NCBI GenBank assembly: GCA_009924095.1
Contig: RFSG01000002.1
Location: forward strand, 180-64,179
Source: Sphingobacteriia bacterium
GTDB lineage: Bacteria; Bacteroidota; Bacteroidia; J057; RFSG01
Direction: 5' to 3'
DNA: 64,000 bases
Made by a program: the position numbers and the translations under genes. The notes beneath the pieces were generated by a model. The model did no database searches and was not told where the DNA came from. It saw only the letters and a program-made list of their open reading frames with translations. Numbering within the stretch: the stretch's first letter is position 1; every line of letters begins with the position of its first letter. This document shows, piece by piece, positions 1 to 64,000 of this stretch.

Positions 1-462
1 TAAGGTTACCATTTTTTCATCTGCCCTGCGAAATTCCCCTTGTTGCATTCCTTGTCTTAAAATAATCCGAAATCTTAATTCATATTCTTTACGCATTTTA
101 ATAAATGCACTTAATCTGGGTTCGGTTAAATGTTTGTATTCTAACAAAAAAACCTGTGCTTCATCTGGTGACCGAGTAATTACGGCTAAATGCGATTGAA
201 TGGCAAACTCCAATTGTTGAGAATAGGTAAGGGAGCCAGATTCAATCCTATCTAAGGATTCTAATAATTCTGCACCTAACCTAAAACAAATATTTTCTAA
301 TAACTCTTCTTTATTTCGGATGTGGGAATATAAACTAGCAGCCTCAATGCCTAAATGATTGGCAAGATCCCGCATGCTCGTAGCAAAGTACCCCTTCTTT
401 CTAAAAAGACTGGCAGCCAATTGAACCATTTCGATTTTACGGGTACTTTTTATCGCTTCCAC
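1..462 (-). CDS. TetR/AcrR-family transcriptional regulator, partial (C-terminus lies beyond the window edge)
   Basis: Not in the ORF track because there is no stop in the window. Hand translation of the minus strand from GTG at 462 (alternative ATG at 429) gives VEAIKSTRKIEMVQLAASLFRKKGYFATSMRDLANHLGIEAASLYSHIRNKEELL..., a typical TetR N-terminal HTH. The frame stays open to position 1. Confidence 0.75.
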   Translation of the reverse strand, partial: MEAIKSTRKIEMVQLAASLFRKKGYFATSMRDLANHLGIEAASLYSHIRNKEELLENICFRLGAELLESLDRIESGSLTYSQQLEFAIQSHLAVITRSPDEAQVFLLEYKHLTEPRLSAFIKMRKEYELRFRIILRQGMQQGEFRRADEKMVTL

Positions 463-488
463 AAATTATGCGTTACTATAATTTAGGT

Positions 489-516
489 CAAAGATAAACT
501 ACCTAACGTTCGTTAG
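489..516 (-). promoter_or_regulatory. Putative tetR promoter -7 box plus inverted repeat (candidate operator)
   Basis: On the minus strand, TATCTTTG (496..489) fits the Bacteroidota TAnnTTTG -7 consensus. Just upstream is the inverted repeat CTAACG-TT-CGTTAG (503..516), placed between the expected -33 and -7 positions. Confidence 0.35.
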
Positions 517-520
517 CAAA

Positions 521-1120
521 TTATTTTTTGATTTTTTCCGGATGTTCAGGACCTAAAAATCGCCATGGTTTATGCATCCAATCCCCAGCATACGGTATTC
601 CGACTCTTGGCGCAGATCTAATTTCGCTTTCAGAATAATGCTTTCCATCGTCTGATAAAAATAAATTAGTATCCAATAACGGAACCTTGTTCTGTAAAGT
701 AGTAATTCCCATTGCTTGACTCATAGACCCGGGCCCAATCCCCAATGATTTGGAAGGATTTGATTTACCTCTTCGAAGTAACATTTCGTTTTCCCCTTCT
801 ACCGGAAGTATCCCTCGAATTAAGATAGCATGGGGTATTCCTTCTGGTCCCGTAACGATGTTGAATAAATGATGAATTCCATAACATAAATACACATAAG
901 CAATTCCCCCAGATTCATACATGGGAGCATTTCTTACCGTGCGTTTATTTTGAAAAGCATGAGAGGCTTGATCTTCAGGTGCCTGATAGGCCTCTGTTTC
1001 TATAATTCTTCCAATCGTTAATTTTCCCTCAAATTGAGTTACTAATAATTTGCCTATTAAATCTCTCGCAAGTCCAACAACATCCCGTGTTTCATAATAA
1101 GAGAGGGGTAGGGGTATCAT
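521..1120 (-). CDS. DNA-3-methyladenine glycosylase (Mpg/AAG family)
   Basis: 199 aa. Motifs ETEAY..PEDQASHAF, RN..MY..GG.AYVYLCYGIHHLFN and PRVGI are typical of the AAG/Mpg family. Confidence 0.85.
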   Translation of the reverse strand: MIPLPLSYYETRDVVGLARDLIGKLLVTQFEGKLTIGRIIETEAYQAPEDQASHAFQNKRTVRNAPMYESGGIAYVYLCYGIHHLFNIVTGPEGIPHAILIRGILPVEGENEMLLRRGKSNPSKSLGIGPGSMSQAMGITTLQNKVPLLDTNLFLSDDGKHYSESEIRSAPRVGIPYAGDWMHKPWRFLGPEHPEKIKK

Positions 1121-1250
1121 AAAAATTTGTTAGACAACAGAGGAAAGGTATTCAAATTTAAGAAATCAAAATAAAGCCAGTAAATGGTAAATCAACTTGA
1201 ATAATTGCATTAACATTTATAAGTATACTTTCACTCTCCATTGCGTTACT

Positions 1251-1258
1251 TATCTTTG
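1251..1258 (+). promoter_or_regulatory. Putative -7 promoter box TATCTTTG, 4 nt upstream of ATG 1263
   Basis: Exact match to TAnnTTTG. Its position argues for ATG 1263 rather than the track's TTG 1197 as the start, and implies a leaderless or near-leaderless mRNA. Confidence 0.4.
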
Positions 1259-1262
1259 CCTT

Positions 1263-2876
1263 ATGCGAAATTTTCCAGGATGGATTATTATCCTAATCTT
1301 ATGTAGTGTTCTGTTTATTCCTTTTTTAGGAAGCATAAGTTTATTTGATTGGGATGAAATTAATTTTGCGGAATCAGCAAGAGAAATGCTCTTGACTAAA
1401 AATTTCTTACAAGTAACTATTAATTATTTGCCATTTTATGAAAAGCCTCCTTTGTTTTTTTGGATGCAGGCTTTTGCGATGTATACTCTGGGAGTAAATG
1501 AATGGGCAGCACGAATTCCCAATGTTTTTGCCGCTTTTGCTACTTTATACATGTTATATGTTTTGGGGAAATATTTACAGGATGAATTAACCGGTAAAAT
1601 TATGGTAGCCTTATATCTTGCTGCTTGGCTCCCTAATTTTTATTTTAGAACCGGAATCATTGACCCCTGGTTTAATTTCTGGATTATTGCAGCCCTCCTT
1701 TGTTTTTTGGCTGGAAATGAAGATGGAAATTCTAAATCACTAATGTATTTTTTAGGTTCTGGCGTATTTTCAGGATTAGCGGTATTAACCAAAGGTCCAG
1801 TAGCATTATTAATGATTGGACTCTCTTTAATAATTTATTTTATAATGCGGAAAAAATGGCCAAATCTAAAATTTTGGTTGGGCTATAGTTTTTCTTTATT
1901 TCTTATTTTATCGGGATGGTTAGGAACCTTAACCTACCTATATGGAACTGATTTTTTATTTTCTTTTATTCAATATCAAATTGAATTATTTACCCAACCG
2001 GTTGCAGGTCATGAACAACCTTTTTATTATCATTTTGTAGTAATTGCACTCGGCTGTTTTCCTATGAGTTTTTTATTTTTTAATTCTTTTAGATATGTTC
2101 CCGTAGATTATAAAAAAAGAAATTTCAGTCTATTAATGAAAATACTATTTTGGGTAGTATTAATTGTTTTTAGTATTAGTAAAACCAAGATTGTGCATTA
2201 TTCAAGCCTATGTTGGATTCCTGGTGGAATAATTACGGGTATATATTTAAGAGATCGTTGGAAAGAAATATATGCTAATTTCCTAATTCGTAAAATTATA
2301 CCTTATTGGATGTTGAGTATTGGGATATTAATTTTAATTGCCGGAATAGGATTACCCTATTTAAAATACACGGGTATTCAGGATAAATTTTTAATTGCAG
2401 GATTAAATGGACCTGTATATTGGACTGGATTCGAGGCTATTCCCGGCCTTTGTCTTACCTTGGGCGGAATTTATCTACTGTTATTTAAATCTACAATTAA
2501 TATAAAGCCTTGGCTATATTCACAAGCTGCAATCACCAGTTTATTTTTACTCTCTTTAGGAATGTTTTTAGCCCCTAGAATTGCGGAAATTACCCAAGAA
2601 CCAGCCATTCGATTTTATAAAAGTATGCAAGGAAAACGAGTATTATTAATTACTGAAGGATTTAAATCCTATGCGCATTATTTTTATGGAGCTGTTCAAC
2701 CTCCTGATAATATAAATCTTCAAGATATAAATACTTGTTTGCAAGGAAATATTGACCGACCGATTTGGATGGTGGTTCGAAAAGACAGAATAAAGGAAGA
2801 TTTTCAAGATAAATATCCTTTATTTAACGAAGTATTTAAATCAGGTGGATTTGTTTTTTTTGTTCGAAAACCATGA
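1263..2876 (+). CDS. GT-C fold glycosyltransferase, family 39/83 (ArnT/PMT_2-like), polytopic membrane protein
   Basis: N-terminal motif LFDWDEINFAESAREML...FYEKPPLFFW followed by many hydrophobic helices. The track ORF begins at TTG 1197; I prefer the in-frame ATG 1263. Confidence 0.78.
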   Translation: MRNFPGWIIILILCSVLFIPFLGSISLFDWDEINFAESAREMLLTKNFLQVTINYLPFYEKPPLFFWMQAFAMYTLGVNEWAARIPNVFAAFATLYMLYVLGKYLQDELTGKIMVALYLAAWLPNFYFRTGIIDPWFNFWIIAALLCFLAGNEDGNSKSLMYFLGSGVFSGLAVLTKGPVALLMIGLSLIIYFIMRKKWPNLKFWLGYSFSLFLILSGWLGTLTYLYGTDFLFSFIQYQIELFTQPVAGHEQPFYYHFVVIALGCFPMSFLFFNSFRYVPVDYKKRNFSLLMKILFWVVLIVFSISKTKIVHYSSLCWIPGGIITGIYLRDRWKEIYANFLIRKIIPYWMLSIGILILIAGIGLPYLKYTGIQDKFLIAGLNGPVYWTGFEAIPGLCLTLGGIYLLLFKSTINIKPWLYSQAAITSLFLLSLGMFLAPRIAEITQEPAIRFYKSMQGKRVLLITEGFKSYAHYFYGAVQPPDNINLQDINTCLQGNIDRPIWMVVRKDRIKEDFQDKYPLFNEVFKSGGFVFFVRKP

Positions 2877-3370
2877 ACGATATAGATCGTAAAGCACTTG
2901 CAGATAAAGCAAAACTTAAATTAAATTCTTTTCAGGAATTATTTAAAAATCTTCGGAAATTAAAAGGCAAAGAATTAGATAATGCCTTTATGTATACCCA
3001 TGATAATGTATTTGAAAAAACGGATTGTTTACAATGTGGGAATTGTTGCCAAGTAGGAACACCTGTTTTTTCTGAGAAGGATGTGGAACGTGCTGCAAAA
3101 CGATTAAAAATGAAACCAGGTGATTTTACCCATGCCTGGTTGTTTACCGATTCCGATGGGGATAAAGTATTAAAATCAACCCCATGTCCCTTTTTAGGGG
3201 AGGATAATTATTGTTCTATTTATGAAGATCGTCCCGAGGATTGTAGGAATTTTCCACATACCCGACGTAAGCCCATGCTTCCGCGGTTAAATGTGGTATT
3301 GGCGAATACCGCCGTATGTCCCGCAGCCATGAAAATACTGGAAATAATGCAAACCGAGTATCGCACTTGA
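2873..3370 (+). CDS. YkgJ-family cysteine-cluster (Zn/Fe-chelating) protein
   Basis: 165 aa with CLQCGNCCQ and CPFL...YCSIYEDRPEDCRNFP motifs. ATGA start/stop overlap with the upstream GT39 gene. Confidence 0.8.
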   Translation: MNDIDRKALADKAKLKLNSFQELFKNLRKLKGKELDNAFMYTHDNVFEKTDCLQCGNCCQVGTPVFSEKDVERAAKRLKMKPGDFTHAWLFTDSDGDKVLKSTPCPFLGEDNYCSIYEDRPEDCRNFPHTRRKPMLPRLNVVLANTAVCPAAMKILEIMQTEYRT

Positions 3371-3442
3371 GGCTTAATATTATCTACATTTTGTTGCCGA
3401 AATAATGTGATTAATTCGGTTAGTAGGAATAAATTTAATGTG

Positions 3443-3450
3443 TAATTTTG
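3443..3450 (+). promoter_or_regulatory. Putative -7 promoter box TAATTTTG upstream of serC
   Basis: Matches TAnnTTTG and lies 6 nt before ATG 3457. Confidence 0.35.
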
Positions 3451-3456
3451 AATTAT

Positions 3457-4536
3457 ATGAGTTCTAAAGTCTATAATTTTAGCGCCGGTCCGGGAATTCT
3501 CCCCACTGAAGTCTTACAACAAGCAGCCTCCGCTTGTATCAATTTTGACGACCTTTCTCTTTCTTTATTAGAGATTTCCCATCGGAGTAAAAACTTCGAG
3601 GCGGTAATGGAGGAAGCCCGTGAATTGGCTGCTCAATTATTGGGGCTATCTGCAGGCTGGAAAGTGCTCTATCTAGGGGGGGGGGCCTCGCTTCAATTTG
3701 CGATGGTTCCTTATAATCTTTTAACGAATGATGGATTTGCCGCTTATGTAAATACCGGCGTTTGGGCTACTAAAGCAATTAAAGAAGCACAAGTATTGGG
3801 AAATGTTAAGGTGATTGCTTCTTCAGAAGATAATAAATTTAGTTACATTCCTAGAGGATACGAAATTCCAACAGATGCAGATTATCTTCATCTTACCTCT
3901 AATAATACCATCTTTGGAACCCAAATGAAGTCCTTCCCTAAATCAGAGGTTCCCATTGTAGTAGATATGTCGTCCGATATTTTTAGTCGCCCAATTGATG
4001 GAAATCAATTTTCATTAATTTATGCCGGTGCTCAAAAAAATATGGGTCCTGCAGGAGCAACCTTAGTGGCAGTAAGAGAAGATATCCTCGGAAAAACGGG
4101 TCGTAAAATGTTGGCAATGTTGGATTATAAAGTCCATATAAAAGGAGGTTCCATGTATAATACTCCTCCCGTATTTCCGGTGTATGTTTGTTTATTAACC
4201 ATGCGTTGGTTAAGAGATAATGGGGGATTACCTTGGATGGCGCAACGTAATAAAGAAAAATCAGAATGTTTATACGCTGAAATTGACAGAAACCCTATGT
4301 TTGTGGCAACTGTACCTAAAGCCGAAGACCGTTCTGATATGAATGCCTGCTTTTTATTGACCAAACCTGAACTTGAAAATGAATTTAATGCCCTTTGGAA
4401 GGATGCGGGTATTAGCGGAATTACAGGTCATAGAGATGTGGGAGGGTATAGAGCCTCAATGTATAATGCATTGCCATTAGACGCAGTCAAAACATTGGTG
4501 GAAGTGATGAAATCCTTCGAACAAAAATTCGGATGA
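3457..4536 (+). CDS. serC: Phosphoserine aminotransferase
   Basis: MSSKVYNFSAGPGILP... N-terminus and overall SerC-like sequence. The track start TTG 3448 lies inside the -7 box, so ATG 3457 is preferred. Confidence 0.93.
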   Translation: MSSKVYNFSAGPGILPTEVLQQAASACINFDDLSLSLLEISHRSKNFEAVMEEARELAAQLLGLSAGWKVLYLGGGASLQFAMVPYNLLTNDGFAAYVNTGVWATKAIKEAQVLGNVKVIASSEDNKFSYIPRGYEIPTDADYLHLTSNNTIFGTQMKSFPKSEVPIVVDMSSDIFSRPIDGNQFSLIYAGAQKNMGPAGATLVAVREDILGKTGRKMLAMLDYKVHIKGGSMYNTPPVFPVYVCLLTMRWLRDNGGLPWMAQRNKEKSECLYAEIDRNPMFVATVPKAEDRSDMNACFLLTKPELENEFNALWKDAGISGITGHRDVGGYRASMYNALPLDAVKTLVEVMKSFEQKFG

Positions 4537-4595
4537 TATTTAATTTTAATAGTTTTCTTTTTTAATTAGGTCTCTTTTAATTAATTATTTTTCTT

Positions 4596-5564
4596 GTGAT
4601 TAAATTATTAGCCAACGATGGAATTGATGCTTCTGCAGAACAATCTTTAACTGCTGCAGGTATTACCGTTTTAACCCAAAAAATACCCCAAGAGGATTTG
4701 GTGGAATTTATCCAAAAGGAAAATATTATCGCCCTCACAGTACGAAGTGCTACACAAGTACGTCAGGATTTAATTGATAAATGCCCTAGTCTTAAAGTAA
4801 TTGCAAGAGGTGGTGTAGGGATGGATAATATTGATGTGCAATATGCCATTGCCAAAGGATTACATGTGATTTATACCCCTGCCGCTTCTTCTCAATCTGT
4901 GGCTGAATTAGTATTTGCACATCTAACTGGAGCAGTAAGATTTTTGCCTTTGTCAAATCGTGAAATGCCAACCCGTGGTAATACCGAGTTTGCTGCCCTA
5001 AAAAAACAATTTAGTGCAGGTACAGAATTAAAAGGAAAAAAATTAGGTATCGTAGGTTTTGGAAGAATTGGTCAAGCGGTAGCAAAAATAGGGTTGGGGT
5101 TGGGTATGGAAATTCTACCTGTAGATGAGAATATTTCAGAATTAAATTTAACCTTAGATATTATTGGAACTAAATCTCCTGTAATTATTTCCTTAAAAAC
5201 ATTTTCTTTATCAGAAGTATTACCTCAGGCAGATGTAATTACTTTTCATGTTCCAGGGGGTTGTATTATTGATTCTCCTGAAATTGCAAAAATGAAAAAA
5301 GGAGTAATTCTAATTAATACGGCAAGAGGTGGAGTAATTAATGAAGAAGCATTATTACAGGGATTAAATGAGGGGATTATTGCACAAGCGGGACTTGATG
5401 TATTTGTCAATGAACCGAAACCCGATGCCCGTTTATTATCTCATCCCAAAATTTCTTTAACGCCACATATTGGTGCTGCTACGGAAGAAGCCCAAATGCG
5501 TATTGGTCATGAGCTTGCCGCCAAATTATTAGAGGTGTTGACTCCGCATCTATCCCATTCCTAA
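4596..5564 (+). CDS. serA: D-3-phosphoglycerate dehydrogenase (short form, 2-hydroxyacid dehydrogenase family)
   Basis: 322 aa with the NAD-binding motif GIVGFGRIGQAVA and the catalytic region TPHIGAAT. Located directly after serC. Confidence 0.85.
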   Translation: MIKLLANDGIDASAEQSLTAAGITVLTQKIPQEDLVEFIQKENIIALTVRSATQVRQDLIDKCPSLKVIARGGVGMDNIDVQYAIAKGLHVIYTPAASSQSVAELVFAHLTGAVRFLPLSNREMPTRGNTEFAALKKQFSAGTELKGKKLGIVGFGRIGQAVAKIGLGLGMEILPVDENISELNLTLDIIGTKSPVIISLKTFSLSEVLPQADVITFHVPGGCIIDSPEIAKMKKGVILINTARGGVINEEALLQGLNEGIIAQAGLDVFVNEPKPDARLLSHPKISLTPHIGAATEEAQMRIGHELAAKLLEVLTPHLSHS

Positions 5565-6808
5565 TGGCTCGGATTCGTCCTTTTGCTGGTATCCGTCCTG
5601 CTATGGATAAGGTTGCTCGTATGGTAAGCCCTTCTCCCGATCGCTTATCTGCGCAAGCCATTCAAGAGGAATTATCTAACAATCCGGATTCTTTTCTTCA
5701 AATTTTATTTCCAGATTTCCTGGATAAAATTATTACTGAACCTGGATCCCCAGAACGATTATTAAAAACTAAACAACGATATCATTCCTATTTACAAGAG
5801 CAACGTCTCTTGCGGGATAATAAACCTGCTTATTATATTTATCGTCAGCAATCAGATAACCATTCCTATGTCGGAATAATGGCCTGTACCAGTATTGATG
5901 ATTATCGAAATGGAGTTATTAAAGTACATGAAGCTACACTTACCGATAGAGAAGAAAAATTACGTGCCTATTTGGAAGTATGTGGCTACAACGCAGAACC
6001 TGTTTTATTTGCCTATCCCGATCATTCTGATGTTAATCATTGGGTGACTACCCAAATTCAACAAAAGCCTATTTATGATTTTGTTACCCAAGGTAATTTA
6101 CATCATGAAATTTGGATGGTGAATTCGGAAAATGAAATTAAAATATTAACAAATTATTTTTCAGAATTATCCGCTATTTATATTGCAGATGGTCACCATC
6201 GTTCAGCCTCATCTGCATTGCTGGGGGAATCTAAAAGAATACAAAATCCTAATTATACCGGAGAGGAGCCCTGGAATTTTTATTTAGGAATTTTTTTTCC
6301 AGAATCTCAATTAAATATTTTACCCTATCATCGGGTAACTACCGATTTAAATGGATTAACCCCTGAACAATTTTTAGCTGCTCTATCCAACGATTTTACG
6401 GTAGATTCTATATCTGCAGCAGATGCTCAGCCTACTGCTCGCCATTCCTTTACTTTATATGTAGATACGAAATGGTATTTATTAACCTTAAAACCTGAGA
6501 GAGTACAAGAAGGTGATCCTGTACATGCATTGGATGCTTATTTATTAACGTATTATATTTTAAATCCGATTTTAGGAATTTCAGATTTAAAAACCGATAC
6601 AAGAATTGGATTTATTGCTGGAAATTCAGAAATCCACGAATTAGAAAATCAAGTTAATTCAGGGAAATATTCAGCAGCATTTGGATTATTTCCTGTGCAA
6701 ATGGATGAACTTAAACGAATAGCAGATTCAGGTGCAATTATGCCCCCTAAATCTACTTGGGTAGAACCAAAATTAAAAACAGGATTAATTATTTATTCCT
6801 TGGAGTAA
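5564..6808 (+). CDS. DUF1015-family protein
   Basis: 414 aa with MARIRPFAGIRP N-terminus and ADGHHR motif. Its start overlaps the serA stop (TAATG). Confidence 0.8.
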   Translation: MARIRPFAGIRPAMDKVARMVSPSPDRLSAQAIQEELSNNPDSFLQILFPDFLDKIITEPGSPERLLKTKQRYHSYLQEQRLLRDNKPAYYIYRQQSDNHSYVGIMACTSIDDYRNGVIKVHEATLTDREEKLRAYLEVCGYNAEPVLFAYPDHSDVNHWVTTQIQQKPIYDFVTQGNLHHEIWMVNSENEIKILTNYFSELSAIYIADGHHRSASSALLGESKRIQNPNYTGEEPWNFYLGIFFPESQLNILPYHRVTTDLNGLTPEQFLAALSNDFTVDSISAADAQPTARHSFTLYVDTKWYLLTLKPERVQEGDPVHALDAYLLTYYILNPILGISDLKTDTRIGFIAGNSEIHELENQVNSGKYSAAFGLFPVQMDELKRIADSGAIMPPKSTWVEPKLKTGLIIYSLE

Positions 6809-6861
6809 ATTTTTCTCGATTTTATTTATTATTTATACACAAAACGATAAATACGAAATAA

Positions 6862-9096
6862 TTAAACCCGAGTAACAGAAAATACACCACTAACCTTTTT
6901 TAACAAATCAATTAATTTATTTAACTGATCGGTATGGTGAACGAAAACTTTAAAAACTCCTTCATATATACCATCTTCTGTATCAATGGTAATACTTCTA
7001 ATATTTATTTTCATCATTCCAGAAATAACCTTAATTAAATTATTCATCATCCCAATCCGATCTTCCCCAATTATTTTAATTCCGGCAAGGAAGGTAATAT
7101 TAGCATCTTCCGTCCATTTAGTTTTAACAATGCTAGGACCAAAATGCGACATAAGCTTTTCAGCTTCCTTGCAATGGGTTTGATGAATTTCTATTCCCTT
7201 CTTCGGCATAATAAAACCTACAATTTCATCCCCCGGAATGGGTTGACAACAAGGGGCAAAATGATAATCAATCCTTTCCATATCCTCCCCAATTAATAAC
7301 ATATCCGTATCTACCCCTCGTTCTTTCCGAATAAATGCCTCGAATGATTTCGGATCAATAACTGTGCGAGTACCTTCTTTAATGGGCGATTTGGTTTTAT
7401 TTTCTATTTGATCTTTCCTCAATTGAATAAGATCTTGTATTTTTTTAATATCCAATCGGTGAGCCCCTAATTGATAATAAAATTCAAATACATTGCGAAT
7501 TTTAAAATAGGATAATATCACATTCATAAATTCATGATCCTCATGAATGCCTAATGACGTGGCTTTCCAATCAAATAAAGCTTTTCCTTTGGTAGCAATT
7601 ATTTTTTTCTGCTCTCGTAAGGCATCTTTGATTTTATTTAAGGCTTTAGAAGTTTGGGCAAAATTTACCCATTCCTCTTTAACCTCTTCTTTTCTGGAGG
7701 TTATTATTTCGATCTGATCTCCATTTTTTAATTCATAACTTAAAGGGACTAATTTTCCATTTATTTTAGCGCCAATACAAGAATTTCCTACACGGGTATG
7801 AATTTCATAGGCAAAATCTAAAACCGTAGATTTAATTGGTAAATTTTTTAAATCTCCTTTAGGCGTAAATACATATACCTCATCTGAAAATAAATTAGAT
7901 TTAAATTCATCTACAAATTCTAATGCCGATAATTGAGGATTTTCTAATAATTCATGAATTCTTCCCAACCAAACTTCAAAGGCTTTATCATTAAATTCTT
8001 TTCCATCTTTATATTTCCAATGTGCTGCATATCCTTTTTCCGCTTGATCATCCATTCTTTGAGTACGGATTTGAACTTCTACCCATCTTCCTTTTGGACC
8101 CATAACCGTAATATGCAAAGATTCATATCCATTGGTTTTAGGAATGGTAATCCAATCTCGCATCCTTTCCATATTGGGTTTGTATTTTTCAGTGATTAAA
8201 GAATAAGTTCTCCAACAATCCGCTTTTTCATTTTCTGGGGTAGAATTTAAAATAATCCGTATGGCAAACAAATCATAAATTTGTTCAAACGGAATATCTT
8301 GTTTATTCATTTTTTTATAAATGGAGGAAACAGATTTAAATCTTCCTTTTATTTCAAAGTTTAGGTCAGTAGCTTGCAACGGTTCTTTAATGATTTTAAT
8401 AAAATTCGAAATATAACTTTTGCTATCATCTTTATATCGTGCCAATTTTTGGGTTATTTCTTTAAATACTTTAGGATCTGTATATTTTAAGGATAAATCT
8501 TCTAATTCTGTTTTAATATTATATAATCCTAAACGATGGGCTAGGGGAGCATATAAATAATGCGTTTCGGAAGCTATTTTTAATTGCTTCTCTTTTTTCA
8601 TATGCTCTAAAGTTCGCATGTTATGCAAACGGTCGGCGAGTTTAATTAATACTACCCGAATGTCATCGGAAAGCGTTAATAGCATTTTTCTAAAGTTCTC
8701 TGCTTGTTGAGAACTTTTATGATCAAAGACCCCTGAAATTTTGGTTAGCCCTTCAATTATTTCGGCTACGGTATTTCCAAATTCTCTTCGAATATCTTCT
8801 ACTTCGGCAAAAGTATCTTCTACAACATCATGAAGTAGAGCGCAAATGATAGAAGTAGTTCCCAAACCAATTTCTCGGGTAACAATTTTAGCAACGGCAA
8901 TAGGATGGAAAATATAGGGCTCCCCTGATTTTCTGCGCGCATCCTTATGCATTTCTTGGCTGTATTCGAAGGCTTTACGAATTAATTTTCGGTCTTCAGG
9001 CGAAGTATGATCTTGACAAGACTTAATCAGACCTCTATAGGCAGCCAGAATTTCTTTGCGCTCGATTTGTAATTGAGCTGTGGTGAGTTGAACCAT
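6862..9096 (-). CDS. spoT: Bifunctional (p)ppGpp synthetase/hydrolase (RelA/SpoT homolog)
   Basis: 744 aa. Contains the HD hydrolase motif (HDVVEDT), a synthetase region (RFKSVSSIYKKM), and TGS and ACT-like C-terminal parts. Confidence 0.95.
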   Translation of the reverse strand: MVQLTTAQLQIERKEILAAYRGLIKSCQDHTSPEDRKLIRKAFEYSQEMHKDARRKSGEPYIFHPIAVAKIVTREIGLGTTSIICALLHDVVEDTFAEVEDIRREFGNTVAEIIEGLTKISGVFDHKSSQQAENFRKMLLTLSDDIRVVLIKLADRLHNMRTLEHMKKEKQLKIASETHYLYAPLAHRLGLYNIKTELEDLSLKYTDPKVFKEITQKLARYKDDSKSYISNFIKIIKEPLQATDLNFEIKGRFKSVSSIYKKMNKQDIPFEQIYDLFAIRIILNSTPENEKADCWRTYSLITEKYKPNMERMRDWITIPKTNGYESLHITVMGPKGRWVEVQIRTQRMDDQAEKGYAAHWKYKDGKEFNDKAFEVWLGRIHELLENPQLSALEFVDEFKSNLFSDEVYVFTPKGDLKNLPIKSTVLDFAYEIHTRVGNSCIGAKINGKLVPLSYELKNGDQIEIITSRKEEVKEEWVNFAQTSKALNKIKDALREQKKIIATKGKALFDWKATSLGIHEDHEFMNVILSYFKIRNVFEFYYQLGAHRLDIKKIQDLIQLRKDQIENKTKSPIKEGTRTVIDPKSFEAFIRKERGVDTDMLLIGEDMERIDYHFAPCCQPIPGDEIVGFIMPKKGIEIHQTHCKEAEKLMSHFGPSIVKTKWTEDANITFLAGIKIIGEDRIGMMNNLIKVISGMMKINIRSITIDTEDGIYEGVFKVFVHHTDQLNKLIDLLKKVSGVFSVTRV

Positions 9097-9177
9097 GATT
9101 TCGGCAAGATAAGACAGATTACAGAAATATTTAACAAACAGTTATTTACATTATTTGATTAACGTAATTATAAATTT

Positions 9178-9211
9178 ATTGTCTCAAATGCCTGCGAACT
9201 TATTATCTTTG
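9178..9211 (+). promoter_or_regulatory. Putative promoter of tRNA-Leu (-33 TTG-like, -7 TATCTTTG at 9204..9211)
   Basis: The TAnnTTTG match ends 9 nt before the mature tRNA 5' end. A TTG element sits about 22 nt upstream. Confidence 0.45.
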
Positions 9212-9220
9212 TACGTTTTT

Positions 9221-9302
9221 GCGGATGTGGCGTAATTGGTAGCCGCGCCAGACTTAGGATCTGGTGCCGAAAGGCGTGGGGGTTCGAGTCCCTCCATCCG
9301 TA
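9221..9302 (+). tRNA. tRNA-Leu (anticodon TAG)
   Basis: Hand-folded cloverleaf: acceptor GCGGATG/CATCCGT, anticodon stem CCAGA/TCTGG with loop CTTAGGA, long variable arm TGCCGAAAGGCGT, T-arm GGGGG-TTCGAGT-CCCTC. No encoded CCA. Confidence 0.9.
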
Positions 9303-9419
9303 CTACTCCGGTAGCAATTTACCCGGGGAAGGGTAGCCCGGCAGCTTTATGTCGTAGCTCGCTATCCCAATGGGTGATATGCCCGAATTGATTTTTATAA
9401 CCTTAATTGCCCGTATCCC

Positions 9420-10754
9420 TTGAACATCACGCAACAAGCCACCTCCTCTCTGGAAGCATTGTTAACCCTCGAAATTCATCCCGATGATTATGCGGAAAGA
9501 GTAGATAAAACTTTGAAAAGTTATGCCCGTAAAGCAAAAATGTCAGGGTTCAGAGAAGGAAAAGTGCCGATGAGTTTAATCAAAAAACTCTATGGTAAAG
9601 GCGCAATCTTAGATGAATTAAATAAAACCCTGCAAGAAGAACTGGATCAATATCTTCAACGCGAACAAGTAAAAATATTGGGGTATCCTATCCCGGTTCC
9701 AAAAGCTGATCTAGACTTTGATCTTGACACTCCCTTAACTTATACCTTTGAATTTGAAATTGGTCTGAGTCCTCAGGTTTCGCTTAATCTACAAAATTAT
9801 GATCTTGTAGAATATGAAATTGAAGTGGATGAACCCTATCTCGAAAAGGAAATCCGAATGATTCGTAATCGCTTTGGAAAGCTTACCAATCCAGAGGAAT
9901 CAGCTGCTGGTGATTCTTTGTTTGGTACCATTACCGAAGTCGATGCAAATGGAAATCCAGTAGATAAAGGATTGGTACATAAAATTACCCTCAACCCTGA
10001 AATGTTTGATTATCCCTCCGCTAAAGAAATATTAGTTGGAAAAAAAACAGGCGAGGTGTTTCCCTTTAATCCAGCAAAATTTATGTCTGGAGATAAAAAA
10101 AGAGGATGGCTTCTAAATGTTGATCCGGATGAATATTCAGATAAATACAAGGATAAATCATTTATTTTTTCTGTTGAAAAAGTAAATCATTATGAACCTT
10201 CTGAATTTGATGAGAATTTATTTAAACAGGTGTATCCAACAAATACTCCTGAAAATGAAAATGAATTTAAGGATAAACTGAAAATCAGTATCCAAGAGTA
10301 CATTAATAAAGATGCAGATAAACAATTAATGTTTGCATTAAAAAGGAATTTATTGGAACATAATCGGGTAGATTTACCGGATAGTTTTTTGAAAAAATGG
10401 TTGGCTCAACAACCCGAAAATAAATTAACCACAGAAGAAATTGAAGTGGCTTATGAATCCTATGCAAAAGGGCTTAGGTATGCACTGTTGAGAGATGAAT
10501 TAATTCGGACCTATCCCGACACACAAGCTACTGAGGAAGAGGTAAAAGCTTCTGCGGTGGAAATGCTTCGTGCTTCCATGGGTGATTTACCTGAGGAGCA
10601 ACTCGAGAATTTATTGGGATATTATTTGAACAATAAAGAAATGGTGAATAAACTTTGGGAAGAGGTACAAGAAAAAAAATTGTTTGATTTTCTTAAATCT
10701 GTAATTGTTCCTGCAACAGTTCATATAAGTGCCACTGATTTTGAAAGAATGTAA
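9420..10754 (+). CDS. tig: Trigger factor
   Basis: 444 aa. The N-terminal ribosome-binding region contains GFREGKVP, and the gene sits upstream of clpP-clpX. TTG start as given in the track. Confidence 0.88.
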   Translation: MNITQQATSSLEALLTLEIHPDDYAERVDKTLKSYARKAKMSGFREGKVPMSLIKKLYGKGAILDELNKTLQEELDQYLQREQVKILGYPIPVPKADLDFDLDTPLTYTFEFEIGLSPQVSLNLQNYDLVEYEIEVDEPYLEKEIRMIRNRFGKLTNPEESAAGDSLFGTITEVDANGNPVDKGLVHKITLNPEMFDYPSAKEILVGKKTGEVFPFNPAKFMSGDKKRGWLLNVDPDEYSDKYKDKSFIFSVEKVNHYEPSEFDENLFKQVYPTNTPENENEFKDKLKISIQEYINKDADKQLMFALKRNLLEHNRVDLPDSFLKKWLAQQPENKLTTEEIEVAYESYAKGLRYALLRDELIRTYPDTQATEEEVKASAVEMLRASMGDLPEEQLENLLGYYLNNKEMVNKLWEEVQEKKLFDFLKSVIVPATVHISATDFERM

Positions 10755-10839
10755 AACATATTCTTTGAGATTATCGTTATCCGGTTGTCCTTTTCAAATT
10801 TTAATTAAGTAAATTGTTTTTCCTTTACCCGAACTCATT

Positions 10840-11532
10840 ATGATGTCAAACGAATTTCACAAATATGCAGTAAAGCACCTGGGGATCAGTAGCCATACTT
10901 TGCATGATTATGTTAGTGCCGTAAATACCGGTATTGTTGGGCTTACCCCAAATATCATTGAAGAAAGATCCCTTAACATTGCCGTGATGGATGTGTTTTC
11001 TCGGTTAATGATGGACAGAATTATTTTCTTGGGTCATGCCATAGATGATTATGTTGCCAATATTGTAAATGCTCAACTTTTATTCCTCGAATCTTCGGAT
11101 GCTTCCAGGGATATTTATGTATATATCAATTCTCCTGGAGGATCTGTTTATGCTGGTTTAGGGATTTATGATACGATGCATTATGTAAAACCAGATGTAG
11201 CCACTATTTGTACAGGTATGGCGGCATCTATGGGTGCAGTTTTATTGGCTGCAGGAGCTGCAGGTAAACGTTCGGGTTTACAACATTCCAGAGTAATGAT
11301 TCACCAACCTTTAGGAGGTGCGCAAGGTCAAGCATCGGATATCGCTATCGTACATGAAGAAATTCAAAAATTGAAAAAAGAATTGTACGAAATTCTAGCG
11401 AAACATTCCGGTCAAACCTATGAAAAAGTATGGGCTGATTCAGATCGTGATTATTGGATGAAAGCAGAGGAAGCCAAAGTATATGGCTTGATTGATGAAG
11501 TATTACCCAATCGCGCAGATCTGAAAAAATAA
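10840..11532 (+). CDS. clpP: ATP-dependent Clp protease proteolytic subunit
   Basis: 230 aa with INSPGGSV, catalytic GMAASMGA and MIHQPLGG motifs. Confidence 0.95.
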
Positions 11533-11537
11533 TAGGA

Positions 11538-12824
11538 ATGAGTGAAAAAAATATTGACGTTCACTGCTCTTTCTGTGGACGTAGTAAAGAAGCTGTTTCC
11601 GTTTTATTGGCAGGAATAGATGGGGTACACATTTGCGAAAATTGTGTCGCTCAGGCTCGGCAATTAATTGAAGCTGAACAGGCAGATCAATCTTCAGGTG
11701 CTGATAGTAGTGTTCTTTTATTAACCCCAAGAGAAATTAAGAGTCATTTAGATCAATATATCATTGGTCAGGATGAAGCTAAAAAAATACTTTCGGTTGC
11801 CGTCTATAATCATTTTAGAAGAATTTGGCATGTAAAGTCTAAATCATCGGCAAAATCCTCCAATAATTTAGGAAGTAAGAAAAAGGAAAAAGAAATTGTC
11901 GAATTAGATAAGAGCAATATTTTACTGGCAGGCCCAACAGGAACCGGAAAAACTTTACTCGCTAAAACCATTGCAAAAATTCTGAATGTTCCATTTTGTA
12001 TCGCTGATGCAACTGTATTAACAGAAGCAGGATATGTCGGGGAAGATGTAGAAAGTATTTTAGTTCGATTATTACAAGCAGCAGATTATGATGTTGCGCT
12101 GGCTGAAACTGGGATTGTCTATATTGATGAAGTAGATAAAATTGCTCGAAAGGCCGATAATCCTTCTATTACCCGAGATGTGAGTGGGGAAGGGGTTCAG
12201 CAAGCTTTGTTAAAATTATTAGAAGGAACCATCGCCAATGTTCCGCCCAAAGGGGGAAGGAAACATCCCGATCAACAATTAATTAAAATCGATACCTCTC
12301 AAATATTGTTTATCTGCGGTGGAGCATTTGATGGATTGGAAAAAATAATCTCTAAACGACTCTCTTTACAAACCGTTGGCTTTAATCGAAACCGGGAAAA
12401 AGAAGAAATTCAATCGGGAAATTTATTACGGTATTTACAACCCATTGATTTAAAACGTTTCGGATTAATTCCAGAATTAATTGGTCGCCTTCCTGTAATT
12501 ACCTACATGGATCCTTTAGATCATACCGCTTTACGGGCAATACTTACAGAACCTAAAAATTCAATTATTCGACAATATGCTTATTTATTTGAACTCGAAG
12601 GTATAAAATTACAATTCGAGGAAAATGCCTTAGAGTATATTGTAAATCAAACTGAAATATTAGGTTTGGGTGCACGTGGATTAAGATCAGTGTTAGAATC
12701 CATCATGACTGATGCGATGTTCGAAATGCCTGGGAAAAAGGTGAAAAAATTAGTGATTACCTTAAACTACGCAACTGAACATTTTTTAAATTCTACCCTA
12801 TCAACTATTAAAAAGGTAAGTTGA
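11538..12824 (+). CDS. clpX: ATP-dependent Clp protease ATP-binding subunit ClpX
   Basis: 428 aa with an N-terminal zinc finger CSFCGR...CENC, Walker A GPTGTGKT and Walker [10 protein letters not shown]. Confidence 0.95.
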
Positions 12825-12861
12825 TTTTTAATTAATTGAGAATTTATTCCATTCAGGGAAT

Positions 12862-13260
12862 TTAGTGGGAATATAATTTAGGATCAAAATCAACAGATCC
12901 AAATAAATATAACATTAATACTCGGCTATACCGGAACATTAGCGGGCTTCCTCCGGAAATCAATAGACCAATAATTCCTCCATAGGTCCATATAGAAGGA
13001 TTACCGGCAAATTGCCATAAAAGAATAGAAACAATTACGGAAACACCTACCGATAAAGCATACGATATATACATGGAACCCCAATAAAATCCGGGTTCTA
13101 TTTCAAATTTAAATCCACAGTGGGTACAATGCGAATTCATATTTCCGAATTGAGATAGATTATAGGGGGAATAAGAAAACATTTTCCCATTTCTACATTT
13201 AGGGCAATGACATTTCACCATGGCTGTAAATACAGAAGGTATTGGGGTAGGTTTACTCAT
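12862..13260 (-). CDS. DUF983-family membrane protein
   Basis: 132 aa with CPKCRNG...CTHCG zinc-ribbon-like motifs followed by two TM helices. Last gene of the cox-associated string. Confidence 0.7.
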   Translation of the reverse strand: MSKPTPIPSVFTAMVKCHCPKCRNGKMFSYSPYNLSQFGNMNSHCTHCGFKFEIEPGFYWGSMYISYALSVGVSVIVSILLWQFAGNPSIWTYGGIIGLLISGGSPLMFRYSRVLMLYLFGSVDFDPKLYSH

Positions 13261-13523
13261 GAAAGGTTTTGTTGACTTAAATATTTTTTACGTTTCCTAT
13301 ATTGCTGATAATAACGATAGCCAATAACGCTGGCAGCCAAATAAGGCATCACCAATAAAAAAAGAATTCCTTTATTTAATCCGGCTCCTTTTTTTCCTCC
13401 ATTTGCCAGATTGGCTTCAACAGAGGCTTTGCACATAGGACATTGTGCTGGCAATTGAATTATGGATACACCCAATACCAAATGAATGCCCAATAAAATT
13501 CGAAGTGCTGCAATTTTAAACAT
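13257..13523 (-). CDS. Small membrane protein with CPMC motif (function unknown)
   Basis: 88 aa with an N-terminal signal/TM, a CxxC motif (AQCPMCKA), a second TM and a basic tail. Start/stop overlaps on both sides suggest real translation within the operon. Confidence 0.5.
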   Translation of the reverse strand: MFKIAALRILLGIHLVLGVSIIQLPAQCPMCKASVEANLANGGKKGAGLNKGILFLLVMPYLAASVIGYRYYQQYRKRKKYLSQQNLS

Positions 13524-14040
13524 AATAAGGGGATATCATTATATAAACCAAAACACCTGTTACGGCAACATATAGCCAAATGGGTAGCGTATATTTAGCT
13601 ATCCTTTTATGTAAAGCATATTTTTCTTGCCAGGCTCTGGATAAAGTAATCAAAACCAGAGGAACAATTGCAACTGCAAGTAATATATGCGACAACAATA
13701 CAAAATAATAAATACTTCGAATAATCCCCTCACCTCCAAACCTTGTAGGCTCTGTAAACATATGATACGTTACATAGGAAATCAAAAATATTGCGGAAAG
13801 CATAAATGCACCCATCATGGAATAACGATGATATTCAATTTTCTTTTGCCGTATAAAAATATAACCCGCAATTAATAAAACCGCCGTTGTGAAATTTAAA
13901 GCGGCATGAAAGGGGGGTAAAAGATGAATATTAAAATTTAATTTAATATCCGGTGGGGAAACATAAAATAAAATTAATACCACTAAGGGAATCGCTACTG
14001 AAATAATAATGATCAGTAAATTCAGGGTTTTATCTTTCAT
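13516..14040 (-). CDS. DUF420-family membrane protein (CtaM-like oxidase-associated protein)
   Basis: 174 aa, four TM helices, HAALN motif. Located directly downstream of SCO in the cox cluster. Confidence 0.72.
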   Translation of the reverse strand: MKDKTLNLLIIIISVAIPLVVLILFYVSPPDIKLNFNIHLLPPFHAALNFTTAVLLIAGYIFIRQKKIEYHRYSMMGAFMLSAIFLISYVTYHMFTEPTRFGGEGIIRSIYYFVLLSHILLAVAIVPLVLITLSRAWQEKYALHKRIAKYTLPIWLYVAVTGVLVYIMISPYYV

Positions 14041-14096
14041 TCCTTATTAACGATTTATGTTGACAGTTAAGTTCTTTAAAATTGAAATTTTGAATC

Positions 14097-14780
14097 CTAT
14101 TTTCTATCACCGTATTCAATTTTAAGGACTTCAATTTCATCAATTAATCGTTTCACATCTTTAGTGTCGGTGCCATCATAAAATCCTCGAATCCTTTTGT
14201 CTTTATCTACCAACACTAATTTTTCAGAATGAATAAAATCCTCTGGTCCTCCATCTCCGGTTAATGCCGATAAAAAATAACTATTTCTAGCAAGTGCATA
14301 TAATTCAGGTTTATCCCCAGTAAGAAAATACCATTTACCTGCTTGTGCATGATGGTCTTTGGCATATTGAGCTAACACTGGAACACTATCCGTTTCAGGG
14401 TCTACCGTATGAGATAAGATAATTACCTGATCATCTTTTTCAAATTCCTTTTGCACCTTTTCTAAATGTTTTGACATCAAAGGACAAATGGTTTTACAAG
14501 TAGTAAAAAAATAATCAGCAATATATATTTTCCCTTTGGTGATGGACTCGGTAATAGTATCTCCGGTTTGGGAAATAAATTTGAAAGGTTCAATGGTATG
14601 ATAAATTGTATCTCCCGTTGAACTTAATTCTTTAGGTCCAAATATGTCCAACCGTTTATATTGAGTAGAGCAGGAACTATAATAAAAAAGTAACCCCAAC
14701 ACTGGTAGTATTAGGGTTACAAATAATATGAGTGTTGTTTTTTTGTCTGACACCTTATCCAATAAAATGTTCTCTTGCAA
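14097..14780 (-). CDS. SCO1/SenC-family copper chaperone
   Basis: 227 aa with an N-terminal TM, a thioredoxin-like fold and the CKTICP (CxxxC) copper-binding motif. Confidence 0.85.
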   Translation of the reverse strand: MQENILLDKVSDKKTTLILFVTLILPVLGLLFYYSSCSTQYKRLDIFGPKELSSTGDTIYHTIEPFKFISQTGDTITESITKGKIYIADYFFTTCKTICPLMSKHLEKVQKEFEKDDQVIILSHTVDPETDSVPVLAQYAKDHHAQAGKWYFLTGDKPELYALARNSYFLSALTGDGGPEDFIHSEKLVLVDKDKRIRGFYDGTDTKDVKRLIDEIEVLKIEYGDRK

Positions 14781-15090
14781 ATAACCACCAATTACCTTCG
14801 GTTAACATAGCTAATACAAACCATAAGATAAATACAATAGGAATTAATATCGACCAGATTAAGGATTTGGTTTCATGCCCTAAGTGCATAAATTCAGCAA
14901 CAATATAAAATGCTTTTAATATTGTTAAGGAAATAAAAATCACATTTAATAAAGTAACCGATAAGCTTTCTGGCCAGGTGTAGGCCAAAGTAACTTCAAC
15001 GGTAGTTACCACGAGTAATATCCAAAACACCTTCCAAATCCATTTGGTATTGGGTTTTGCGTCAGTTCCGGGAGTTATTGTATGTTCCAT
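14755..15090 (-). CDS. Cytochrome c oxidase subunit IV (prokaryotic COX4 family)
   Basis: 111 aa with three TM helices and the KAFYIVAEFMHL motif. Confidence 0.75.
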   Translation of the reverse strand: MEHTITPGTDAKPNTKWIWKVFWILLVVTTVEVTLAYTWPESLSVTLLNVIFISLTILKAFYIVAEFMHLGHETKSLIWSILIPIVFILWFVLAMLTEGNWWLFAREHFIG

Positions 15091-15108
15091 CGTAATTAAA
15101 TCAAAAAG

Positions 15109-15804
15109 TTATACTAAGTAAAAGAAGGTAAAAACAAACACCCAAACTAAATCTACAAAGTGCCAGTATAGTCCAACTTTTTCAACCATTTCATAATGAC
15201 CTGTTCTTTCCATTACTCCATCTCTAACCCGAGTATAGATGATAAAATTAATTACCACCCCAGAAAGTACGTGTGTACCATGGAATCCAGTAATAAAGAA
15301 AAACAATTGGCCAAAATTAACCGGACCTGGAGTTCTTTCTCCGCTTTCAGAAGCTGGTCCCCAAAGATTTCCCCAGATCGTAGTTCCATCTTCAATTAAG
15401 TGTGTCCATTCCCAAGCTTGGCAGGCCAAAAAGGTTGCGCCTCCTAATATGGTCCAAAGCATCCATTTTTCTACTGCTGCTTTATCCATTCTGGAACCAG
15501 CCTCTACTGCTAATACCATGGTTACCGAGCTCATAATCAAAATAAAGGTCATGAGCGACACAAACATTAGCGGTAAGTGCATATGCCCCATCGCAGGGAA
15601 GGAAGCAAATACTTGATCTGGATCAGGCCAATAGGGATTTGAAAAACGTAAAGCACCGTAAACGATCAATAAACCCGAAAAGGTAAACGCATCCGATACT
15701 AAGAAGAACCACATCATTAACTTGCCGTAGCTGGCTTTCATGGGTTCTCTTCCGCCTGCCCAGGCATGATTCTGAATTCCGGTAACAAGTGATTCTGATG
15801 ACAT
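15109..15804 (-). CDS. Cytochrome c oxidase subunit III
   Basis: 231 aa polytopic protein with C-terminal GFHGTHV....YWHFVD motifs of heme-copper oxidase subunit III. Confidence 0.85.
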   Translation of the reverse strand: MSSESLVTGIQNHAWAGGREPMKASYGKLMMWFFLVSDAFTFSGLLIVYGALRFSNPYWPDPDQVFASFPAMGHMHLPLMFVSLMTFILIMSSVTMVLAVEAGSRMDKAAVEKWMLWTILGGATFLACQAWEWTHLIEDGTTIWGNLWGPASESGERTPGPVNFGQLFFFITGFHGTHVLSGVVINFIIYTRVRDGVMERTGHYEMVEKVGLYWHFVDLVWVFVFTFFYLV

Positions 15805-15823
15805 ATTTATCAGGTATAATCAG

Positions 15824-16399
15824 TTATGAATAATGATACAAAAGAAACAAAAAAAGGTAAATCCACAAAGCCCCCATAAAATGCCAATAGGTTGCACACA
15901 GTTCTACCCCTAACATTTTATTCGCCCGATACCTAAACAATATCGCCTTTACCAACACCCAAATTACAGCGATTAATCCCCCAATTAAATGCAATCCATG
16001 TAATCCGGTAAGGATATATAAAAACGAATTAGAAGGATTATCCCGAAAAAATACCCCCATATTTACCAATTCCATCCAACCCATAAATTGACCGGCTAAA
16101 AATGCTACACCTAATAAGGCGGTTATCCACAGTCCCGTAACTAAATTGGGAAAAGATTCTCGCTTTAAGGAAACTAAACTCCACTGCATGGTTACAGAAC
16201 TTAATAGGATAAGTCCTGAAGTAATCCAAAACATAGGAGGCATTTTGAAATAATTCCAATTCCCTTCTCCTTGTCTAACCATTAATGCGGAACTTAAGGC
16301 AGCGAAAATCATAACGATGCTTACCATCGAAACCCACAACACCACTTTTTTAGGATGTATCCTAAAATCGGGTTCTTCTATTTTTATCTCTTGTTGCAT
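15824..16399 (-). CDS. Cytochrome c oxidase subunit III-family protein (second, shorter paralog)
   Basis: 191 aa with GLHGLHLIGG and YWHFMG motifs. Confidence 0.8.
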   Translation of the reverse strand: MQQEIKIEEPDFRIHPKKVVLWVSMVSIVMIFAALSSALMVRQGEGNWNYFKMPPMFWITSGLILLSSVTMQWSLVSLKRESFPNLVTGLWITALLGVAFLAGQFMGWMELVNMGVFFRDNPSNSFLYILTGLHGLHLIGGLIAVIWVLVKAILFRYRANKMLGVELCATYWHFMGALWIYLFLFLLYHYS

Positions 16400-16402
16400 A
16401 AC

Positions 16403-17302
16403 TTAAAATTTATCAAAAACCAGTGCTAATTGAACTACCGGTAAATAAATAAAGGAAGCAAACATTAATCTTTTTGCAGCTTTATCACTTTCCTCCCGGA
16501 ATAAGTAAAACGCACATATACTCATCATAATTCCGGATAAAGAAATTAAAATAAATCCAGGAATTCCTACCAAATGATATTGATAGGGTAATAACGATAA
16601 TGGAATTAAGATTAATGTATAAATCAATATCGTGCTAGCATTTCGGGAATTTTTACCTCCTGCATAAGGCAACATTTTAAATCCTGCACGACAATAATCT
16701 TCATGTAAAATCCAAGCGATAGCCCAAAAATGCGGAAACTGCCAAGCAAATTGTAGTGCAAATAAAATCCAGGCTTGAGGACCAATATGATCTGTAAAGG
16801 CAATATATCCCAATAGGGGTGGAACTGCTCCGGGAATCGCACCGATTACCACTCCAAAAGAAGAAATTCTTTTTAAAGGAGTATATACAAATGCATATAA
16901 TAATAAGGCAACTAAGCCTAATAAAAACGCTTGAAAATTTTGGGTTATTCCTAATATTGCCAATCCACCAATTCCTACGATTATGGCAAATATCCACGCC
17001 TCTTGAACTGGGATACGTCCTGCCGCTAAAGGTCTGTTGCGCGTACGGTACATTAAGGGATCTAATTCCCTTTCCAATATTTGATTTAAAGTATTTGATG
17101 CAGCTGTAATTGCAAATCCACCCAGCGATAACCAGAAAATAGTTAACCAGGAATAGGGCCATCTTGCAGCAGTTAAATATCCCGTGACAGAAGAAAATAT
17201 AACTAAGCCCGATAAGGTCGGTTTACTTAATTGAGCATATTCTTTCCCTCGGGAAATTAATTTCTGAAAGAGGGGTAAGGTTAGGGTAGCATTCGTATTC
17301 AT
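16403..17302 (-). CDS. ctaB: Protoheme IX farnesyltransferase (heme O synthase)
   Basis: 299 aa UbiA-family prenyltransferase with N..ERE.D..M.RT..RPL motif. Confidence 0.9.
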   Translation of the reverse strand: MNTNATLTLPLFQKLISRGKEYAQLSKPTLSGLVIFSSVTGYLTAARWPYSWLTIFWLSLGGFAITAASNTLNQILERELDPLMYRTRNRPLAAGRIPVQEAWIFAIIVGIGGLAILGITQNFQAFLLGLVALLLYAFVYTPLKRISSFGVVIGAIPGAVPPLLGYIAFTDHIGPQAWILFALQFAWQFPHFWAIAWILHEDYCRAGFKMLPYAGGKNSRNASTILIYTLILIPLSLLPYQYHLVGIPGFILISLSGIMMSICAFYLFREESDKAAKRLMFASFIYLPVVQLALVFDKF

Positions 17303-18315
17303 TTTACCTCCTCCAGTGAATAATCGGATTTAGGCCGAACATAAATTAATATTCCAATGTATATTAATATTCCGCTTAATATACTGCCACCTAATAAATG
17401 TAAGGGTTGAGCAAACGCAGGCATACCCCCATAACTTAAAATCATTCCGATTGCAACCGAAATTAATATTAATAACAATTGAATTTTGGGAAGATCCTTA
17501 AACCCTTTAAATATTTCTGTTTTATTGATACTGCGAAATAATTGAACAGCACAAATAATAAATAATATAGATAAGCTTCGATGAATATAAAAGGGGATAG
17601 ATAAATAATTAATCCATTCCCCACGACGAGCTTCTCCTAATTCAATGGCAATGTTATCAATATTTTCTCTAACCTGAGTACCTAAAACAATTTGCACTAA
17701 AGATAAAGTCATACAGGCTTTCCACCATATTTGATATTTATGATCAGGAGCGATTGGAGATAATCCATAAATGCCACCAGCCAGACTAACCCCAGCCACT
17801 AAACAACCTGTTATTACCAAGGCTAATAACATATGTAAAGTAATTATTGCGGGAGATAAATCCGTGGCTACTACTTGTGCTCCTAACCATCCTTGAAAAC
17901 CCACCAATAAGAATCCGGCTAAGGAAAAATAAAAAATACCGCTTCTATATTTCCGTAAGGGGAAAGATAATATCAGGGTAATAAATATTAATATTCCGAT
18001 TATCACGCCTAATAGCCGATTTAAATATTCTGTCCAGGTATGGAAAGCTGAAAATTCACTTACTTGTATTCTTTCTGTACTAAACCGGGATTGATAATCT
18101 GCGGGTAATTCATTTACATCGGTGGGTGGAATCCATTGACCAAAACATTTAGGCCAATCCGGACATCCCATCCCGGAACCACTGCTTCTCACAATCCCTC
18201 CAACTAAAATTAAAAAATAGACAGATAAAACAGTGGCTATCCCAAATTTGCGGAATAGCCCTGTTTTAAATGATTGATTAATTTCCGGATTCACTAAACC
18301 GGTACGCTGAATCAA
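17299..18315 (-). CDS. ctaA: Heme A synthase (COX15/CtaA family)
   Basis: 338 aa, eight predicted TM helices, GCPDWPKC motif. ATGA-type overlaps with ctaD and ctaB. Confidence 0.8.
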   Translation of the reverse strand: MIQRTGLVNPEINQSFKTGLFRKFGIATVLSVYFLILVGGIVRSSGSGMGCPDWPKCFGQWIPPTDVNELPADYQSRFSTERIQVSEFSAFHTWTEYLNRLLGVIIGILIFITLILSFPLRKYRSGIFYFSLAGFLLVGFQGWLGAQVVATDLSPAIITLHMLLALVITGCLVAGVSLAGGIYGLSPIAPDHKYQIWWKACMTLSLVQIVLGTQVRENIDNIAIELGEARRGEWINYLSIPFYIHRSLSILFIICAVQLFRSINKTEIFKGFKDLPKIQLLLILISVAIGMILSYGGMPAFAQPLHLLGGSILSGILIYIGILIYVRPKSDYSLEEVK

Positions 18316-20264
18316 TGATGAGCAGCGGGAGTATCTGCTACCCGATTTCCATTTTCATCATATAATAAGGAAGCATTTGCCGGGTTATGATCCCAATCTT
18401 GTATGGCACCATCCGGAATATGTTGAGGTAAATAATCATTATTCACTCCGGGTTTGCTATAATCGTAAGGCCATCTATAAACCGCAGGAATTTGACCTTC
18501 CCAATTTCCATGCTGAGGATTATGAGGAGTAGTCCATTCCAAAGTATTAGAGTTCCATGGATTTAAAGGTGCTTTTTTCCCTTTGAAAATACTTCCAAAG
18601 AAATTATATAAAAATACCAATTGACCTGAAAAACCTAATATCGCTGAAAGCGTAATAAAAATATTCATGTTGGTAAATCCTTGTGTAAAATCAAAAGTAG
18701 AAGCTGCATAATATCTCCGAGGTATACCTGCCATTCCCATAAAGTGCATTGGGAAAAATACTAGATATACAGAAATAAAGGTTAACCAAAAATGTAAATA
18801 TCCTAAACGGTCGTTCATCATTTTACCAAACATTTTCGGGAACCAATGATATACTCCAGCAAAAAATCCAAAGGCAGAAGCAGATCCCATTACTAAGTGA
18901 AAATGTGCAGTCACAAAATACGTATCATGTAAAGGAATATCTAAAGCTGCATTTCCTAAGAATATTCCCGTTACTCCACCGGTAATAAATAAAGATACTA
19001 ATCCGATAGAAAATAACATGGCAGTTGTAAACCGGATATTTCCGCCCCATAAGGTTGCCAAATAATTAAATGTTTTAACTGCGGATGGAACTGCAATAAT
19101 TAAGGTCAACAACATAAACACTGTTCCTAAGAATGGATTCATCCCGGTAACAAACATATGGTGCGCCCATACGATAAAAGATAAAAAGGCAATTCCTAAA
19201 ATACTTCCAATCATTGCTCTGTATCCAAATATGGGTTTACGAGCATTGGTAGAAATAATTTCTGAAGTCATCCCTAATGCAGGTAATAATACAATATACA
19301 CTTCAGGGTGACCTAAGAACCAAAATAAATGTTGGAATAATATTGGTGAACCGCCATGATTTTCTAAAGCTTTTCCTGCAATATAAATATCCGATAAATA
19401 AAAACTGGTTCCGAAACTTCTATCAAAGATTAATAATAAGGCTGCAGAAAATAAAACCGGAAATGAAAGGGTTCCAATAATAGCGGTTACAAAAAATGCC
19501 CAAATGGTCAATGGCATTCTTGTCATTGACATCCCTTTGGTTCTCAGATTTAATACGGTGGAGATATAATTAATGGCTCCTAATAAAGAGGACACAATAA
19601 ATAAAGCCATAGAAATTAACCATAGGGTCATTCCCATACCAGATCCTGAAATCGCCTGAGGTAATGCCGATAAGGGAGGATAAATTACCCAACCACCACC
19701 AGCAGGACCCGTTTCTAAAAATAAAGAATAGGTCATAATCACTGCTGATGCAAAAAAGAACCAATAGGATAACATATTAATAAATCCACTGGCCATGTCT
19801 CTGGCTCCCAATTGAAGTGGAATTAAGAAATTTGAGAAGGTTCCACTTAATCCTGCTGTTAAAACGAAAAATACCATGATTGTACCGTGCATGGTAACCA
19901 TCGCCAAGTAAAATTCAGGATCTAATTGTCCGGATTCATTAATCCATTTTCCTAAGATTGGGCGTAAAATTCCTAAGTCTTCTTGTGGCCAAGCCAATTG
20001 AATACGGAATAAGACCGACAATAATAATCCAACTATTGCCATGATAATTCCAGATATCAGGAATTGTTTTGCAATGGTTTTGTGATCGGTAGAGAAAACG
20101 TATTTCCGGATAAAATTTACTTCCGGTAATTCATCTTCTTCTGAATGTGAATCATGCGATTCGTCATGACCAGAACCATGATGATGTGAATGGGCATGTT
20201 CAGCCGGCGCAATGGAGGGCGCCTCTTCTAGCTGTTCCCTTAAATCGAGTGTTTCAGATGACAT
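18312..20264 (-). CDS. ctaD: Cytochrome c oxidase subunit I, with histidine-rich N-terminal extension
   Basis: 650 aa with canonical heme-copper oxidase motifs (WFFGHPEVY-like LFWFLGHPEVYIV, HHMF, HFH). N-terminus contains HAHSHHHGSGHDESHDSH. Confidence 0.95.
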   Translation of the reverse strand: MSSETLDLREQLEEAPSIAPAEHAHSHHHGSGHDESHDSHSEEDELPEVNFIRKYVFSTDHKTIAKQFLISGIIMAIVGLLLSVLFRIQLAWPQEDLGILRPILGKWINESGQLDPEFYLAMVTMHGTIMVFFVLTAGLSGTFSNFLIPLQLGARDMASGFINMLSYWFFFASAVIMTYSLFLETGPAGGGWVIYPPLSALPQAISGSGMGMTLWLISMALFIVSSLLGAINYISTVLNLRTKGMSMTRMPLTIWAFFVTAIIGTLSFPVLFSAALLLIFDRSFGTSFYLSDIYIAGKALENHGGSPILFQHLFWFLGHPEVYIVLLPALGMTSEIISTNARKPIFGYRAMIGSILGIAFLSFIVWAHHMFVTGMNPFLGTVFMLLTLIIAVPSAVKTFNYLATLWGGNIRFTTAMLFSIGLVSLFITGGVTGIFLGNAALDIPLHDTYFVTAHFHLVMGSASAFGFFAGVYHWFPKMFGKMMNDRLGYLHFWLTFISVYLVFFPMHFMGMAGIPRRYYAASTFDFTQGFTNMNIFITLSAILGFSGQLVFLYNFFGSIFKGKKAPLNPWNSNTLEWTTPHNPQHGNWEGQIPAVYRWPYDYSKPGVNNDYLPQHIPDGAIQDWDHNPANASLLYDENGNRVADTPAAHH

Positions 20265-20282
20265 ATGTCAGGGAATTATGGG

Positions 20283-21512
20283 TTAGTTATGAGAGTAAAG
20301 TGTGACAGTTGATTTTTTAAGCTTTCCAGCTACTGCTATTTTATCTTTTCCAGGGTTAGCTGGAATTGCTGAATCTTGTGAAGTACTATCTTGTGCCGGA
20401 GCAGTAGCATTAACAGGTATTACAGCTGCAGGTGCTTCGGGTTCAAAATAAGGCTTTTGTTTTCTTAACCATTCTTTATACTCAGCCTCAGTAACTACTA
20501 CCACAGTACGCTTCATAGAGAAATGACCTCTTCCACAGATTTCTGTGCAAGCTAATTCGTAATTAAAGTTTTCATTTTTTAGCATCGTACGCATTTCTTT
20601 GGTAGTCTTAATTGGGGTAAACCAAAATTGAGTAGGCATCCCAGGAACCGCATCCATTTTAACTCTGAAGTGAGGTAAATAAACGGAATGTAATACATCT
20701 CTAGCTCTAATCTTTAATAACACTGGACGATTCACTGGCATATAAATTTCGCCTGGCATTACATCATCTTTACCGCTCTCATCACTCCAATCAAAGCCTA
20801 ATTCATTGGTTGCAGAAATCATTCTGAAATTTGTTTTACCAAATTTATCATCACTTCCTGCATACCGAATATTCCAGGCAAATTGTTTTCCAGTTAATTC
20901 AATTTCAATTGCATCTTCTGGAGGAGGAGACATGATTGAATTCCAATTTTTGGCTCCATCTAATACTAATACAGTAAGCACAATTGCCGGAGCAATAGTC
21001 CACATCATCTCTAATTTATTATTGTCAGGATAATAAATTGCTTTACGATTTTCTTTCCAACGATTATTATACGTAAACCAAACCAATAATAAGTGGGTGA
21101 TGATAACCACAATACCTGTAACCAATAAGGTTAGGTTAAACATTTTATCTAAGTTAATTCCATGTGCGGAAGCGGATTCGGGGAGATATAAACTTCTTAA
21201 ACCGAAAGAGTAATAAAGTGCTAGGATTATTCCCACTAAAACAAATCCTGCAAGTATTCTTGCGTTTAAGGTATTAAAATCTACTCTTGCAAATGGATCA
21301 CTATCTCTAAGATTAAATACCATTCTTAGGATATTTAAGGCTAGTACTACCGTTAGTAGTAGCAAACCTTTTAGGGCCATCATCATGAAATCTAAATTTT
21401 CCTGATTTAAAACTGGAGCAGCATCCTGCGCCTGCAACAAGGAAAACGGAAGGCACATCAGTATCCAAACGATTAGGAAGATGCGGTGGGTACGAAGGAA
21501 TTCAATAATCAT
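20283..21512 (-). CDS. ctaC: Cytochrome c oxidase subunit II (CuA site, no heme c motif)
   Basis: 409 aa with the CuA motif HS......CTEICGRGHFSM. I saw no CxxCH. The C-terminal tail is Pro/Ala/Ser-rich. Confidence 0.9.
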   Translation of the reverse strand: MIIEFLRTHRIFLIVWILMCLPFSLLQAQDAAPVLNQENLDFMMMALKGLLLLTVVLALNILRMVFNLRDSDPFARVDFNTLNARILAGFVLVGIILALYYSFGLRSLYLPESASAHGINLDKMFNLTLLVTGIVVIITHLLLVWFTYNNRWKENRKAIYYPDNNKLEMMWTIAPAIVLTVLVLDGAKNWNSIMSPPPEDAIEIELTGKQFAWNIRYAGSDDKFGKTNFRMISATNELGFDWSDESGKDDVMPGEIYMPVNRPVLLKIRARDVLHSVYLPHFRVKMDAVPGMPTQFWFTPIKTTKEMRTMLKNENFNYELACTEICGRGHFSMKRTVVVVTEAEYKEWLRKQKPYFEPEAPAAVIPVNATAPAQDSTSQDSAIPANPGKDKIAVAGKLKKSTVTLYSHN

Positions 21513-21538
21513 GTGATTGAAGTAGTGAAGATGTAAAG

Positions 21539-21838
21539 TTATTTTTTTCTTAGTTTAAACCATACATTGGTTAAGGTTGCACTAATTATTCCTAGCGCAC
21601 AAGAAGCTAATAAGCCATAAGCAAGATTTCCTTCATCCCCTAAAAAGGATAATGCTGGAATGATTTCAAAAATTCTTTCCCACTTGGTCCAACGGGATGC
21701 TAAACGGATTCCATCATACAAGGGATTAAACTCCGGTAATATCATAAATACTCCAATTCCTCCGAATAAACTGGTTAGGGTTAGAGAGGGTTGATGATTT
21801 ATTTCAATTTCCGGTTTGGATTGCATAAAGCACTTCAC
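21539..21838 (-). CDS. Hypothetical small membrane protein
   Basis: 99-aa ORF with two hydrophobic segments, just upstream of ctaC. No recognisable motif. Confidence 0.35.
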   Translation of the reverse strand: MKCFMQSKPEIEINHQPSLTLTSLFGGIGVFMILPEFNPLYDGIRLASRWTKWERIFEIIPALSFLGDEGNLAYGLLASCALGIISATLTNVWFKLRKK

Positions 21839-21927
21839 TTGTATTCCACAAAAATAGCAAGCCCCACCGGATTCCTTTTCACATTCCTATGAAAAATTTG
21901 GGGGAACTGTCTTATTTTAAATTCATT

Positions 21928-22977
21928 CTAAATTAAATCTTGCCGAATTACATTCCATCCTCCGGTTAAACTCACACAAAACCTCCTCGGCTTTGGGTCT
22001 TTCAATCGGGAAATCAAAGCATTAGAAATTTTCCCTTGTTCACAAATTAAAATTACCCGCTCTGGAAAATTTTTATCCTCCATTTCCATTATTTCTTGCA
22101 CATCTTTTTTTTCATGTGGAAAAGGAAGCTCGTCAGTGGAAAAAGGACGAATATCCCATATTGGGGGGGCAGAATGATTTTGAAGTTTTGCTTTTAACTC
22201 AGTCCAGGAAATTTGAGCAACAGCTTCCGAATCTTTGTTTACACTTTTATAGTTCACACATTCCGGATTACAAACTGTATTTCGTTCCACCTGAAAATGA
22301 AGTATCCTATTCGTTTGTAAATCCCATCGGATCATCTTGCCAAAATTGGGCGCTTCAGGATTTAATAAATATTGAATGCCTAACCAAGACATATAATTTC
22401 CAATCATTGCAGGTAAAGGTCCTGCCACGCCTGCAGTGTCGCAGGTTAATTCCTCCTGAGGAAAGTCAGGATATAAACAAGTATAACAAGCTCTTTCAAG
22501 TGGATCCCATATCCCCGCTTCTGCGGTATAGCCTAAAACTGAACCGTACAACCATGGAATCTTTAATGCTCTGGCGGTTTGATTGATCAACGCTTTGGCT
22601 TGAAAGGTATCCGTCCCATCGAAAATTAAGTTAACCCGACGCTCTAAAGGAGAACCAATAAACTTAAAGGGTTGTATGTTGATTTTTATATCAGGCCTGA
22701 GCGCTATGATTTTACGTTTCAGGACTTCAACTTTCAATTGACCAACATCTTCTTGGGAAAAAAAATACTGTCGGTGTAAATTATTGAGATTAATCGTGTC
22801 AGGATCGGTAAGGGTTAATTCCCCAATCCCAGCTGCTGCTAAAGCTAATGCTCCTGGTCCTCCTAATCCTCCACAACCAATTACCCAAATATGCGATTGT
22901 GATAATTTTAATTGTCCTGATTCCCCCCATCCTGGCAATATAAGTTGACGGTCATATCTAGTATTAGAATCAGACAT
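21928..22977 (-). CDS. ThiF/MoeB/HesA-family adenylyltransferase with C-terminal rhodanese-like domain
   Basis: 349 aa with RYDRQL, GCGGLGG nucleotide loop, CxxC pairs (CYTC, CNPEC), and a C-terminal ILICEQGKIS rhodanese-type loop. Confidence 0.85.
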   Translation of the reverse strand: MSDSNTRYDRQLILPGWGESGQLKLSQSHIWVIGCGGLGGPGALALAAAGIGELTLTDPDTINLNNLHRQYFFSQEDVGQLKVEVLKRKIIALRPDIKINIQPFKFIGSPLERRVNLIFDGTDTFQAKALINQTARALKIPWLYGSVLGYTAEAGIWDPLERACYTCLYPDFPQEELTCDTAGVAGPLPAMIGNYMSWLGIQYLLNPEAPNFGKMIRWDLQTNRILHFQVERNTVCNPECVNYKSVNKDSEAVAQISWTELKAKLQNHSAPPIWDIRPFSTDELPFPHEKKDVQEIMEMEDKNFPERVILICEQGKISNALISRLKDPKPRRFCVSLTGGWNVIRQDLI

Positions 22978-23042
22978 GGATTTAATTTCTTACTGTGTTA
23001 ATCAATAAAAATAAAAAACCAGAATAAACTCAAAGGTTGAGT

Positions 23043-23453
23043 TTATCGGAACATAGACTTAATACTACCCCAGGTTCTTTGGGCAGAAGTTGGATTCAGG
23101 GTAATAAAGGTGTCATAATAATAAGGAACACCTTGTTTAAGAATGGTTAATCGGTATTGAATGGTTTTTGGCGAAGATTTAAAAATGGTTTGATCCATAT
23201 AATCATACACCCATTTATTGGAAATAAAATTTAGAGAGGTAACTGTTTGAAAACCCGGTTCCCCATTCATTTTTCGTTGGATAATAAATTCAGATATTCC
23301 TGACCCGGGTTTAACCTCCCAGTTTAAAATAACATCTGTACCTAATGAAGTAGCATAAAATTTTTGAATTAAGTATTCTTGTGAATAGGCTTTACCTTGA
23401 AGTAAAAACAACAGGATAAATCCTAACATCCCAACAAGGGTAATTCGGTTCAT
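23043..23453 (-). CDS. Hypothetical secreted protein
   Basis: 136 aa with a clear signal peptide (LLFLLQGKAYSQ). No recognised domain. Confidence 0.5.
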   Translation of the reverse strand: MNRITLVGMLGFILLFLLQGKAYSQEYLIQKFYATSLGTDVILNWEVKPGSGISEFIIQRKMNGEPGFQTVTSLNFISNKWVYDYMDQTIFKSSPKTIQYRLTILKQGVPYYYDTFITLNPTSAQRTWGSIKSMFR

Positions 23454-23473
23454 AGACCTAAAGATAATATTTT

Positions 23474-24778
23474 TTATTTTTTTACTTTAAAATCTTCTGG
23501 TTCGGGGATTTCTTTTCCTTGTTCATCAAACCATTTCCAGGTACCTTCTTTTCGGAAACCTTTTTCCATGAACCCTTTTCCTATGATTTTTCCACTAGGG
23601 TAATAAAATTCCCAATCGCCATGTTGAACTTCCCTTTCCAGAGGACCTTTACCGCTTAATTGTCCTTCTTGGTTATAAATCTTTAAGATACCCGTAACAT
23701 CTCCATCCTTATACATTCCTTCTTGGGCTTTATTTCCATTTTCATGATATAAGGTAAAAACCCCTTGTGCACGATCCGCTTCAAAAAAACCTTCATCCGA
23801 TTTTAATCCCGTTGGAAAATATCTAGTGTAAGGTCCATTCCTTAATCCTCCTAAAAAAGAAATTTCTTCATATACTTTTCCATTATCAAAATAATTTCTA
23901 GAAATACCGGTTAATTTCCCATCTCTATAAGTAAAATCACTGATTTTATTTCCACTGGAATCAAATCTGCTAACAATACTGTCTAAATAATTATTTATAT
24001 ATAACCCCGTTTCTCTAATTTTTTTATTGGGATGATAAACGTAATAAATTCCAGATTTAAGTCCATTTACCCAATGGGTGGTACTAAATAAATTTCCCAA
24101 AGAATCAAAGACTTCTACTTTTCCATTTACGGCTCCATTAGTATAAACTGCTTTAGATTTCGGAGCACCATCTCCATAAAATAATTCCCATTCTCCACAG
24201 GGAAGATCGTCACAATAATTCCCTTTGGTTACGATTACTCCCGCTTTATTTAAGGATTGATAGGTTCCTGATTTTCTATCTTTGGAAAAATGGCTAATAA
24301 TTTGGGGTTGTCCTTCGGGGTAAAATTCAATAAATTTCCCATCTTTAATATCATCAGCATAATTTACTTCTGATTTTAATTTCCCTTCTTCATCATACCA
24401 TTTTCCTAATCCTTCTTTTTTTCCTTTGGAATAATTAATTTCAGATAATAATACGGCTGAATCATCCCATTCCCGAGTAATTCCTTCTTTTTCACCATTT
24501 TTATAATTTATTTCAAAGGCAATATTTCCTTCTTCATTAAATATTTGCCACAAACCCTCCCGTAAATTTTGTTTATAATTTCCTTTTTTTTCAGGTAATC
24601 CATTTTCATAATAAGAAAGATAAAATCCTTCTTTTATTCCTTGTGGGGTTTGTAAATACATTTCATGAACTACTGTAGATTGTTTATCATAGTAAGTGAA
24701 TGCAGTATCTACTTGTGCGATGATTAATTCAGGAATAATAAAAATTCCAAGAATTAGGAAAAGAGTTATTTTTTTCAT
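23474..24778 (-). CDS. MORN-repeat-variant protein (YwqK-like), secreted/periplasmic
   Basis: 434 aa with a signal peptide, then many G.W..(Y/F)..(N/D)G...E..Y..G..(D/E)G repeats. Confidence 0.8.
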   Translation of the reverse strand: MKKITLFLILGIFIIPELIIAQVDTAFTYYDKQSTVVHEMYLQTPQGIKEGFYLSYYENGLPEKKGNYKQNLREGLWQIFNEEGNIAFEINYKNGEKEGITREWDDSAVLLSEINYSKGKKEGLGKWYDEEGKLKSEVNYADDIKDGKFIEFYPEGQPQIISHFSKDRKSGTYQSLNKAGVIVTKGNYCDDLPCGEWELFYGDGAPKSKAVYTNGAVNGKVEVFDSLGNLFSTTHWVNGLKSGIYYVYHPNKKIRETGLYINNYLDSIVSRFDSSGNKISDFTYRDGKLTGISRNYFDNGKVYEEISFLGGLRNGPYTRYFPTGLKSDEGFFEADRAQGVFTLYHENGNKAQEGMYKDGDVTGILKIYNQEGQLSGKGPLEREVQHGDWEFYYPSGKIIGKGFMEKGFRKEGTWKWFDEQGKEIPEPEDFKVKK

Positions 24779-27700
24779 TTTTGTAAAGAATCAATAGGGG
24801 AGGACAAAGGAAATTTTGGAGGAGGTGCAGGGCTTAAATATTTTCGGGGATTCCATAATTCATTAAAGTGATTAAAATCTTTTCTATAAAAGAAACCTGC
24901 GCCCTGTGAAACTGCATTGTTTCCAGATAGTCCAATTTGTTCACGGTTAAATATTTCAAATGTTAAGGTTCCGGGATTTGGGTTTGTTTTTCTTCTTCTA
25001 AATGCACGTTTGGCTGCAGGTAATAATTTCACCTGCACATTTATATTTCCGATGGTCACATTAGAATTATTGGTTCCAGTAATTGCACCATTTCTTTCTA
25101 CGGTAATTCGATCATTAAACAATCGTGCCTGTAAAGCTAAAGTAATATTTTGAAATTGATTAGAAGAAATATTTGCTGTTAGATTATTACCAAAACTTTG
25201 AGATAACCAATAATTTAATTGATTAGATAATAATTCAGATAAGGATGAATTCACCCCATTTTCTCCTCTGGCTCCTCCTGTGCCTCCAGCGGTGGTTGCA
25301 CCGGCTGAACCTGTGCTATTATAAAATCTACTAAACAATAATAGAAAAAATACTTGTTGATTTAAGGATTGCGGATCTGCAGTAATTGCTTTTAGTTTTG
25401 AGGATACCTCTGCGGAGGCTTGGGAATTTAAATTTTGTGCATCAATATTTAAAGTTATTTCCGGCCCTAAAAGGGAACCCCGCATATTCAAAAGCACTCT
25501 CACCGGAATTCTATTGGTAGCCCCGGAATTAGGACCCATTAAATCTGCAACACTGGCAAATACTAAATAATAAGCAGTTACTTGCATGTTGGCATCATAG
25601 GGATTTCCTGTCCAGGTGATTCTACTTCCTTTATCAATAAAGAATTTTTTCTGAATCGTTCCATTTTGTAGCGTAAATAAATATTCCCCTTTTTCTATTT
25701 CATAATTTCCCCGCATGGTAAAATCTCCATCAGGAGTTATTTCTAATTCAATATTTCCCGTTCCTCTGGCTTCAATAATTTCACCCGTTCTTTCATCAAA
25801 TATAATTCTACACACCGCATCCGGCGTAGCATTTACCGTTATTTTTAATTCAAATCCGGATAAATTTAATTGCTGTCGAATATCTTCCTCAATCTTTCCT
25901 TCTTGTAAAAAAGTAACATAATCCAAAGAGGAACTTTCTGTATAATCGGTCAAGGGAATATTGATGATGGTTCCTGCACCCGTTTCCACAAAGGTGGTTA
26001 ATCGGATAGTTTCTAAATCCCCATCTATAGAAGCAACCCCATCTTTAATGATCATTTTTCCGTAAAACAAACTATTCTCTCCTTCTTTGGTATTAAATAC
26101 CATAAAATTTCGAATAGACTCTAATTCAATATTAAATTTAAAATCCCTGAATCCTTGATGATAAATATATCCCCGTAATTGTGCATAATTTTCTTCTGAA
26201 GTAACGCCTACTTTTCTTTCATCGTAAATTTTAATATTTAAGAAATTAATATTTCGATCATTAAAACGGATATTTCCAGTAAACCTATATCGAGTCTTGG
26301 TATAATCTACCATAAAAGAAACATCTTTAAAATACCCATTTCCGGTGATAATTGGTTTATCGAGGGTTCCTTTTGCCGTAAACTCATTTAATTCCACACT
26401 TCCTTTTAGATCATAAATTTGCCCTTCCATAAAGGGTTCCGCTAATTGCAAGGGTAAATTATAGGATACGAGTTTAAAATCTAAGGGAGAAGTTTTGTGA
26501 TTTAAATTATAATTTCCACTAATTTCTAACAGTTTTTTTCCATCTTTTTGTAAAGTGGCATCTAAGGACAATAAATTTAATTCCTGGTGCCAAACGGCAT
26601 TCATACCGATATCTCCATATTTTAATTTTCGAAATCCAAACTCATGCACATAGGCATATCCTTGAATAAATGGAGTTGTACGTAAATCATTGAGCATAAA
26701 CTGTGCATCAATTTTTCCTTCTAATCCTTGCTCTGATCCTGTAATTTGATCAATTGTTTTTAATTCTACTTTTTCAAGTTTAATGACCAATCCTTCTCCT
26801 TTTTTTTCGGTTAAGCTTCCGTAAACTTGAAGGGATTGCCCAGTATTGTCATCAATCTTTAAATTATCTATTAATAAATCTCCAGATGAGTTGTAATATA
26901 CAAATCGGTTTCTACCGGTAAAAGTCCACAAATTACCCGCTAAAAATAAAGAGGAATTATTGTCGGTTATACTAATTTCAATTTCATTGTTATTAAATTG
27001 GGTAACTCCTTGAATATTGATTTTATTATTAAACGAATCTTGTTCAGCATAAACCATAAATTCAATTTCTTTTCCCGACCAAATGGGTTCTATAGACACG
27101 TTTTGAAAACTTACTTGATTTTCAATAAATATTTCCCCTATCGTTATTTGCGATTGTGCCAATACATCACCAGTAGTAGCCGATTTAAAAAAATCTCCTG
27201 ATAAATTACAATTATAAACCTTTTGATTGGCCACTTTAAAGGAATCACTTGAAAAGGTAAAGGAGCATTGGTCCGTCGCACCCGTTTTAATTTCACTACT
27301 AAGTTGAGTTCCACTGGAAATTAATAGGGGTATTCTTAAAAATGATAATACAGGATCTATTTCTGCTAAGGATAGTTCAATACCCACAAATTGTTTTTGA
27401 ATAGAATCTTTTTTCTGTGAATAATATTTCTGGGTGACACTATCCTTATTATTAAAAAACATTATTGCTTCTTTTCCCAATCTGGAGAATACCTCTATAG
27501 ATTCTGTATATCCTTGTCCTAAATTAATCTCTGCAGATAATAAATCGCTTTTTATTTTTATGATTTCTTTATTTTCAGCCACTTGTTCCGCACGAATAAC
27601 TAATGGATCTAAAAATAAACTATCCACTCCTCTGCGATGAATTTGGGTTTCAAATATTCTAATGGTTCCTTCTATATCTTTTAATTGACTGCCTTCTAAA

Positions 27701-29460
27701 TCAATATTTAAAATAGAGGAGACAAATAAGGAATCTTGCGTTAATTCTAAGGCTTGTAAATTAACTTGTTGAATATCTCCCTTAATATCCACAGCATAAT
27801 AATCGGGTTTAAAGGTTAAATCTACTTGGGTATGTATAGTGCCTTTAGTATCTAATATATCCATGGGCCCAACTACTTTGTAGGGAGAGAAATCTAATTT
27901 GGTGATTAGGGAATCTAAGGAATATCCACTGATATCTGATTTAGTCACTTGTAATTCAATATTACCTTCTAATTCCGATAAGGAAATACCTTTTCCTTCC
28001 ACTTGACTAGAAAAATTTAAATGCGAAGAAATATCATTTCGATTTAATAAATAATTTAATTGTATTTCTCTTCCTTGAATCGCACCTGAATAGGTTAAGG
28101 AATTCTCTGGAAATTGTAAGTGTAATAAATCTGCCGATAGATTTCCAACAGGGGTAATAATTCGGGTGGACACAACAAAATCTTCAGGTAACCCGGTACA
28201 TTTTCCTTTTATACGCACTTCTTTTATTCGATTTATTTCCTCAGGGATTTTAACGGAACCAATTAACTGTTGTATTTCTGATATCTTAATAAAACTACTA
28301 TCCACCCCAATTTCAAATGACATGGGATTATCCGCAAGAATATCATTTATTCTAACTTTTGTATGAAGCCAACTATCCTCTCCTATACCTAATAATAAGG
28401 CTTGACTCTTCAGGTGATTAATATCTCCAGTTATTTTTCCGAATAAGGTAACGGCAGCATAAAAGGGTAATCGAGTAGGGGAGAAATAATTTAGGGTGGT
28501 AGGATGAACCTGTGAATTCCTAAACGTTACTTGCCAATCTTCCATTAAATTGGAATCAATTAAATCCGTTAAGGTTTTATTTTGTAAATGAATATCCGCA
28601 TCAATTCGGCTTCCTGTTGATTTAATTAAAGTGTTTTCTAATATAACAAATGGATAGGATTCATAACACGCTACGGTTATTAATGCTTTGGTAAATGGAT
28701 CCATAATTTCCATTTCCCGATTTGTAATTTGAGTAGAGGAAGTTAATTGGGTTTTAAAAGAATCTAAAACAAATCCTGACCATAGATCCCGGGTACATAA
28801 TTGACGAACTTGTGCATTTATATCTCCCGAATGCGATAAGGCAAAAGTTAAATCCGCTTGAATACTGTCTAATATTAAATGACTAAAATTTAATCCTTGT
28901 TTTACTTGAAATTCGCCTGGGTCACCAAATGAATCTAAATAGGTGAATTTTCCATCCCATAATAATAATTGTTCAATTTCTATTTTGGGTAAGGAAGTAG
29001 AGGTAGTGCTGGAATCTGAGTCTTCTCCTAATAGAAAATCTAAATTTAATACTCCAGTAGAATCTAAATGATATAATAAAAATCCTGGTTCTGTAAGTTC
29101 TATTTCTCGAACATGAATTAGTTTACCTTCTTTTTGTCCGCTCAACCACCCTGGAATGGAGGTTCGAATTAAACTCAGTTTTAATTCTTTTAATCGAATC
29201 ATGGGTTGAGATTGTTGATCCCAAATGGCAATATCTTTAATAACTAAATAATCCCAAAGGGCAAGTTCAATATGTCCAATTTGTACTCGAGTATTTAATT
29301 GTTCACTGAGAAATTCTTCTGCATACGGACGAATTTGATTTTGAATAAAGGAAAATCTAAGGGTATATAAAGCTGTTAAAAAAAGTACAATCAGCAGCAG
29401 AAAAAAATACATTCCACCCCTTAGTAATTTCAAAATATTTTTCAGCACAGGGTTCATCAA
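24775..29460 (-). CDS. TamB-like translocation/assembly module protein (DUF490 C-terminus)
   Basis: 1561 aa with a single N-terminal TM anchor, a long beta-rich body, and a TamB-like C-terminal region (GNYEIEKGEYLFT...KKFFIDKGSRITWTGNPYDANMQVTAYY). Confidence 0.78.
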   Translation of the reverse strand: MMNPVLKNILKLLRGGMYFFLLLIVLFLTALYTLRFSFIQNQIRPYAEEFLSEQLNTRVQIGHIELALWDYLVIKDIAIWDQQSQPMIRLKELKLSLIRTSIPGWLSGQKEGKLIHVREIELTEPGFLLYHLDSTGVLNLDFLLGEDSDSSTTSTSLPKIEIEQLLLWDGKFTYLDSFGDPGEFQVKQGLNFSHLILDSIQADLTFALSHSGDINAQVRQLCTRDLWSGFVLDSFKTQLTSSTQITNREMEIMDPFTKALITVACYESYPFVILENTLIKSTGSRIDADIHLQNKTLTDLIDSNLMEDWQVTFRNSQVHPTTLNYFSPTRLPFYAAVTLFGKITGDINHLKSQALLLGIGEDSWLHTKVRINDILADNPMSFEIGVDSSFIKISEIQQLIGSVKIPEEINRIKEVRIKGKCTGLPEDFVVSTRIITPVGNLSADLLHLQFPENSLTYSGAIQGREIQLNYLLNRNDISSHLNFSSQVEGKGISLSELEGNIELQVTKSDISGYSLDSLITKLDFSPYKVVGPMDILDTKGTIHTQVDLTFKPDYYAVDIKGDIQQVNLQALELTQDSLFVSSILNIDLEGSQLKDIEGTIRIFETQIHRRGVDSLFLDPLVIRAEQVAENKEIIKIKSDLLSAEINLGQGYTESIEVFSRLGKEAIMFFNNKDSVTQKYYSQKKDSIQKQFVGIELSLAEIDPVLSFLRIPLLISSGTQLSSEIKTGATDQCSFTFSSDSFKVANQKVYNCNLSGDFFKSATTGDVLAQSQITIGEIFIENQVSFQNVSIEPIWSGKEIEFMVYAEQDSFNNKINIQGVTQFNNNEIEISITDNNSSLFLAGNLWTFTGRNRFVYYNSSGDLLIDNLKIDDNTGQSLQVYGSLTEKKGEGLVIKLEKVELKTIDQITGSEQGLEGKIDAQFMLNDLRTTPFIQGYAYVHEFGFRKLKYGDIGMNAVWHQELNLLSLDATLQKDGKKLLEISGNYNLNHKTSPLDFKLVSYNLPLQLAEPFMEGQIYDLKGSVELNEFTAKGTLDKPIITGNGYFKDVSFMVDYTKTRYRFTGNIRFNDRNINFLNIKIYDERKVGVTSEENYAQLRGYIYHQGFRDFKFNIELESIRNFMVFNTKEGENSLFYGKMIIKDGVASIDGDLETIRLTTFVETGAGTIINIPLTDYTESSSLDYVTFLQEGKIEEDIRQQLNLSGFELKITVNATPDAVCRIIFDERTGEIIEARGTGNIELEITPDGDFTMRGNYEIEKGEYLFTLQNGTIQKKFFIDKGSRITWTGNPYDANMQVTAYYLVFASVADLMGPNSGATNRIPVRVLLNMRGSLLGPEITLNIDAQNLNSQASAEVSSKLKAITADPQSLNQQVFFLLLFSRFYNSTGSAGATTAGGTGGARGENGVNSSLSELLSNQLNYWLSQSFGNNLTANISSNQFQNITLALQARLFNDRITVERNGAITGTNNSNVTIGNINVQVKLLPAAKRAFRRRKTNPNPGTLTFEIFNREQIGLSGNNAVSQGAGFFYRKDFNHFNELWNPRKYLSPAPPPKFPLSSPIDSLQK

Positions 29461-29592
29461 CCGATTTCAGGAAAGAATAAGGCAGGTCATAATTTAAGAA
29501 CGAAAATAAGGATATATGCGCATCCCCACATTAGGAATTATGTAAAGCAAGGGGTTTTCAAGGATAGAATTAAAAGTAAAGAACAAGATTTG

Positions 29593-29600
29593 TAACTTTG
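29593..29600 (+). promoter_or_regulatory. Putative -7 promoter box TAACTTTG upstream of thrS
   Basis: Exact TAnnTTTG match 26 nt before the thrS TTG start. Confidence 0.3.
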
Positions 29601-29626
29601 CGACAACTTATTTTAATCCACCTGCT

Positions 29627-31585
29627 TTGATTCAGATTACCTTGCCAGATAAAAGTGTTCGGGAATTTCCAGAAGGAATTACCGGACATGAAATTGCCAA
29701 AAATATAAGCGAAGGATTAGCGCGGGATGTGCTTTCAATATCCGTAAACGGGGAAGTATGGGAAATTAATCGCCCCATTCATAATAATGCTGATGTACAA
29801 TTATTTACTTGGAAGGATTTAGAAGGAAAAGCTACCTTTTGGCATTCTTCCGCACATATCCTGGCAGAGGCGGTGGAAAGTTTATATCCCGGAGCAAAAT
29901 TTGGGATTGGACCTGCCATCGAAAATGGATTCTATTATGACATTGACTTCGGCGATCGGGTAATCTCTCCCGATGACCTTGAAAAAATCGAAAATCAATT
30001 CATGACCTTGGCTCGTTCTGGAGAAACCTTCTTGAGAAAAGATATATCCAAAGCAGATGCAATCGCCTATTTTACGGACAAGGGCGATGAATATAAACTT
30101 GAATTGTTAGAAGGATTGGAGGATGGAAACATTACGTTTTATCATTCCGGTAATTTTGTGGATTTATGTCGCGGTCCGCATATTCCAGATTCATCCGTTA
30201 TTAAAGCAGTCAAAATATTAAACATTGCCGGAGCTTATTGGAGAGGGGATGAAAAACGGAAGATGTTGACACGATTATATGCGATCACTTTTCCAAAACA
30301 AAAAGAACTCACTGAATATTTAGAGAAATTAGAAGAAGCCAAAAAGCGGGACCATCGTAAGCTCGGGCAACAGATGGAGTTATTTGCTTTTTCAGATAAG
30401 GTAGGAATGGGTTTACCCTTATGGCTACCCAAAGGAACTGCTTTACGGGAACGGCTAGAGAAGTTCCTGAGAAAGGTTCAGGTAGAAGAAGGATACGAAC
30501 CAGTTATAACGCCGCACATTGCGAAAAAGGAATTGTATGTGTGTTCGGGTCATTATGAAAAATATGGGAAAGATTCCTTTCAACCCATTCAAACGCCGCA
30601 AGAAGGGGAGGAGTTTTTCTTAAAACCAATGAATTGTCCCCATCATTGCGAGATATATAAATTTAAACCTCGTTCTTATCGGGATTTGCCCGTGCGCTTT
30701 TCGGAGTTCGGTACGGTTTATCGGTACGAACAAAGTGGGGAATTACATGGACTTACCCGGGTGAGAGGATTTACCCAGGATGATGCGCATATTTTCTGTA
30801 CTCCCGATCAGGTAAAAGGAGAGTTTCTTAAAGTTATAGATATTGTTCTATTGATTTTTAAGACTTTAGGATTTGAAGAATACGTTGCACAAATATCTCT
30901 TCGAGATCCTAATAATCGGGAAAAATATATTGGGGCAGATGAATTATGGGAGAAAGCGGAATCCGCCATTCAAGAAGCTTGTTTGGAGAAACAACTTCCC
31001 ACGGTAACAGTTTATGGAGAAGCAGCTTTTTATGGTCCTAAATTGGACTTTATGGTAAGGGATGCTTTAGGTAGGAAATGGCAATTGGGTACTATTCAAG
31101 TAGATTACAATTTGCCCGATCGTTTTGAATTGGAATATACAGGTGCCGATAATCAAAAACATCGTCCGGTAATGATTCACAGAGCGCCTTTTGGATCTTT
31201 GGAAAGATTTATTGCGGTGTTGTTAGAACATACCGCTGGGGATTTTCCTTTATGGTTGATTCCGGATCAGGTTATTTTGTTGCCCGTGAGTGAACGCTTT
31301 TCAGAATACACTAAAAAAGTTGCTGATATGCTGAAAATTTCAGATATTCGCACCCTCATTGACGACCGCAGTGAAAAGATTGGGCGGAAAATCCGAGATG
31401 CTGAAGTAGGTAAAATTCCTATGATGCTGATTATCGGAGAAAAAGAAATTGAAACGGAAACCGTTTCGGTTCGCCGCCATAAATCCGGAGATGTGGGCGT
31501 CATGAAATTGTCTGAGTTTGTCGAATATTTTAGGGAGGCAGAAATGATTTCCCGCAACCCTGAAGAAAAGCTACTTGATGCGTAA
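29627..31585 (+). CDS. thrS: Threonine--tRNA ligase
   Basis: 652 aa with a TGS N-terminus (MIQITLPD), an editing domain, class II core motifs and an anticodon-binding domain. Confidence 0.95.
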
Positions 31586-31611
31586 ATATCCTATCACTTG
31601 TTTCCTCCTGA

Positions 31612-32205
31612 ATGGCGCTGGTAAACCAAAACCGTAATAACCGCGGTAGAAAAGAAGAACCTTACAGAATTAATGGCCGAATTTTGGCCTCTGAAGTAAG
31701 GATAGTAGGGATGGAGGACGAAGCAAGTAATGGAGTCTTTTCTCTAGATGAAGCTTTACGTTTGGCAGAACAGGCAGGATTAGATTTGGTAGAAATTGCC
31801 CCGAATGCCGTTCCTCCCGTCTGTCGTATAACCGAATATACTAAATTCAAATACGAACAGAAAAAACGCGACAAGGAAAACAAAAGTAAACAGCATGTGG
31901 TGGTGGTCAAAGAAATTAGGTTCGGTCCTAATACTGATGAACACGACTTTAACTTTAAAGTGAAACATGCTCAAAAATTTTTGAAAGACGGTAATAAGGT
32001 AAAAGCTTACGTTCATTTCTACGGACGAACAATTGTGTATAAGGAAAGAGGGGAGAAGTTGTTACTCGAATTTGCAGTTGCATTGGAAGAGTTAGCCAAA
32101 GTAGAAATGTTACCGAAGCTGGAAGGAAAACGGATGTATATCTTGTTAACCCCAACTGCCAAAGCTACTGCAGCTGCAAAATCAGCCGCAGAATCTAAAT
32201 CGTAA
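31612..32205 (+). CDS. infC: Translation initiation factor IF-3
   Basis: 197 aa with RING.I....VR..G and the IF3 C-domain. Standard thrS-infC-rpmI-rplT order. The exact start codon is uncertain because infC often uses unusual starts. Confidence 0.9.
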
Positions 32206-32223
32206 CTAGTTAATTTCCGTTAT

Positions 32224-32418
32224 ATGCCTAAAATGAAATCCAATTCCGGAGCCCGTAAACGGTTTAAAATCACCGGTTCCGGAAAGCTGAAAAGAAAACA
32301 TGCTTTTATGCGGCATATCCTGACGAAAAAATCAACAAAACGTAAACGTGCACTTTCTCATGATGGTCTCGTTCACGATGCTGATGCCGCCAGGATTCAT
32401 CGCATGCTCGTTGCTTAA
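32224..32418 (+). CDS. rpmI: 50S ribosomal protein L35
   Basis: 64 aa: [27 protein letters not shown]. Confidence 0.95.
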
Positions 32419-32507
32419 TTTCTCTTTGATTCTGTTTTATTGTTTCACCCGGTATCAGGTTTTAAGTTGCAAATACTGCCACCTGCCACCAAAAAACAAC
32501 TTTAAGT

Positions 32508-32879
32508 ATGCCTAGGTCAGTAAATGCGGTCGCCTCCCGCGCAAGAAGGAAAAAAGTACTGAAAATGGCCAAAGGCTATTTCGGTCGTAAAAAAAATGTT
32601 TGGACAGTAGCCAAAAACCAGGTTGAAAAAGGTCTTCAGTTCGCTTATCGCGACCGTAAAACCAAAAAACGTAATTTCCGCGCCCTCTGGATCCAAAGAA
32701 TTAATGCCGGAGTTAGATTACAAGGATTGTCGTATTCCAGATTTATGGGATTAGCCCATTCTTCAGGTTTAGGCCTTAATCGTAAAGTTCTTGCAGATCT
32801 TGCCATGAATCACCCGGAAACATTTGCGAAAATCGTGGACAAAGTTCAAAATCATAAAAACGTTCTTGTTAACGCTTAA
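32508..32879 (+). CDS. rplT: 50S ribosomal protein L20
   Basis: 123 aa: [26 protein letters not shown]. Confidence 0.95.
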
Positions 32880-32898
32880 GATTTAATTTACACATTGC

Positions 32899-32934
32899 AA
32901 TACCGTACTCAGAAATTGGGTACGGTATTTTTTT
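32899..32934 (+). terminator. Rho-independent terminator of the thrS-rplT operon
   Basis: 10-bp stem AATACCGTAC/GTACGGTATT with an 11-nt loop, running into a T7 tract. Confidence 0.75.
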
Positions 32935-32961
32935 GCCCTTGCGGGCGGCCCGCGCCTGCAA
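32935..32961 (+). repeat. GC-rich palindromic repeat, copy R1
   Basis: GCCCTTGCGGGCGGCCCGCGCCTGCAA, immediately after the rplT terminator T-tract. Shares the core with R2-R5. Confidence 0.6.
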
Positions 32962-33048
32962 TCTTAAATTAAGCATTATACTTCACAGAGCTCTCGTTTG
33001 AGCGATTCTTCAATTGGTATTATGGCTAAAATAAGTGTCCAGCTTAAT

Positions 33049-33080
33049 TGTCGTATCAGTGATACGACAGTCTCTTTTTC
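33049..33080 (+). terminator. Terminator-like hairpin with T-tract, no upstream gene
   Basis: 9-bp stem TGTCGTATC/GATACGACA with a 3-nt loop, followed by GTCTCTTTTTC. Repeat R2 follows directly, mirroring the rplT terminator plus R1 arrangement. Confidence 0.45.
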
Positions 33081-33106
33081 GCCCTTGAAGGCGTCCGTGC
33101 CTGCAA
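33081..33106 (+). repeat. GC-rich palindromic repeat, copy R2
   Basis: GCCCTTGAAGGCGTCCGTGCCTGCAA. The downstream flank (ATTAAAATTGCCCATTAT) also resembles the R1 flank (CTTAAATTAAGCATTAT). Confidence 0.6.
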
Positions 33107-33210
33107 CAGATTAAAATTGCCCATTATTAATCATGGCAATCATTTAATCACAAAAATCATAATTCAGACATTTAGATTGCAATGATCAATGAACATTATC
33201 CCACTACACA

Positions 33211-33251
33211 GCCCAAGGTCATTTCAACATCATAGGCGACCACGCCTGCAA
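33211..33251 (+). repeat. GC-rich repeat, copy R3 (split by about 15 nt)
   Basis: GCCCAAGG...AGGCGACCACGCCTGCAA. Confidence 0.5.
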
Positions 33252-33272
33252 CGGTGGGCTAGATTGGTATTA

Positions 33273-33290
33273 TTTTTCGTCAACCTAATT
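33273..33290 (+). repeat. Left copy of 19-bp imperfect direct repeat
   Basis: ATTTTTCGTCAACCTAATT versus ATTTTTTGTCAACCTATTT at 34870..34888 (17 of 19 identical by eye). Confidence 0.5.
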
Positions 33291-33319
33291 GTAAAAAGAG
33301 GGGCAATCAATCTTAGTTT

Positions 33320-33661
33320 TTAGATTGTTTGAATTATTAAGTTTATTTCTGTCTCAAGTTTTTCAAGATCCTTTTCAATAATAGTCCAAACAATCTTATA
33401 GTCTATTCCCATATAATCGTGTACAATTCTATTTCGAAACCCTTTAATTCTAAACCAATTTACACCTTGATTTAAATCTTTGAAGTCTTCTGGAAGTCTA
33501 TTTGCGGCTTCCCCAATTATTTCAAAATTTCTAATTACTGCATCAAGCGTTTTTGAGTCTTTAATAAATGATTCAAATGTGTGACCTGCAGTATAGGAAT
33601 TAATTTTTTCAATAGAATCTAAAATATCTAATAGAAGTAATCTTGATTCTCTTTTAGACAT
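33320..33661 (-). CDS. hepT: HepT-like (DUF86) ribonuclease toxin
   Basis: 113 aa with the RNRIVHDY (Rx4HxY) active-site motif. 8-nt overlap with the upstream MNT gene. Confidence 0.85.
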   Translation of the reverse strand: MSKRESRLLLLDILDSIEKINSYTAGHTFESFIKDSKTLDAVIRNFEIIGEAANRLPEDFKDLNQGVNWFRIKGFRNRIVHDYMGIDYKIVWTIIEKDLEKLETEINLIIQTI

Positions 33662-33944
33662 AGATTAATTCATTTTCAATATTTTTAAAATAGTTGGGTT
33701 TTATACCATTTTTAGAAACCAAATCAACCTTAACTTTCAGAATTTCTTCTAATTCATAAGCTAAGTCAATGAACTCAATTCCAATAGGCTTATCAAAGTC
33801 CACTAAAATATCAACATCACTATCATTGGTTTGCTGGCCACGACCATAACTCCCAAAAATGGCTATATAACTTATTCCATACTTTGATGAAAGTTTTGCT
33901 TTATTATTTTTAAGCTTTTCTTTGATGTCAATCAAGGATACCAT
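33654..33944 (-). CDS. mntA: MNT-type nucleotidyltransferase antitoxin
   Basis: 96 aa with GSYGRGQQTNDSDVDILVDF (GSx10DxD pol-beta-type nucleotidyltransferase motif). Confidence 0.85.
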   Translation of the reverse strand: MVSLIDIKEKLKNNKAKLSSKYGISYIAIFGSYGRGQQTNDSDVDILVDFDKPIGIEFIDLAYELEEILKVKVDLVSKNGIKPNYFKNIENELIYV

Positions 33945-33980
33945 TAAGTAAATATAGAAAATGAAATCGAATGTTCATTT

Positions 33981-34013
33981 GCCTTCCGCCATTGCAGGTG
34001 ACCCCGCCTTCAA
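33981..34013 (-). repeat. GC-rich repeat, copy R4 (inverted orientation)
   Basis: The reverse complement reads TTGAAGGCGGGGTCACCTGCAATGGCGGAAGGC. Confidence 0.5.
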
Positions 34014-34030
34014 TTATAAATTGAGCATAT

Positions 34031-34149
34031 AGCGGAGGCGGTGCCTGAGCGCACTCGTGCTGAGCGCTTGCCCTGAGCTTGCTTGCCCTGAGCTTGCCGA
34101 AGGGCCGAAGGGCCGAAGCGGAGTCGAAGGCCGAAGGTCAGCCTCCGCT
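34031..34149. repeat. 119-bp GC-rich element with 9-bp terminal inverted repeats and internal tandem repeats
   Basis: The ends AGCGGAGGC ... GCCTCCGCT are inverted. Inside are 2 x CTTGCCCTGAGCTTG (34067..34096) and an array of CCGAAGGG-like octamers (34097..34138). Composition contrasts sharply with the AT-rich surroundings. Confidence 0.6.
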
Positions 34150-34165
34150 CAGGGACAGAGCAGGA

Positions 34166-34339
34166 GTTTTGTTTAAGGTTTTCAAGTTGCAATCCTAAAA
34201 CTTCATTTAAAACAGGAACTAAGAAGCTTTCAGCGTGTATATTGATATGGTAATTGCTAATGGCATTAAAGCCTTGAACCTCCACAACAAATCTTGCAGC
34301 GTAAGTATTTATTTTGTTTATGTAGTCAATTCGATTCAA
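34166..34339 (-). pseudogene. SMEK-domain protein gene, N-terminal fragment only
   Basis: MNRIDYINKINTYAARFVVEVQGFNAISNYHINIHAESFLVPVLNEVLGLQLENLKQ resembles SMEK-domain N-termini (NIHAE.F....LN...G..LEN). Beyond about codon 57 the frame runs into the GC-rich element (track ORF 34010..34339) and the rest of the gene is absent. Confidence 0.55.
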
Positions 34340-34433
34340 AATGCTCTATTTCTTTTTAAAGATTATATTTCTCCATCATTCGCTTTACGGACTGTTATAT
34401 TTCCTGAATATTCATTTTTAAAATTTCAATTTC

Positions 34434-34736
34434 TTAAGGTGTTTTTTCTTCACGTTCAACTTGCTCAAAATCGGGAAGGTCTTTTATTTGCTTACTCATG
34501 GAGCTTTTCCACCTGCCTTTGTATTGCGGTAATCTTTCATCTAATTTTTTCGGAAAATCGGTGTGTAGTAATTCTTTGCTTTTGCATTTGGCTTCGAACT
34601 CAGCTAAATAGAAATCGGCATCCATTTGATATTCTACCAGCAAATACCAGATGTCGTAAAAATCTCTTGCTTGCATTCGCTGCATCACCGAACGCATCTT
34701 TTCGACTAAAACTTCTTCTAATGGATAATTTATGTA
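34434..34736 (-). pseudogene. AbiEii/AbiGii-family nucleotidyltransferase toxin, C-terminal fragment
   Basis: The frame opens right after a stop at 34739..34737: YINYPLEEVLVEKMRSVMQRMQARDFYDIWYLL... This is typical of an AbiEii C-terminal region. The N-terminal two thirds, including the catalytic part, are missing. Confidence 0.65.
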
Positions 34737-34739
34737 TTA

Positions 34740-34845
34740 GCCGAAAATCAATACCATATTTCCCTTGCAACTGGCGGTATATCCCTCTGCCCGATAGGTA
34801 ATCTGCAATTACCCGTTCTTTTAAATTTTGATCGTACTTTTCCAT
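34740..34845 (-). mobile_element. IS3-family (IS150-like) OrfA HTH, N-terminal remnant
   Basis: MEKYDQNLKERVIADYLSGRGIYRQLQGKYGIDFRLIHK resembles transposase OrfA HTH N-termini. The ORF then drifts out of frame over the AbiEii fragment. I saw no catalytic OrfB and no inverted repeats. Confidence 0.45.
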
Positions 34846-34869
34846 TTTTCTTGTCCTAATTTTAGTTGA

Positions 34870-34888
34870 TTTTTTGTCAACCTATTTC
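34870..34888 (+). repeat. Right copy of 19-bp imperfect direct repeat
   Basis: ATTTTTTGTCAACCTATTT. Pairs with 33272..33290 and brackets the HepT/MNT, SMEK, AbiEii and IS remnants. Confidence 0.5.
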
Positions 34889-34978
34889 AGGACGAGACTC
34901 GTTCTGTTCCGCCTCCGGCGTCGCTCGATATAGTGGGGGCATTTAGCTATAAACATTTATCCCCTTCGGGGATGTAAT

Positions 34979-35006
34979 AAAAAAAACCAGGCAGGCGGGT
35001 CTGGTT
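34979..35006 (-). terminator. Probable nuoC terminator (bidirectional hairpin)
   Basis: Minus strand reads CCAGACCCGCCTGCCTGG followed by T8. The A-run and T-run flanks can extend the stem. The loop shares GCAGGCGGGT with repeat R5. Confidence 0.55.
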
Positions 35007-35022
35007 TTATCATTCGTTCCCT

Positions 35023-35048
35023 TAGCCCCCGATTTAAACCGGGGGCTA
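35023..35048. other. Stable hairpin TAGCCCCCG-loop-CGGGGGCTA
   Basis: 9-bp GC-rich stem with an 8-nt loop, between the nuoC terminator and repeat R5. Confidence 0.5.
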
Positions 35049-35069
35049 TTTAAACTGGGTGCTATGAAT

Positions 35070-35099
35070 CCTTGCAGGCGGGTACGCCTGCAAGGGCGG
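35070..35099. repeat. GC-rich palindromic repeat, copy R5 (perfect 11-bp stem)
   Basis: CCTTGCAGGCG-GGTA-CGCCTGCAAGG. The reverse complement GCCCTTGCAGGCGTACCCGCCTGCAA aligns with R1. Confidence 0.65.
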
Positions 35100-35100
35100 A

Positions 35101-35129
35101 AATAACTACCCACTACTCACTACCTACTA
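35101..35129 (-). repeat. TAG heptad array starting at the nuoC stop codon
   Basis: Minus strand reads TAG TAGG TAG TGAG TAG TGGG TAG TTAT. TAG occurs at offsets 0, +3, +7, +14 and +21 from the stop, covering all three frames. Confidence 0.6.
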
Positions 35130-35621
35130 TTTATACGGCTTCGGAGGATCCTTCTCAGGAACTTCAATCGATCCGGCTATCCCAATTAATGGGAATTCTT
35201 TCCGTAATGGAAAATATTCAAAATCTTCCGGCATAAACATACGACGCAAATCCGGGTGATTCTTAAATCGTATCCCCATCATATCAAATGCTTCCCGCTC
35301 ATTCCAATTCGCAGAAGGCCATAACTCACAAAGTGAATCTACCTCTGGATTTTCTTCATTCACCCGACAGGAAATACGAATCCGCTTTTTCTCTGCCAGA
35401 TTAAATAAATTGTAGGATAACCGAAAACGCTGTTGATCGGTAAACATATCCGTTGCTGTGATATCACTTAAATATGTGAAACCGAATTTTTCTTTTAAGA
35501 TCTGACAAACCGCTAATAAATGCTGAGGTTGAATTTCTAAACTCACCTCACCGGCATATTGGTTTACCTCGATAATTTGTTCCTGCAGGGAGGAACGTAC
35601 TTCATCCAGAAATTGATTCAT
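35127..35621 (-). CDS. nuoC: NADH-quinone oxidoreductase subunit C (stand-alone)
   Basis: Contains the NuoC signature ...LSDITATDMF...FRLSYNLF...WPSANWNEREAFDMMGIRFKNHPDLRR. The start is moved to ATG 35621 (MNQFLDE), which removes the overlap with pyrE in track ORF 35127..35693. Confidence 0.85.
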   Translation of the reverse strand: MNQFLDEVRSSLQEQIIEVNQYAGEVSLEIQPQHLLAVCQILKEKFGFTYLSDITATDMFTDQQRFRLSYNLFNLAEKKRIRISCRVNEENPEVDSLCELWPSANWNEREAFDMMGIRFKNHPDLRRMFMPEDFEYFPLRKEFPLIGIAGSIEVPEKDPPKPYK

Positions 35622-35634
35622 GTGATAATAGCTT

Positions 35635-36276
35635 TCATGCCTTCCAGTGCTCAGGGTTCTGGCGAAAAGCCAGGATGAGTTCGCGATCGGCATCGCAAAT
35701 ATAATTTAATTCTATGGCTTTTGAAATCAACTGTTCCAGGGTGCAAAGGGAAAGGAAGGGGATACCCGCTGTTTCAAATGCGGTGCGGGCAGTTGAAAAT
35801 CCGTAGGAAAAAATACTTACCATACCACACACCCGGGCGCCGGCAGATTGTAACGCAGCTACTGCTGCTAAACTGGACCCTCCGGTAGAAACTAAATCCT
35901 CTACCACCAACACCGGTCGATCCGGATTCCATTTTCCTTCGATTTGATTTCCCATACCATGTTCCTTAGGTTTAGGACGAACATATAAAAAGGGTAGGGA
36001 TAAACGATCGGCTAACAACACCCCCTGAGGTATGCCCGCAGTGGCTACGCCGGCAATAGAACCCGCTTCCGGAAAACCCTGTCCCGCCAGTCGGAATAAC
36101 CCCTCCGTAATTAAGTTTCTTACCCCCGGATCGGATAAGGTTAAACGATTATCTGTATAAATCGGAGATTTCCATCCCGATGCCCAGGTAAAGGGTTCAT
36201 GAGGTTGAAACTTAACGGCTTTCAACCGAATCAGATTTTCAGCAATATTTACAGCAATTTCAGATAAAGAACTCAT
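35635..36276 (-). CDS. pyrE: Orotate phosphoribosyltransferase
   Basis: Contains the PRPP-binding motif VLVVEDLVSTGGSS. The start is moved to ATG 36276 (MSSLSEIA...) within track ORF 35635..36345. Confidence 0.9.
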   Translation of the reverse strand: MSSLSEIAVNIAENLIRLKAVKFQPHEPFTWASGWKSPIYTDNRLTLSDPGVRNLITEGLFRLAGQGFPEAGSIAGVATAGIPQGVLLADRLSLPFLYVRPKPKEHGMGNQIEGKWNPDRPVLVVEDLVSTGGSSLAAVAALQSAGARVCGMVSIFSYGFSTARTAFETAGIPFLSLCTLEQLISKAIELNYICDADRELILAFRQNPEHWKA

Positions 36277-36928
36277 GCCTCTAAGTAACAAAATATTCTC
36301 CTCCCGTTGCATACTCGAATGGAAATCCGGTAAGCCTAATCCCAACGAGCATGCCCCTAAAACGTTAGATATCTTAGCCCCACCCGAAAACTGGACTTTC
36401 TTACCCTCCCTGGCTACCCTACATCAGGAAATGTCAGACTCGGCAATAACCTTAAGAGTATGGCTGGAAGAAGGAGAACAACTGGCTGAACTGATTAAAG
36501 CATATATGGCATTGTATCAACCCATCACAGCCGCCGGCGGTTTGGTTTATACCCCCGATCATCAGTTACTCATGATTTATCGCAAAGGGTGGTGGGATTT
36601 ACCCAAAGGAAAACAAGACCCCGGAGAGGATTTACTTTCCTGTGCCTTGCGGGAAGTAACCGAAGAAACGCTTATTCCGGAATTAACACCCGGTAGAAAA
36701 TTTGGCGTCACCTGGCATATCTATCAACTGAAAGATACCTGGATGCTCAAAGATTCACATTGGTATTATATGGAAAGTAAAGAAGCCTATCCATTACAAC
36801 CTCAAACCGAAGAAGAAATAACCGCTGCGGTTTGGATGGATGCCTCTCAACGAAAAATCTTGATCCCGGAAATGTATCCTTTAATTGCAGAATTAGTTAC
36901 CTCGGCGGATCTCCGTAAAGATCTTTAA
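36275..36928 (+). CDS. NUDIX hydrolase
   Basis: Contains the Nudix box GKQDPGEDLLSCALREVTEETLI. The start is uncertain (ATG 36275 or ATG 36431). Confidence 0.78.
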   Translation: MPLSNKIFSSRCILEWKSGKPNPNEHAPKTLDILAPPENWTFLPSLATLHQEMSDSAITLRVWLEEGEQLAELIKAYMALYQPITAAGGLVYTPDHQLLMIYRKGWWDLPKGKQDPGEDLLSCALREVTEETLIPELTPGRKFGVTWHIYQLKDTWMLKDSHWYYMESKEAYPLQPQTEEEITAAVWMDASQRKILIPEMYPLIAELVTSADLRKDL

Positions 36929-37385
36929 CTACTGCCGGAGGAACTAGTCCCTCTAATTTTCCTTTGTATCGGTAAATCTCGCGAACAAAGGTGGAAGAAA
37001 TATGAGAATTTCCGGGATTACAGACTAAAAATACCGTTTCAATTTCATGATTTAGAAATTGATTTATTCTGGAAATATGAGTTTCATACTCTAAGTCGGA
37101 ATAATTTCTCAATCCCCGTAATAAAAATTTGGCGCCATGTTTACGGGCAAAATCCACCGTTAACTGGTCAAACGCCGCTACTTCCACTCTTGCCATTGCT
37201 TTAAACTCTGATTGAATCCAGCTTAATCGTTGTTCAATGGGAAATAAATGTTGCTTGCGACTGTTAATGCCAACGCCAATGATGATTTTATCAAATAATT
37301 CCAGACCTCTATTAATAATTTCTAAGTGGCCCATTGTGATAGGATCAAAAGATCCCGCAAATACTGCTGTTCGAAGGGTTTGCAT
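36897..37385 (-). CDS. coaD: Phosphopantetheine adenylyltransferase
   Basis: 162 aa with AVFAGSFDPITMGHLEII (the HxGH-type nucleotidyltransferase motif). Confidence 0.93.
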   Translation of the reverse strand: MQTLRTAVFAGSFDPITMGHLEIINRGLELFDKIIIGVGINSRKQHLFPIEQRLSWIQSEFKAMARVEVAAFDQLTVDFARKHGAKFLLRGLRNYSDLEYETHISRINQFLNHEIETVFLVCNPGNSHISSTFVREIYRYKGKLEGLVPPAVVKDLYGDPPR

Positions 37386-37412
37386 ACTTCAACCTTAAGA
37401 TAATAAACTTAA

Positions 37413-37964
37413 TTACGATTTCTCAGATATCCCATGATAAAAACTAAAAGCCGTAGTGCCATACACTCTTTTTTCAACAAATCCTGGTAAATCAGCATAA
37501 TTGGATTGACTTACATGTTCCCATACCAACCAGCCTTCAGGCGCAAGCCATAGGGCTTGTAATAATTGGGTTACCATTTCTAATTGTCCAGGCATGGCAT
37601 ACGGAGGATCTAAAAATATTAAATCATAGGGTTTAGCAGGGGGCGTTTTAATCCATTTTAAAACATCAGATTTAATCGGGAGGATTTGATCCAGCGCTAA
37701 TGTTTTGGATATTTCTCGAATATATTTCACACAGCCTATATGTTGATCAACCGCAGTAATAGATAAGGCTCCTCTGCTTCCAGCTTCTAAACTTATATTT
37801 CCGGTGCCTGCAAATAATTCCAACATATTGCATTCATCCCAGCTAATTCTATTTTCTAAAATATTAAATAAGGCTTCCTTGGTTTTATCCATCGTGGGTC
37901 GCACAGGTAAATTTTTAGGGGGATGTAATATCCATCCTTTGTGTCGCCCGGATATAATTCTCAT
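37413..37964 (-). CDS. rsmD: 16S rRNA (guanine966-N2)-methyltransferase
   Basis: 183 aa with MRIISGRHKG...RPT.D..KEALFNIL and the DPPY motif. Confidence 0.85.
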   Translation of the reverse strand: MRIISGRHKGWILHPPKNLPVRPTMDKTKEALFNILENRISWDECNMLELFAGTGNISLEAGSRGALSITAVDQHIGCVKYIREISKTLALDQILPIKSDVLKWIKTPPAKPYDLIFLDPPYAMPGQLEMVTQLLQALWLAPEGWLVWEHVSQSNYADLPGFVEKRVYGTTAFSFYHGISEKS

Positions 37965-38827
37965 GCCATCGAAGGAAGTTCAGGAAGGATCGGCAAATAA
38001 TGCAAAACCGGAATCCGACTTTCTGTCGGATACCAAGGCTGCGTTAATTCTCTATCCGGATATTTAACTTCAGGAAAATATTTTTCTAATAACTCAAATG
38101 GACTCTCCTGTGTTTTTGCTTTTCCAGCAAAGCGAATTACAATATGTTCAGGACTGATATGCAACTCACGACATACCCATAAAGCATAAAATAAATAATC
38201 TTCTGCACGCTTCACCGGAAATATCTGACTTAATACCAACCCTGCACGATTAAATAATTGAAATACTACTTTCCCTCCCAAGGCAAACAGCATCAAAGTA
38301 TAAATAGGATTTTCTAATTCTTGTTGCCGTTGAGCGATATATAAAGTTCTATGGGCAATATGAATTTTTTGTAAAGAAGGATATGGATTTAAAAAGGGTT
38401 GAACCCAAGAATCAGAATCCTGCGCCAAGGTGACTATTTTTCCGTTCGGAAGGAAATTCTGAATAATTTCTGATTTTAATTCCCAAGGATTACGAAGGGG
38501 TTCTAATAATTCTTCAGCAGAAGAATATTTATAAAAATCTTCCGGAGTTTGTAAAAAATATCCATCCGAAACAATACACTCTACAGAAGAATAGGGTAGG
38601 GTAAGAAACTCCTGATCTTGAATTAATTTTTGTAAATTTTCTTCAGAGATAGCATTAAATTCTTTTAAGGCAAGAATATGCCCTGCAGAATTACTAATCG
38701 AACAACTAAGGGTATTGTCTTCATACAATACGATTAATTTATAATCTGAGGAATTCGAAGGATTATAGTCTGCATGTTGATGCACATATGCAGCTGGAAA
38801 GTAATCGGCCATTCGGTAAATATACAA
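37961..38827 (-). CDS. DUF3822-family protein
   Basis: 288 aa. The assignment rests on the conserved Bacteroidota neighbourhood (DUF3822-rsmD-coaD) and general sequence character, not on a specific motif. Confidence 0.55.
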   Translation of the reverse strand: MYIYRMADYFPAAYVHQHADYNPSNSSDYKLIVLYEDNTLSCSISNSAGHILALKEFNAISEENLQKLIQDQEFLTLPYSSVECIVSDGYFLQTPEDFYKYSSAEELLEPLRNPWELKSEIIQNFLPNGKIVTLAQDSDSWVQPFLNPYPSLQKIHIAHRTLYIAQRQQELENPIYTLMLFALGGKVVFQLFNRAGLVLSQIFPVKRAEDYLFYALWVCRELHISPEHIVIRFAGKAKTQESPFELLEKYFPEVKYPDRELTQPWYPTESRIPVLHYLPILPELPSMA

Positions 38828-38856
38828 AGAATCAAGTGGGTAATCTTTTTTTGTCC

Positions 38857-39264
38857 TTAGGATATTTCTAAACTTTTGGAATCCAAATATCTTTTTCGAA
38901 CCGTATCCCCAATGGGAGTGGGCATTCCATCTTCATCAATTCGCACAAACGTAATCCGTGTGGTACAAACTACCGTTTCTTCCCCACTATACAGATTGTA
39001 TTTACGGGCTTCGATTCTCAACCTTACACTACTTCTCCCTAATTCATCAATCTCTCCATAAATCCGGATTTGTTGCCCTGTTTTAACCGGTCTCTTAAAT
39101 AACATCTCTTCAATTTTCAAGGTAACTACATTCGGAGAATGGCAAAACTCAGTGGCAAGGGCAGCACCTGCTTCATCTAACCAACTGAGCAATATTCCTC
39201 CAAATAAATTCCCATGAATCCCAAGATCCTTGGTCATGCAAATTTTTTGTGTGATGAGTTTCAT
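38857..39264 (-). CDS. Acyl-CoA thioesterase (hotdog fold, YciA-like)
   Basis: GNLFGGILLSWLDEAGAALA motif. The start is moved to ATG 39264, because the track's longer ORF would run through a terminator hairpin. Confidence 0.8.
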   Translation of the reverse strand: MKLITQKICMTKDLGIHGNLFGGILLSWLDEAGAALATEFCHSPNVVTLKIEEMLFKRPVKTGQQIRIYGEIDELGRSSVRLRIEARKYNLYSGEETVVCTTRITFVRIDEDGMPTPIGDTVRKRYLDSKSLEIS

Positions 39265-39308
39265 CCTAAACTTTTTTAGTAATTCAATACAAGTACAAAA
39301 TGGGTCTA

Positions 39309-39343
39309 TAAAACAAAAGCCCTTCAAGAAATTGAAGGGCTTT
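39309..39343 (-). terminator. Rho-independent terminator of the M16 peptidase gene
   Basis: 12-bp stem AAAGCCCTTCAA/TTGAAGGGCTTT with loop GAAA. On the minus strand it is followed by TTTTGTTTT. Confidence 0.65.
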
Positions 39344-39520
39344 GCATAAATAGAAATTTAATATTTTAATTTATCATTTCGCAAAATACCCATCAACGGT
39401 TGGCATACCGCAACAACAATGGGTTAAGGAAAAGATAAAAATCATATTCATGCTGCAAAGGTAACAGGAGAATTCAGGATTGAATTACTCATTCTGTTAA
39501 TTCTTTGTGAATTTTCAGAT

Positions 39521-42334
39521 TTATTTAAGTTTCATATTCGGCACCAAATAAAAATCAGCATACTGATTGAAATTAAAATATTTCAACGCCAACTCTTGCA
39601 ATTTCTCTGCTTTCAAATCCATTAAATATCCATCCAGTTGTTGAACTTCTGTAATATCTTCCCCAAACATATATGAGTTGGTAATTACATTCAGCCAAAA
39701 ATTATTTTCTTTTAATGCAGTTTCTATTTCTCTCCTATAGGTTTCTTTTATTTTCGTCATATCCAATTCTGAAGGAGCTTTCAGCCCTAATTGATACAAT
39801 ACTTTCAAAGCTGATTTTGTAAGCGTATCTACATTTTCAGGTGAGCAACCAAAACTAATGGTAATGGAATATTTTCCTACCGGATATTTTTCAGTTTTAG
39901 GTTGAACTCCAACTCCGTAGGTGCCGCCTTTTTCTTCTCTGAGCTCTTCTCTTAATTTTGTACTTGCCAATCGGGTTAAACAAGTTAAATCATTTCGATT
40001 TTTACGGTTATATTCAAATGGTCCTGTAAATATTAATTGTACCTGACTTTTAGGTTCTGTTCCAGCAATTACAGATTTGGTAATTCTGCCACCGGGGGTA
40101 CGAATTCCATTGTCTTTCCAATTTTCACTACTAGGTTCTCCAGGAAGTGAACCTATATATTTTTCAACCCATTGACGCAATAGAGGCTCATCAAAATTGC
40201 CCACAAATACAAAAGTAAATTCCCCTGGATTATTAAATCTTTCTTTATAAATATCATACGCCCGATTTAAATTAATTTCTTTTAATCTCTCAACTGTAAT
40301 CGGTTGAACCCTCGGATTATATTGCGCCATGGTTACTTGAACAGTATCTGCAAAAGCAGCTTCCGGGGATCCACTGCGGTTTTCTAAAAATCCTTTAAAC
40401 ATTTTTATTTGTGCATCAAAGGAAGTTTGATCTTTCCGCGGATATCTCATGCGCGCATGTAATAATTGAAAAAAGGTTTCTCCATCATCCTTCGCAAAAC
40501 TACCGTTTAAAGTTTCATTTAATTCTCCAATATCGGCACTTAAATCAACTGTTTTTCCACTTAAATATTTATTTAAATCAATCTCATTTAATTGTCCAGC
40601 TCCCATTTGAGAAACTAAATCCCCACAAATAATTGCATTTAAATGATCTGAATCTCCATACAGAGAAGCCCCTCCATTACTTTGGGCTTTAAATAAAATA
40701 TTATCTTTTTGGAAATCGGTCTTTTTCGAAATTACTACCGCTCCATTCGATAATTTCCAGATTTTAATATCGGTTCCAGGATAATTTTTTTCTCCTTCAA
40801 TTTTTCCTGCAACCGGCTCCTGGGGTAATATAGATTGGGTAACTACTACTTCTGAATACGGATTTATTTTTTGTTTTTTAACTTTTACATAAATATTTCG
40901 AATTTCAGCGGCAGTAGGCAATTTTACCCCGTCTTTTTCAGGAGCAGTAATTTCAATCACTGTATTATTTTCTTGATTAAATAATACTTTACTGGATTGA
41001 TTAATTTCTGCTAAAGTAATTAACGGAAATAATTGTGTAGCTAATTTATATTTTTCAGATAAAGAAGGGGTAATTTCATCTGATAAAAAATCATTGATCA
41101 TTACCCTTGCAAAAGTACTGGAAGGGGTTTTATCTTTTTCCTTAAATTTATTTTCTAAATCTTTTAACATTCTGGATTTAGCCCTTACCAATTCACCTTC
41201 CGTAAATCCATGTTGATGTACTCTTTCTAATTCGGTAAACATTTCAGTTATACAAGGAGAAATGTTTTGATCCGAAGAGGCGATTAGGGTTTGTTGAAAT
41301 CCATCCGTTCCTTTTACATACGATCCCCAATAGGAAAAGGCATAACTAAAGGGAGAAGTAGGTTTTTGTTTGGCTTCTTCCATCCTTTCTGATAACATAT
41401 CGGTAATTAAAGATTGAACAAAATTTCTTTTTAGATCTCCAATATTTTTTTGCGTATGCGGGGGATATTTATGTAAAAAAGTAATCGCGGAATAAGTGGC
41501 TTCTTTATCTGTTGCTGTAGTCACTAACATGGAGTCATGGGCAGGTACAATATATTCTTCTCGTTTACGAGTATTGGCTGCATTCGAAAGTTTATTAAAT
41601 CGAGATTTAATTTCTTTTTCCATTTGTTCCACATCTATTTCCCCCACAATAATGATGGCCATTAATTCCGGACGATACCAATCGGTGTAGAATTTCTTTA
41701 AGGTACTGAATTCACATTTTTGAATAATCTCTGGTTTACCAATCGGCAATCTTTCGGCATATCTAGATTTATGAAAAATCACTGGAAATGTTTTTTGTTG
41801 CATTCTGTTTTCTGCTCCTTGGCCCAATCTCCACTCTTCCATTACTACGCCTCTTTCTTTATCAATTTCAGCGGGGTCAAAACTTACGCCGGATGCCCAA
41901 TCTTCTAACACCAATAATCCCTTTTGTAAGATTTCAGGTTTGTCGGTGGGCACTTGTAACATATATACCGTTTCATCAAAACTGGTATAGGCATTTAAGT
42001 GGGCGCCAAACTTGGTACCTATAGATTCTAGATAATCTACCAATTCCGATTTTTTAAAATTCCGGGTTCCATTAAAGCACATATGTTCGCAGAAATGTGC
42101 TAACCCTTGTTGATTATCATCTTCCTGAAGCGACCCGGCTTTTAAGGCAATCCGTAATTCTACCCGATTTTCGGGTTTCGAATTTCTTTGAATAAAATAA
42201 TGCATCCCGTTAGATAAGACCCCCGTGCGGATAGCAGTATCCAGCGTTAATGGGGTAGTAAGGGCTTGCGCCATTCCTAAGAGGGGAATATAGACCAGAT
42301 TTATAATCAGAGCTTTTACAAAAAACTTCAGCAT
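39521..42334 (-). CDS. M16-family zinc metallopeptidase (insulinase-like, double-length)
   Basis: HFCEHMCFNGT (the HxxEH zinc motif). The signal-like N-terminus MLKFFVKALIINLVYIPLLGMAQA begins at ATG 42334. The track ORF extends to 42439. Confidence 0.85.
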   Translation of the reverse strand: MLKFFVKALIINLVYIPLLGMAQALTTPLTLDTAIRTGVLSNGMHYFIQRNSKPENRVELRIALKAGSLQEDDNQQGLAHFCEHMCFNGTRNFKKSELVDYLESIGTKFGAHLNAYTSFDETVYMLQVPTDKPEILQKGLLVLEDWASGVSFDPAEIDKERGVVMEEWRLGQGAENRMQQKTFPVIFHKSRYAERLPIGKPEIIQKCEFSTLKKFYTDWYRPELMAIIIVGEIDVEQMEKEIKSRFNKLSNAANTRKREEYIVPAHDSMLVTTATDKEATYSAITFLHKYPPHTQKNIGDLKRNFVQSLITDMLSERMEEAKQKPTSPFSYAFSYWGSYVKGTDGFQQTLIASSDQNISPCITEMFTELERVHQHGFTEGELVRAKSRMLKDLENKFKEKDKTPSSTFARVMINDFLSDEITPSLSEKYKLATQLFPLITLAEINQSSKVLFNQENNTVIEITAPEKDGVKLPTAAEIRNIYVKVKKQKINPYSEVVVTQSILPQEPVAGKIEGEKNYPGTDIKIWKLSNGAVVISKKTDFQKDNILFKAQSNGGASLYGDSDHLNAIICGDLVSQMGAGQLNEIDLNKYLSGKTVDLSADIGELNETLNGSFAKDDGETFFQLLHARMRYPRKDQTSFDAQIKMFKGFLENRSGSPEAAFADTVQVTMAQYNPRVQPITVERLKEINLNRAYDIYKERFNNPGEFTFVFVGNFDEPLLRQWVEKYIGSLPGEPSSENWKDNGIRTPGGRITKSVIAGTEPKSQVQLIFTGPFEYNRKNRNDLTCLTRLASTKLREELREEKGGTYGVGVQPKTEKYPVGKYSITISFGCSPENVDTLTKSALKVLYQLGLKAPSELDMTKIKETYRREIETALKENNFWLNVITNSYMFGEDITEVQQLDGYLMDLKAEKLQELALKYFNFNQYADFYLVPNMKLK

Positions 42335-42512
42335 AACAGAAAGGTTAATTTTAGAATGGCTTGAAATTATATTATTTTTTCGAAAATACTGTGGACGATT
42401 CTCAATAATTGTAAGCGGTGAATAGAGAATATTTTTCATTTTTAACCCTTAACCCTCCCAGAAGAGATAGGTTGATATTGGGAAAGATGGAAAGGGAACA
42501 CCGGAAATTTTA

Positions 42513-42520
42513 TAACTTTG
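42513..42520 (+). promoter_or_regulatory. Putative -7 promoter box TAACTTTG upstream of the 759-aa ORF
   Basis: Exact TAnnTTTG match 38 nt before ATG 42559. Confidence 0.35.
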
Positions 42521-42558
42521 CTTGAAAGAATAAACCCAACAGGAGCCTACATAACAGC

Positions 42559-44838
42559 ATGCGCGTTTCATATTTACACACTGAAATTCCGGAGATAACC
42601 TCTGATTATCTTTCGGAAGGGGATGTGGTGGTGCGGAATTTACGTTCCGTTTCCTTAACTGAAGTCATGGATGTGGCTTTGTTGACCATGCGTTTAGCCC
42701 TACGTATTGGTATCCAACGCCCCCAATCTCGTCATGAACAATTGTTGCCTTATGATCAGGATAATGATAATCTGGTATTCGATTGCCCCTTAAATTCTGC
42801 CCTCACCGGTCGAAGAATAACTTTTTTAAGAGGGTGGAAACAATTTCAAAGCTGTATTAAAGGCTTTAATAGCTTAGGGTTAATGGCAGAACAAGTTCTT
42901 AGGGAATTAACTGCTGCAGAGAAATTAGGACTTAAAGAAGTGAACGCAATCAAGCGGGAATTTTTGAAAAGTCGTAAGCAAAATTATTCGGATACGCCTG
43001 ACCAATTAGTTTTTACTTCAGCTGAAGTAGATGCCCTTACCGATCAAGATCTAACTGCACTCGACCTTTTTGATGTAATGATCTGGAAGGCGTTTGCCCG
43101 CAAAACCATTGTTTGTTCCACTTCCTCTAATATGGGGATTTCTTTACATGAAGATTTGCGCTATATGCAGCAATCATCGGTAAATGCTTTCGGTAAGAAA
43201 TTCTATTTGCTCAATATTTCGGAAGGGAATTTAATTATCTGGTGCCCTGACCGGGAAGCAGATTTTATGAATAAGGAAAAGTCTGATTTGTTAGAATCCT
43301 TAGAAGCTGAACTACCCCCATTAACGAAATTACGCACCTATATTAACCGGATTCAACGGGATCCCGGTGCATTAAGTGATGCGTTTGCTTGTGGAGGATA
43401 TTTTTTTCCAACCAATCCTCAAAGCAAAGATGAAATTCAAAATCTACTATTTTTCTCTTTAACCCAAATTGCGGCAGAACGAAAAGTAACCATTTCTGCA
43501 TTAACGCAAGATCCACATATTAAAGAGACTTTAAATAGTTTGAGATGTGAAATTCAGGAAGGTAAAATTTATGTAGATTTTGGAATTGAAGGAGGAATCA
43601 GTGGATTAATGGTTCCTTATTTAATTATGTTGGAAGAGGTGCTATCTATGCCCAAAGTAAAAGCCTTATCCACCTGGAACCAGGCTTCTATTGGAGCTGC
43701 CTTAGCTGCTGCAGTAATTGCCGATCAAATCCTCAGAAATCCTGAGGAAATGAATGAAAAAACTCGCGCTAATTTAACAACCCTATTCCCTAATATCAGC
43801 AAGTTTATTGATTTAAAGGAATTAGGAAAAGATGTGCAAACCCGTATTCATGGGCTATTCGATTTAGCCAATATTCAATCGCTTGCCCAATTATTAGGGG
43901 TAGTAGTAGAACGACATTTATCGGGTAGAGGTACCGCTTTCGTAGGACTAGGTTCTAGCTCTTATTCAAATGGTAACCGTTGTTATGAAATATTAAAGGA
44001 TAGTATGGAAGGAGATGGAAGCTTTAGAGGTAAATCTACTTTCCATCCTGCAACCCATACCTTAAATCCTTTTGCACAAGCGTTAATTTATGGGGAGGAT
44101 TTATATAAAATCATTCAACACACTAAATATAAAGCCTTAAAAACGGAAGCTGAAAGACTGAAATTTATTCAGGATCACGTTAAAAAATCAGAACCTGCCG
44201 GTGCTGCTGCAATGGCTGGATATTTATTAACTCGCCTCGATTTTGGTAATTTATCCATTATGGAAATTGCCTATCTCCTAAAATTAATGGGCTTCACCAA
44301 ACAATTGTTTTTGGAATTCAGTAAGTTTAATCCTGATGAAAAAGGATTAAACCTGTTCTTACAGGAATCTTATGAAGAAGGGGTGTATATGGGAGATTTA
44401 GCAAAGAATATTTTAATTATCCTCGATTGGCCTTTACAAGAAATTAAACGCAGAGCAGAATTAGAAAAAATTCATTCTACGCTTAAATATAAATTAAAAC
44501 CGATTGATGATTTCTGGGTAGATAATTTAGATCCTTTGGTGAATATTTATTTAACCGGAGATAATACCGCTCAGCCTTCTGATACCTTGAATTTAACACT
44601 GGTGCAACAAATGCAAGCCAATGAAAAATGGATTCAGGAATATTTAGAAGGGAATCAAAGAATGCAAGATGAACAAAGGAAATTTAATAGCATTAATTGG
44701 GTAAGTAGTTCTTTATCCGCGTTAAGTCTTAAATTAAACTCCTGGGATAAAAAAGTTAATCGTTTAATGACACGTACCTTAAATAATATTGTACAGAAGA
44801 AGGTAAGTGAGATTAGTTCTCACCCGAATCATAAATGA
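42559..44838 (+). CDS. Large hypothetical cytoplasmic protein (759 aa, no recognisable domain)
   Basis: Long uninterrupted ORF with normal amino-acid composition, no signal peptide and no TM segment. I recognise no catalytic or binding motif. Confidence 0.6.
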   Translation: MRVSYLHTEIPEITSDYLSEGDVVVRNLRSVSLTEVMDVALLTMRLALRIGIQRPQSRHEQLLPYDQDNDNLVFDCPLNSALTGRRITFLRGWKQFQSCIKGFNSLGLMAEQVLRELTAAEKLGLKEVNAIKREFLKSRKQNYSDTPDQLVFTSAEVDALTDQDLTALDLFDVMIWKAFARKTIVCSTSSNMGISLHEDLRYMQQSSVNAFGKKFYLLNISEGNLIIWCPDREADFMNKEKSDLLESLEAELPPLTKLRTYINRIQRDPGALSDAFACGGYFFPTNPQSKDEIQNLLFFSLTQIAAERKVTISALTQDPHIKETLNSLRCEIQEGKIYVDFGIEGGISGLMVPYLIMLEEVLSMPKVKALSTWNQASIGAALAAAVIADQILRNPEEMNEKTRANLTTLFPNISKFIDLKELGKDVQTRIHGLFDLANIQSLAQLLGVVVERHLSGRGTAFVGLGSSSYSNGNRCYEILKDSMEGDGSFRGKSTFHPATHTLNPFAQALIYGEDLYKIIQHTKYKALKTEAERLKFIQDHVKKSEPAGAAAMAGYLLTRLDFGNLSIMEIAYLLKLMGFTKQLFLEFSKFNPDEKGLNLFLQESYEEGVYMGDLAKNILIILDWPLQEIKRRAELEKIHSTLKYKLKPIDDFWVDNLDPLVNIYLTGDNTAQPSDTLNLTLVQQMQANEKWIQEYLEGNQRMQDEQRKFNSINWVSSSLSALSLKLNSWDKKVNRLMTRTLNNIVQKKVSEISSHPNHK

Positions 44839-44865
44839 TGAATCTTTTTTTTATGTTTAGTACAA

Positions 44866-45582
44866 ATGATTTTTGATTGCCATTGTCATATCGAAACAGG
44901 AATGGAAGCATATGATTTGGCTTCTGTTTATAAAAGAAATATTATTTTTAATCAGGTAGATCATTATAATACTTTCCTGAAACAAGTTCCGGCGGGGGAT
45001 GCTATCTCCTTGATTTTTGATTATAAACAAAATTACGATCGGGTAAAACATGCCGCAGAATCAGGCGTAATTCAGGCCTATAAAATTCATTCCCGGGAAC
45101 AAAAATTAACGCCAGATGATTTTCCTGCATTAGCCGATGCATTGGAAAAAGTTAATTCGAATATCCCCGTAATTTTTGATGCATTTTATTTTGATCATCA
45201 TTTATTATATCAACCTTATTTACCGGGTATCATTTTACTGGCGGAACGTTTTCCAGATAAAACCTTTATCGTAGCCCATGCAGGTGGAATTGAAATCTTA
45301 CGCTACTTTTTTCATTTGCGTACCCTGCCGAATATTATTTATGATTTATCTTTTTCCTTACAATATTTAGAAGATAGCTCTTTGTATTTAGATTTGATTA
45401 AGTTGATTAAATACACAGATAAATCAAAAATAATGTTTGGTACCGATTATTTTTATGCCTCTCCTAAATTTCAACTCGAAGTTATGGATGGGATTATGGA
45501 CAAACTTTCCTTAAATGCTGGTGAACGGGAAGCAATTCTGTTTAAAAATGCGGAACGTATATTTTTTAATAATCAGGTTTAA
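44866..45582 (+). CDS. Amidohydrolase-2-like TIM-barrel metal-dependent hydrolase
   Basis: 238 aa with N-terminal MIFDCHCHI (HxH metal motif), a later AHAGG, and a GTDY near the C-terminus. Lies 27 nt downstream of the 759-aa ORF. Confidence 0.65.
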   Translation: MIFDCHCHIETGMEAYDLASVYKRNIIFNQVDHYNTFLKQVPAGDAISLIFDYKQNYDRVKHAAESGVIQAYKIHSREQKLTPDDFPALADALEKVNSNIPVIFDAFYFDHHLLYQPYLPGIILLAERFPDKTFIVAHAGGIEILRYFFHLRTLPNIIYDLSFSLQYLEDSSLYLDLIKLIKYTDKSKIMFGTDYFYASPKFQLEVMDGIMDKLSLNAGEREAILFKNAERIFFNNQV

Positions 45583-45597
45583 TTTTTTTAATTGATT

Positions 45598-48009
45598 TTA
45601 TTTTGGGCGAATTCTTTTCCAGAAGAATAATAATCCAAAAAATAATAAACACCCGATTCCACTTAGGTAGGCATAAAGTTTTAAGTTGGGTGGGAAATAC
45701 CGCATTTTAATATGTTGTATTCCTTTGGGAAGATATACTCCGGATAACCCTTCATTAATCACCAATACAGATTCTTCTTTTCCATTTATAAATGCTTTCC
45801 ATCCAGCATCCCAAGTCATGGGGAGAAGTAATATGCCAGGAGCTTCCGCACGTACGATACCTTCAATATGATTTTGATCTTGATAAACTAATTTAAGTCC
45901 TTCCTGATTTAATTGATTCGTAACCTGGGTGTAAATACTGTCTGTAAATACTTCAGGATTATTTGGAGATATATAGGGCTTTAATTCTTTTTTAATCGAA
46001 TCCGGTAATCCTTCTCGAAGCACTGCCCTTAATAATATTTGATCTTTAATCGTATCTGCAAAGGTTAACAAATGTTCTTTAGGAATATATTGATGTAATA
46101 CCACGCCAAAGGGAATAGCATTTTTATTTTTCCAAACGGTCACATTGCCGGTCTTTTGAACTGGAAGGTAATTTCGCACATATTCAGGATTGGAAATACT
46201 ATCTTTCGTTAGTTTATAACGGTGTGCTGTTAAGGTTAATAATAAATCCCGATGATCTAATCCTGCTGACCAACGCGTGCCAATATCACTTTTCGGATCT
46301 GCCAATCCTAACAACGTTAAAAATCTAATGTAATATAAACTATTAAAGGAATAATACGAACTGCTATTCATATAATTCTGTGCAATTCCATCATTATAGG
46401 ATTTAATAGAATAATAGGCAGAATAATAATCTTTATCTATTCGATAAAATCCAGGGTCATGTTGATTTAACCATTTTAGGGCAAGTTGGGTGTCATCATT
46501 ATACCCTAAGGGTTGCGTAAGCATTTCCCGAGTAAGCACCCCATCCTTATTTACCGTATGTTTGCCTTGCCAGCCTAATTCCAAAACAATAAATACAAGA
46601 ATCAAAAATAAACTCCATTCGGTACGATAAATCAGTAATATTAATAAACCTAAATAAGTAAATACGAGTGCCATAACGCCCCATCTTAATTCTGGAATTA
46701 AATTGTTGGCAGCCGGGAATAGGGGACTTAACGTAAATACAATAAATACAGCAGTAATACCTATTCCTGCTTTCCATATTTTGTTAACTTTCAAAATATT
46801 GGAAAATCCATTCATCGCTAAATAAATAAAAGCGGCAATTAGGCAAAGTGATGAAGAACGAAAATAATCGCCCGCAAATCCCCAAAATAAATAGCGTAAA
46901 CCCGGAATAAATATGTGAGAAACAACAATTAAAAATATGAGTAGGTTGGATATACTCCATTTACCATTCGCTTTTTTAAACGATTGAGGAATTAATAATA
47001 AGGTAAATATTCCACAATAAAACCAAGGCGATTCAAAATAATTAAACCATCCCATAAATTCAGTTGTAGATCCTCCCAATAGTTCATTGCCATACATTCT
47101 ATACAAGGCGCTCACATAAAATTTAGGAGATTCAATTGCAAAAAAGCGTGAAAATAAATGATTAAAATAAGTAGCATCTCCTCCCACCCGTGGACTATTT
47201 AACATGAGCTCTATTACAGATCCACTAAATACCGCGGACAATAAAGCGCCAATAAATGCAACGCCTCCTAAGGTTAATACAATACGAGGAAGTTTTTTCC
47301 ATTTAAACCGATATTGGGCATAAAATCGAAAGGGGAGTACACCTAATGCCAATAATCCCCAATTATACCAAGAGAAGGGCGATAATAATCCCATGAATAC
47401 TATCGCAAACATAAATACCCAGGGGGCACGTCGTTGTAATACTAACTCCATGCCGTATAACATCATCGCTACCAATACTGCCTCTGAAGTAAATAGTTCA
47501 ATCGGACTAGAGATTAACAAATGCCCACTAAATCCAAATAATATTCCCCCAATAAGGGCTGGTAGAGGTTTAATTCCAGTTAAGGATAAAAATTCAAAAA
47601 ATAACCAGGCAGCTAGAATTAATTTAAAAGCTTCACGGTAAACAATTAATCCCGGTAATGACGTAGGATTTACCGCATCTGTAAGTAAGGCCAAAGGTGG
47701 AATTAAGGAGGATAAATACAAGGAATAAAAAGGATAATAACCCTGCCCTAAGCCTATATAAAAACTATATCCAGGATAACTTTGTGTTTTTAAATATCGA
47801 ATGGCATGCATTAAATGAGGATAGGTGAAATCTGCAGAATCCACCATATTCTTACCAAATACATATAACTTATTCCCGAAAATAAAATCATAAAAAATAA
47901 TACTATTAATCAGTAGGCCTAATAGTATTAATATTTTCCGGGGATTATCTTCTATCCAATGAATGCCAGACGATAAATAGGAAGAATTATTTATGCGGTT
48001 AGATTGCAT
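45598..48009 (-). CDS. YfhO-like GT-C fold membrane glycosyltransferase
   Basis: 803 aa with about a dozen N-terminal TM helices, a large C-terminal extracytoplasmic domain and a final TM. Architecture and N-terminal loop resemble the YfhO family. Family assignment is by recognition only. Confidence 0.6.
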   Translation of the reverse strand: MQSNRINNSSYLSSGIHWIEDNPRKILILLGLLINSIIFYDFIFGNKLYVFGKNMVDSADFTYPHLMHAIRYLKTQSYPGYSFYIGLGQGYYPFYSLYLSSLIPPLALLTDAVNPTSLPGLIVYREAFKLILAAWLFFEFLSLTGIKPLPALIGGILFGFSGHLLISSPIELFTSEAVLVAMMLYGMELVLQRRAPWVFMFAIVFMGLLSPFSWYNWGLLALGVLPFRFYAQYRFKWKKLPRIVLTLGGVAFIGALLSAVFSGSVIELMLNSPRVGGDATYFNHLFSRFFAIESPKFYVSALYRMYGNELLGGSTTEFMGWFNYFESPWFYCGIFTLLLIPQSFKKANGKWSISNLLIFLIVVSHIFIPGLRYLFWGFAGDYFRSSSLCLIAAFIYLAMNGFSNILKVNKIWKAGIGITAVFIVFTLSPLFPAANNLIPELRWGVMALVFTYLGLLILLIYRTEWSLFLILVFIVLELGWQGKHTVNKDGVLTREMLTQPLGYNDDTQLALKWLNQHDPGFYRIDKDYYSAYYSIKSYNDGIAQNYMNSSSYYSFNSLYYIRFLTLLGLADPKSDIGTRWSAGLDHRDLLLTLTAHRYKLTKDSISNPEYVRNYLPVQKTGNVTVWKNKNAIPFGVVLHQYIPKEHLLTFADTIKDQILLRAVLREGLPDSIKKELKPYISPNNPEVFTDSIYTQVTNQLNQEGLKLVYQDQNHIEGIVRAEAPGILLLPMTWDAGWKAFINGKEESVLVINEGLSGVYLPKGIQHIKMRYFPPNLKLYAYLSGIGCLLFFGLLFFWKRIRPK

Positions 48010-48063
48010 AAGCTCTGCCGTCTAATAATTCTGTAGGATGAATGCTTAATAAAAGTTTACCCT

Positions 48064-48480
48064 TTAAGAGCGAAGGGCAATACATTTAATTTCGATTTGA
48101 ACCGGAGAAGGGAAACGGCTTACTTCTACCGTTGTTCTGCAGGGACAAATATCTCCCATAATTTCACCGTACACTTTATTAAAGGATTTAAAATCTTTTT
48201 CGATACTCGTTAAAAATACCGAAACATCAATTACGTGTGCTAATGAACTTCCAGCTTCTTTTAGAATTTTTTCTAGGTTTTCAAAAATTACCCGGGTTTG
48301 AATTTCGATATCGTATGAAATTACATTTCCTTCCGGAGAAAGGGTTACGCCATGTAAGCCTTCGAGGTTTCGGGAAATTAATCCCGATACATAAATAAAA
48401 TCTCCCGTAATTCGGGCATGCGGATGAAATGCGCTGAGCGGATCAGGCAATAACGGGGTAATGACAGGTTTGTTTTCCAT
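48064..48480 (-). CDS. RidA/YjgF/UK114-family reactive-intermediate deaminase
   Basis: Typical RidA C-terminus ...PCRTTVEVSRFPSPVQIEIKCIA. The start is moved to ATG 48480 (MENKPV), 1 nt after the ATP-grasp stop. Confidence 0.82.
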   Translation of the reverse strand: MENKPVITPLLPDPLSAFHPHARITGDFIYVSGLISRNLEGLHGVTLSPEGNVISYDIEIQTRVIFENLEKILKEAGSSLAHVIDVSVFLTSIEKDFKSFNKVYGEIMGDICPCRTTVEVSRFPSPVQIEIKCIALRS

Positions 48481-48481
48481 A

Positions 48482-49675
48482 TTAGGCATATTCAATTTGA
48501 ACAGCAGCTTCAACGTGCTCTTCCATTTCAATTACTTTTTCACGATCGGTACCTGCCACAATAAAAAATCCCGGACGGTCACGACTATCTAGTACCGGAC
48601 GAATACTGTCGCCGGGTTTTAAATCCAAAGTATATTCTAATAATTGGGAAATTATATCCGGATTTACAATAATGTTTTTTACTATTCCGGGTTTAAGATT
48701 AAAAAACTTTAAGATCGCAAATTTATCTTTGTAATCTGTATAATTCACCGGTTGGGTATCTCCAATAATCTGATGAATTAATCCTTCAATAGGCATAAAA
48801 CCCGTAAGGTAAGGTAATATCTTTCCACTGATCGATCCTCCACCGCCTCTGGCTGCTATTTCCATCAAATAAGGTCTGCCTTTATGCACTTTATATTCCG
48901 CATGGGTAATTCCAAACGGTAACCCTAAGGCTTCTATTACCTTAGTATTAATATCAAATAATTGCTGCTCTAATTCTGGAGAAATATCCCCTAACCAGGT
49001 ATTTCTTTCATCAATACAATCATTACTTACATAATGGTATTTTTTAGTGAGGGCAAGATTGTAAACTTTATTATCTTGTTTATAAGCTTCAATAGAATAT
49101 TCATAACCAGAAATATATTTTTCTATTAATATTCCTCTGGATTTACTTTCATGAAAAGCACGGGCAATTAAACCATCAAAATGTTGATCTTCTAAACGAG
49201 CAACACCTTTACTTCCTTGTGAATTAATAGGCTTTACCAACCATTCTGAAGGGTGGGGTAGGGAATGGGTAAATTCTAAGGCCTCTTTGGAATCATTAAA
49301 AAAATGAAATTCGGGAATAGCTTCCTGAAAAGTATTTTTTAGCGAATCCCGCATTAAATATTTATTGGTAAACTTTAAAGCGGTTTCATACCCAATCCCG
49401 GGTAATTTTAAATTCTCTGCAATATAGGCAACGGTTGGAACAGCTACATCGGTTTGATCTGTAATAATAAAATCAATTTTATGTTTCTGCGCAGCCGCAA
49501 ACGTTTTTTCTTTATCCGTTGTATCTATTTGTTCGTAAAAATCCGCCAATGCTTTACAGGGAGGATTTTCATACATATCCGTTACCAATACCCGAAGACC
49601 TAATTCTTTGGCTTTTTTTACGAGCGGAATTTGGTTATATCCTCCGCCTACTACATGAATTAATCCGGATGCCAT
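48482..49675 (-). CDS. ATP-grasp carboxylate-amine ligase (L-amino-acid-ligase-like)
   Basis: 397 aa with an ATP-grasp layout: VKPINSQGSKGV, ILIEKYISGYEYSIE, HAEYK....PYLMEIAARGGG. Confidence 0.8.
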   Translation of the reverse strand: MASGLIHVVGGGYNQIPLVKKAKELGLRVLVTDMYENPPCKALADFYEQIDTTDKEKTFAAAQKHKIDFIITDQTDVAVPTVAYIAENLKLPGIGYETALKFTNKYLMRDSLKNTFQEAIPEFHFFNDSKEALEFTHSLPHPSEWLVKPINSQGSKGVARLEDQHFDGLIARAFHESKSRGILIEKYISGYEYSIEAYKQDNKVYNLALTKKYHYVSNDCIDERNTWLGDISPELEQQLFDINTKVIEALGLPFGITHAEYKVHKGRPYLMEIAARGGGGSISGKILPYLTGFMPIEGLIHQIIGDTQPVNYTDYKDKFAILKFFNLKPGIVKNIIVNPDIISQLLEYTLDLKPGDSIRPVLDSRDRPGFFIVAGTDREKVIEMEEHVEAAVQIEYA

Positions 49676-49736
49676 TTATTTATTGATGAGAGGGAAAGTT
49701 GTACAAAAAGGAAAATTATTTATTTTAAAAGCGTCA

Positions 49737-50426
49737 CTATTCTCCACGCAATGTATGTTGTTGCTTATAAGCGTTGAAGATCGTATCTGAAGTTTCAAAT
49801 GAATCATCTTTATTTAAAAATAAAGAAAATTCAAATGGGAAATAATCATTACGTAATACAAAATTACGGGTAAGCGATAAAGCTAAGGTAACCATTTCTT
49901 CCGGACGAGTATTAAAGATTAAGTCTTCATGATAATCTACCCGATCGGTAATAAAATTCGAAGCTAATCCTTTATTGCAATTTTCAAAAGCTTTACTGAT
50001 TACCTGACGAATAAAATCATAATTATTTCCATTCACCAATTTAAAATTAAATAGTCCGGAAATGATTACGTAATCATATTTACGTGTTAAGGTATCATTA
50101 ATAAAATCACCTAAGGTTAATTCAAAATTGGGATGATGTCCATATTTTTCTTTTCCAGTATCGGCAAGGGCAGGTACTAATTCAAACCCATGATAATAAC
50201 CGATTTTATCTGGGCCAATAAATTGAAAGAAATCCCCAAAGCCAGCACCAATATCTAACACACTTGCGCCTTTAAAATCCCATAAGGAAGCTAACACTTC
50301 GAAGCGAATTTCTTGTCGCCCTTTTTCTCCCCAGCCTAAAGCTTTTTGAGAATATCCAAAGTCATTAAATCGTTGCGTATATCTAGCAACTACTTTTTCT
50401 TTATCGGCATCTGAAAAGGTACTCAT
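49737..50426 (-). CDS. Class I SAM-dependent methyltransferase
   Basis: 229 aa with motif I VLDIGAGFGDF. Confidence 0.75.
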   Translation of the reverse strand: MSTFSDADKEKVVARYTQRFNDFGYSQKALGWGEKGRQEIRFEVLASLWDFKGASVLDIGAGFGDFFQFIGPDKIGYYHGFELVPALADTGKEKYGHHPNFELTLGDFINDTLTRKYDYVIISGLFNFKLVNGNNYDFIRQVISKAFENCNKGLASNFITDRVDYHEDLIFNTRPEEMVTLALSLTRNFVLRNDYFPFEFSLFLNKDDSFETSDTIFNAYKQQHTLRGE

Positions 50427-51568
50427 CCTTGTATCCAGTTTAAAAAGGTTTGATAACTATATTGATCCACTGCAAAACTAATCCGATACCAAGTTGCAAA
50501 GCTTTCTCCATAGGCAATACCTGGTACTACGGCAATTTTATTTTCTTCTAATAATCGTAAGGCAAAAGGAAGGGAAGGTTCATTCGCATTTATAAAAAAA
50601 TAAAATGCACCCTCCGGACGAATAAAAGTAATTCCTTTTTTATCTAAAATATCGGAAAGTTCATGATATCTCTGCTGATATTCCGCCACCATTTCCGTAT
50701 AAATATTTTCATGTATTGCCCGATCTCTTAATCCTACCATAGCGGCATATTGACTAAATGTGCTTACATGGGTAATTGAATTGGTGGACAGGGTAAGCAT
50801 GGTATTTAAAAAATCGGAGGGAAGAATGGCATACCCAATTCTCCATCCCGTCATGGCATAGGTTTTAGAAAAACTATTTACATACAATATTAAATCTGAA
50901 TATTGTTTTGCAGCAGGCGTGGATAGACCTTTTGTAAATCCTGGAACAAAAGATATTTGATCATACACCTCATCTAATAAAACATAAATTCCTCTTTCTC
51001 CTGCAATGGAAATTAATTCTTGTAATTCTTTAGCTGAATAAATAACGCCTGAAGGATTTCCAGGATTATTGAGAATTAATAATCGGGTATTGGGGTGAAT
51101 ATGAGATAATAGTTGTTCAGCCGTTAATCTCCCTTGGGATTCTAAAGTAGAAATTCTAGTTACCGAAGCACCTGCAAGAATAGCCATATTGGCATATTGC
51201 GGCCAAGCTGGATCTACAATAATTACTTCTTCGCCCTCTTTAATTAAAGTTTGAAGAATAGAATAAATGGCATGAGAGGCGCCTTGGGTAATAATAAAAT
51301 TTTCAGGGCTAAAAGATAAATTCCATTTATACTGATACCATTGCGATAATGCTTTTCTTAATTCAGGTATTCCTTGAGAAGTGCTATAAGAAGTTAGATT
51401 TTTTGCCAATCCTTCGCTAGCAGCTGCTTTAATATATTCAGGAGTTGGGAACATAGGCTCTCCAGATTGTAAAGCAGCAACAGTAATTCCCGAAGCTTTT
51501 AAGGCTCTTACCCGATCCGCAATCGCAATGGCTGCAGGGGGTTCAATATGCGCTAATCTTGGATTCAT
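50423..51568 (-). CDS. PLP-dependent aminotransferase, class I/II (AspC-like, not DegT-like)
   Basis: SFSKTYAMTGWRIGY (PLP lysine motif) and NPGNPSG. ATG 51568 gives an ATGA overlap with the upstream gene; the track start is 51580. Confidence 0.85.
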   Translation of the reverse strand: MNPRLAHIEPPAAIAIADRVRALKASGITVAALQSGEPMFPTPEYIKAAASEGLAKNLTSYSTSQGIPELRKALSQWYQYKWNLSFSPENFIITQGASHAIYSILQTLIKEGEEVIIVDPAWPQYANMAILAGASVTRISTLESQGRLTAEQLLSHIHPNTRLLILNNPGNPSGVIYSAKELQELISIAGERGIYVLLDEVYDQISFVPGFTKGLSTPAAKQYSDLILYVNSFSKTYAMTGWRIGYAILPSDFLNTMLTLSTNSITHVSTFSQYAAMVGLRDRAIHENIYTEMVAEYQQRYHELSDILDKKGITFIRPEGAFYFFINANEPSLPFALRLLEENKIAVVPGIAYGESFATWYRISFAVDQYSYQTFLNWIQG

Positions 51569-52476
51569 TTTCCCTCCCAAATGGCTAAGCCTAATCCTGT
51601 TTTTCCAAAATTATTTCCATTATATACCATGTATCTTCTTCCGCCATGATCAAACACATAATTATATTCTATCATTTCACTATCCCAGCCTTCAGCAGAA
51701 ACATCAATGCCTACTTCATGATCTTTACGCTCGTAAATATTTCCATCTTTCGATTCTGCATATCCAATTCTATAACTAGTCCCTCTATGCGAATACCATA
51801 ATTTATAAATACCCCTTTCTTGAATTAACATCGGCTTACCAATGATATGCTCGTCATCCCCTTCATAATTAATGACAACACTTTTATCCCGATGCCATTC
51901 AATCCCATCTTTCGACCAAGCAAATTTTAAATTATACCAAGGTTTATTTTTTCCAGCCGCATGTTCCCATTTGTCAAATGCAGTGTAATACATTTTCCAA
52001 ATTTCATCTTCAATAAATACGCAACAAGAGCCGGAACCAAAAGGTTCTGCCTTACTACGATCGAGAATTGGCACCTGACTTACTCGATGAAAGGTTTTTC
52101 CTCCATCTTCACTAATGGCTAATCCAGTGAAATTTTGAAATCTATTTAATCCCCCATTTACCCATCCCACATAATACATATAAATTTTATTTTCATGATA
52201 TACTAACCAAGGATAGGATACTCCACTTTCATCAAAGGTTCCTAATTCCCCAACATCATAAATAGGGTCAGCAGCAATATGGGTGATTTTCGCTGTTTCT
52301 CCAGATAAATGTAAATCTGCAATACCAATACGGGATACGTTATTTAAATCTCTACCCGTAATATAAATCTGTAAGGTGCCCTCTGATTGCGTAACAAAGC
52401 TAGGTCCTACATGACTTGCCAGCCAATATATATCCGATTGCGGGGGGACAATAACGCCCAATTTTTTCCAAGTCAT
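51565..52476 (-). CDS. Beta-propeller protein, GH43/32/DUF377-like fold (function unknown)
   Basis: 303 aa with repeated W.KYY / G....RIG.A.S.DG blades reminiscent of five-bladed propeller glycosidase or glycosylase families. No confident catalytic assignment. Confidence 0.45.
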   Translation of the reverse strand: MTWKKLGVIVPPQSDIYWLASHVGPSFVTQSEGTLQIYITGRDLNNVSRIGIADLHLSGETAKITHIAADPIYDVGELGTFDESGVSYPWLVYHENKIYMYYVGWVNGGLNRFQNFTGLAISEDGGKTFHRVSQVPILDRSKAEPFGSGSCCVFIEDEIWKMYYTAFDKWEHAAGKNKPWYNLKFAWSKDGIEWHRDKSVVINYEGDDEHIIGKPMLIQERGIYKLWYSHRGTSYRIGYAESKDGNIYERKDHEVGIDVSAEGWDSEMIEYNYVFDHGGRRYMVYNGNNFGKTGLGLAIWEGK

Positions 52477-52504
52477 AATTAATTAATAAATATTAAAATT
52501 AAGA

Positions 52505-53119
52505 TTAAGATTCCTCTCCATGTCTTCTGAATAACAGTTTTGCTTTTTCAGGACCAATTACACTGTGACTCGGAAATTCACTATCAATTACTGAATTTGC
52601 GCCCACCACACAGTTTTGTCCTAATTGGGTTCCGGCTAAAACCGCAGCACCCGCACCAATCCAAGAACCTTTTCCAATACGAACCGGTTTTCCGGGTTTA
52701 TTGGGTTGTTGAATGATGGGAATTTCAGGATGCGAAAAAGTATGATTATTATCTCCCACAAATATCCTTTCCGATAATAATACATTGTTTTCCAAAATTA
52801 CTGATCGGGTAGAAGACAGTAATAAATATCTCCCAATTTGTACTTCATTTCCGATAATAATTTCAGAGTCATATAAATAATCTTCTGGTTTCACATCCCC
52901 TCTCCACCGGGGATCTATATACTGAATTAATTCCGTTAAATCCTGATACGCATGAATAAAGGCACCTTCCCGAATACTGGTTTTATCTCCAATCGAAATA
53001 CGATGTGGATTTAATATCCGAAATGGTGGACGTATTTTTGCCCCTTCCCCAAAATAGGCAAATAATTTCTTTTCTTCCGTGGTTAAAGGAGTGTCTTTTT
53101 CAATTAGAATATTATTCAT
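52505..53119 (-). CDS. Left-handed beta-helix (hexapeptide-repeat) acetyltransferase
   Basis: 204 aa with hexapeptide repeats (IGKGSWIGAGAAVLAGTQLGQNCVVGANSVI). Confidence 0.8.
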   Translation of the reverse strand: MNNILIEKDTPLTTEEKKLFAYFGEGAKIRPPFRILNPHRISIGDKTSIREGAFIHAYQDLTELIQYIDPRWRGDVKPEDYLYDSEIIIGNEVQIGRYLLLSSTRSVILENNVLLSERIFVGDNNHTFSHPEIPIIQQPNKPGKPVRIGKGSWIGAGAAVLAGTQLGQNCVVGANSVIDSEFPSHSVIGPEKAKLLFRRHGEES

Positions 53120-54083
53120 GCGAAGGTTTTTGCAAGTTTACTTTTTCCTTAATTAAATATAAAGGACGTCGTTTGGTTTCTAAATATATTTTCTCCAAAT
53201 AAATTCCAATAATTCCCAATACCGATAAAATTAATCCGGTGGAAAAGGCAACTAAAATTGCCAAACTTGTCCAGCCGGGTAGGGAAGTGCCGGTAATTAA
53301 TTTTAACAATAGAATATAAATTCCAAAGCCAAAAGAGAAAAAGGAAAATAAAAATCCAATATATAAAGAGAATTTTAATAATAAGGAAGAATGTGCAATT
53401 ATTCCAATGAGCGCTAGATTTAATCGTTTAGAAAAAGTATAGGAACTTTTACCAAATTCTCTTTCTACATGTTCAATGGGAATACCCACAATTTTAAATC
53501 CTACATGTCGAAGTAATGAAGAAATATGCCGCGCTTGTTCTCTAAATTGACAAACACTTTCTCTCACTTCAGCAGAGATAATATAAAAACTTAAATTTTC
53601 GGTTTTAAATTTATTTTGGGCTAAGCGATCATATAAATTAAAATATACTTTTCGCATTTGCTGATATAACCAAGATTTATCTCCCCGAAATTCTGCTACG
53701 GCATACACAATGTCATATCCTTCCATTGCTTTGGCATATAATTTCGTTATTTCTTCAGGTGGATCTTGTAAATCACAATCCATTACCACTGTCCATTTTC
53801 CACGGGCAAAATCAAGGCCCGCAGAAATGGCAAAATGTTGGCCGAAGTTTCGAGAAAAATGTATGCCTTTAATCTTAGGATTTTCTTTGCCTAACTGTTT
53901 TACTACATTCCAGGAATCATCCGGACTAAAATCATTTACCAGAATAATTTCATATTCAGTGGTAATAGGATTTAGGGTTTGGATTAAACGACTCGTTAAG
54001 GCGATGAGGCATTCCGCACAACCATAAACGGGTACAACAACTGATATTTCTGGAGATGCCAATTGGCTAAGGTTTTCAGCCAT
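53112..54083 (-). CDS. GT2 polyprenyl-phosphate glycosyltransferase (GtrB/ArnC/CsbB-like)
   Basis: 323 aa with ISVVVPVYG, VNDFSPDDS, DCDLQDPPE (DxD region) and two C-terminal TM helices. This architecture is typical of the Und-P sugar transferases in three-component glycosylation systems. Confidence 0.82.
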   Translation of the reverse strand: MAENLSQLASPEISVVVPVYGCAECLIALTSRLIQTLNPITTEYEIILVNDFSPDDSWNVVKQLGKENPKIKGIHFSRNFGQHFAISAGLDFARGKWTVVMDCDLQDPPEEITKLYAKAMEGYDIVYAVAEFRGDKSWLYQQMRKVYFNLYDRLAQNKFKTENLSFYIISAEVRESVCQFREQARHISSLLRHVGFKIVGIPIEHVEREFGKSSYTFSKRLNLALIGIIAHSSLLLKFSLYIGFLFSFFSFGFGIYILLLKLITGTSLPGWTSLAILVAFSTGLILSVLGIIGIYLEKIYLETKRRPLYLIKEKVNLQKPSHE

Positions 54084-54876
54084 TCCCTAAATCAAGTGCG
54101 TTGGCAATGGCATTATTGGTGCTAAGTTTATTGATGGCAAACAACATCATCCATCTACCTTCAAACGACAACCAATCTTCTTTTTTATGCTCGTCAATGA
54201 TTTCAACTCCATGCGGAATGCGGGCATTAAAATATACCACATCTCCAGGGTCGGCTTCTGCATCTAAATAGATCTTTTCTCCATTGGCAGTTTCGGCATA
54301 TACACCACCCGTTTCAAAGTCAACGCCTTTTTTCGACATGATCATAATAGGAACACATAACTGATGATGATCCACCGGATCAATATGTTTATTTAATCCC
54401 CCTACACTTTTAGGATAAAATTGGAAGGCAATTCTGGATACACAATCTTCTTCAGGGGTTTGGCCTAAAAATTTATCTTTTGGATTATGGCTTAATACAT
54501 TTTTGATTTGATAGGTCTCACGCGCTACCTCAAAAAAGTTGAACATATCCTGATTCCAGGGGAAAAATACAAATTGATGAAAGCAGGCTTTTACGTAGGA
54601 ACGAGGGTCCCAACGGTTCATTCTGTGGAAGTTAGGGCATCCCATCTCAATCGGTTTATAATTCGGTAAAGAAGAATTTCCGATACGGGTTAAGTACGTT
54701 TTTACTTGTTGTACCCATTCCGGGCTACAAACCTGTTTTGCTATAAACACTTCCCCCTGAATAATTTTTTCCCGAATTTCTTCAGCATATTCAGGGTTAG
54801 TCAAAATTTGAGAAGGATTCTCCAACGTTTTGAGGCGGGTGGCGAAAATGTTTTCCGTAATTGCCTGATTTTCCAT
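54076..54876 (-). CDS. Hypothetical protein with HxD...H motif (possible Fe(II)/2OG dioxygenase fold)
   Basis: 266 aa. NKHIDPVD and, about 55 residues later, RIPHGVE could form a 2-His-1-carboxylate facial triad. The assignment is tentative. Confidence 0.4.
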   Translation of the reverse strand: MENQAITENIFATRLKTLENPSQILTNPEYAEEIREKIIQGEVFIAKQVCSPEWVQQVKTYLTRIGNSSLPNYKPIEMGCPNFHRMNRWDPRSYVKACFHQFVFFPWNQDMFNFFEVARETYQIKNVLSHNPKDKFLGQTPEEDCVSRIAFQFYPKSVGGLNKHIDPVDHHQLCVPIMIMSKKGVDFETGGVYAETANGEKIYLDAEADPGDVVYFNARIPHGVEIIDEHKKEDWLSFEGRWMMLFAINKLSTNNAIANALDLGNG

Positions 54877-54933
54877 AGTAATTTTGATTTAGCGTTTATG
54901 GAGTGAGGATAGGGGGAAGCCTACTCTGTATTG

Positions 54934-54941
54934 CAAACTTA
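54934..54941 (-). promoter_or_regulatory. Putative -7 box (TAAGTTTG on minus strand) for the nine-gene operon
   Basis: The reverse complement of CAAACTTA fits TAnnTTTG, 57 nt upstream of ATG 54876. Confidence 0.3.
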
Positions 54942-55036
54942 CTATTTTTCGGGTAGTTAAAGAGTAGAAATTTCGATTAGGTTTTTTAGGTTGAGATTGT
55001 ATCCACTTTTTCAGAAATAGACACCTTTGAAATAAT

Positions 55037-55044
55037 TAACTTTG
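55037..55044 (+). promoter_or_regulatory. Putative -7 box TAACTTTG, 4 nt upstream of ATG 55049
   Basis: Exact TAnnTTTG match. The spacing implies a leaderless mRNA. Confidence 0.4.
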
Positions 55045-55048
55045 ACCA

Positions 55049-56305
55049 ATGGAAGAAGTCTTATTAATTCAAGAAAAAGTAAAAAACACCATAATACTTG
55101 GAGAGAGCCATTTTCGAGAGTTCAAGACAGCTTTGGAGGGTAAGCCTGACAGCAAAAAGTTAAGGTTAACCAGGAAGATTTGTGAAGATATCGGAGAAGC
55201 ATTAGTTTCTTTTGCGAATGCAGATGGTGGAGAAATTATTATTGGTGTGGAAGACGATGGTATAATAACTGGAATTCCTCATAAAGAAGAGGATATAAAA
55301 GCGATGCTTGCAGCGCCCAAAACACATATTTATCAAGGACAAGAATTACCGTTAACGGCTTCCACAAAACTAACCTTAAATGGGTTGACCGTTTTATACT
55401 TTTCAGTAAACAAAGGAACAACACAAATATATCAATTACCTGACGGTAGGTGTGTTAGAAGAAAAGACAAATCAACTTTGCCAGCCTCTGTTGACGAAAT
55501 ACAATTTGAGAAGCAAGAAATTAAATCCAGAGAATTTGATAGCCATTTTGTGGATGGTGCTTCCGTAACAGATTTGGATTTAACCCTCTTGCAAAGTATA
55601 GCAGATGCCTATATCAAAGGATTGAGTATTGAATTATACTTACAGCAAATTGGATTAGCTGTGTATGGAACAAATGGGTTGCGATTAAAACGAGCAGCAT
55701 TATTGTTGTTTGCAAAATCCAATGAGATTAATAGATGGCATTCACGATGTCAAATTCGCATTATAAAAGTTATCGGAGACAAATTAGAATCCGGTGAAAA
55801 ATATAATGTAGCAAGCGATGAAAGTATTCAAGGAAATATATTTGATTTGTGGTTAAAATCGTGGGAAAATCTTAGACCTTACTTGGCGTACAAAACAGAA
55901 TTTGGGGGAAATGCAAAATTCGAACAGAAATTTACTTATCCCGAAGATGCTTGTAAAGAAGCAATTCTAAACGCGATTGCACATAGAGATTATTCTATTC
56001 AAAATGGTATCGAGATTTATATTTTCAATAACAGATTGGAGATCAAAAGTCCAGGTGCTTTGCTTTCAACCTTAACAATCAATAATCTTTACCAACTGGA
56101 AGGGGCTCATGAATCCAGAAACCCACTGATTGCAAGAGTATTAAAAGAAAATAAACTCATGCGAGAGCTAGGAGAGGGGATGAAAAGAATTTTTGACTTA
56201 ATGCAAGAGCGTGAACTTGATAAACCAATTCTTTATTCCAATGGACTTTGGTTTAGCGTTACCCTAAATAATAAGCAAGTCAAATCATACAATGTTTTTA
56301 TCTAA
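55049..56305 (+). CDS. AlbA_2 (Schlafen-like) plus HATPase_c_4-type ATP-binding / nucleic-acid-binding protein
   Basis: 418 aa. N-terminal ESHFREFK.....EDIGEALVSFANADGGEIIIGVEDDG is typical of the AlbA_2 domain. C-terminal EAILNAIAHRDYS...RLEIKSPG is typical of the RecG-C-like HATPase_c_4 region. Confidence 0.75.
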   Translation: MEEVLLIQEKVKNTIILGESHFREFKTALEGKPDSKKLRLTRKICEDIGEALVSFANADGGEIIIGVEDDGIITGIPHKEEDIKAMLAAPKTHIYQGQELPLTASTKLTLNGLTVLYFSVNKGTTQIYQLPDGRCVRRKDKSTLPASVDEIQFEKQEIKSREFDSHFVDGASVTDLDLTLLQSIADAYIKGLSIELYLQQIGLAVYGTNGLRLKRAALLLFAKSNEINRWHSRCQIRIIKVIGDKLESGEKYNVASDESIQGNIFDLWLKSWENLRPYLAYKTEFGGNAKFEQKFTYPEDACKEAILNAIAHRDYSIQNGIEIYIFNNRLEIKSPGALLSTLTINNLYQLEGAHESRNPLIARVLKENKLMRELGEGMKRIFDLMQERELDKPILYSNGLWFSVTLNNKQVKSYNVFI

Positions 56306-56342
56306 ATATCTATCATAAATATTTTTACTAGAAAATATTTAA

Positions 56343-56694
56343 CTATTCAAAATTATCCTCTATTCTTTTTTTATCTTTCTTCTCTTTGTCGCTCTTATGA
56401 TACAATTCAATAAATATAATTTTTTGTTGATCAGGAAAGTGAGCATAAATTAATCTTAATTCTGAATTTACTCCTTTACCTTTTAATGCCTTACTAACAA
56501 TTTTCTTAACTTTAGTAATACAAGATTTTATGCCTAAATTTTTAATTCTAAAACTAAAGGGAGGACTATCTCCTGGCTCATCACTCAGATCTAATTTTAC
56601 CACTTCTAAATCATCTTTGAACGTTCGATATTTTTTAAAAGATTTTTAAATCCTTTTTAAATTCCGATAATTCATCAAATTCAATATTATTCAT
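56343..56694 (-). pseudogene. RelE/ParE-superfamily-like toxin, interrupted by a 1-nt frameshift
   Basis: ATG 56694 opens MNNIEFDELSEFKKDLKIF*, with its stop at 56637..56635. The +1 frame, open from 56645, continues KSFKKYRTFKDDLEVVKLDL...GKGVNSELRLIYAHFPDQQKIIFIELYHKSDKE.... Removing one A from the A5 run (56647..56643) gives one 116-aa ORF. The track shows only GTG 56603 onward. Confidence 0.6.
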
Positions 56695-57496
56695 CCTCTT
56701 CATAAACTCTTATAGAGTAAGGCGGCCTTCTATAAAAAGCCAATTCATAGTTGATTTCTTCTCCATCTTTTGTTGCTTTCCAAGGCTTATCTCCATGTGA
56801 ATAGTTGCTGAGCATAGCTGCACTCCAATCACTCATTTGTTCAATAACCCTATCCAACACGTCTTTTTTACTTGCCTTTGGTTCTGTTAAATCTGCTTTC
56901 ACCAAAGGCAAATAACGAGTTTGAGTAAATCCATGATATTCGGTTTTTACTCTTTGTAACTGACCTTTATCAATCATTTGATTAATTATAGTATCTAATT
57001 GTTGCGGAACTGGACCATACGGTATTTTGCGATATTGGGCGCCAGTTAAATGCTCCTCATATAATTCATAATAATTAAAGTAAGCGAAATAAAGCAACTT
57101 ATATAGGACTGTATCTCCAACATTGGGTTTACCTGCACAATGTTCAAGAATATACAACAATACATTTATAAACTTCTTTACTTGTAACTTCGGAACTGAA
57201 ATCCGTTCTTCTACTTTATTTGAACTTTTTTCATCATTTAAATTATCCTCCTGAATTTTCTGATAATTATCTAAAGAAAAATCTTTAGGCATAAAAGCAT
57301 CCAACGAAAACTCTAAAATCAATGAATGTTTTTGCAATTCTAGAATATTAACACTTCTGTTTCCTAACTCAATATGAGCCAATGACGGTCGGGAAATTTT
57401 GACACTTTTAGCCAAATTTTCCTGAGATAATCCTTTCATTTTACGAAGTTCAGTAATTCTCTGCCCTATTTGCTTTTGGGACAATTTAAGGTTCAT
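56687..57496 (-). CDS. HTH(XRE)-Panacea (DUF4065, SocA/PanA-like) antitoxin
   Basis: 269 aa. N-terminal IGQRITELRKMKGLSQENLAKSVKISRPSLAHIELG is an XRE HTH. C-terminal LYKLLYFAYF....LTGAQYRKIPYGPV is a DUF4065/Panacea signature. Confidence 0.8.
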   Translation of the reverse strand: MNLKLSQKQIGQRITELRKMKGLSQENLAKSVKISRPSLAHIELGNRSVNILELQKHSLILEFSLDAFMPKDFSLDNYQKIQEDNLNDEKSSNKVEERISVPKLQVKKFINVLLYILEHCAGKPNVGDTVLYKLLYFAYFNYYELYEEHLTGAQYRKIPYGPVPQQLDTIINQMIDKGQLQRVKTEYHGFTQTRYLPLVKADLTEPKASKKDVLDRVIEQMSDWSAAMLSNYSHGDKPWKATKDGEEINYELAFYRRPPYSIRVYEEDE

Positions 57497-57754
57497 ATAA
57501 TTTTTTTGTCTCGCAGTCTAAAGGAATAAAGATTGTGATTGTTCTAAAATCAAACAATAGTATGTTTCAATGGGTAGGCAGGGATTAATAGTAAGCAGGA
57601 AATTGTTCAGCTATTGAAGCCATCCACGCCCATACCCTATAATCGTTGAAGAAATAACAGGTAATCCCATTTTATCCTGCAGGATCAGACGCTTGTAGGG
57701 TCGAAAATTATTCGGTAATGGGTTATTATTTAAAATTTACAGGGGAAATCGCAA

Positions 57755-57778
57755 AACTTCCTGCGCTATCGGGAAGTT
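57755..57778 (-). terminator. Possible terminator hairpin downstream of tRNA-Arg
   Basis: Minus strand reads AACTTCCCGATAGCGCAGGAAGTT followed by TTGCGATTT. The U-tract is weak. Confidence 0.3.
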
Positions 57779-57786
57779 AAAAAAAG

Positions 57787-57860
57787 TACACCTGTAGGGA
57801 TTCGAACCCCAAACCTCCTGATCCGTAGTCAGGTGCTCTATCCAGTTGAGCTACAGGTGC
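57787..57860 (-). tRNA. tRNA-Arg (anticodon ACG)
   Basis: Minus strand reads GCACCTGTAGCTCAACTGGATAGAGCACCTGACTACGGATCAGGAGGTTTGGGGTTCGAATCCCTACAGGTGTA. It folds as a cloverleaf with anticodon loop CTACGGA and a G1-U72 wobble. Confidence 0.9.
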
Positions 57861-57912
57861 AAATATTATTCGGACGGCAAAGATACATATTCACCTCAAC
57901 CGAAGCAAAAAA

Positions 57913-58911
57913 TTATTGTAAAGGAATGGTATGTAATAGTTTTTCAATAAACTGTAACGAGGTAAATCCATCAGCCTCGGCTTCATAATTCAGCAATATC
58001 CTATGATTCAAGATATCAGGCGCAATGGATTTAATATCTTCAGGTAACACATGTCCTCTACCTTTTAGAAAAGCTACACACTTAGCCCCAAGGTTTAAAG
58101 CAATCGTCGCACGGGGAGATACCCCAAAGGCTAAATAGCGTTCTAATTCGGGTAGTTTGTACTTTTCTGGGTTACGGGTAGCAAACACTAAATGCAAGAT
58201 ATAATCTTCCAAAGTTTCACTGAGATGTATTTGATCAATCAACTTTCGAATCGCAAATATTTCTTCTTTGGATAATAAAGCATTTACAGTTTGTTTAGGT
58301 GCCGTAAATGCCATTCGTCGCATGATCTCCTTTTCTTCCGCCAGGGTAGGGTAATTCACAAACACCTTCATCATAAACCGATCTACCTGGGCTTCAGGTA
58401 ATGGATAGGTTCCTTCTTGTTCTAAGGGGTTTTGGGTTGCCAGCACTAAAAACGGTAAATCTAATTTATAGGTAGTTTCTCCAATAGTCACTTGTTTCTC
58501 GGCCATCGCTTCTAACAAGGCACTTTGAACTTTCGCGGGCGAGCGATTGATTTCATCCGCCAATACCAGATTCGAAAAGATCGGACCCTTTTTAACCTCA
58601 AATACATGGGTATGTTGATTATAAATAAGCGTTCCAATTAAATCGGCAGGAAGTAAATCCGGGGTAAACTGGATACGTTTGAAATCTAGTTGAAGCGATC
58701 TGGCGAGGGTGCTAATGGTAAGGGTTTTGGCCAATCCAGGTACACCTTCTAATAATATATGTCCATTAGCAAACAGGCCAATGATTAAGCGGTCAATCAT
58801 TACTTGTTGACCAATCACTACATGACCGATTTCATTTCTTACTTGTTGGATAATTTGACCCTTAGCGAGGATCTCTTTTTCGAGTTCTGAGGATTGTAAA
58901 GATTTGCTCAT
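57913..58911 (-). CDS. MoxR-family AAA+ ATPase
   Basis: 332 aa with Walker A GVPGLAKT and Walker B LLADEINR, plus MoxR-typical length and C-terminus. Confidence 0.9.
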   Translation of the reverse strand: MSKSLQSSELEKEILAKGQIIQQVRNEIGHVVIGQQVMIDRLIIGLFANGHILLEGVPGLAKTLTISTLARSLQLDFKRIQFTPDLLPADLIGTLIYNQHTHVFEVKKGPIFSNLVLADEINRSPAKVQSALLEAMAEKQVTIGETTYKLDLPFLVLATQNPLEQEGTYPLPEAQVDRFMMKVFVNYPTLAEEKEIMRRMAFTAPKQTVNALLSKEEIFAIRKLIDQIHLSETLEDYILHLVFATRNPEKYKLPELERYLAFGVSPRATIALNLGAKCVAFLKGRGHVLPEDIKSIAPDILNHRILLNYEAEADGFTSLQFIEKLLHTIPLQ

Positions 58912-59107
58912 GGATTACCGAATGGGGTAGGGGATAAAATTAGTATAAAAAAGAAAGGCATAAAAAATCATATTTTAAGAGAAATTTCAATATTTATTCT
59001 AAAAATGTATTAATTTTATCCTATTATTTAACCCTGGTTTTGTTGACCTTATTTTTACCCTTTGAACAGATATCAGGCCTGACCAGGCCGTAAAGGCTGG
59101 CATTTAC

Positions 59108-59680
59108 ATGGAAAACAGTAAGCTGTTTATTACCAACTTAAATTTCACCACCCCGCTGCAAAAACTGGTTGACCTTTGTGCTGCAATCGGTAGGGTGAAA
59201 GATTCGTATCGTCCCGAAGGAAAAGGATTTGCCTTTGTGACCATGTCATCAGCAGCTGAAGCCCAAGCTGTGATTGATCAACTTAGTGGTACGGTGTTAG
59301 ACGGCAGGTCGTTACGAATAGAAATATCCGTACCCAAAGACCAACGGCCTCCACGACCTGAAGGGGGAAGTAGTTCTCCTCCTCCTAGAAGACCAAATGA
59401 TGATAGCCGACCTTCCACAGGCAATCGTAGCTTTTCTCCCCCTTCTACCATTAGTCCAGAGGCGATTCCTCCAGTAAGGGAAGTAAGGAAGTTCGACGAC
59501 AAGAAAAAGCCACCTCGTAAAGAAGAAGATTTTAATAAAGGAGCTCCTAAAACTCCCCCCAAAATTGAAAAAGAAAGAGGAGGTGCCAACCGAAAACGTT
59601 GGCTAGATGATTTAGAAGAAGACGAAGGAGATGATATTCCGTTTGTATTTCGGGATGAAGAGGAGGTTGATAAACCCTGA
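59108..59680 (+). CDS. RRM-domain RNA-binding protein with long disordered C-terminal tail
   Basis: RNP2 LFITNL and RNP1 KGFAFVTM lie in the first 75 aa or so. The remaining 115 aa or so are Pro/Arg/Lys/Glu/Asp-rich and include GDDIPF. Confidence 0.85.
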   Translation: MENSKLFITNLNFTTPLQKLVDLCAAIGRVKDSYRPEGKGFAFVTMSSAAEAQAVIDQLSGTVLDGRSLRIEISVPKDQRPPRPEGGSSSPPPRRPNDDSRPSTGNRSFSPPSTISPEAIPPVREVRKFDDKKKPPRKEEDFNKGAPKTPPKIEKERGGANRKRWLDDLEEDEGDDIPFVFRDEEEVDKP

Positions 59681-60077
59681 CCTTCACAGTACAAGAAAAA
59701 TAAATACGTTTTTTTATTAACGGGATTAGAGAATTCTAACTAATACTCGTTTATAATTTCCTCAACCCAAAAGAATAAGGTAAGATATAAGTTAAGGATA
59801 ACATATTATAATGAAGTGGAAAACTCCATCCACTAGGTATCGTAACAGCACCAGTGTTATCTGTATAATAACCTCTTATGAAATCCCAGTATGTATCCTT
59901 TTTGTTTTTTGTACAGGTCTTGTGCCAATAAAAATAAAGGCAAAAAAATAAATATAATTATAAACGGATTTAGCATTATTACTGATTTAAATTAATTAAT
60001 ACCAGTATCTTAAAATATTTAAATATACCCACCTTACAATGATAAGGTATATCAAATATTATTTACCTTCTTTGGGT

Positions 60078-61115
60078 TTATTTTTTAATTACCGGCAAAT
60101 TCTTTTTCCTGGCTAAAATAGAGAAGTTATCTTCTTCAGCTACAATAGTATTTTCCAATCTCCCTAAACCGGATATCTCTAAGGCTATGGTATCTCCCGC
60201 TTGTAACCAAACTGGAGTGTACGTTTCAGGATTAAGTCTTAATCCGGTTCCATTTAATTCTAAAAAACATCCCGTACCTACTGTACCCGAACCAATCACA
60301 TCACCAGGTAATACATCTACTCCATAGGCGCATCGTTCAATTATTTCTGCAAAGGTCCAATCCATATCGCCTGTATTGCCTTCGGAAACTAACTTATCGT
60401 TTACATAAGCTTTCATTTCTAAATTATAATTCAAACCCACATGTCCGGGCTTAGGGGCAATATGATAAGGCTCTAATTCATCTTTGGTCACCAACCAGGG
60501 ACCAATCACTGTACTAAAATCTTTTCCCTTGGCAGGGCCTAAGTTTAGCAGCATCTCCTCCATTTGTAAGGTACGGGCACTCATATCATTCATAATAGTG
60601 TACCCAAAAATATATTGATCAGCTTCTTCTGCCCGAATATTTCTACCCGCTTTGCCAATTACCGCAGCAATTTCTAATTCAAAATCCAATTTCTGAAAAT
60701 GATCGGGCATACAAGCGATAGGACCCGGACCAGTAATCGCATTATGATTCGTAAAATAAAAAATAGGATATTCATCAAACTCCGCAATCATTTCCGCTCC
60801 TCTGTTTTTACGTGCCGCGGCTACATGTTGCCGAAAGGCATATCCATCCCTGCAAGAGGTAGGCTTGGGAACCGGCGCTAATAGGGCAACTTCATTACTA
60901 TCATATCCATATTTTTGAAGCTTCCCTTGTTTAAATTTTTCTTCCAACTTGCGGGCAGTTCCTTCATACAGATCTAATTTTTTCAGGAATTTCTCCATCT
61001 TATCCGGAAACTTTATGCCTTCCTGCTCCGCTGCTGCAGCAAGATCTAAAATCCGCCCTAAATGATATACCCCTAAACGGGTTTTATGGTTTCGGTAAAA
61101 GCTCACTAACTTCAT
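60078..61115 (-). CDS. Fumarylacetoacetate hydrolase (FAH) family protein
   Basis: 345 aa with a FAH-type C-terminal domain (ELEIAAVIGK, GDVIGSGTV). A TATATTTG box (61127..61120) sits 4 nt upstream of the ATG. Confidence 0.82.
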   Translation of the reverse strand: MKLVSFYRNHKTRLGVYHLGRILDLAAAAEQEGIKFPDKMEKFLKKLDLYEGTARKLEEKFKQGKLQKYGYDSNEVALLAPVPKPTSCRDGYAFRQHVAAARKNRGAEMIAEFDEYPIFYFTNHNAITGPGPIACMPDHFQKLDFELEIAAVIGKAGRNIRAEEADQYIFGYTIMNDMSARTLQMEEMLLNLGPAKGKDFSTVIGPWLVTKDELEPYHIAPKPGHVGLNYNLEMKAYVNDKLVSEGNTGDMDWTFAEIIERCAYGVDVLPGDVIGSGTVGTGCFLELNGTGLRLNPETYTPVWLQAGDTIALEISGLGRLENTIVAEEDNFSILARKKNLPVIKK

Positions 61116-61193
61116 AACTCAAATATACATGCATTCTCCGCTAATTTGAGAAATCCGCTTTTGAAAAATTGAAATCAATTCCCTGAAACCCTG

Positions 61194-63104
61194 GTGAACT
61201 TTAAAACATTTATTTATTTCGGGATAGGATTTCTACTACTCAACGCTTGGAGCTATGCTCAGACAGATAGCCTTAGAGTGTTAAAGGGAATGACGGCACG
61301 ACAAAATAATTTTACCATATCTACCCGACAATATCTTCGATACGAACGAAATTTTAATCGAATAAAAATTAATGCCTTTCAACAACAAGAAAATTTATAT
61401 AACCAATCCCTAACCCGATCTAAATGGGTGCAAGCCTCTTGGCAACATCAGCTTTGGTTGCAATATCCCTTATTACCTAAATTTTCTTTAACCCATTGGT
61501 TTGATGCAGATGTATTTCTTACCTCTCATAATCAAAAATGGCAGGGATATATGGGGATTACCTGGAACCCTATTCCTCAAATGGAAATTACTCCGCTTGC
61601 CGGATATAGTATTGATGAACGCAATGGTCGTCAGGATAAGGGATTTAGTCCAGCAATATTTTATAAGTGGAATGCAAATGCAGGAAATAATTGGTTGCCT
61701 GTAATTCAAGGATATTCCCGAAGAAAATATATTACCCCCAGAATTCAGGATAATCACCAGGCATTAATTACCTGGGCTCCGGTGCAATCTCAATCGGTGA
61801 ATTGGTATCTCCAACAGATGATTGCCTATCATGAACTGGATGATTATTCTGGAAATACGATTCAAAGGATATTATCCGATACTTTTAAAACTTCTTCCGG
61901 ATTACAATATTTAATTGTAAAATCTGTAGGCATTGATTTACTTCAGGAGGTTACCTTTCAACGACGACAATTTAAATATAAATCATTAGATTTTAATGCT
62001 CCGAATCAAAATACAGTTATCTTTTCTCAACCTGAAATTAAATCTCAAATATCCGGATATTTACAAACAAATAAATTACAAATTAGAGTAGGATATGCAT
62101 ATGAATTAGTAAGAAGATTTTATAAAATAAATAATAATCAACAATTGCCTGAAATATCATTTGCAGAATTAGTTACCAAGGAAAAAGAAAAAGAATATTA
62201 TGCAGGATTTCAAAAAGTATTTATTTCCTTTTGGTTGAAAGTATTGCCCCGACATAGCTTAGAAGGAGAAACCTCTGCACAATATTTACAATATGATACC
62301 CCAAGTAAAATTAATATTGATGATCGGGATGAATTAACCCGAATTATTAGATTAAATTGGATGTCGAAATGGACACGCAAATTCAGAATGCAATATGAAT
62401 GGACGGGGCAATATAGATATTTCGGATTTTTATCGAATATAAAAAGCCAGGATAATTATGAACAATATCAACTTAAATTAAAATCCTCTGCAGAATGGGA
62501 TTTTGCTCCTCAATGGAGATTAATTTTAGAACAATCAGTAAATAGTCTTTATAACGTTAAAACATTTGAGGATACTCAATTTACAGATCGTTCTACGCGT
62601 AATTTGGAAAGTAAATTAAATCTCACCAAAATATGGTCCCCTGCTTTTCGGTCAGAATTTAAAATCGAAAGAAAAGTGCTGAGAATATCTTGGTTAAATT
62701 GGGATCAGTTTAGTGAATCTCCCCTTGACTCAACTTGGTTTCATACCTTGGAAAGCACCCATGAATGGAGATGGGGTAAAAATAAAGCTTGGACAGGTAA
62801 AATTGGCTATCGTTTTTTTCGACAAGTGCGACATCAATTAGCCATATTAAGCGAGGATTTTTCCGTTATTCAATGGAGGCAAATAAATCAACAAATAGGG
62901 CCCTTAACCGGACTCAGTTTTAGAACCTTAGAAGGGAGTTGGGTATTTATGATGGCTTGGTGGCAAGTGCAACAATTTGATAATAGATACCAACGCATTA
63001 CGGGTAGGGCAACTTTAAATCAACCTAAATCTTTATCCGAAGTGGATAATTCTTCCAGAAGTTTTGTTCCTTATTTTGAAATTGGAATTCGATTCGTTTT
63101 GTAG
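61194..63104 (+). CDS. Putative outer-membrane beta-barrel protein
   Basis: 636 aa with a signal peptide (LLLNAWSYAQ) and alternating amphipathic beta-strand character rich in Y/W/Q/R. The aromatic-rich C-terminus reads FEIGIRFVL. GTG start as given in the track. Confidence 0.5.
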   Translation: MNFKTFIYFGIGFLLLNAWSYAQTDSLRVLKGMTARQNNFTISTRQYLRYERNFNRIKINAFQQQENLYNQSLTRSKWVQASWQHQLWLQYPLLPKFSLTHWFDADVFLTSHNQKWQGYMGITWNPIPQMEITPLAGYSIDERNGRQDKGFSPAIFYKWNANAGNNWLPVIQGYSRRKYITPRIQDNHQALITWAPVQSQSVNWYLQQMIAYHELDDYSGNTIQRILSDTFKTSSGLQYLIVKSVGIDLLQEVTFQRRQFKYKSLDFNAPNQNTVIFSQPEIKSQISGYLQTNKLQIRVGYAYELVRRFYKINNNQQLPEISFAELVTKEKEKEYYAGFQKVFISFWLKVLPRHSLEGETSAQYLQYDTPSKINIDDRDELTRIIRLNWMSKWTRKFRMQYEWTGQYRYFGFLSNIKSQDNYEQYQLKLKSSAEWDFAPQWRLILEQSVNSLYNVKTFEDTQFTDRSTRNLESKLNLTKIWSPAFRSEFKIERKVLRISWLNWDQFSESPLDSTWFHTLESTHEWRWGKNKAWTGKIGYRFFRQVRHQLAILSEDFSVIQWRQINQQIGPLTGLSFRTLEGSWVFMMAWWQVQQFDNRYQRITGRATLNQPKSLSEVDNSSRSFVPYFEIGIRFVL

Positions 63105-63145
63105 GAATTTAATTTCTGCATTTAACTTATGTTTAATATTGTCTG

Positions 63146-63712
63146 ATGTCCTTATCTCCTAAGAAAATTGTAGTTGCTATTACGGGTGCAAGTGGTAGTA
63201 TTTATGCTCAACGTTTATTATTTCACCTAGCACAAAGTCCTGATAAATATCATACCGTAGGGGTGGTGTGCTCCACCAATGCTGGGGATGTATGGAAGTT
63301 TGAATTAGGGGGAGAAATGCATATCCCATTTCCTACGTATAGTAAATCTGATTTTACAGCCCCCTTTGCTTCCGGCTCTGCAGGATTTACAGATATGGTA
63401 ATTGTGCCCTGTTCGATGGGCACCTTAGGCAGAATTGCCACAGGGGTTTCGGATGATTTAATTACCCGCGCAGCAGATGTAATGTTAAAGGAAAGAAGAA
63501 GATTAATTTGTGTAGTTCGGGAAACGCCTTTAAATATAATTCATCTGCGCAACATGACCACTGTAACTGAAGCTGGCGGAATTATTTTACCCGCTGCTCC
63601 TTCCTTTTATTCGGTTCCTAAAGATTTTAATGCACTGGCAGATACCGTAGTTCATAGGGTGCTGGATTTAATAGGAATTCCGGTGAATACTTTTCGATGG
63701 TCTGAGAGTTAG
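63146..63712 (+). CDS. ubiX: Flavin prenyltransferase UbiX
   Basis: 188 aa with KIVVAITGASGSIYAQRLL and the PCSMGTLGRIA motif. Confidence 0.9.
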   Translation: MSLSPKKIVVAITGASGSIYAQRLLFHLAQSPDKYHTVGVVCSTNAGDVWKFELGGEMHIPFPTYSKSDFTAPFASGSAGFTDMVIVPCSMGTLGRIATGVSDDLITRAADVMLKERRRLICVVRETPLNIIHLRNMTTVTEAGGIILPAAPSFYSVPKDFNALADTVVHRVLDLIGIPVNTFRWSES

Positions 63713-63736
63713 TGGTTAGTGGTTAGTAGTTAGTAT
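63709..63736 (+). repeat. TAG heptad array starting at the ubiX stop codon
   Basis: TAG TGGT TAG TGGT TAG TAGT TAG TAT. TAG occurs at offsets 0, +7, +14, +17 and +21, so all three frames are covered. Equivalent to 4 x TTAGTRK heptamers. Confidence 0.6.
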
Positions 63737-63749
63737 AATTATAAAAAAA

Positions 63750-64000
63750 ATGGAAAAATACATTTTAGTAACGGGAGCTACGGGGGGAATTGGAAATGCA
63801 ATTGCAATGAAATTAGCGGATGCAGGATATTCTTTAATTCTAATGGGTAGAAATGAGGAAGCCTTAAATAATTTATTAAATAATTTATCCGGCAAACGTC
63901 ACTTGACATGGGCAGGGGATATTCGCGATAAACCTAAATTATTATCATTTGCAAATGAATTATCTGAAATTAAATTATCAGGAATTATTGCCAATGCTGG
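63750..64000 (+). CDS. Short-chain dehydrogenase/reductase (SDR), partial (continues past window end)
   Basis: Hand translation gives MEKYILVTGATGGIGNAIAMKLADAGYSLILMGRNEEAL...; TGxxxGIG is the classical SDR cofactor motif. Confidence 0.8.
   Translation, partial: MEKYILVTGATGGIGNAIAMKLADAGYSLILMGRNEEALNNLLNNLSGKRHLTWAGDIRDKPKLLSFANELSEIKLSGIIANA

What the first reader, a model, noticed from the sequence alone, without database searches (positions are those of the whole stretch)
45598..54941. Nine-gene operon joining a polyprenyl-phosphate GT2 and a YfhO-like GT-C transferase with amino-acid-type tailoring enzymes
Seen in sequence:
- Nine same-strand genes are packed with 4-16 nt start/stop overlaps or gaps of 61 nt or less: 54076/54083, 53112/53119, 51565/51568, 50423/50426, 48480/48482.
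- Gene order is: HxD...H oxygenase-like protein, GT2 with two C-terminal TM helices, LbH acetyltransferase, beta-propeller protein, AspC-class aminotransferase, SAM methyltransferase, ATP-grasp ligase, RidA, and an 803-aa YfhO-like polytopic protein.

Established knowledge:
- GtrB/CsbB/ArnC-type GT2 enzymes load a sugar on undecaprenyl phosphate. A GT-C enzyme (GtrC, YfhO, ArnT) then transfers it outside the cytoplasm.
- YfhO partners are best known from Gram-positive teichoic acid glycosylation.

Inference:
- The donor and transfer enzymes bracket a module that looks like amino-acid chemistry, not sugar chemistry: a class I aminotransferase rather than DegT, an L-amino-acid-ligase-like ATP-grasp, and RidA, which quenches enamines made by PLP enzymes.
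- This suggests an aminoacyl- or peptide-decorated, methylated or acetylated glycosyl unit built on a lipid carrier and attached to an envelope polymer in a diderm Bacteroidota cell.
- The acetyltransferase plus the convergent amidohydrolase (44866..45582) would parallel the protect, transfer, deprotect logic of ArnA/ArnC/ArnD.
- No GtrA-like flippase is visible.
- I know of no characterised system with this composition.
Basis: partly seen in the sequence, partly recalled or inferred. Interest (0 to 1): 0.75.

Follow-up and report, generated by a model that had tools for sequence, protein, structure and literature searches.

The report
Amino-acid-tailored lipid-linked sugar modification cassette
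This is an uncharacterised gene cassette, found patchily in many bacterial phyla, that most likely builds an amino-acid-decorated sugar on a lipid carrier for attachment to the cell surface; it includes a previously unrecognised family of vitamin-B6-type enzymes.

Summary
They are a 2OG oxygenase fold, a GtrB/ArnC-type GT2, an LbH acetyltransferase, a GH130-like propeller, a class I aminotransferase, a SAM methyltransferase, an LAL-type ATP-grasp, RidA and YfhO.

The unit is drawn wrongly, though. Comparison with about 125 related loci shows a recurring cassette that includes the two convergent genes at 42559-45582. These are a 759-aa protein with no Pfam match and a PF04909 amidohydrolase. 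The 759-aa protein models confidently as a divergent fold-type II PLP enzyme.

YfhO is not part of the recurring cassette. It appears only in near-identical relatives. Other loci carry different polytopic membrane proteins next to the GT2, one of them a PMT_2 GT-C.

The PLP protein and RidA travel together. They are mutually exclusive with an HMGL-type aldolase (49 versus 16 loci, none with both).

Best reading: a horizontally mobile module makes an unusual amino acid through a 2-oxo or imino acid. It ligates that amino acid (ATP-grasp) to a sugar carried on polyprenyl phosphate (GT2). A host-specific GT-C, here YfhO, transfers the product outside the cytoplasm.

The sugar, the amino acid and the acceptor are all unknown. 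The Arn-like protect/deprotect parallel is not supported for this window. No published description was found.

The parts
42559..44838 (+). 759-aa soluble protein ('PLP759'): a new, isolated family with a fold-type II PLP-enzyme core plus a long helical C-terminal part. K101 is the candidate Schiff-base lysine.
   Evidence: No Pfam, NCBIfam or PDB sequence hit. 201 homologues at about 50% identity across phyla. Only 103 representatives among 1.84 billion clusters. AF2 pLDDT 86.7, pTM 0.88. All top Foldseek PDB hits are Thr synthase, Ser racemase, Thr deaminase or DAP ammonia-lyase (E 2e-4, target TM about 0.6). K101 is kept in 11 of 12 distant relatives.
44866..45582 (+). PF04909 (Amidohydro_2) metal-dependent hydrolase/decarboxylase-type protein, co-transcribed with PLP759.
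   Evidence: Pfam 2.5e-13. Present in 13 of 14 ATP-grasp/PLP759 cassettes. Lies directly after PLP759 in 7 loci. Profile hits 3cjp and ACMSD-type enzymes.
45598..48009 (-). YfhO-family polytopic membrane protein (803 aa), the presumed GT-C transferase. This is the host-specific, non-conserved slot of the cassette.
   Evidence: PF09586 at 158 bits. 11 hydrophobic segments. Found only in near-identical relatives L052 and L055. Distant YfhO-like paralogues follow the cassette in the Melainabacteria locus L020 and in the metagenome locus L061.
48064..48531 (-). RidA (Rid family imine/enamine deaminase). The start is more likely 48489 or 48480.
   Evidence: Pfam 85 bits; TIGR00004 at 79 bits is below its cut-off of 106. 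The Arg of the 'R-T-T-V-E-V' motif is present in the sequence. Co-occurs only with PLP759.
48482..49675 (-). L-amino-acid-ligase-type ATP-grasp enzyme.
   Evidence: ATP-grasp_4 and LAL_C2 above gathering score. PDB hits 4dim (2.6e-19) and the LAL BL00235 (5e-14). Lies directly upstream of (RidA-)PLP759 in 11 of 13 other cassettes.
49737..50426 (-). Class I SAM-dependent methyltransferase-like protein (229 aa).
   Evidence: Weak Methyltransf_12/25 hits. VLDIGAGFG motif in the sequence. Homologues in 8 of 14 cassettes.
50423..51580 (-). Class I (AspC-type) PLP aminotransferase. The start is probably 51568.
   Evidence: PF00155 5e-63; nearest models are archaeal Asp aminotransferase and GntC, both below cut-off. 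Present in 4 of 14 cassettes; other loci carry DegT-type aminotransferases or, in type B, an ELFV dehydrogenase.
51565..52476 (-). GH130-like five-bladed beta-propeller (303 aa).
   Evidence: NCBIfam beta-1,2-mannobiose phosphorylase 1e-9, below cut-off. Profile versus PDB: 9fj8 3.7e-11 and 7fip 2.6e-9, partial coverage. In 11 of 14 cassettes and 23 of 33 oxygenase-anchored loci.
52505..53119 (-). Left-handed beta-helix acetyltransferase of the WbbJ/WcaF (O-acetyltransferase) type.
   Evidence: Hexapep 3e-13; WbbJ 1e-21; WcaF 4e-17. Close homologues in only 3 of 14 cassettes.
53112..54083 (-). Polyprenyl-phosphate glycosyltransferase (GT2, GtrB/ArnC/PgfS type) with D102-C-D104 and C-terminal membrane helices.
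   Evidence: Co-occurs with the oxygenase in 43 loci.
54076..54876 (-). Fe(II)/2-oxoglutarate dioxygenase-fold protein (266 aa) from a family with no Pfam model.
   Evidence: Invariant H164, D166, H222 and R241. AF2 pLDDT 91.5. Foldseek top hits AndA, DAOCS and IPNS at E about 4e-8.
54934..54941 (-). TAAGTTTG, a match to the Bacteroidota -7 promoter motif TAnnTTTG, 58 nt upstream of the first start codon. It is only a candidate operon promoter. A second copy starts at 42513 on the + strand, 46 nt before PLP759.
   Evidence: The motif also occurs 8 times inside the operon, so the match alone is not significant.

Best explanation
The locus is an 11-gene cassette in two convergent transcription units (42559-45582 on + and 54876-45598 on -). 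It is the Sphingobacteriia version of a horizontally mobile surface-glycan decoration module.

Proposed mechanism:
1. The GtrB/ArnC-type GT2 loads a sugar from a nucleotide sugar onto polyprenyl (undecaprenyl) phosphate at the cytoplasmic face.
2. A soluble sub-pathway makes a non-standard amino acid. The fold-type II PLP-like 759-aa protein eliminates a beta-substituent from an amino acid to give an enamine/imine. RidA hydrolyses that to a 2-oxo acid. The SAM methyltransferase and the 2OG oxygenase modify the skeleton. The class I aminotransferase re-aminates it.
3. The LAL-type ATP-grasp forms an amide bond between this amino acid and the sugar, or a sugar-borne amine or carboxylate.
4. The LbH O-acetyltransferase, the PF04909 hydrolase and the GH130-like protein add further tailoring. 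Their roles are unassigned.
5. After flipping by an unidentified factor, the YfhO GT-C enzyme transfers the decorated sugar to an envelope polymer or protein outside the cytoplasm.

Shown here: the folds and families of all eleven proteins, the recurrence of the cassette across phyla, the RidA-PLP759 coupling, the PLP759/aldolase alternation and the non-conservation of YfhO.

Inferred: every substrate, the order of steps, the attachment of the amino acid to the sugar and the acceptor.
For: Family and fold assignments.

Cassette recurrence. Among 14 loci from Nitrospira, Planctomycetes, Melainabacteria, Gammaproteobacteria, Oligoflexia, Actinobacteria, Rhodospirillaceae and Bacteroidota, the counts are: PLP759 14, ATP-grasp 14, amidohydrolase 13, propeller 11, GT2 9, oxygenase 9, methyltransferase 8, DegT 8, RidA 5, class I aminotransferase 4 and LbH 3.

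Independent anchor. In 33 metagenome loci of 8 kb or more anchored on the oxygenase, the counts are: ATP-grasp 26, propeller 23, GT2 21 and methyltransferase 15.

Genomic setting. The cassettes sit in polysaccharide loci alongside NeuB, DegT, WbpB-like, Asn-synthase, GT4 and Wzy_C genes.

Membrane partners. GT2-containing loci of 15 kb or more carry a large polytopic protein in 15 of 21 cases, against 3 of 25 loci without GT2 (Fisher p = 5e-5). One is a PMT_2 GT-C above the gathering score (L053). Several lie 9-201 nt from the GT2.

Keto/imino-acid logic.
- RidA is found only with PLP759: 8 of 8 informative loci, and 0 with HMGL.
- PLP759 (49 loci) and an HMGL/DmpG-type 2-oxo-acid aldolase (16 loci) never co-occur.
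- PLP759 lies next to an ELFV amino-acid dehydrogenase in type B loci.
- One relative has the PLP759 module fused in the slot of the glutaminase domain of glutamate synthase.
- Other relatives are fused to an adenylating domain.
- An amino-acid permease flanks the Nitrospira cassette.

Established knowledge:
- GtrB/ArnC/CsbB enzymes make polyprenyl-P-sugars that GT-C enzymes (GtrC, ArnT, YfhO) transfer outside the cytoplasm.
- RidA quenches enamines and imines from fold-type II PLP eliminases such as IlvA.
- Keto-acid methylation followed by transamination is the known route to beta-methyl amino acids.
- ATP-grasp amidoligases decorate capsule sugars in Campylobacter.
Against: - YfhO is not conserved with the cassette. 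Its partnership with the GT2 rests on operon membership in this lineage and on the Firmicutes precedent.
- GT2 is absent within 10 kb in some otherwise complete cassettes (L038, L042) and in 12 of 33 oxygenase-anchored loci. The soluble enzymes can therefore exist without it.
- Most polytopic neighbours have no Pfam or NCBIfam match and no detectable profile similarity to YfhO. Some are clearly transporters or Wzy-like.
- The PLP assignment rests on a predicted structure with modest TM-scores and no sequence-level link to PALP.
- PF04909 and GH130-like roles are unassigned.
- No sugar-nucleotide gene, flippase or acceptor is identifiable in the window.
- Co-occurrence sets are anchor-biased and built with simple tblastn thresholds.
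Confidence: 0.45

Rival explanations
1. Two unrelated systems happen to be interleaved. One is a simple GT2/YfhO pair that adds a plain sugar to an envelope polymer. The other is a soluble pathway (PLP759, RidA, aminotransferase, methyltransferase, oxygenase, ATP-grasp, amidohydrolase) that makes a free dipeptide-like or amino-acid-derived small molecule, as L-amino-acid-ligase clusters do for bacilysin, dapdiamide or rhizocticin.
For: - The ATP-grasp is of the LAL type, with weak matches to DdaF and BacD models.
- Some cassettes lack GT2 within 10 kb (L038, L042).
- MFS and amino-acid permease genes flank some cassettes.
- YfhO is not conserved.
Against: - GT2 is interleaved with the soluble genes, often adjacent to the oxygenase, in 43 loci from many phyla.
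- A glycoside-active-fold protein (GH130-like) is a core member.
- The cassettes sit inside polysaccharide loci.
- DegT sugar aminotransferases, formyltransferases and carbamoyltransferases accompany them.
Confidence: 0.17
2. The 759-aa protein is not a supplier of carbon skeleton. It is a glutamine-independent nitrogen donor: a PLP-dependent ammonia-lyase that, with RidA, releases NH3 from serine or threonine-like substrates. It hands the NH3 to the adjacent ATP-grasp, which amidates a carboxylate (for example a uronic acid to a uronamide) on the sugar later carried by the GT2.
For: Every recurrent partner of the family can be read as an ammonia-consuming enzyme:
- an ATP-grasp immediately upstream in 11 of 13 cassettes;
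- fusion to an adenylating domain;
- adjacency to an ELFV dehydrogenase;
- one relative in which the module occupies the position of the glutaminase domain of glutamate synthase.

RidA accelerates the very step that releases NH3 (established knowledge). The structural neighbours are ammonia-lyases and deaminases.
Against: - There is no precedent for a PLP-based amidotransferase subunit.
- Many of the same polysaccharide loci already carry Asn-synthase-type amidotransferases.
- The alternation with an HMGL-type aldolase fits a shared carbon product (a 2-oxo acid) better than a shared nitrogen product.
- No complex or tunnel was modelled.
Confidence: 0.15
3. This is an Arn/Lgm/Flm-like cationic amino-sugar modification. 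An N-acylated amino sugar is loaded on undecaprenyl phosphate by the GT2 and deacylated by the amidohydrolase. A GT-C then transfers it to lipid A or LPS core to alter surface charge. The other enzymes are accessory.
For: - The GT2 aligns full-length with ArnC.
- In other loci the cassette carries DegT aminotransferases (8 of 14), a formyltransferase (3 loci), a small EamA-like membrane protein (L054) and a PMT_2/ArnT-family protein (L053).
- The amidohydrolase is nearly universal in the PLP759 cassettes.
Against: - The window has no DegT, formyltransferase, ArnA-like dehydrogenase, PF01522 deformylase, PMT_2 or EamA-like gene.
- Its LbH enzyme resembles O-acetyltransferases.
- PF04909 relatives are decarboxylases and lactonases.
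- This reading leaves the conserved ATP-grasp, PLP759, oxygenase and propeller unexplained.
Confidence: 0.12

Closest known systems
Three-component polyprenyl-phosphate glycosylation systems (GtrA/GtrB/GtrC of Shigella phages; CsbB/GtcA/YfhO and GtlA/GtlB of Bacillus and Listeria; PgfS/PgfM of Streptococcus mutans; GacI/GacL)
   Same: A GtrB/ArnC-type GT2 with C-terminal membrane helices and a GT-C-class polytopic protein (YfhO) share one operon. As with GtrC, the GT-C slot varies between hosts while the donor-making part is kept.
   Different: No flippase gene is present. Nine extra soluble enzymes of amino-acid-type chemistry are embedded in the unit. The host is a diderm Bacteroidota organism, whereas YfhO has been studied in Firmicutes teichoic acid glycosylation (PMC5836110, PMC8035078; listed). 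The donor sugar and acceptor are unknown.
Campylobacter jejuni HS:2 capsule glucuronamide pathway (Cj1435-Cj1438) and TupA-like ATP-grasp amidoligases such as WemR
   Same: An ATP-grasp amidoligase, together with PLP enzymes that make the amine partner, decorates a surface-polysaccharide sugar by amide-bond formation (PMC11800379; PMC13419641).
   Different: [quoted passage not shown] The enzyme here is LAL-type (ATP-grasp_4 plus LAL_C2) and is linked to a polyprenyl-P GT2. The partner enzymes (fold-type II PLP-like protein, RidA, 2OG oxygenase, GH130-like, PF04909) have no counterpart in that pathway.
Arn pathway (ArnA-ArnF, ArnT) and related lipid A amino-sugar systems (LgmABC, FlmF/NaxD/FlmK)
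   Same: An ArnC-like GT2 is present, together with a hydrolase that could act on the lipid-linked sugar. Some related loci have DegT, a formyltransferase, PMT_2 and a small EamA-like protein.
   Different: The window lacks ArnA, ArnB, ArnD, ArnT and ArnE/F equivalents. The hydrolase belongs to a different family (PF04909). The acetyltransferase is of the O-acetyltransferase type.
IlvA/serine dehydratase plus RidA paradigm; fold-type II PLP enzymes (threonine synthase, serine racemase, DAP ammonia-lyase)
   Same: The predicted core fold of the 759-aa protein matches these enzymes. RidA is genetically coupled to it.
   Different: There is no sequence-level similarity to PALP. The protein is twice as long, with a helical C-terminal part. 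The family is small and isolated. Its fusions to adenylating and glutamate-synthase domains are not known for classical members.
L-amino acid ligases (BacD/YwfE, BL00235, RizA, DdaF)
   Same: The domain architecture is the same, and the best solved relatives are of this type.
   Different: All scores are far below the equivalog cut-offs. The genomic context is polysaccharide rather than peptide antibiotic.

Membership tests
Polyprenyl-phosphate glycosyltransferases (GtrB/ArnC/DPM1-type GT2) | GT-A catalytic domain with a DXD motif | tested here: met
   PF00535 8.5e-29. D102-C-D104 is seen in the translation.
Polyprenyl-phosphate glycosyltransferases (GtrB/ArnC/DPM1-type GT2) | Full-length similarity to characterised members, including the juxtamembrane and C-terminal transmembrane part | tested here: met
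   Residues 8-314 align to GtrB 5ekp (3.9e-59) and 12-316 to ArnC 9hwj (4.9e-43). PgfS and ArnC models are covered end to end but below the equivalog cut-offs. Hydrophobic segments lie at 223-297.
Polyprenyl-phosphate glycosyltransferases (GtrB/ArnC/DPM1-type GT2) | Uses polyprenyl phosphate as acceptor | not testable with these tools
   Needs an enzyme assay with C55-P and UDP-sugars.
YfhO family (PF09586), GT-C class | Match to the family profile above the curated threshold | tested here: met
   158.4 bits against 28.5, covering residues 33-664.
YfhO family (PF09586), GT-C class | Polytopic N-terminal membrane domain, a large extracytoplasmic C-terminal part and a final helix | tested here: met
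   10 hydrophobic segments between residues 25 and 478 and one at 776-798, from a simple hydropathy scan.
YfhO family (PF09586), GT-C class | GT-C fold with a catalytic acidic residue in the first outer loop | not tested
No solved YfhO sequence was found. Acidic residues (V-D-S-A-D-F) follow the first helix in the sequence.
YfhO family (PF09586), GT-C class | Conserved genetic partnership with the GT2 of this cassette | tested here: not met
   The partnership is seen only in 96-98% identical relatives (L052, L055) by tblastn. Distant YfhO-like paralogues occur in L020 and L061.
Fold-type II PLP-dependent enzymes (PALP, PF00291) | Sequence match to the family | tested here: not met
   No Pfam hit at E up to 10. 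No PDB sequence hit with the profile.
Fold-type II PLP-dependent enzymes (PALP, PF00291) | Characteristic two-domain alpha/beta fold | tested here: met
   The AF2 model (pLDDT 86.7) matches only fold-type II enzymes among the top 50 PDB hits: E from 1.8e-4, probability 0.44-1.00 (1.00 for the leading hits), target TM 0.34-0.64.
Fold-type II PLP-dependent enzymes (PALP, PF00291) | Schiff-base lysine and PLP binding | tested here: inconclusive
   K101 (S-C-I-K-G) is invariant among close relatives and kept in 11 of 12 distant ones. It starts a helix after a strand, as in the family. No residue-level structural superposition was available.
RidA subfamily of the Rid/YjgF/YER057c family | Family profile match and the arginine needed for imine deaminase activity | tested here: met
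   PF01042 at 85 bits. TIGR00004 at 79 bits is below its cut-off of 106. Arg is present in C-R-T-T-V-E-V (its equivalence to E. coli RidA R105 comes from my own knowledge).
Fe(II)/2-oxoglutarate dioxygenases | HxD...H facial triad, a 2OG-binding Arg and the jelly-roll fold | tested here: met
   H164, D166, H222 and R241 are invariant in 28 sequences. Foldseek hits are exclusively 2OG dioxygenases and IPNS. No Pfam match.
GH130 (beta-mannoside phosphorylases/hydrolases) | Profile match over the whole propeller, with catalytic and phosphate-binding residues | tested here: inconclusive
   Matches are partial: residues 135-258 to 9fj8 at 3.7e-11. The NCBIfam score of 38 bits is far below the cut-off of 450. 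Catalytic residues were not mapped.
Arn (L-Ara4N lipid A modification) pathway | ArnA (dehydrogenase/formyltransferase), ArnB (DegT), ArnD (PF01522 deformylase), ArnT (PMT_2) and ArnE/F | tested here: not met
   None of these families is found in window 36-60 kb. Only the ArnC-like GT2 is present.
L-amino acid ligases (ATP-grasp) | ATP-grasp core plus the LAL C-terminal domain | tested here: met
   PF13535 at 41.6 bits (cut-off 27) and PF18603 at 37.8 bits (cut-off 29.4). PDB LAL hits. Substrates were not tested.

The most novel reading that the evidence does not exclude
The 759-aa family is a new kind of nitrogen- or imine-donating module. It would be a PLP-dependent lyase that replaces the glutaminase domain of amidotransferases and feeds NH3 (or a 2-imino acid) directly to an ATP-grasp, an adenylating enzyme, an amino-acid dehydrogenase or a glutamate-synthase-type reductase. 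In this cassette it would drive a glutamine-independent amidation or amination of a lipid-linked sugar decoration.
Probability: 0.15. Interest if true: 0.85.

Novelty: new variant of a known kind. Interest (0 to 1): 0.62.

Why it matters
Lipid-linked 'add-on' glycosylation (Gtr, Arn, CsbB/YfhO) is a main route by which bacteria change surface antigenicity, phage receptors and antimicrobial resistance. The known systems transfer plain or minimally modified sugars.

This cassette would show that an elaborate amino-acid-derived substituent can be built into such a donor. It would also show that the donor-making part moves between phyla while the membrane transferase is swapped to suit the host.

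The cassette exposes three enzyme families with no Pfam model. One is an isolated branch of fold-type II PLP-like proteins, whose fusions hint at an unrecognised way of coupling PLP elimination chemistry to ATP-dependent ligation or reductive amination.

It also gives YfhO-family proteins of Bacteroidota, so far unstudied, a concrete and testable donor pathway.

Tried and rejected
- Sequence searches for the 759-aa protein found nothing: Pfam and NCBIfam at E up to 10, PDB with a single sequence and with a profile, and hhalign against CysK. Only the predicted fold was informative.
- Literature searches found no description of this cassette: YfhO + ATP-grasp + aminotransferase; ATP-grasp + GH130 + glycosyltransferase and related terms; LAL + O-antigen; YfhO + Bacteroidetes. 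The Iyer et al. 2009 amidoligase survey is not held.
- I tried to show that the unannotated polytopic neighbours of the GT2 in other loci are GT-C or YfhO-like. Pfam, NCBIfam and hhalign gave nothing beyond one PMT_2 hit above threshold and two weak ones. Some neighbours are an amino-acid permease, an MFS transporter, an ammonium transporter or Wzy-like, so the polytopic-protein enrichment is only indirect support.
- Sigma-70 promoter and terminator scans were uninformative: fewer promoter-like sites than in shuffles, and this is a Bacteroidota organism. TAnnTTTG is too frequent to be decisive.
- I rejected the idea that the 759-aa protein is a membrane GT-C, my first guess from its size. It has no hydrophobic segments.
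- I rejected direct homology between this ATP-grasp and Cj1438C. That enzyme is TupA-like.

Full report
**Observation.** Between 45598 and 54876 the minus strand carries nine ORFs.

Pfam and NCBIfam confirm seven of the nine domain calls outright:
- GT2;
- hexapeptide acetyltransferase, closest to WbbJ/WcaF;
- class I aminotransferase;
- weak class I methyltransferase (VLDIGAGFG motif in the sequence);
- ATP-grasp_4 plus LAL_C2;
- RidA;
- YfhO (158 bits against a cut-off of 28.5).

The 303-aa 'propeller' matches GH130 beta-1,2-mannan phosphorylases only partially. The profile E-value is 3.7e-11 over residues 135-258.

The first gene has no Pfam match. Even so, H164, D166, H222 and R241 are invariant in 28 homologues. 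Its AF2 model (pLDDT 91.5) hits only Fe(II)/2OG dioxygenases and IPNS.

The GT2 aligns end to end with the solved GtrB (5ekp, 3.9e-59) and ArnC (9hwj, 4.9e-43) structures. It also has C-terminal hydrophobic segments.

It is the first base of TAAGTTTG, a match to the Bacteroidota TAnnTTTG promoter motif. That motif also occurs inside the genes, so it proves nothing by itself.

Exact-sequence look-up places the window in a Sphingobacteriia MAG (NBV12552-NBV12568). There, YfhO and the 759-aa protein are annotated 'hypothetical'.

**What the unit really is.** The ATP-grasp has hundreds of homologues at 50-65% identity in very different phyla. In the first contexts I fetched (a Bacteroidetes MAG, Melainabacteria and Nitrospira), most of the nine genes recur. 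YfhO does not.

What does recur is homologues of the two convergent plus-strand genes. These are the 759-aa ORF at 42559-44838 (52-58% identical across phyla) and the PF04909 amidohydrolase at 44866-45582.

A scan of one genome per species with the 759-aa alignment gave 44 loci. ORF clustering of the 14 loci that also hold the ATP-grasp gave these counts:

| Component | Loci (of 14) |
|---|---|
| PLP759 | 14 |
| ATP-grasp | 14 |
| Amidohydrolase | 13 |
| Propeller | 11 |
| GT2 | 9 |
| Oxygenase | 9 |
| Methyltransferase | 8 |
| DegT aminotransferase | 8 |
| RidA | 5 |
| Class I aminotransferase | 4 |
| LbH | 3 |

The usual gene string is ATP-grasp > (RidA) > PLP759 > amidohydrolase. In the window that string is broken: the PLP759-amidohydrolase pair is inverted and YfhO lies between. 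A 97% identical relative has the same arrangement.

An independent scan anchored on the oxygenase gave 33 metagenome loci of 8 kb or more. Of these, 26 have an ATP-grasp, 23 the propeller, 21 the GT2 and 15 the methyltransferase. Only the 98% identical relative has YfhO.

The recurrent module is therefore oxygenase + GT2 + propeller + ATP-grasp (+ methyltransferase), with variable additions. The window's cassette has 11 genes, not nine.

**The 759-aa protein.**
- It is soluble.
- It has no Pfam, NCBIfam or PDB sequence match.
- It belongs to a small, isolated family: 103 representatives among 1.84 billion clusters.
- The family has very strong internal conservation.
- Its AF2 model is confident (pLDDT 86.7, pTM 0.88).
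- All 50 best PDB matches are fold-type II PLP enzymes: threonine synthase, serine racemase, threonine and serine deaminases, DAP ammonia-lyase and cysteine synthase.
- K101 is the candidate Schiff-base lysine. It sits at the start of a helix after a strand, in the motif S-C-I-K-G. It is invariant among close homologues and kept in 11 of 12 distant ones.

I could not obtain a residue-level superposition, so PLP binding remains inferred.

**Clues to chemistry from gene context.**
- RidA is found in 10 loci. Eight also have PLP759. The other two are truncated before the place where it would lie. None has the HMGL aldolase.
- PLP759 (49 loci) and an HMGL/DmpG-type 2-oxo-acid aldolase (16 loci) never occur together. 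This suggests they are alternative ways to supply the same kind of intermediate.
- In a second cassette type (Verrucomicrobia, Elusimicrobia and others), PLP759 lies next to a Glu/Leu/Phe/Val-type amino-acid dehydrogenase and an adenylating enzyme, to which it is sometimes fused.
- In one distant relative the whole module is fused in front of the central, FMN and GXGXG domains of glutamate synthase. That is the position normally held by the glutaminase domain.
- An amino-acid permease flanks the Nitrospira cassette.

Together with the fold, these points fit a beta-eliminating lyase. Its enamine/imine product, or the NH3 it releases, would pass to RidA plus an aminotransferase, to a dehydrogenase, or to an ATP-dependent ligase.

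**Link to the membrane steps.** GT2 co-occurs with the oxygenase in 43 loci and is often directly adjacent to it.

Loci of 15 kb or more that contain the GT2 carry a large polytopic protein (at least 400 aa and 8 hydrophobic segments) in 15 of 21 cases. Loci without the GT2 do so in 3 of 25 cases (Fisher p = 5e-5).

These membrane proteins belong to many unrelated families:
- YfhO in the window;
- distant YfhO-like triplicates in a Melainabacteria locus;
- a PMT_2 protein above the gathering score in a Bacteroidota-like locus;
- several 560-650-aa proteins lying 9-201 nt from the GT2, with no family match at all.

Some are plainly transporters or Wzy-like, so the enrichment is only indirect support. 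It fits the Gtr pattern of a conserved donor-making part with a host-specific transferase. It does not prove that pattern.

**Most likely mechanism and its rivals.** I favour, at about 0.45, a surface-glycan decoration module that works as follows:
1. The GT2 puts a sugar on polyprenyl phosphate.
2. PLP759, RidA, methyltransferase, oxygenase and aminotransferase make an unusual amino acid through a 2-oxo acid.
3. The LAL-type ATP-grasp joins that amino acid to the sugar by an amide bond.
4. YfhO transfers the unit outside the cytoplasm.

The roles of the PF04909 hydrolase, the GH130-like protein and the O-acetyltransferase-like LbH enzyme are open.

Rivals:
- Two independent systems interleaved (0.17). 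This is favoured by cassettes without a GT2 (L038, L042) and by the LAL type of the ligase.
- PLP759 as a glutamine-independent nitrogen donor for an ATP-grasp amidation (0.15). This is favoured by the fusion and adjacency pattern. It is disfavoured by the alternation with the aldolase.
- An Arn-like amino-sugar system (0.12). Some relatives carry DegT, a formyltransferase, PMT_2 and a small EamA-like protein. The window has none of these.

**Comparison with known systems.**
- The frame is that of the GtrB/GtrC, ArnC/ArnT and CsbB/YfhO systems.
- The decoration logic has a partial precedent in the Campylobacter HS:2 glucuronamide pathway and other TupA-like ATP-grasp amidoligases. Those ligases belong to a different ATP-grasp family and are not tied to a polyprenyl-P GT2.
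- The window's cassette fails the Arn membership test on every component except the GT2.

No paper describing this cassette was found. I rate it a new variant of a known kind, with three member families that lack any curated model.

**Limits.**
- All substrates are unknown.
- Co-occurrence counts come from anchor-biased sets with simple tblastn thresholds and a hydropathy-based membrane call.
- Operon continuity is inferred from spacing only.
- The PLP assignment rests on a predicted structure.

Noticed in passing
window 55049-56305 (+), compared with L052 2215-3984: A Schlafen AlbA_2 + HATPase_c_4 gene lies divergent from the operon's first gene. In the 97% identical relative this gene is absent and a DUF7619/Por_Secre_tail (T9SS cargo) gene occupies the slot. 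The stretch just upstream of the operon is therefore strain-variable.
   Followed up: partly
window 56343-57496 (-): A 269-aa HTH + SocA_Panacea protein is followed by a small 86-aa ORF (56343-56603). This looks like a Panacea-type antitoxin/toxin pair. A similar pair (271 aa + 120 aa) is kept in the relative L052.
   Followed up: no
P0406 (1640 aa): A distant relative of the 759-aa protein is fused in front of the Glu_syn_central, Glu_synthase (FMN) and GXGXG domains. It sits where glutamate synthase normally has its glutaminase domain. Its genomic context could not be fetched.
   Followed up: partly
L006, L007, L010-L021 and others (type B loci): A second cassette type is built around the 759-aa family. 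It carries an ELFV amino-acid dehydrogenase, an AMP-binding enzyme (separate or fused), an 83-aa ORF (possible carrier protein), an LbH-like protein, Antibiotic_NAT/DUF2172, methyltransferases, PhyH or Cyclase, and sometimes CTP_transf_3. It occurs in the cultured Brevifollis gellanilyticus NBRC 108608 (L016).
   Followed up: partly
L053 8174-9187, L054 15163-16218 and 14 further loci: An HMGL/DmpG-type aldolase is present in 16 cassettes. All 16 lack both the 759-aa gene and RidA. Most of them also carry a more divergent ATP-grasp (28-36% identity).
   Followed up: partly
L023 10633-11400, L036, L038; L014 12907-14706, L008, L020: A formyltransferase (PF00551) and a carbamoyltransferase (PF02543/PF16861) each recur in three cassettes. 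This suggests alternative N- or O-acyl caps on the product.
   Followed up: no
L054 18641-18955: A 104-aa EamA/TMEM234-like membrane protein lies next to the DegT gene of the aldolase-type cassette in a 5.26-Mb genome. It is reminiscent of the ArnE/F flippase subunits. The window has no equivalent.
   Followed up: no
L110 15445-16818: An ammonium transporter (PF00909, 2.7e-113) lies about 2.5 kb from the GT2 in one oxygenase-anchored locus. This is a single case and possibly a coincidence.
   Followed up: no
window 59108-59680 (+) and 61194-63104 (+): A 190-aa protein has a eukaryote-type RRM_1 RNA-recognition motif (1.9e-11). A 636-aa ORF has no Pfam match.
   Followed up: no
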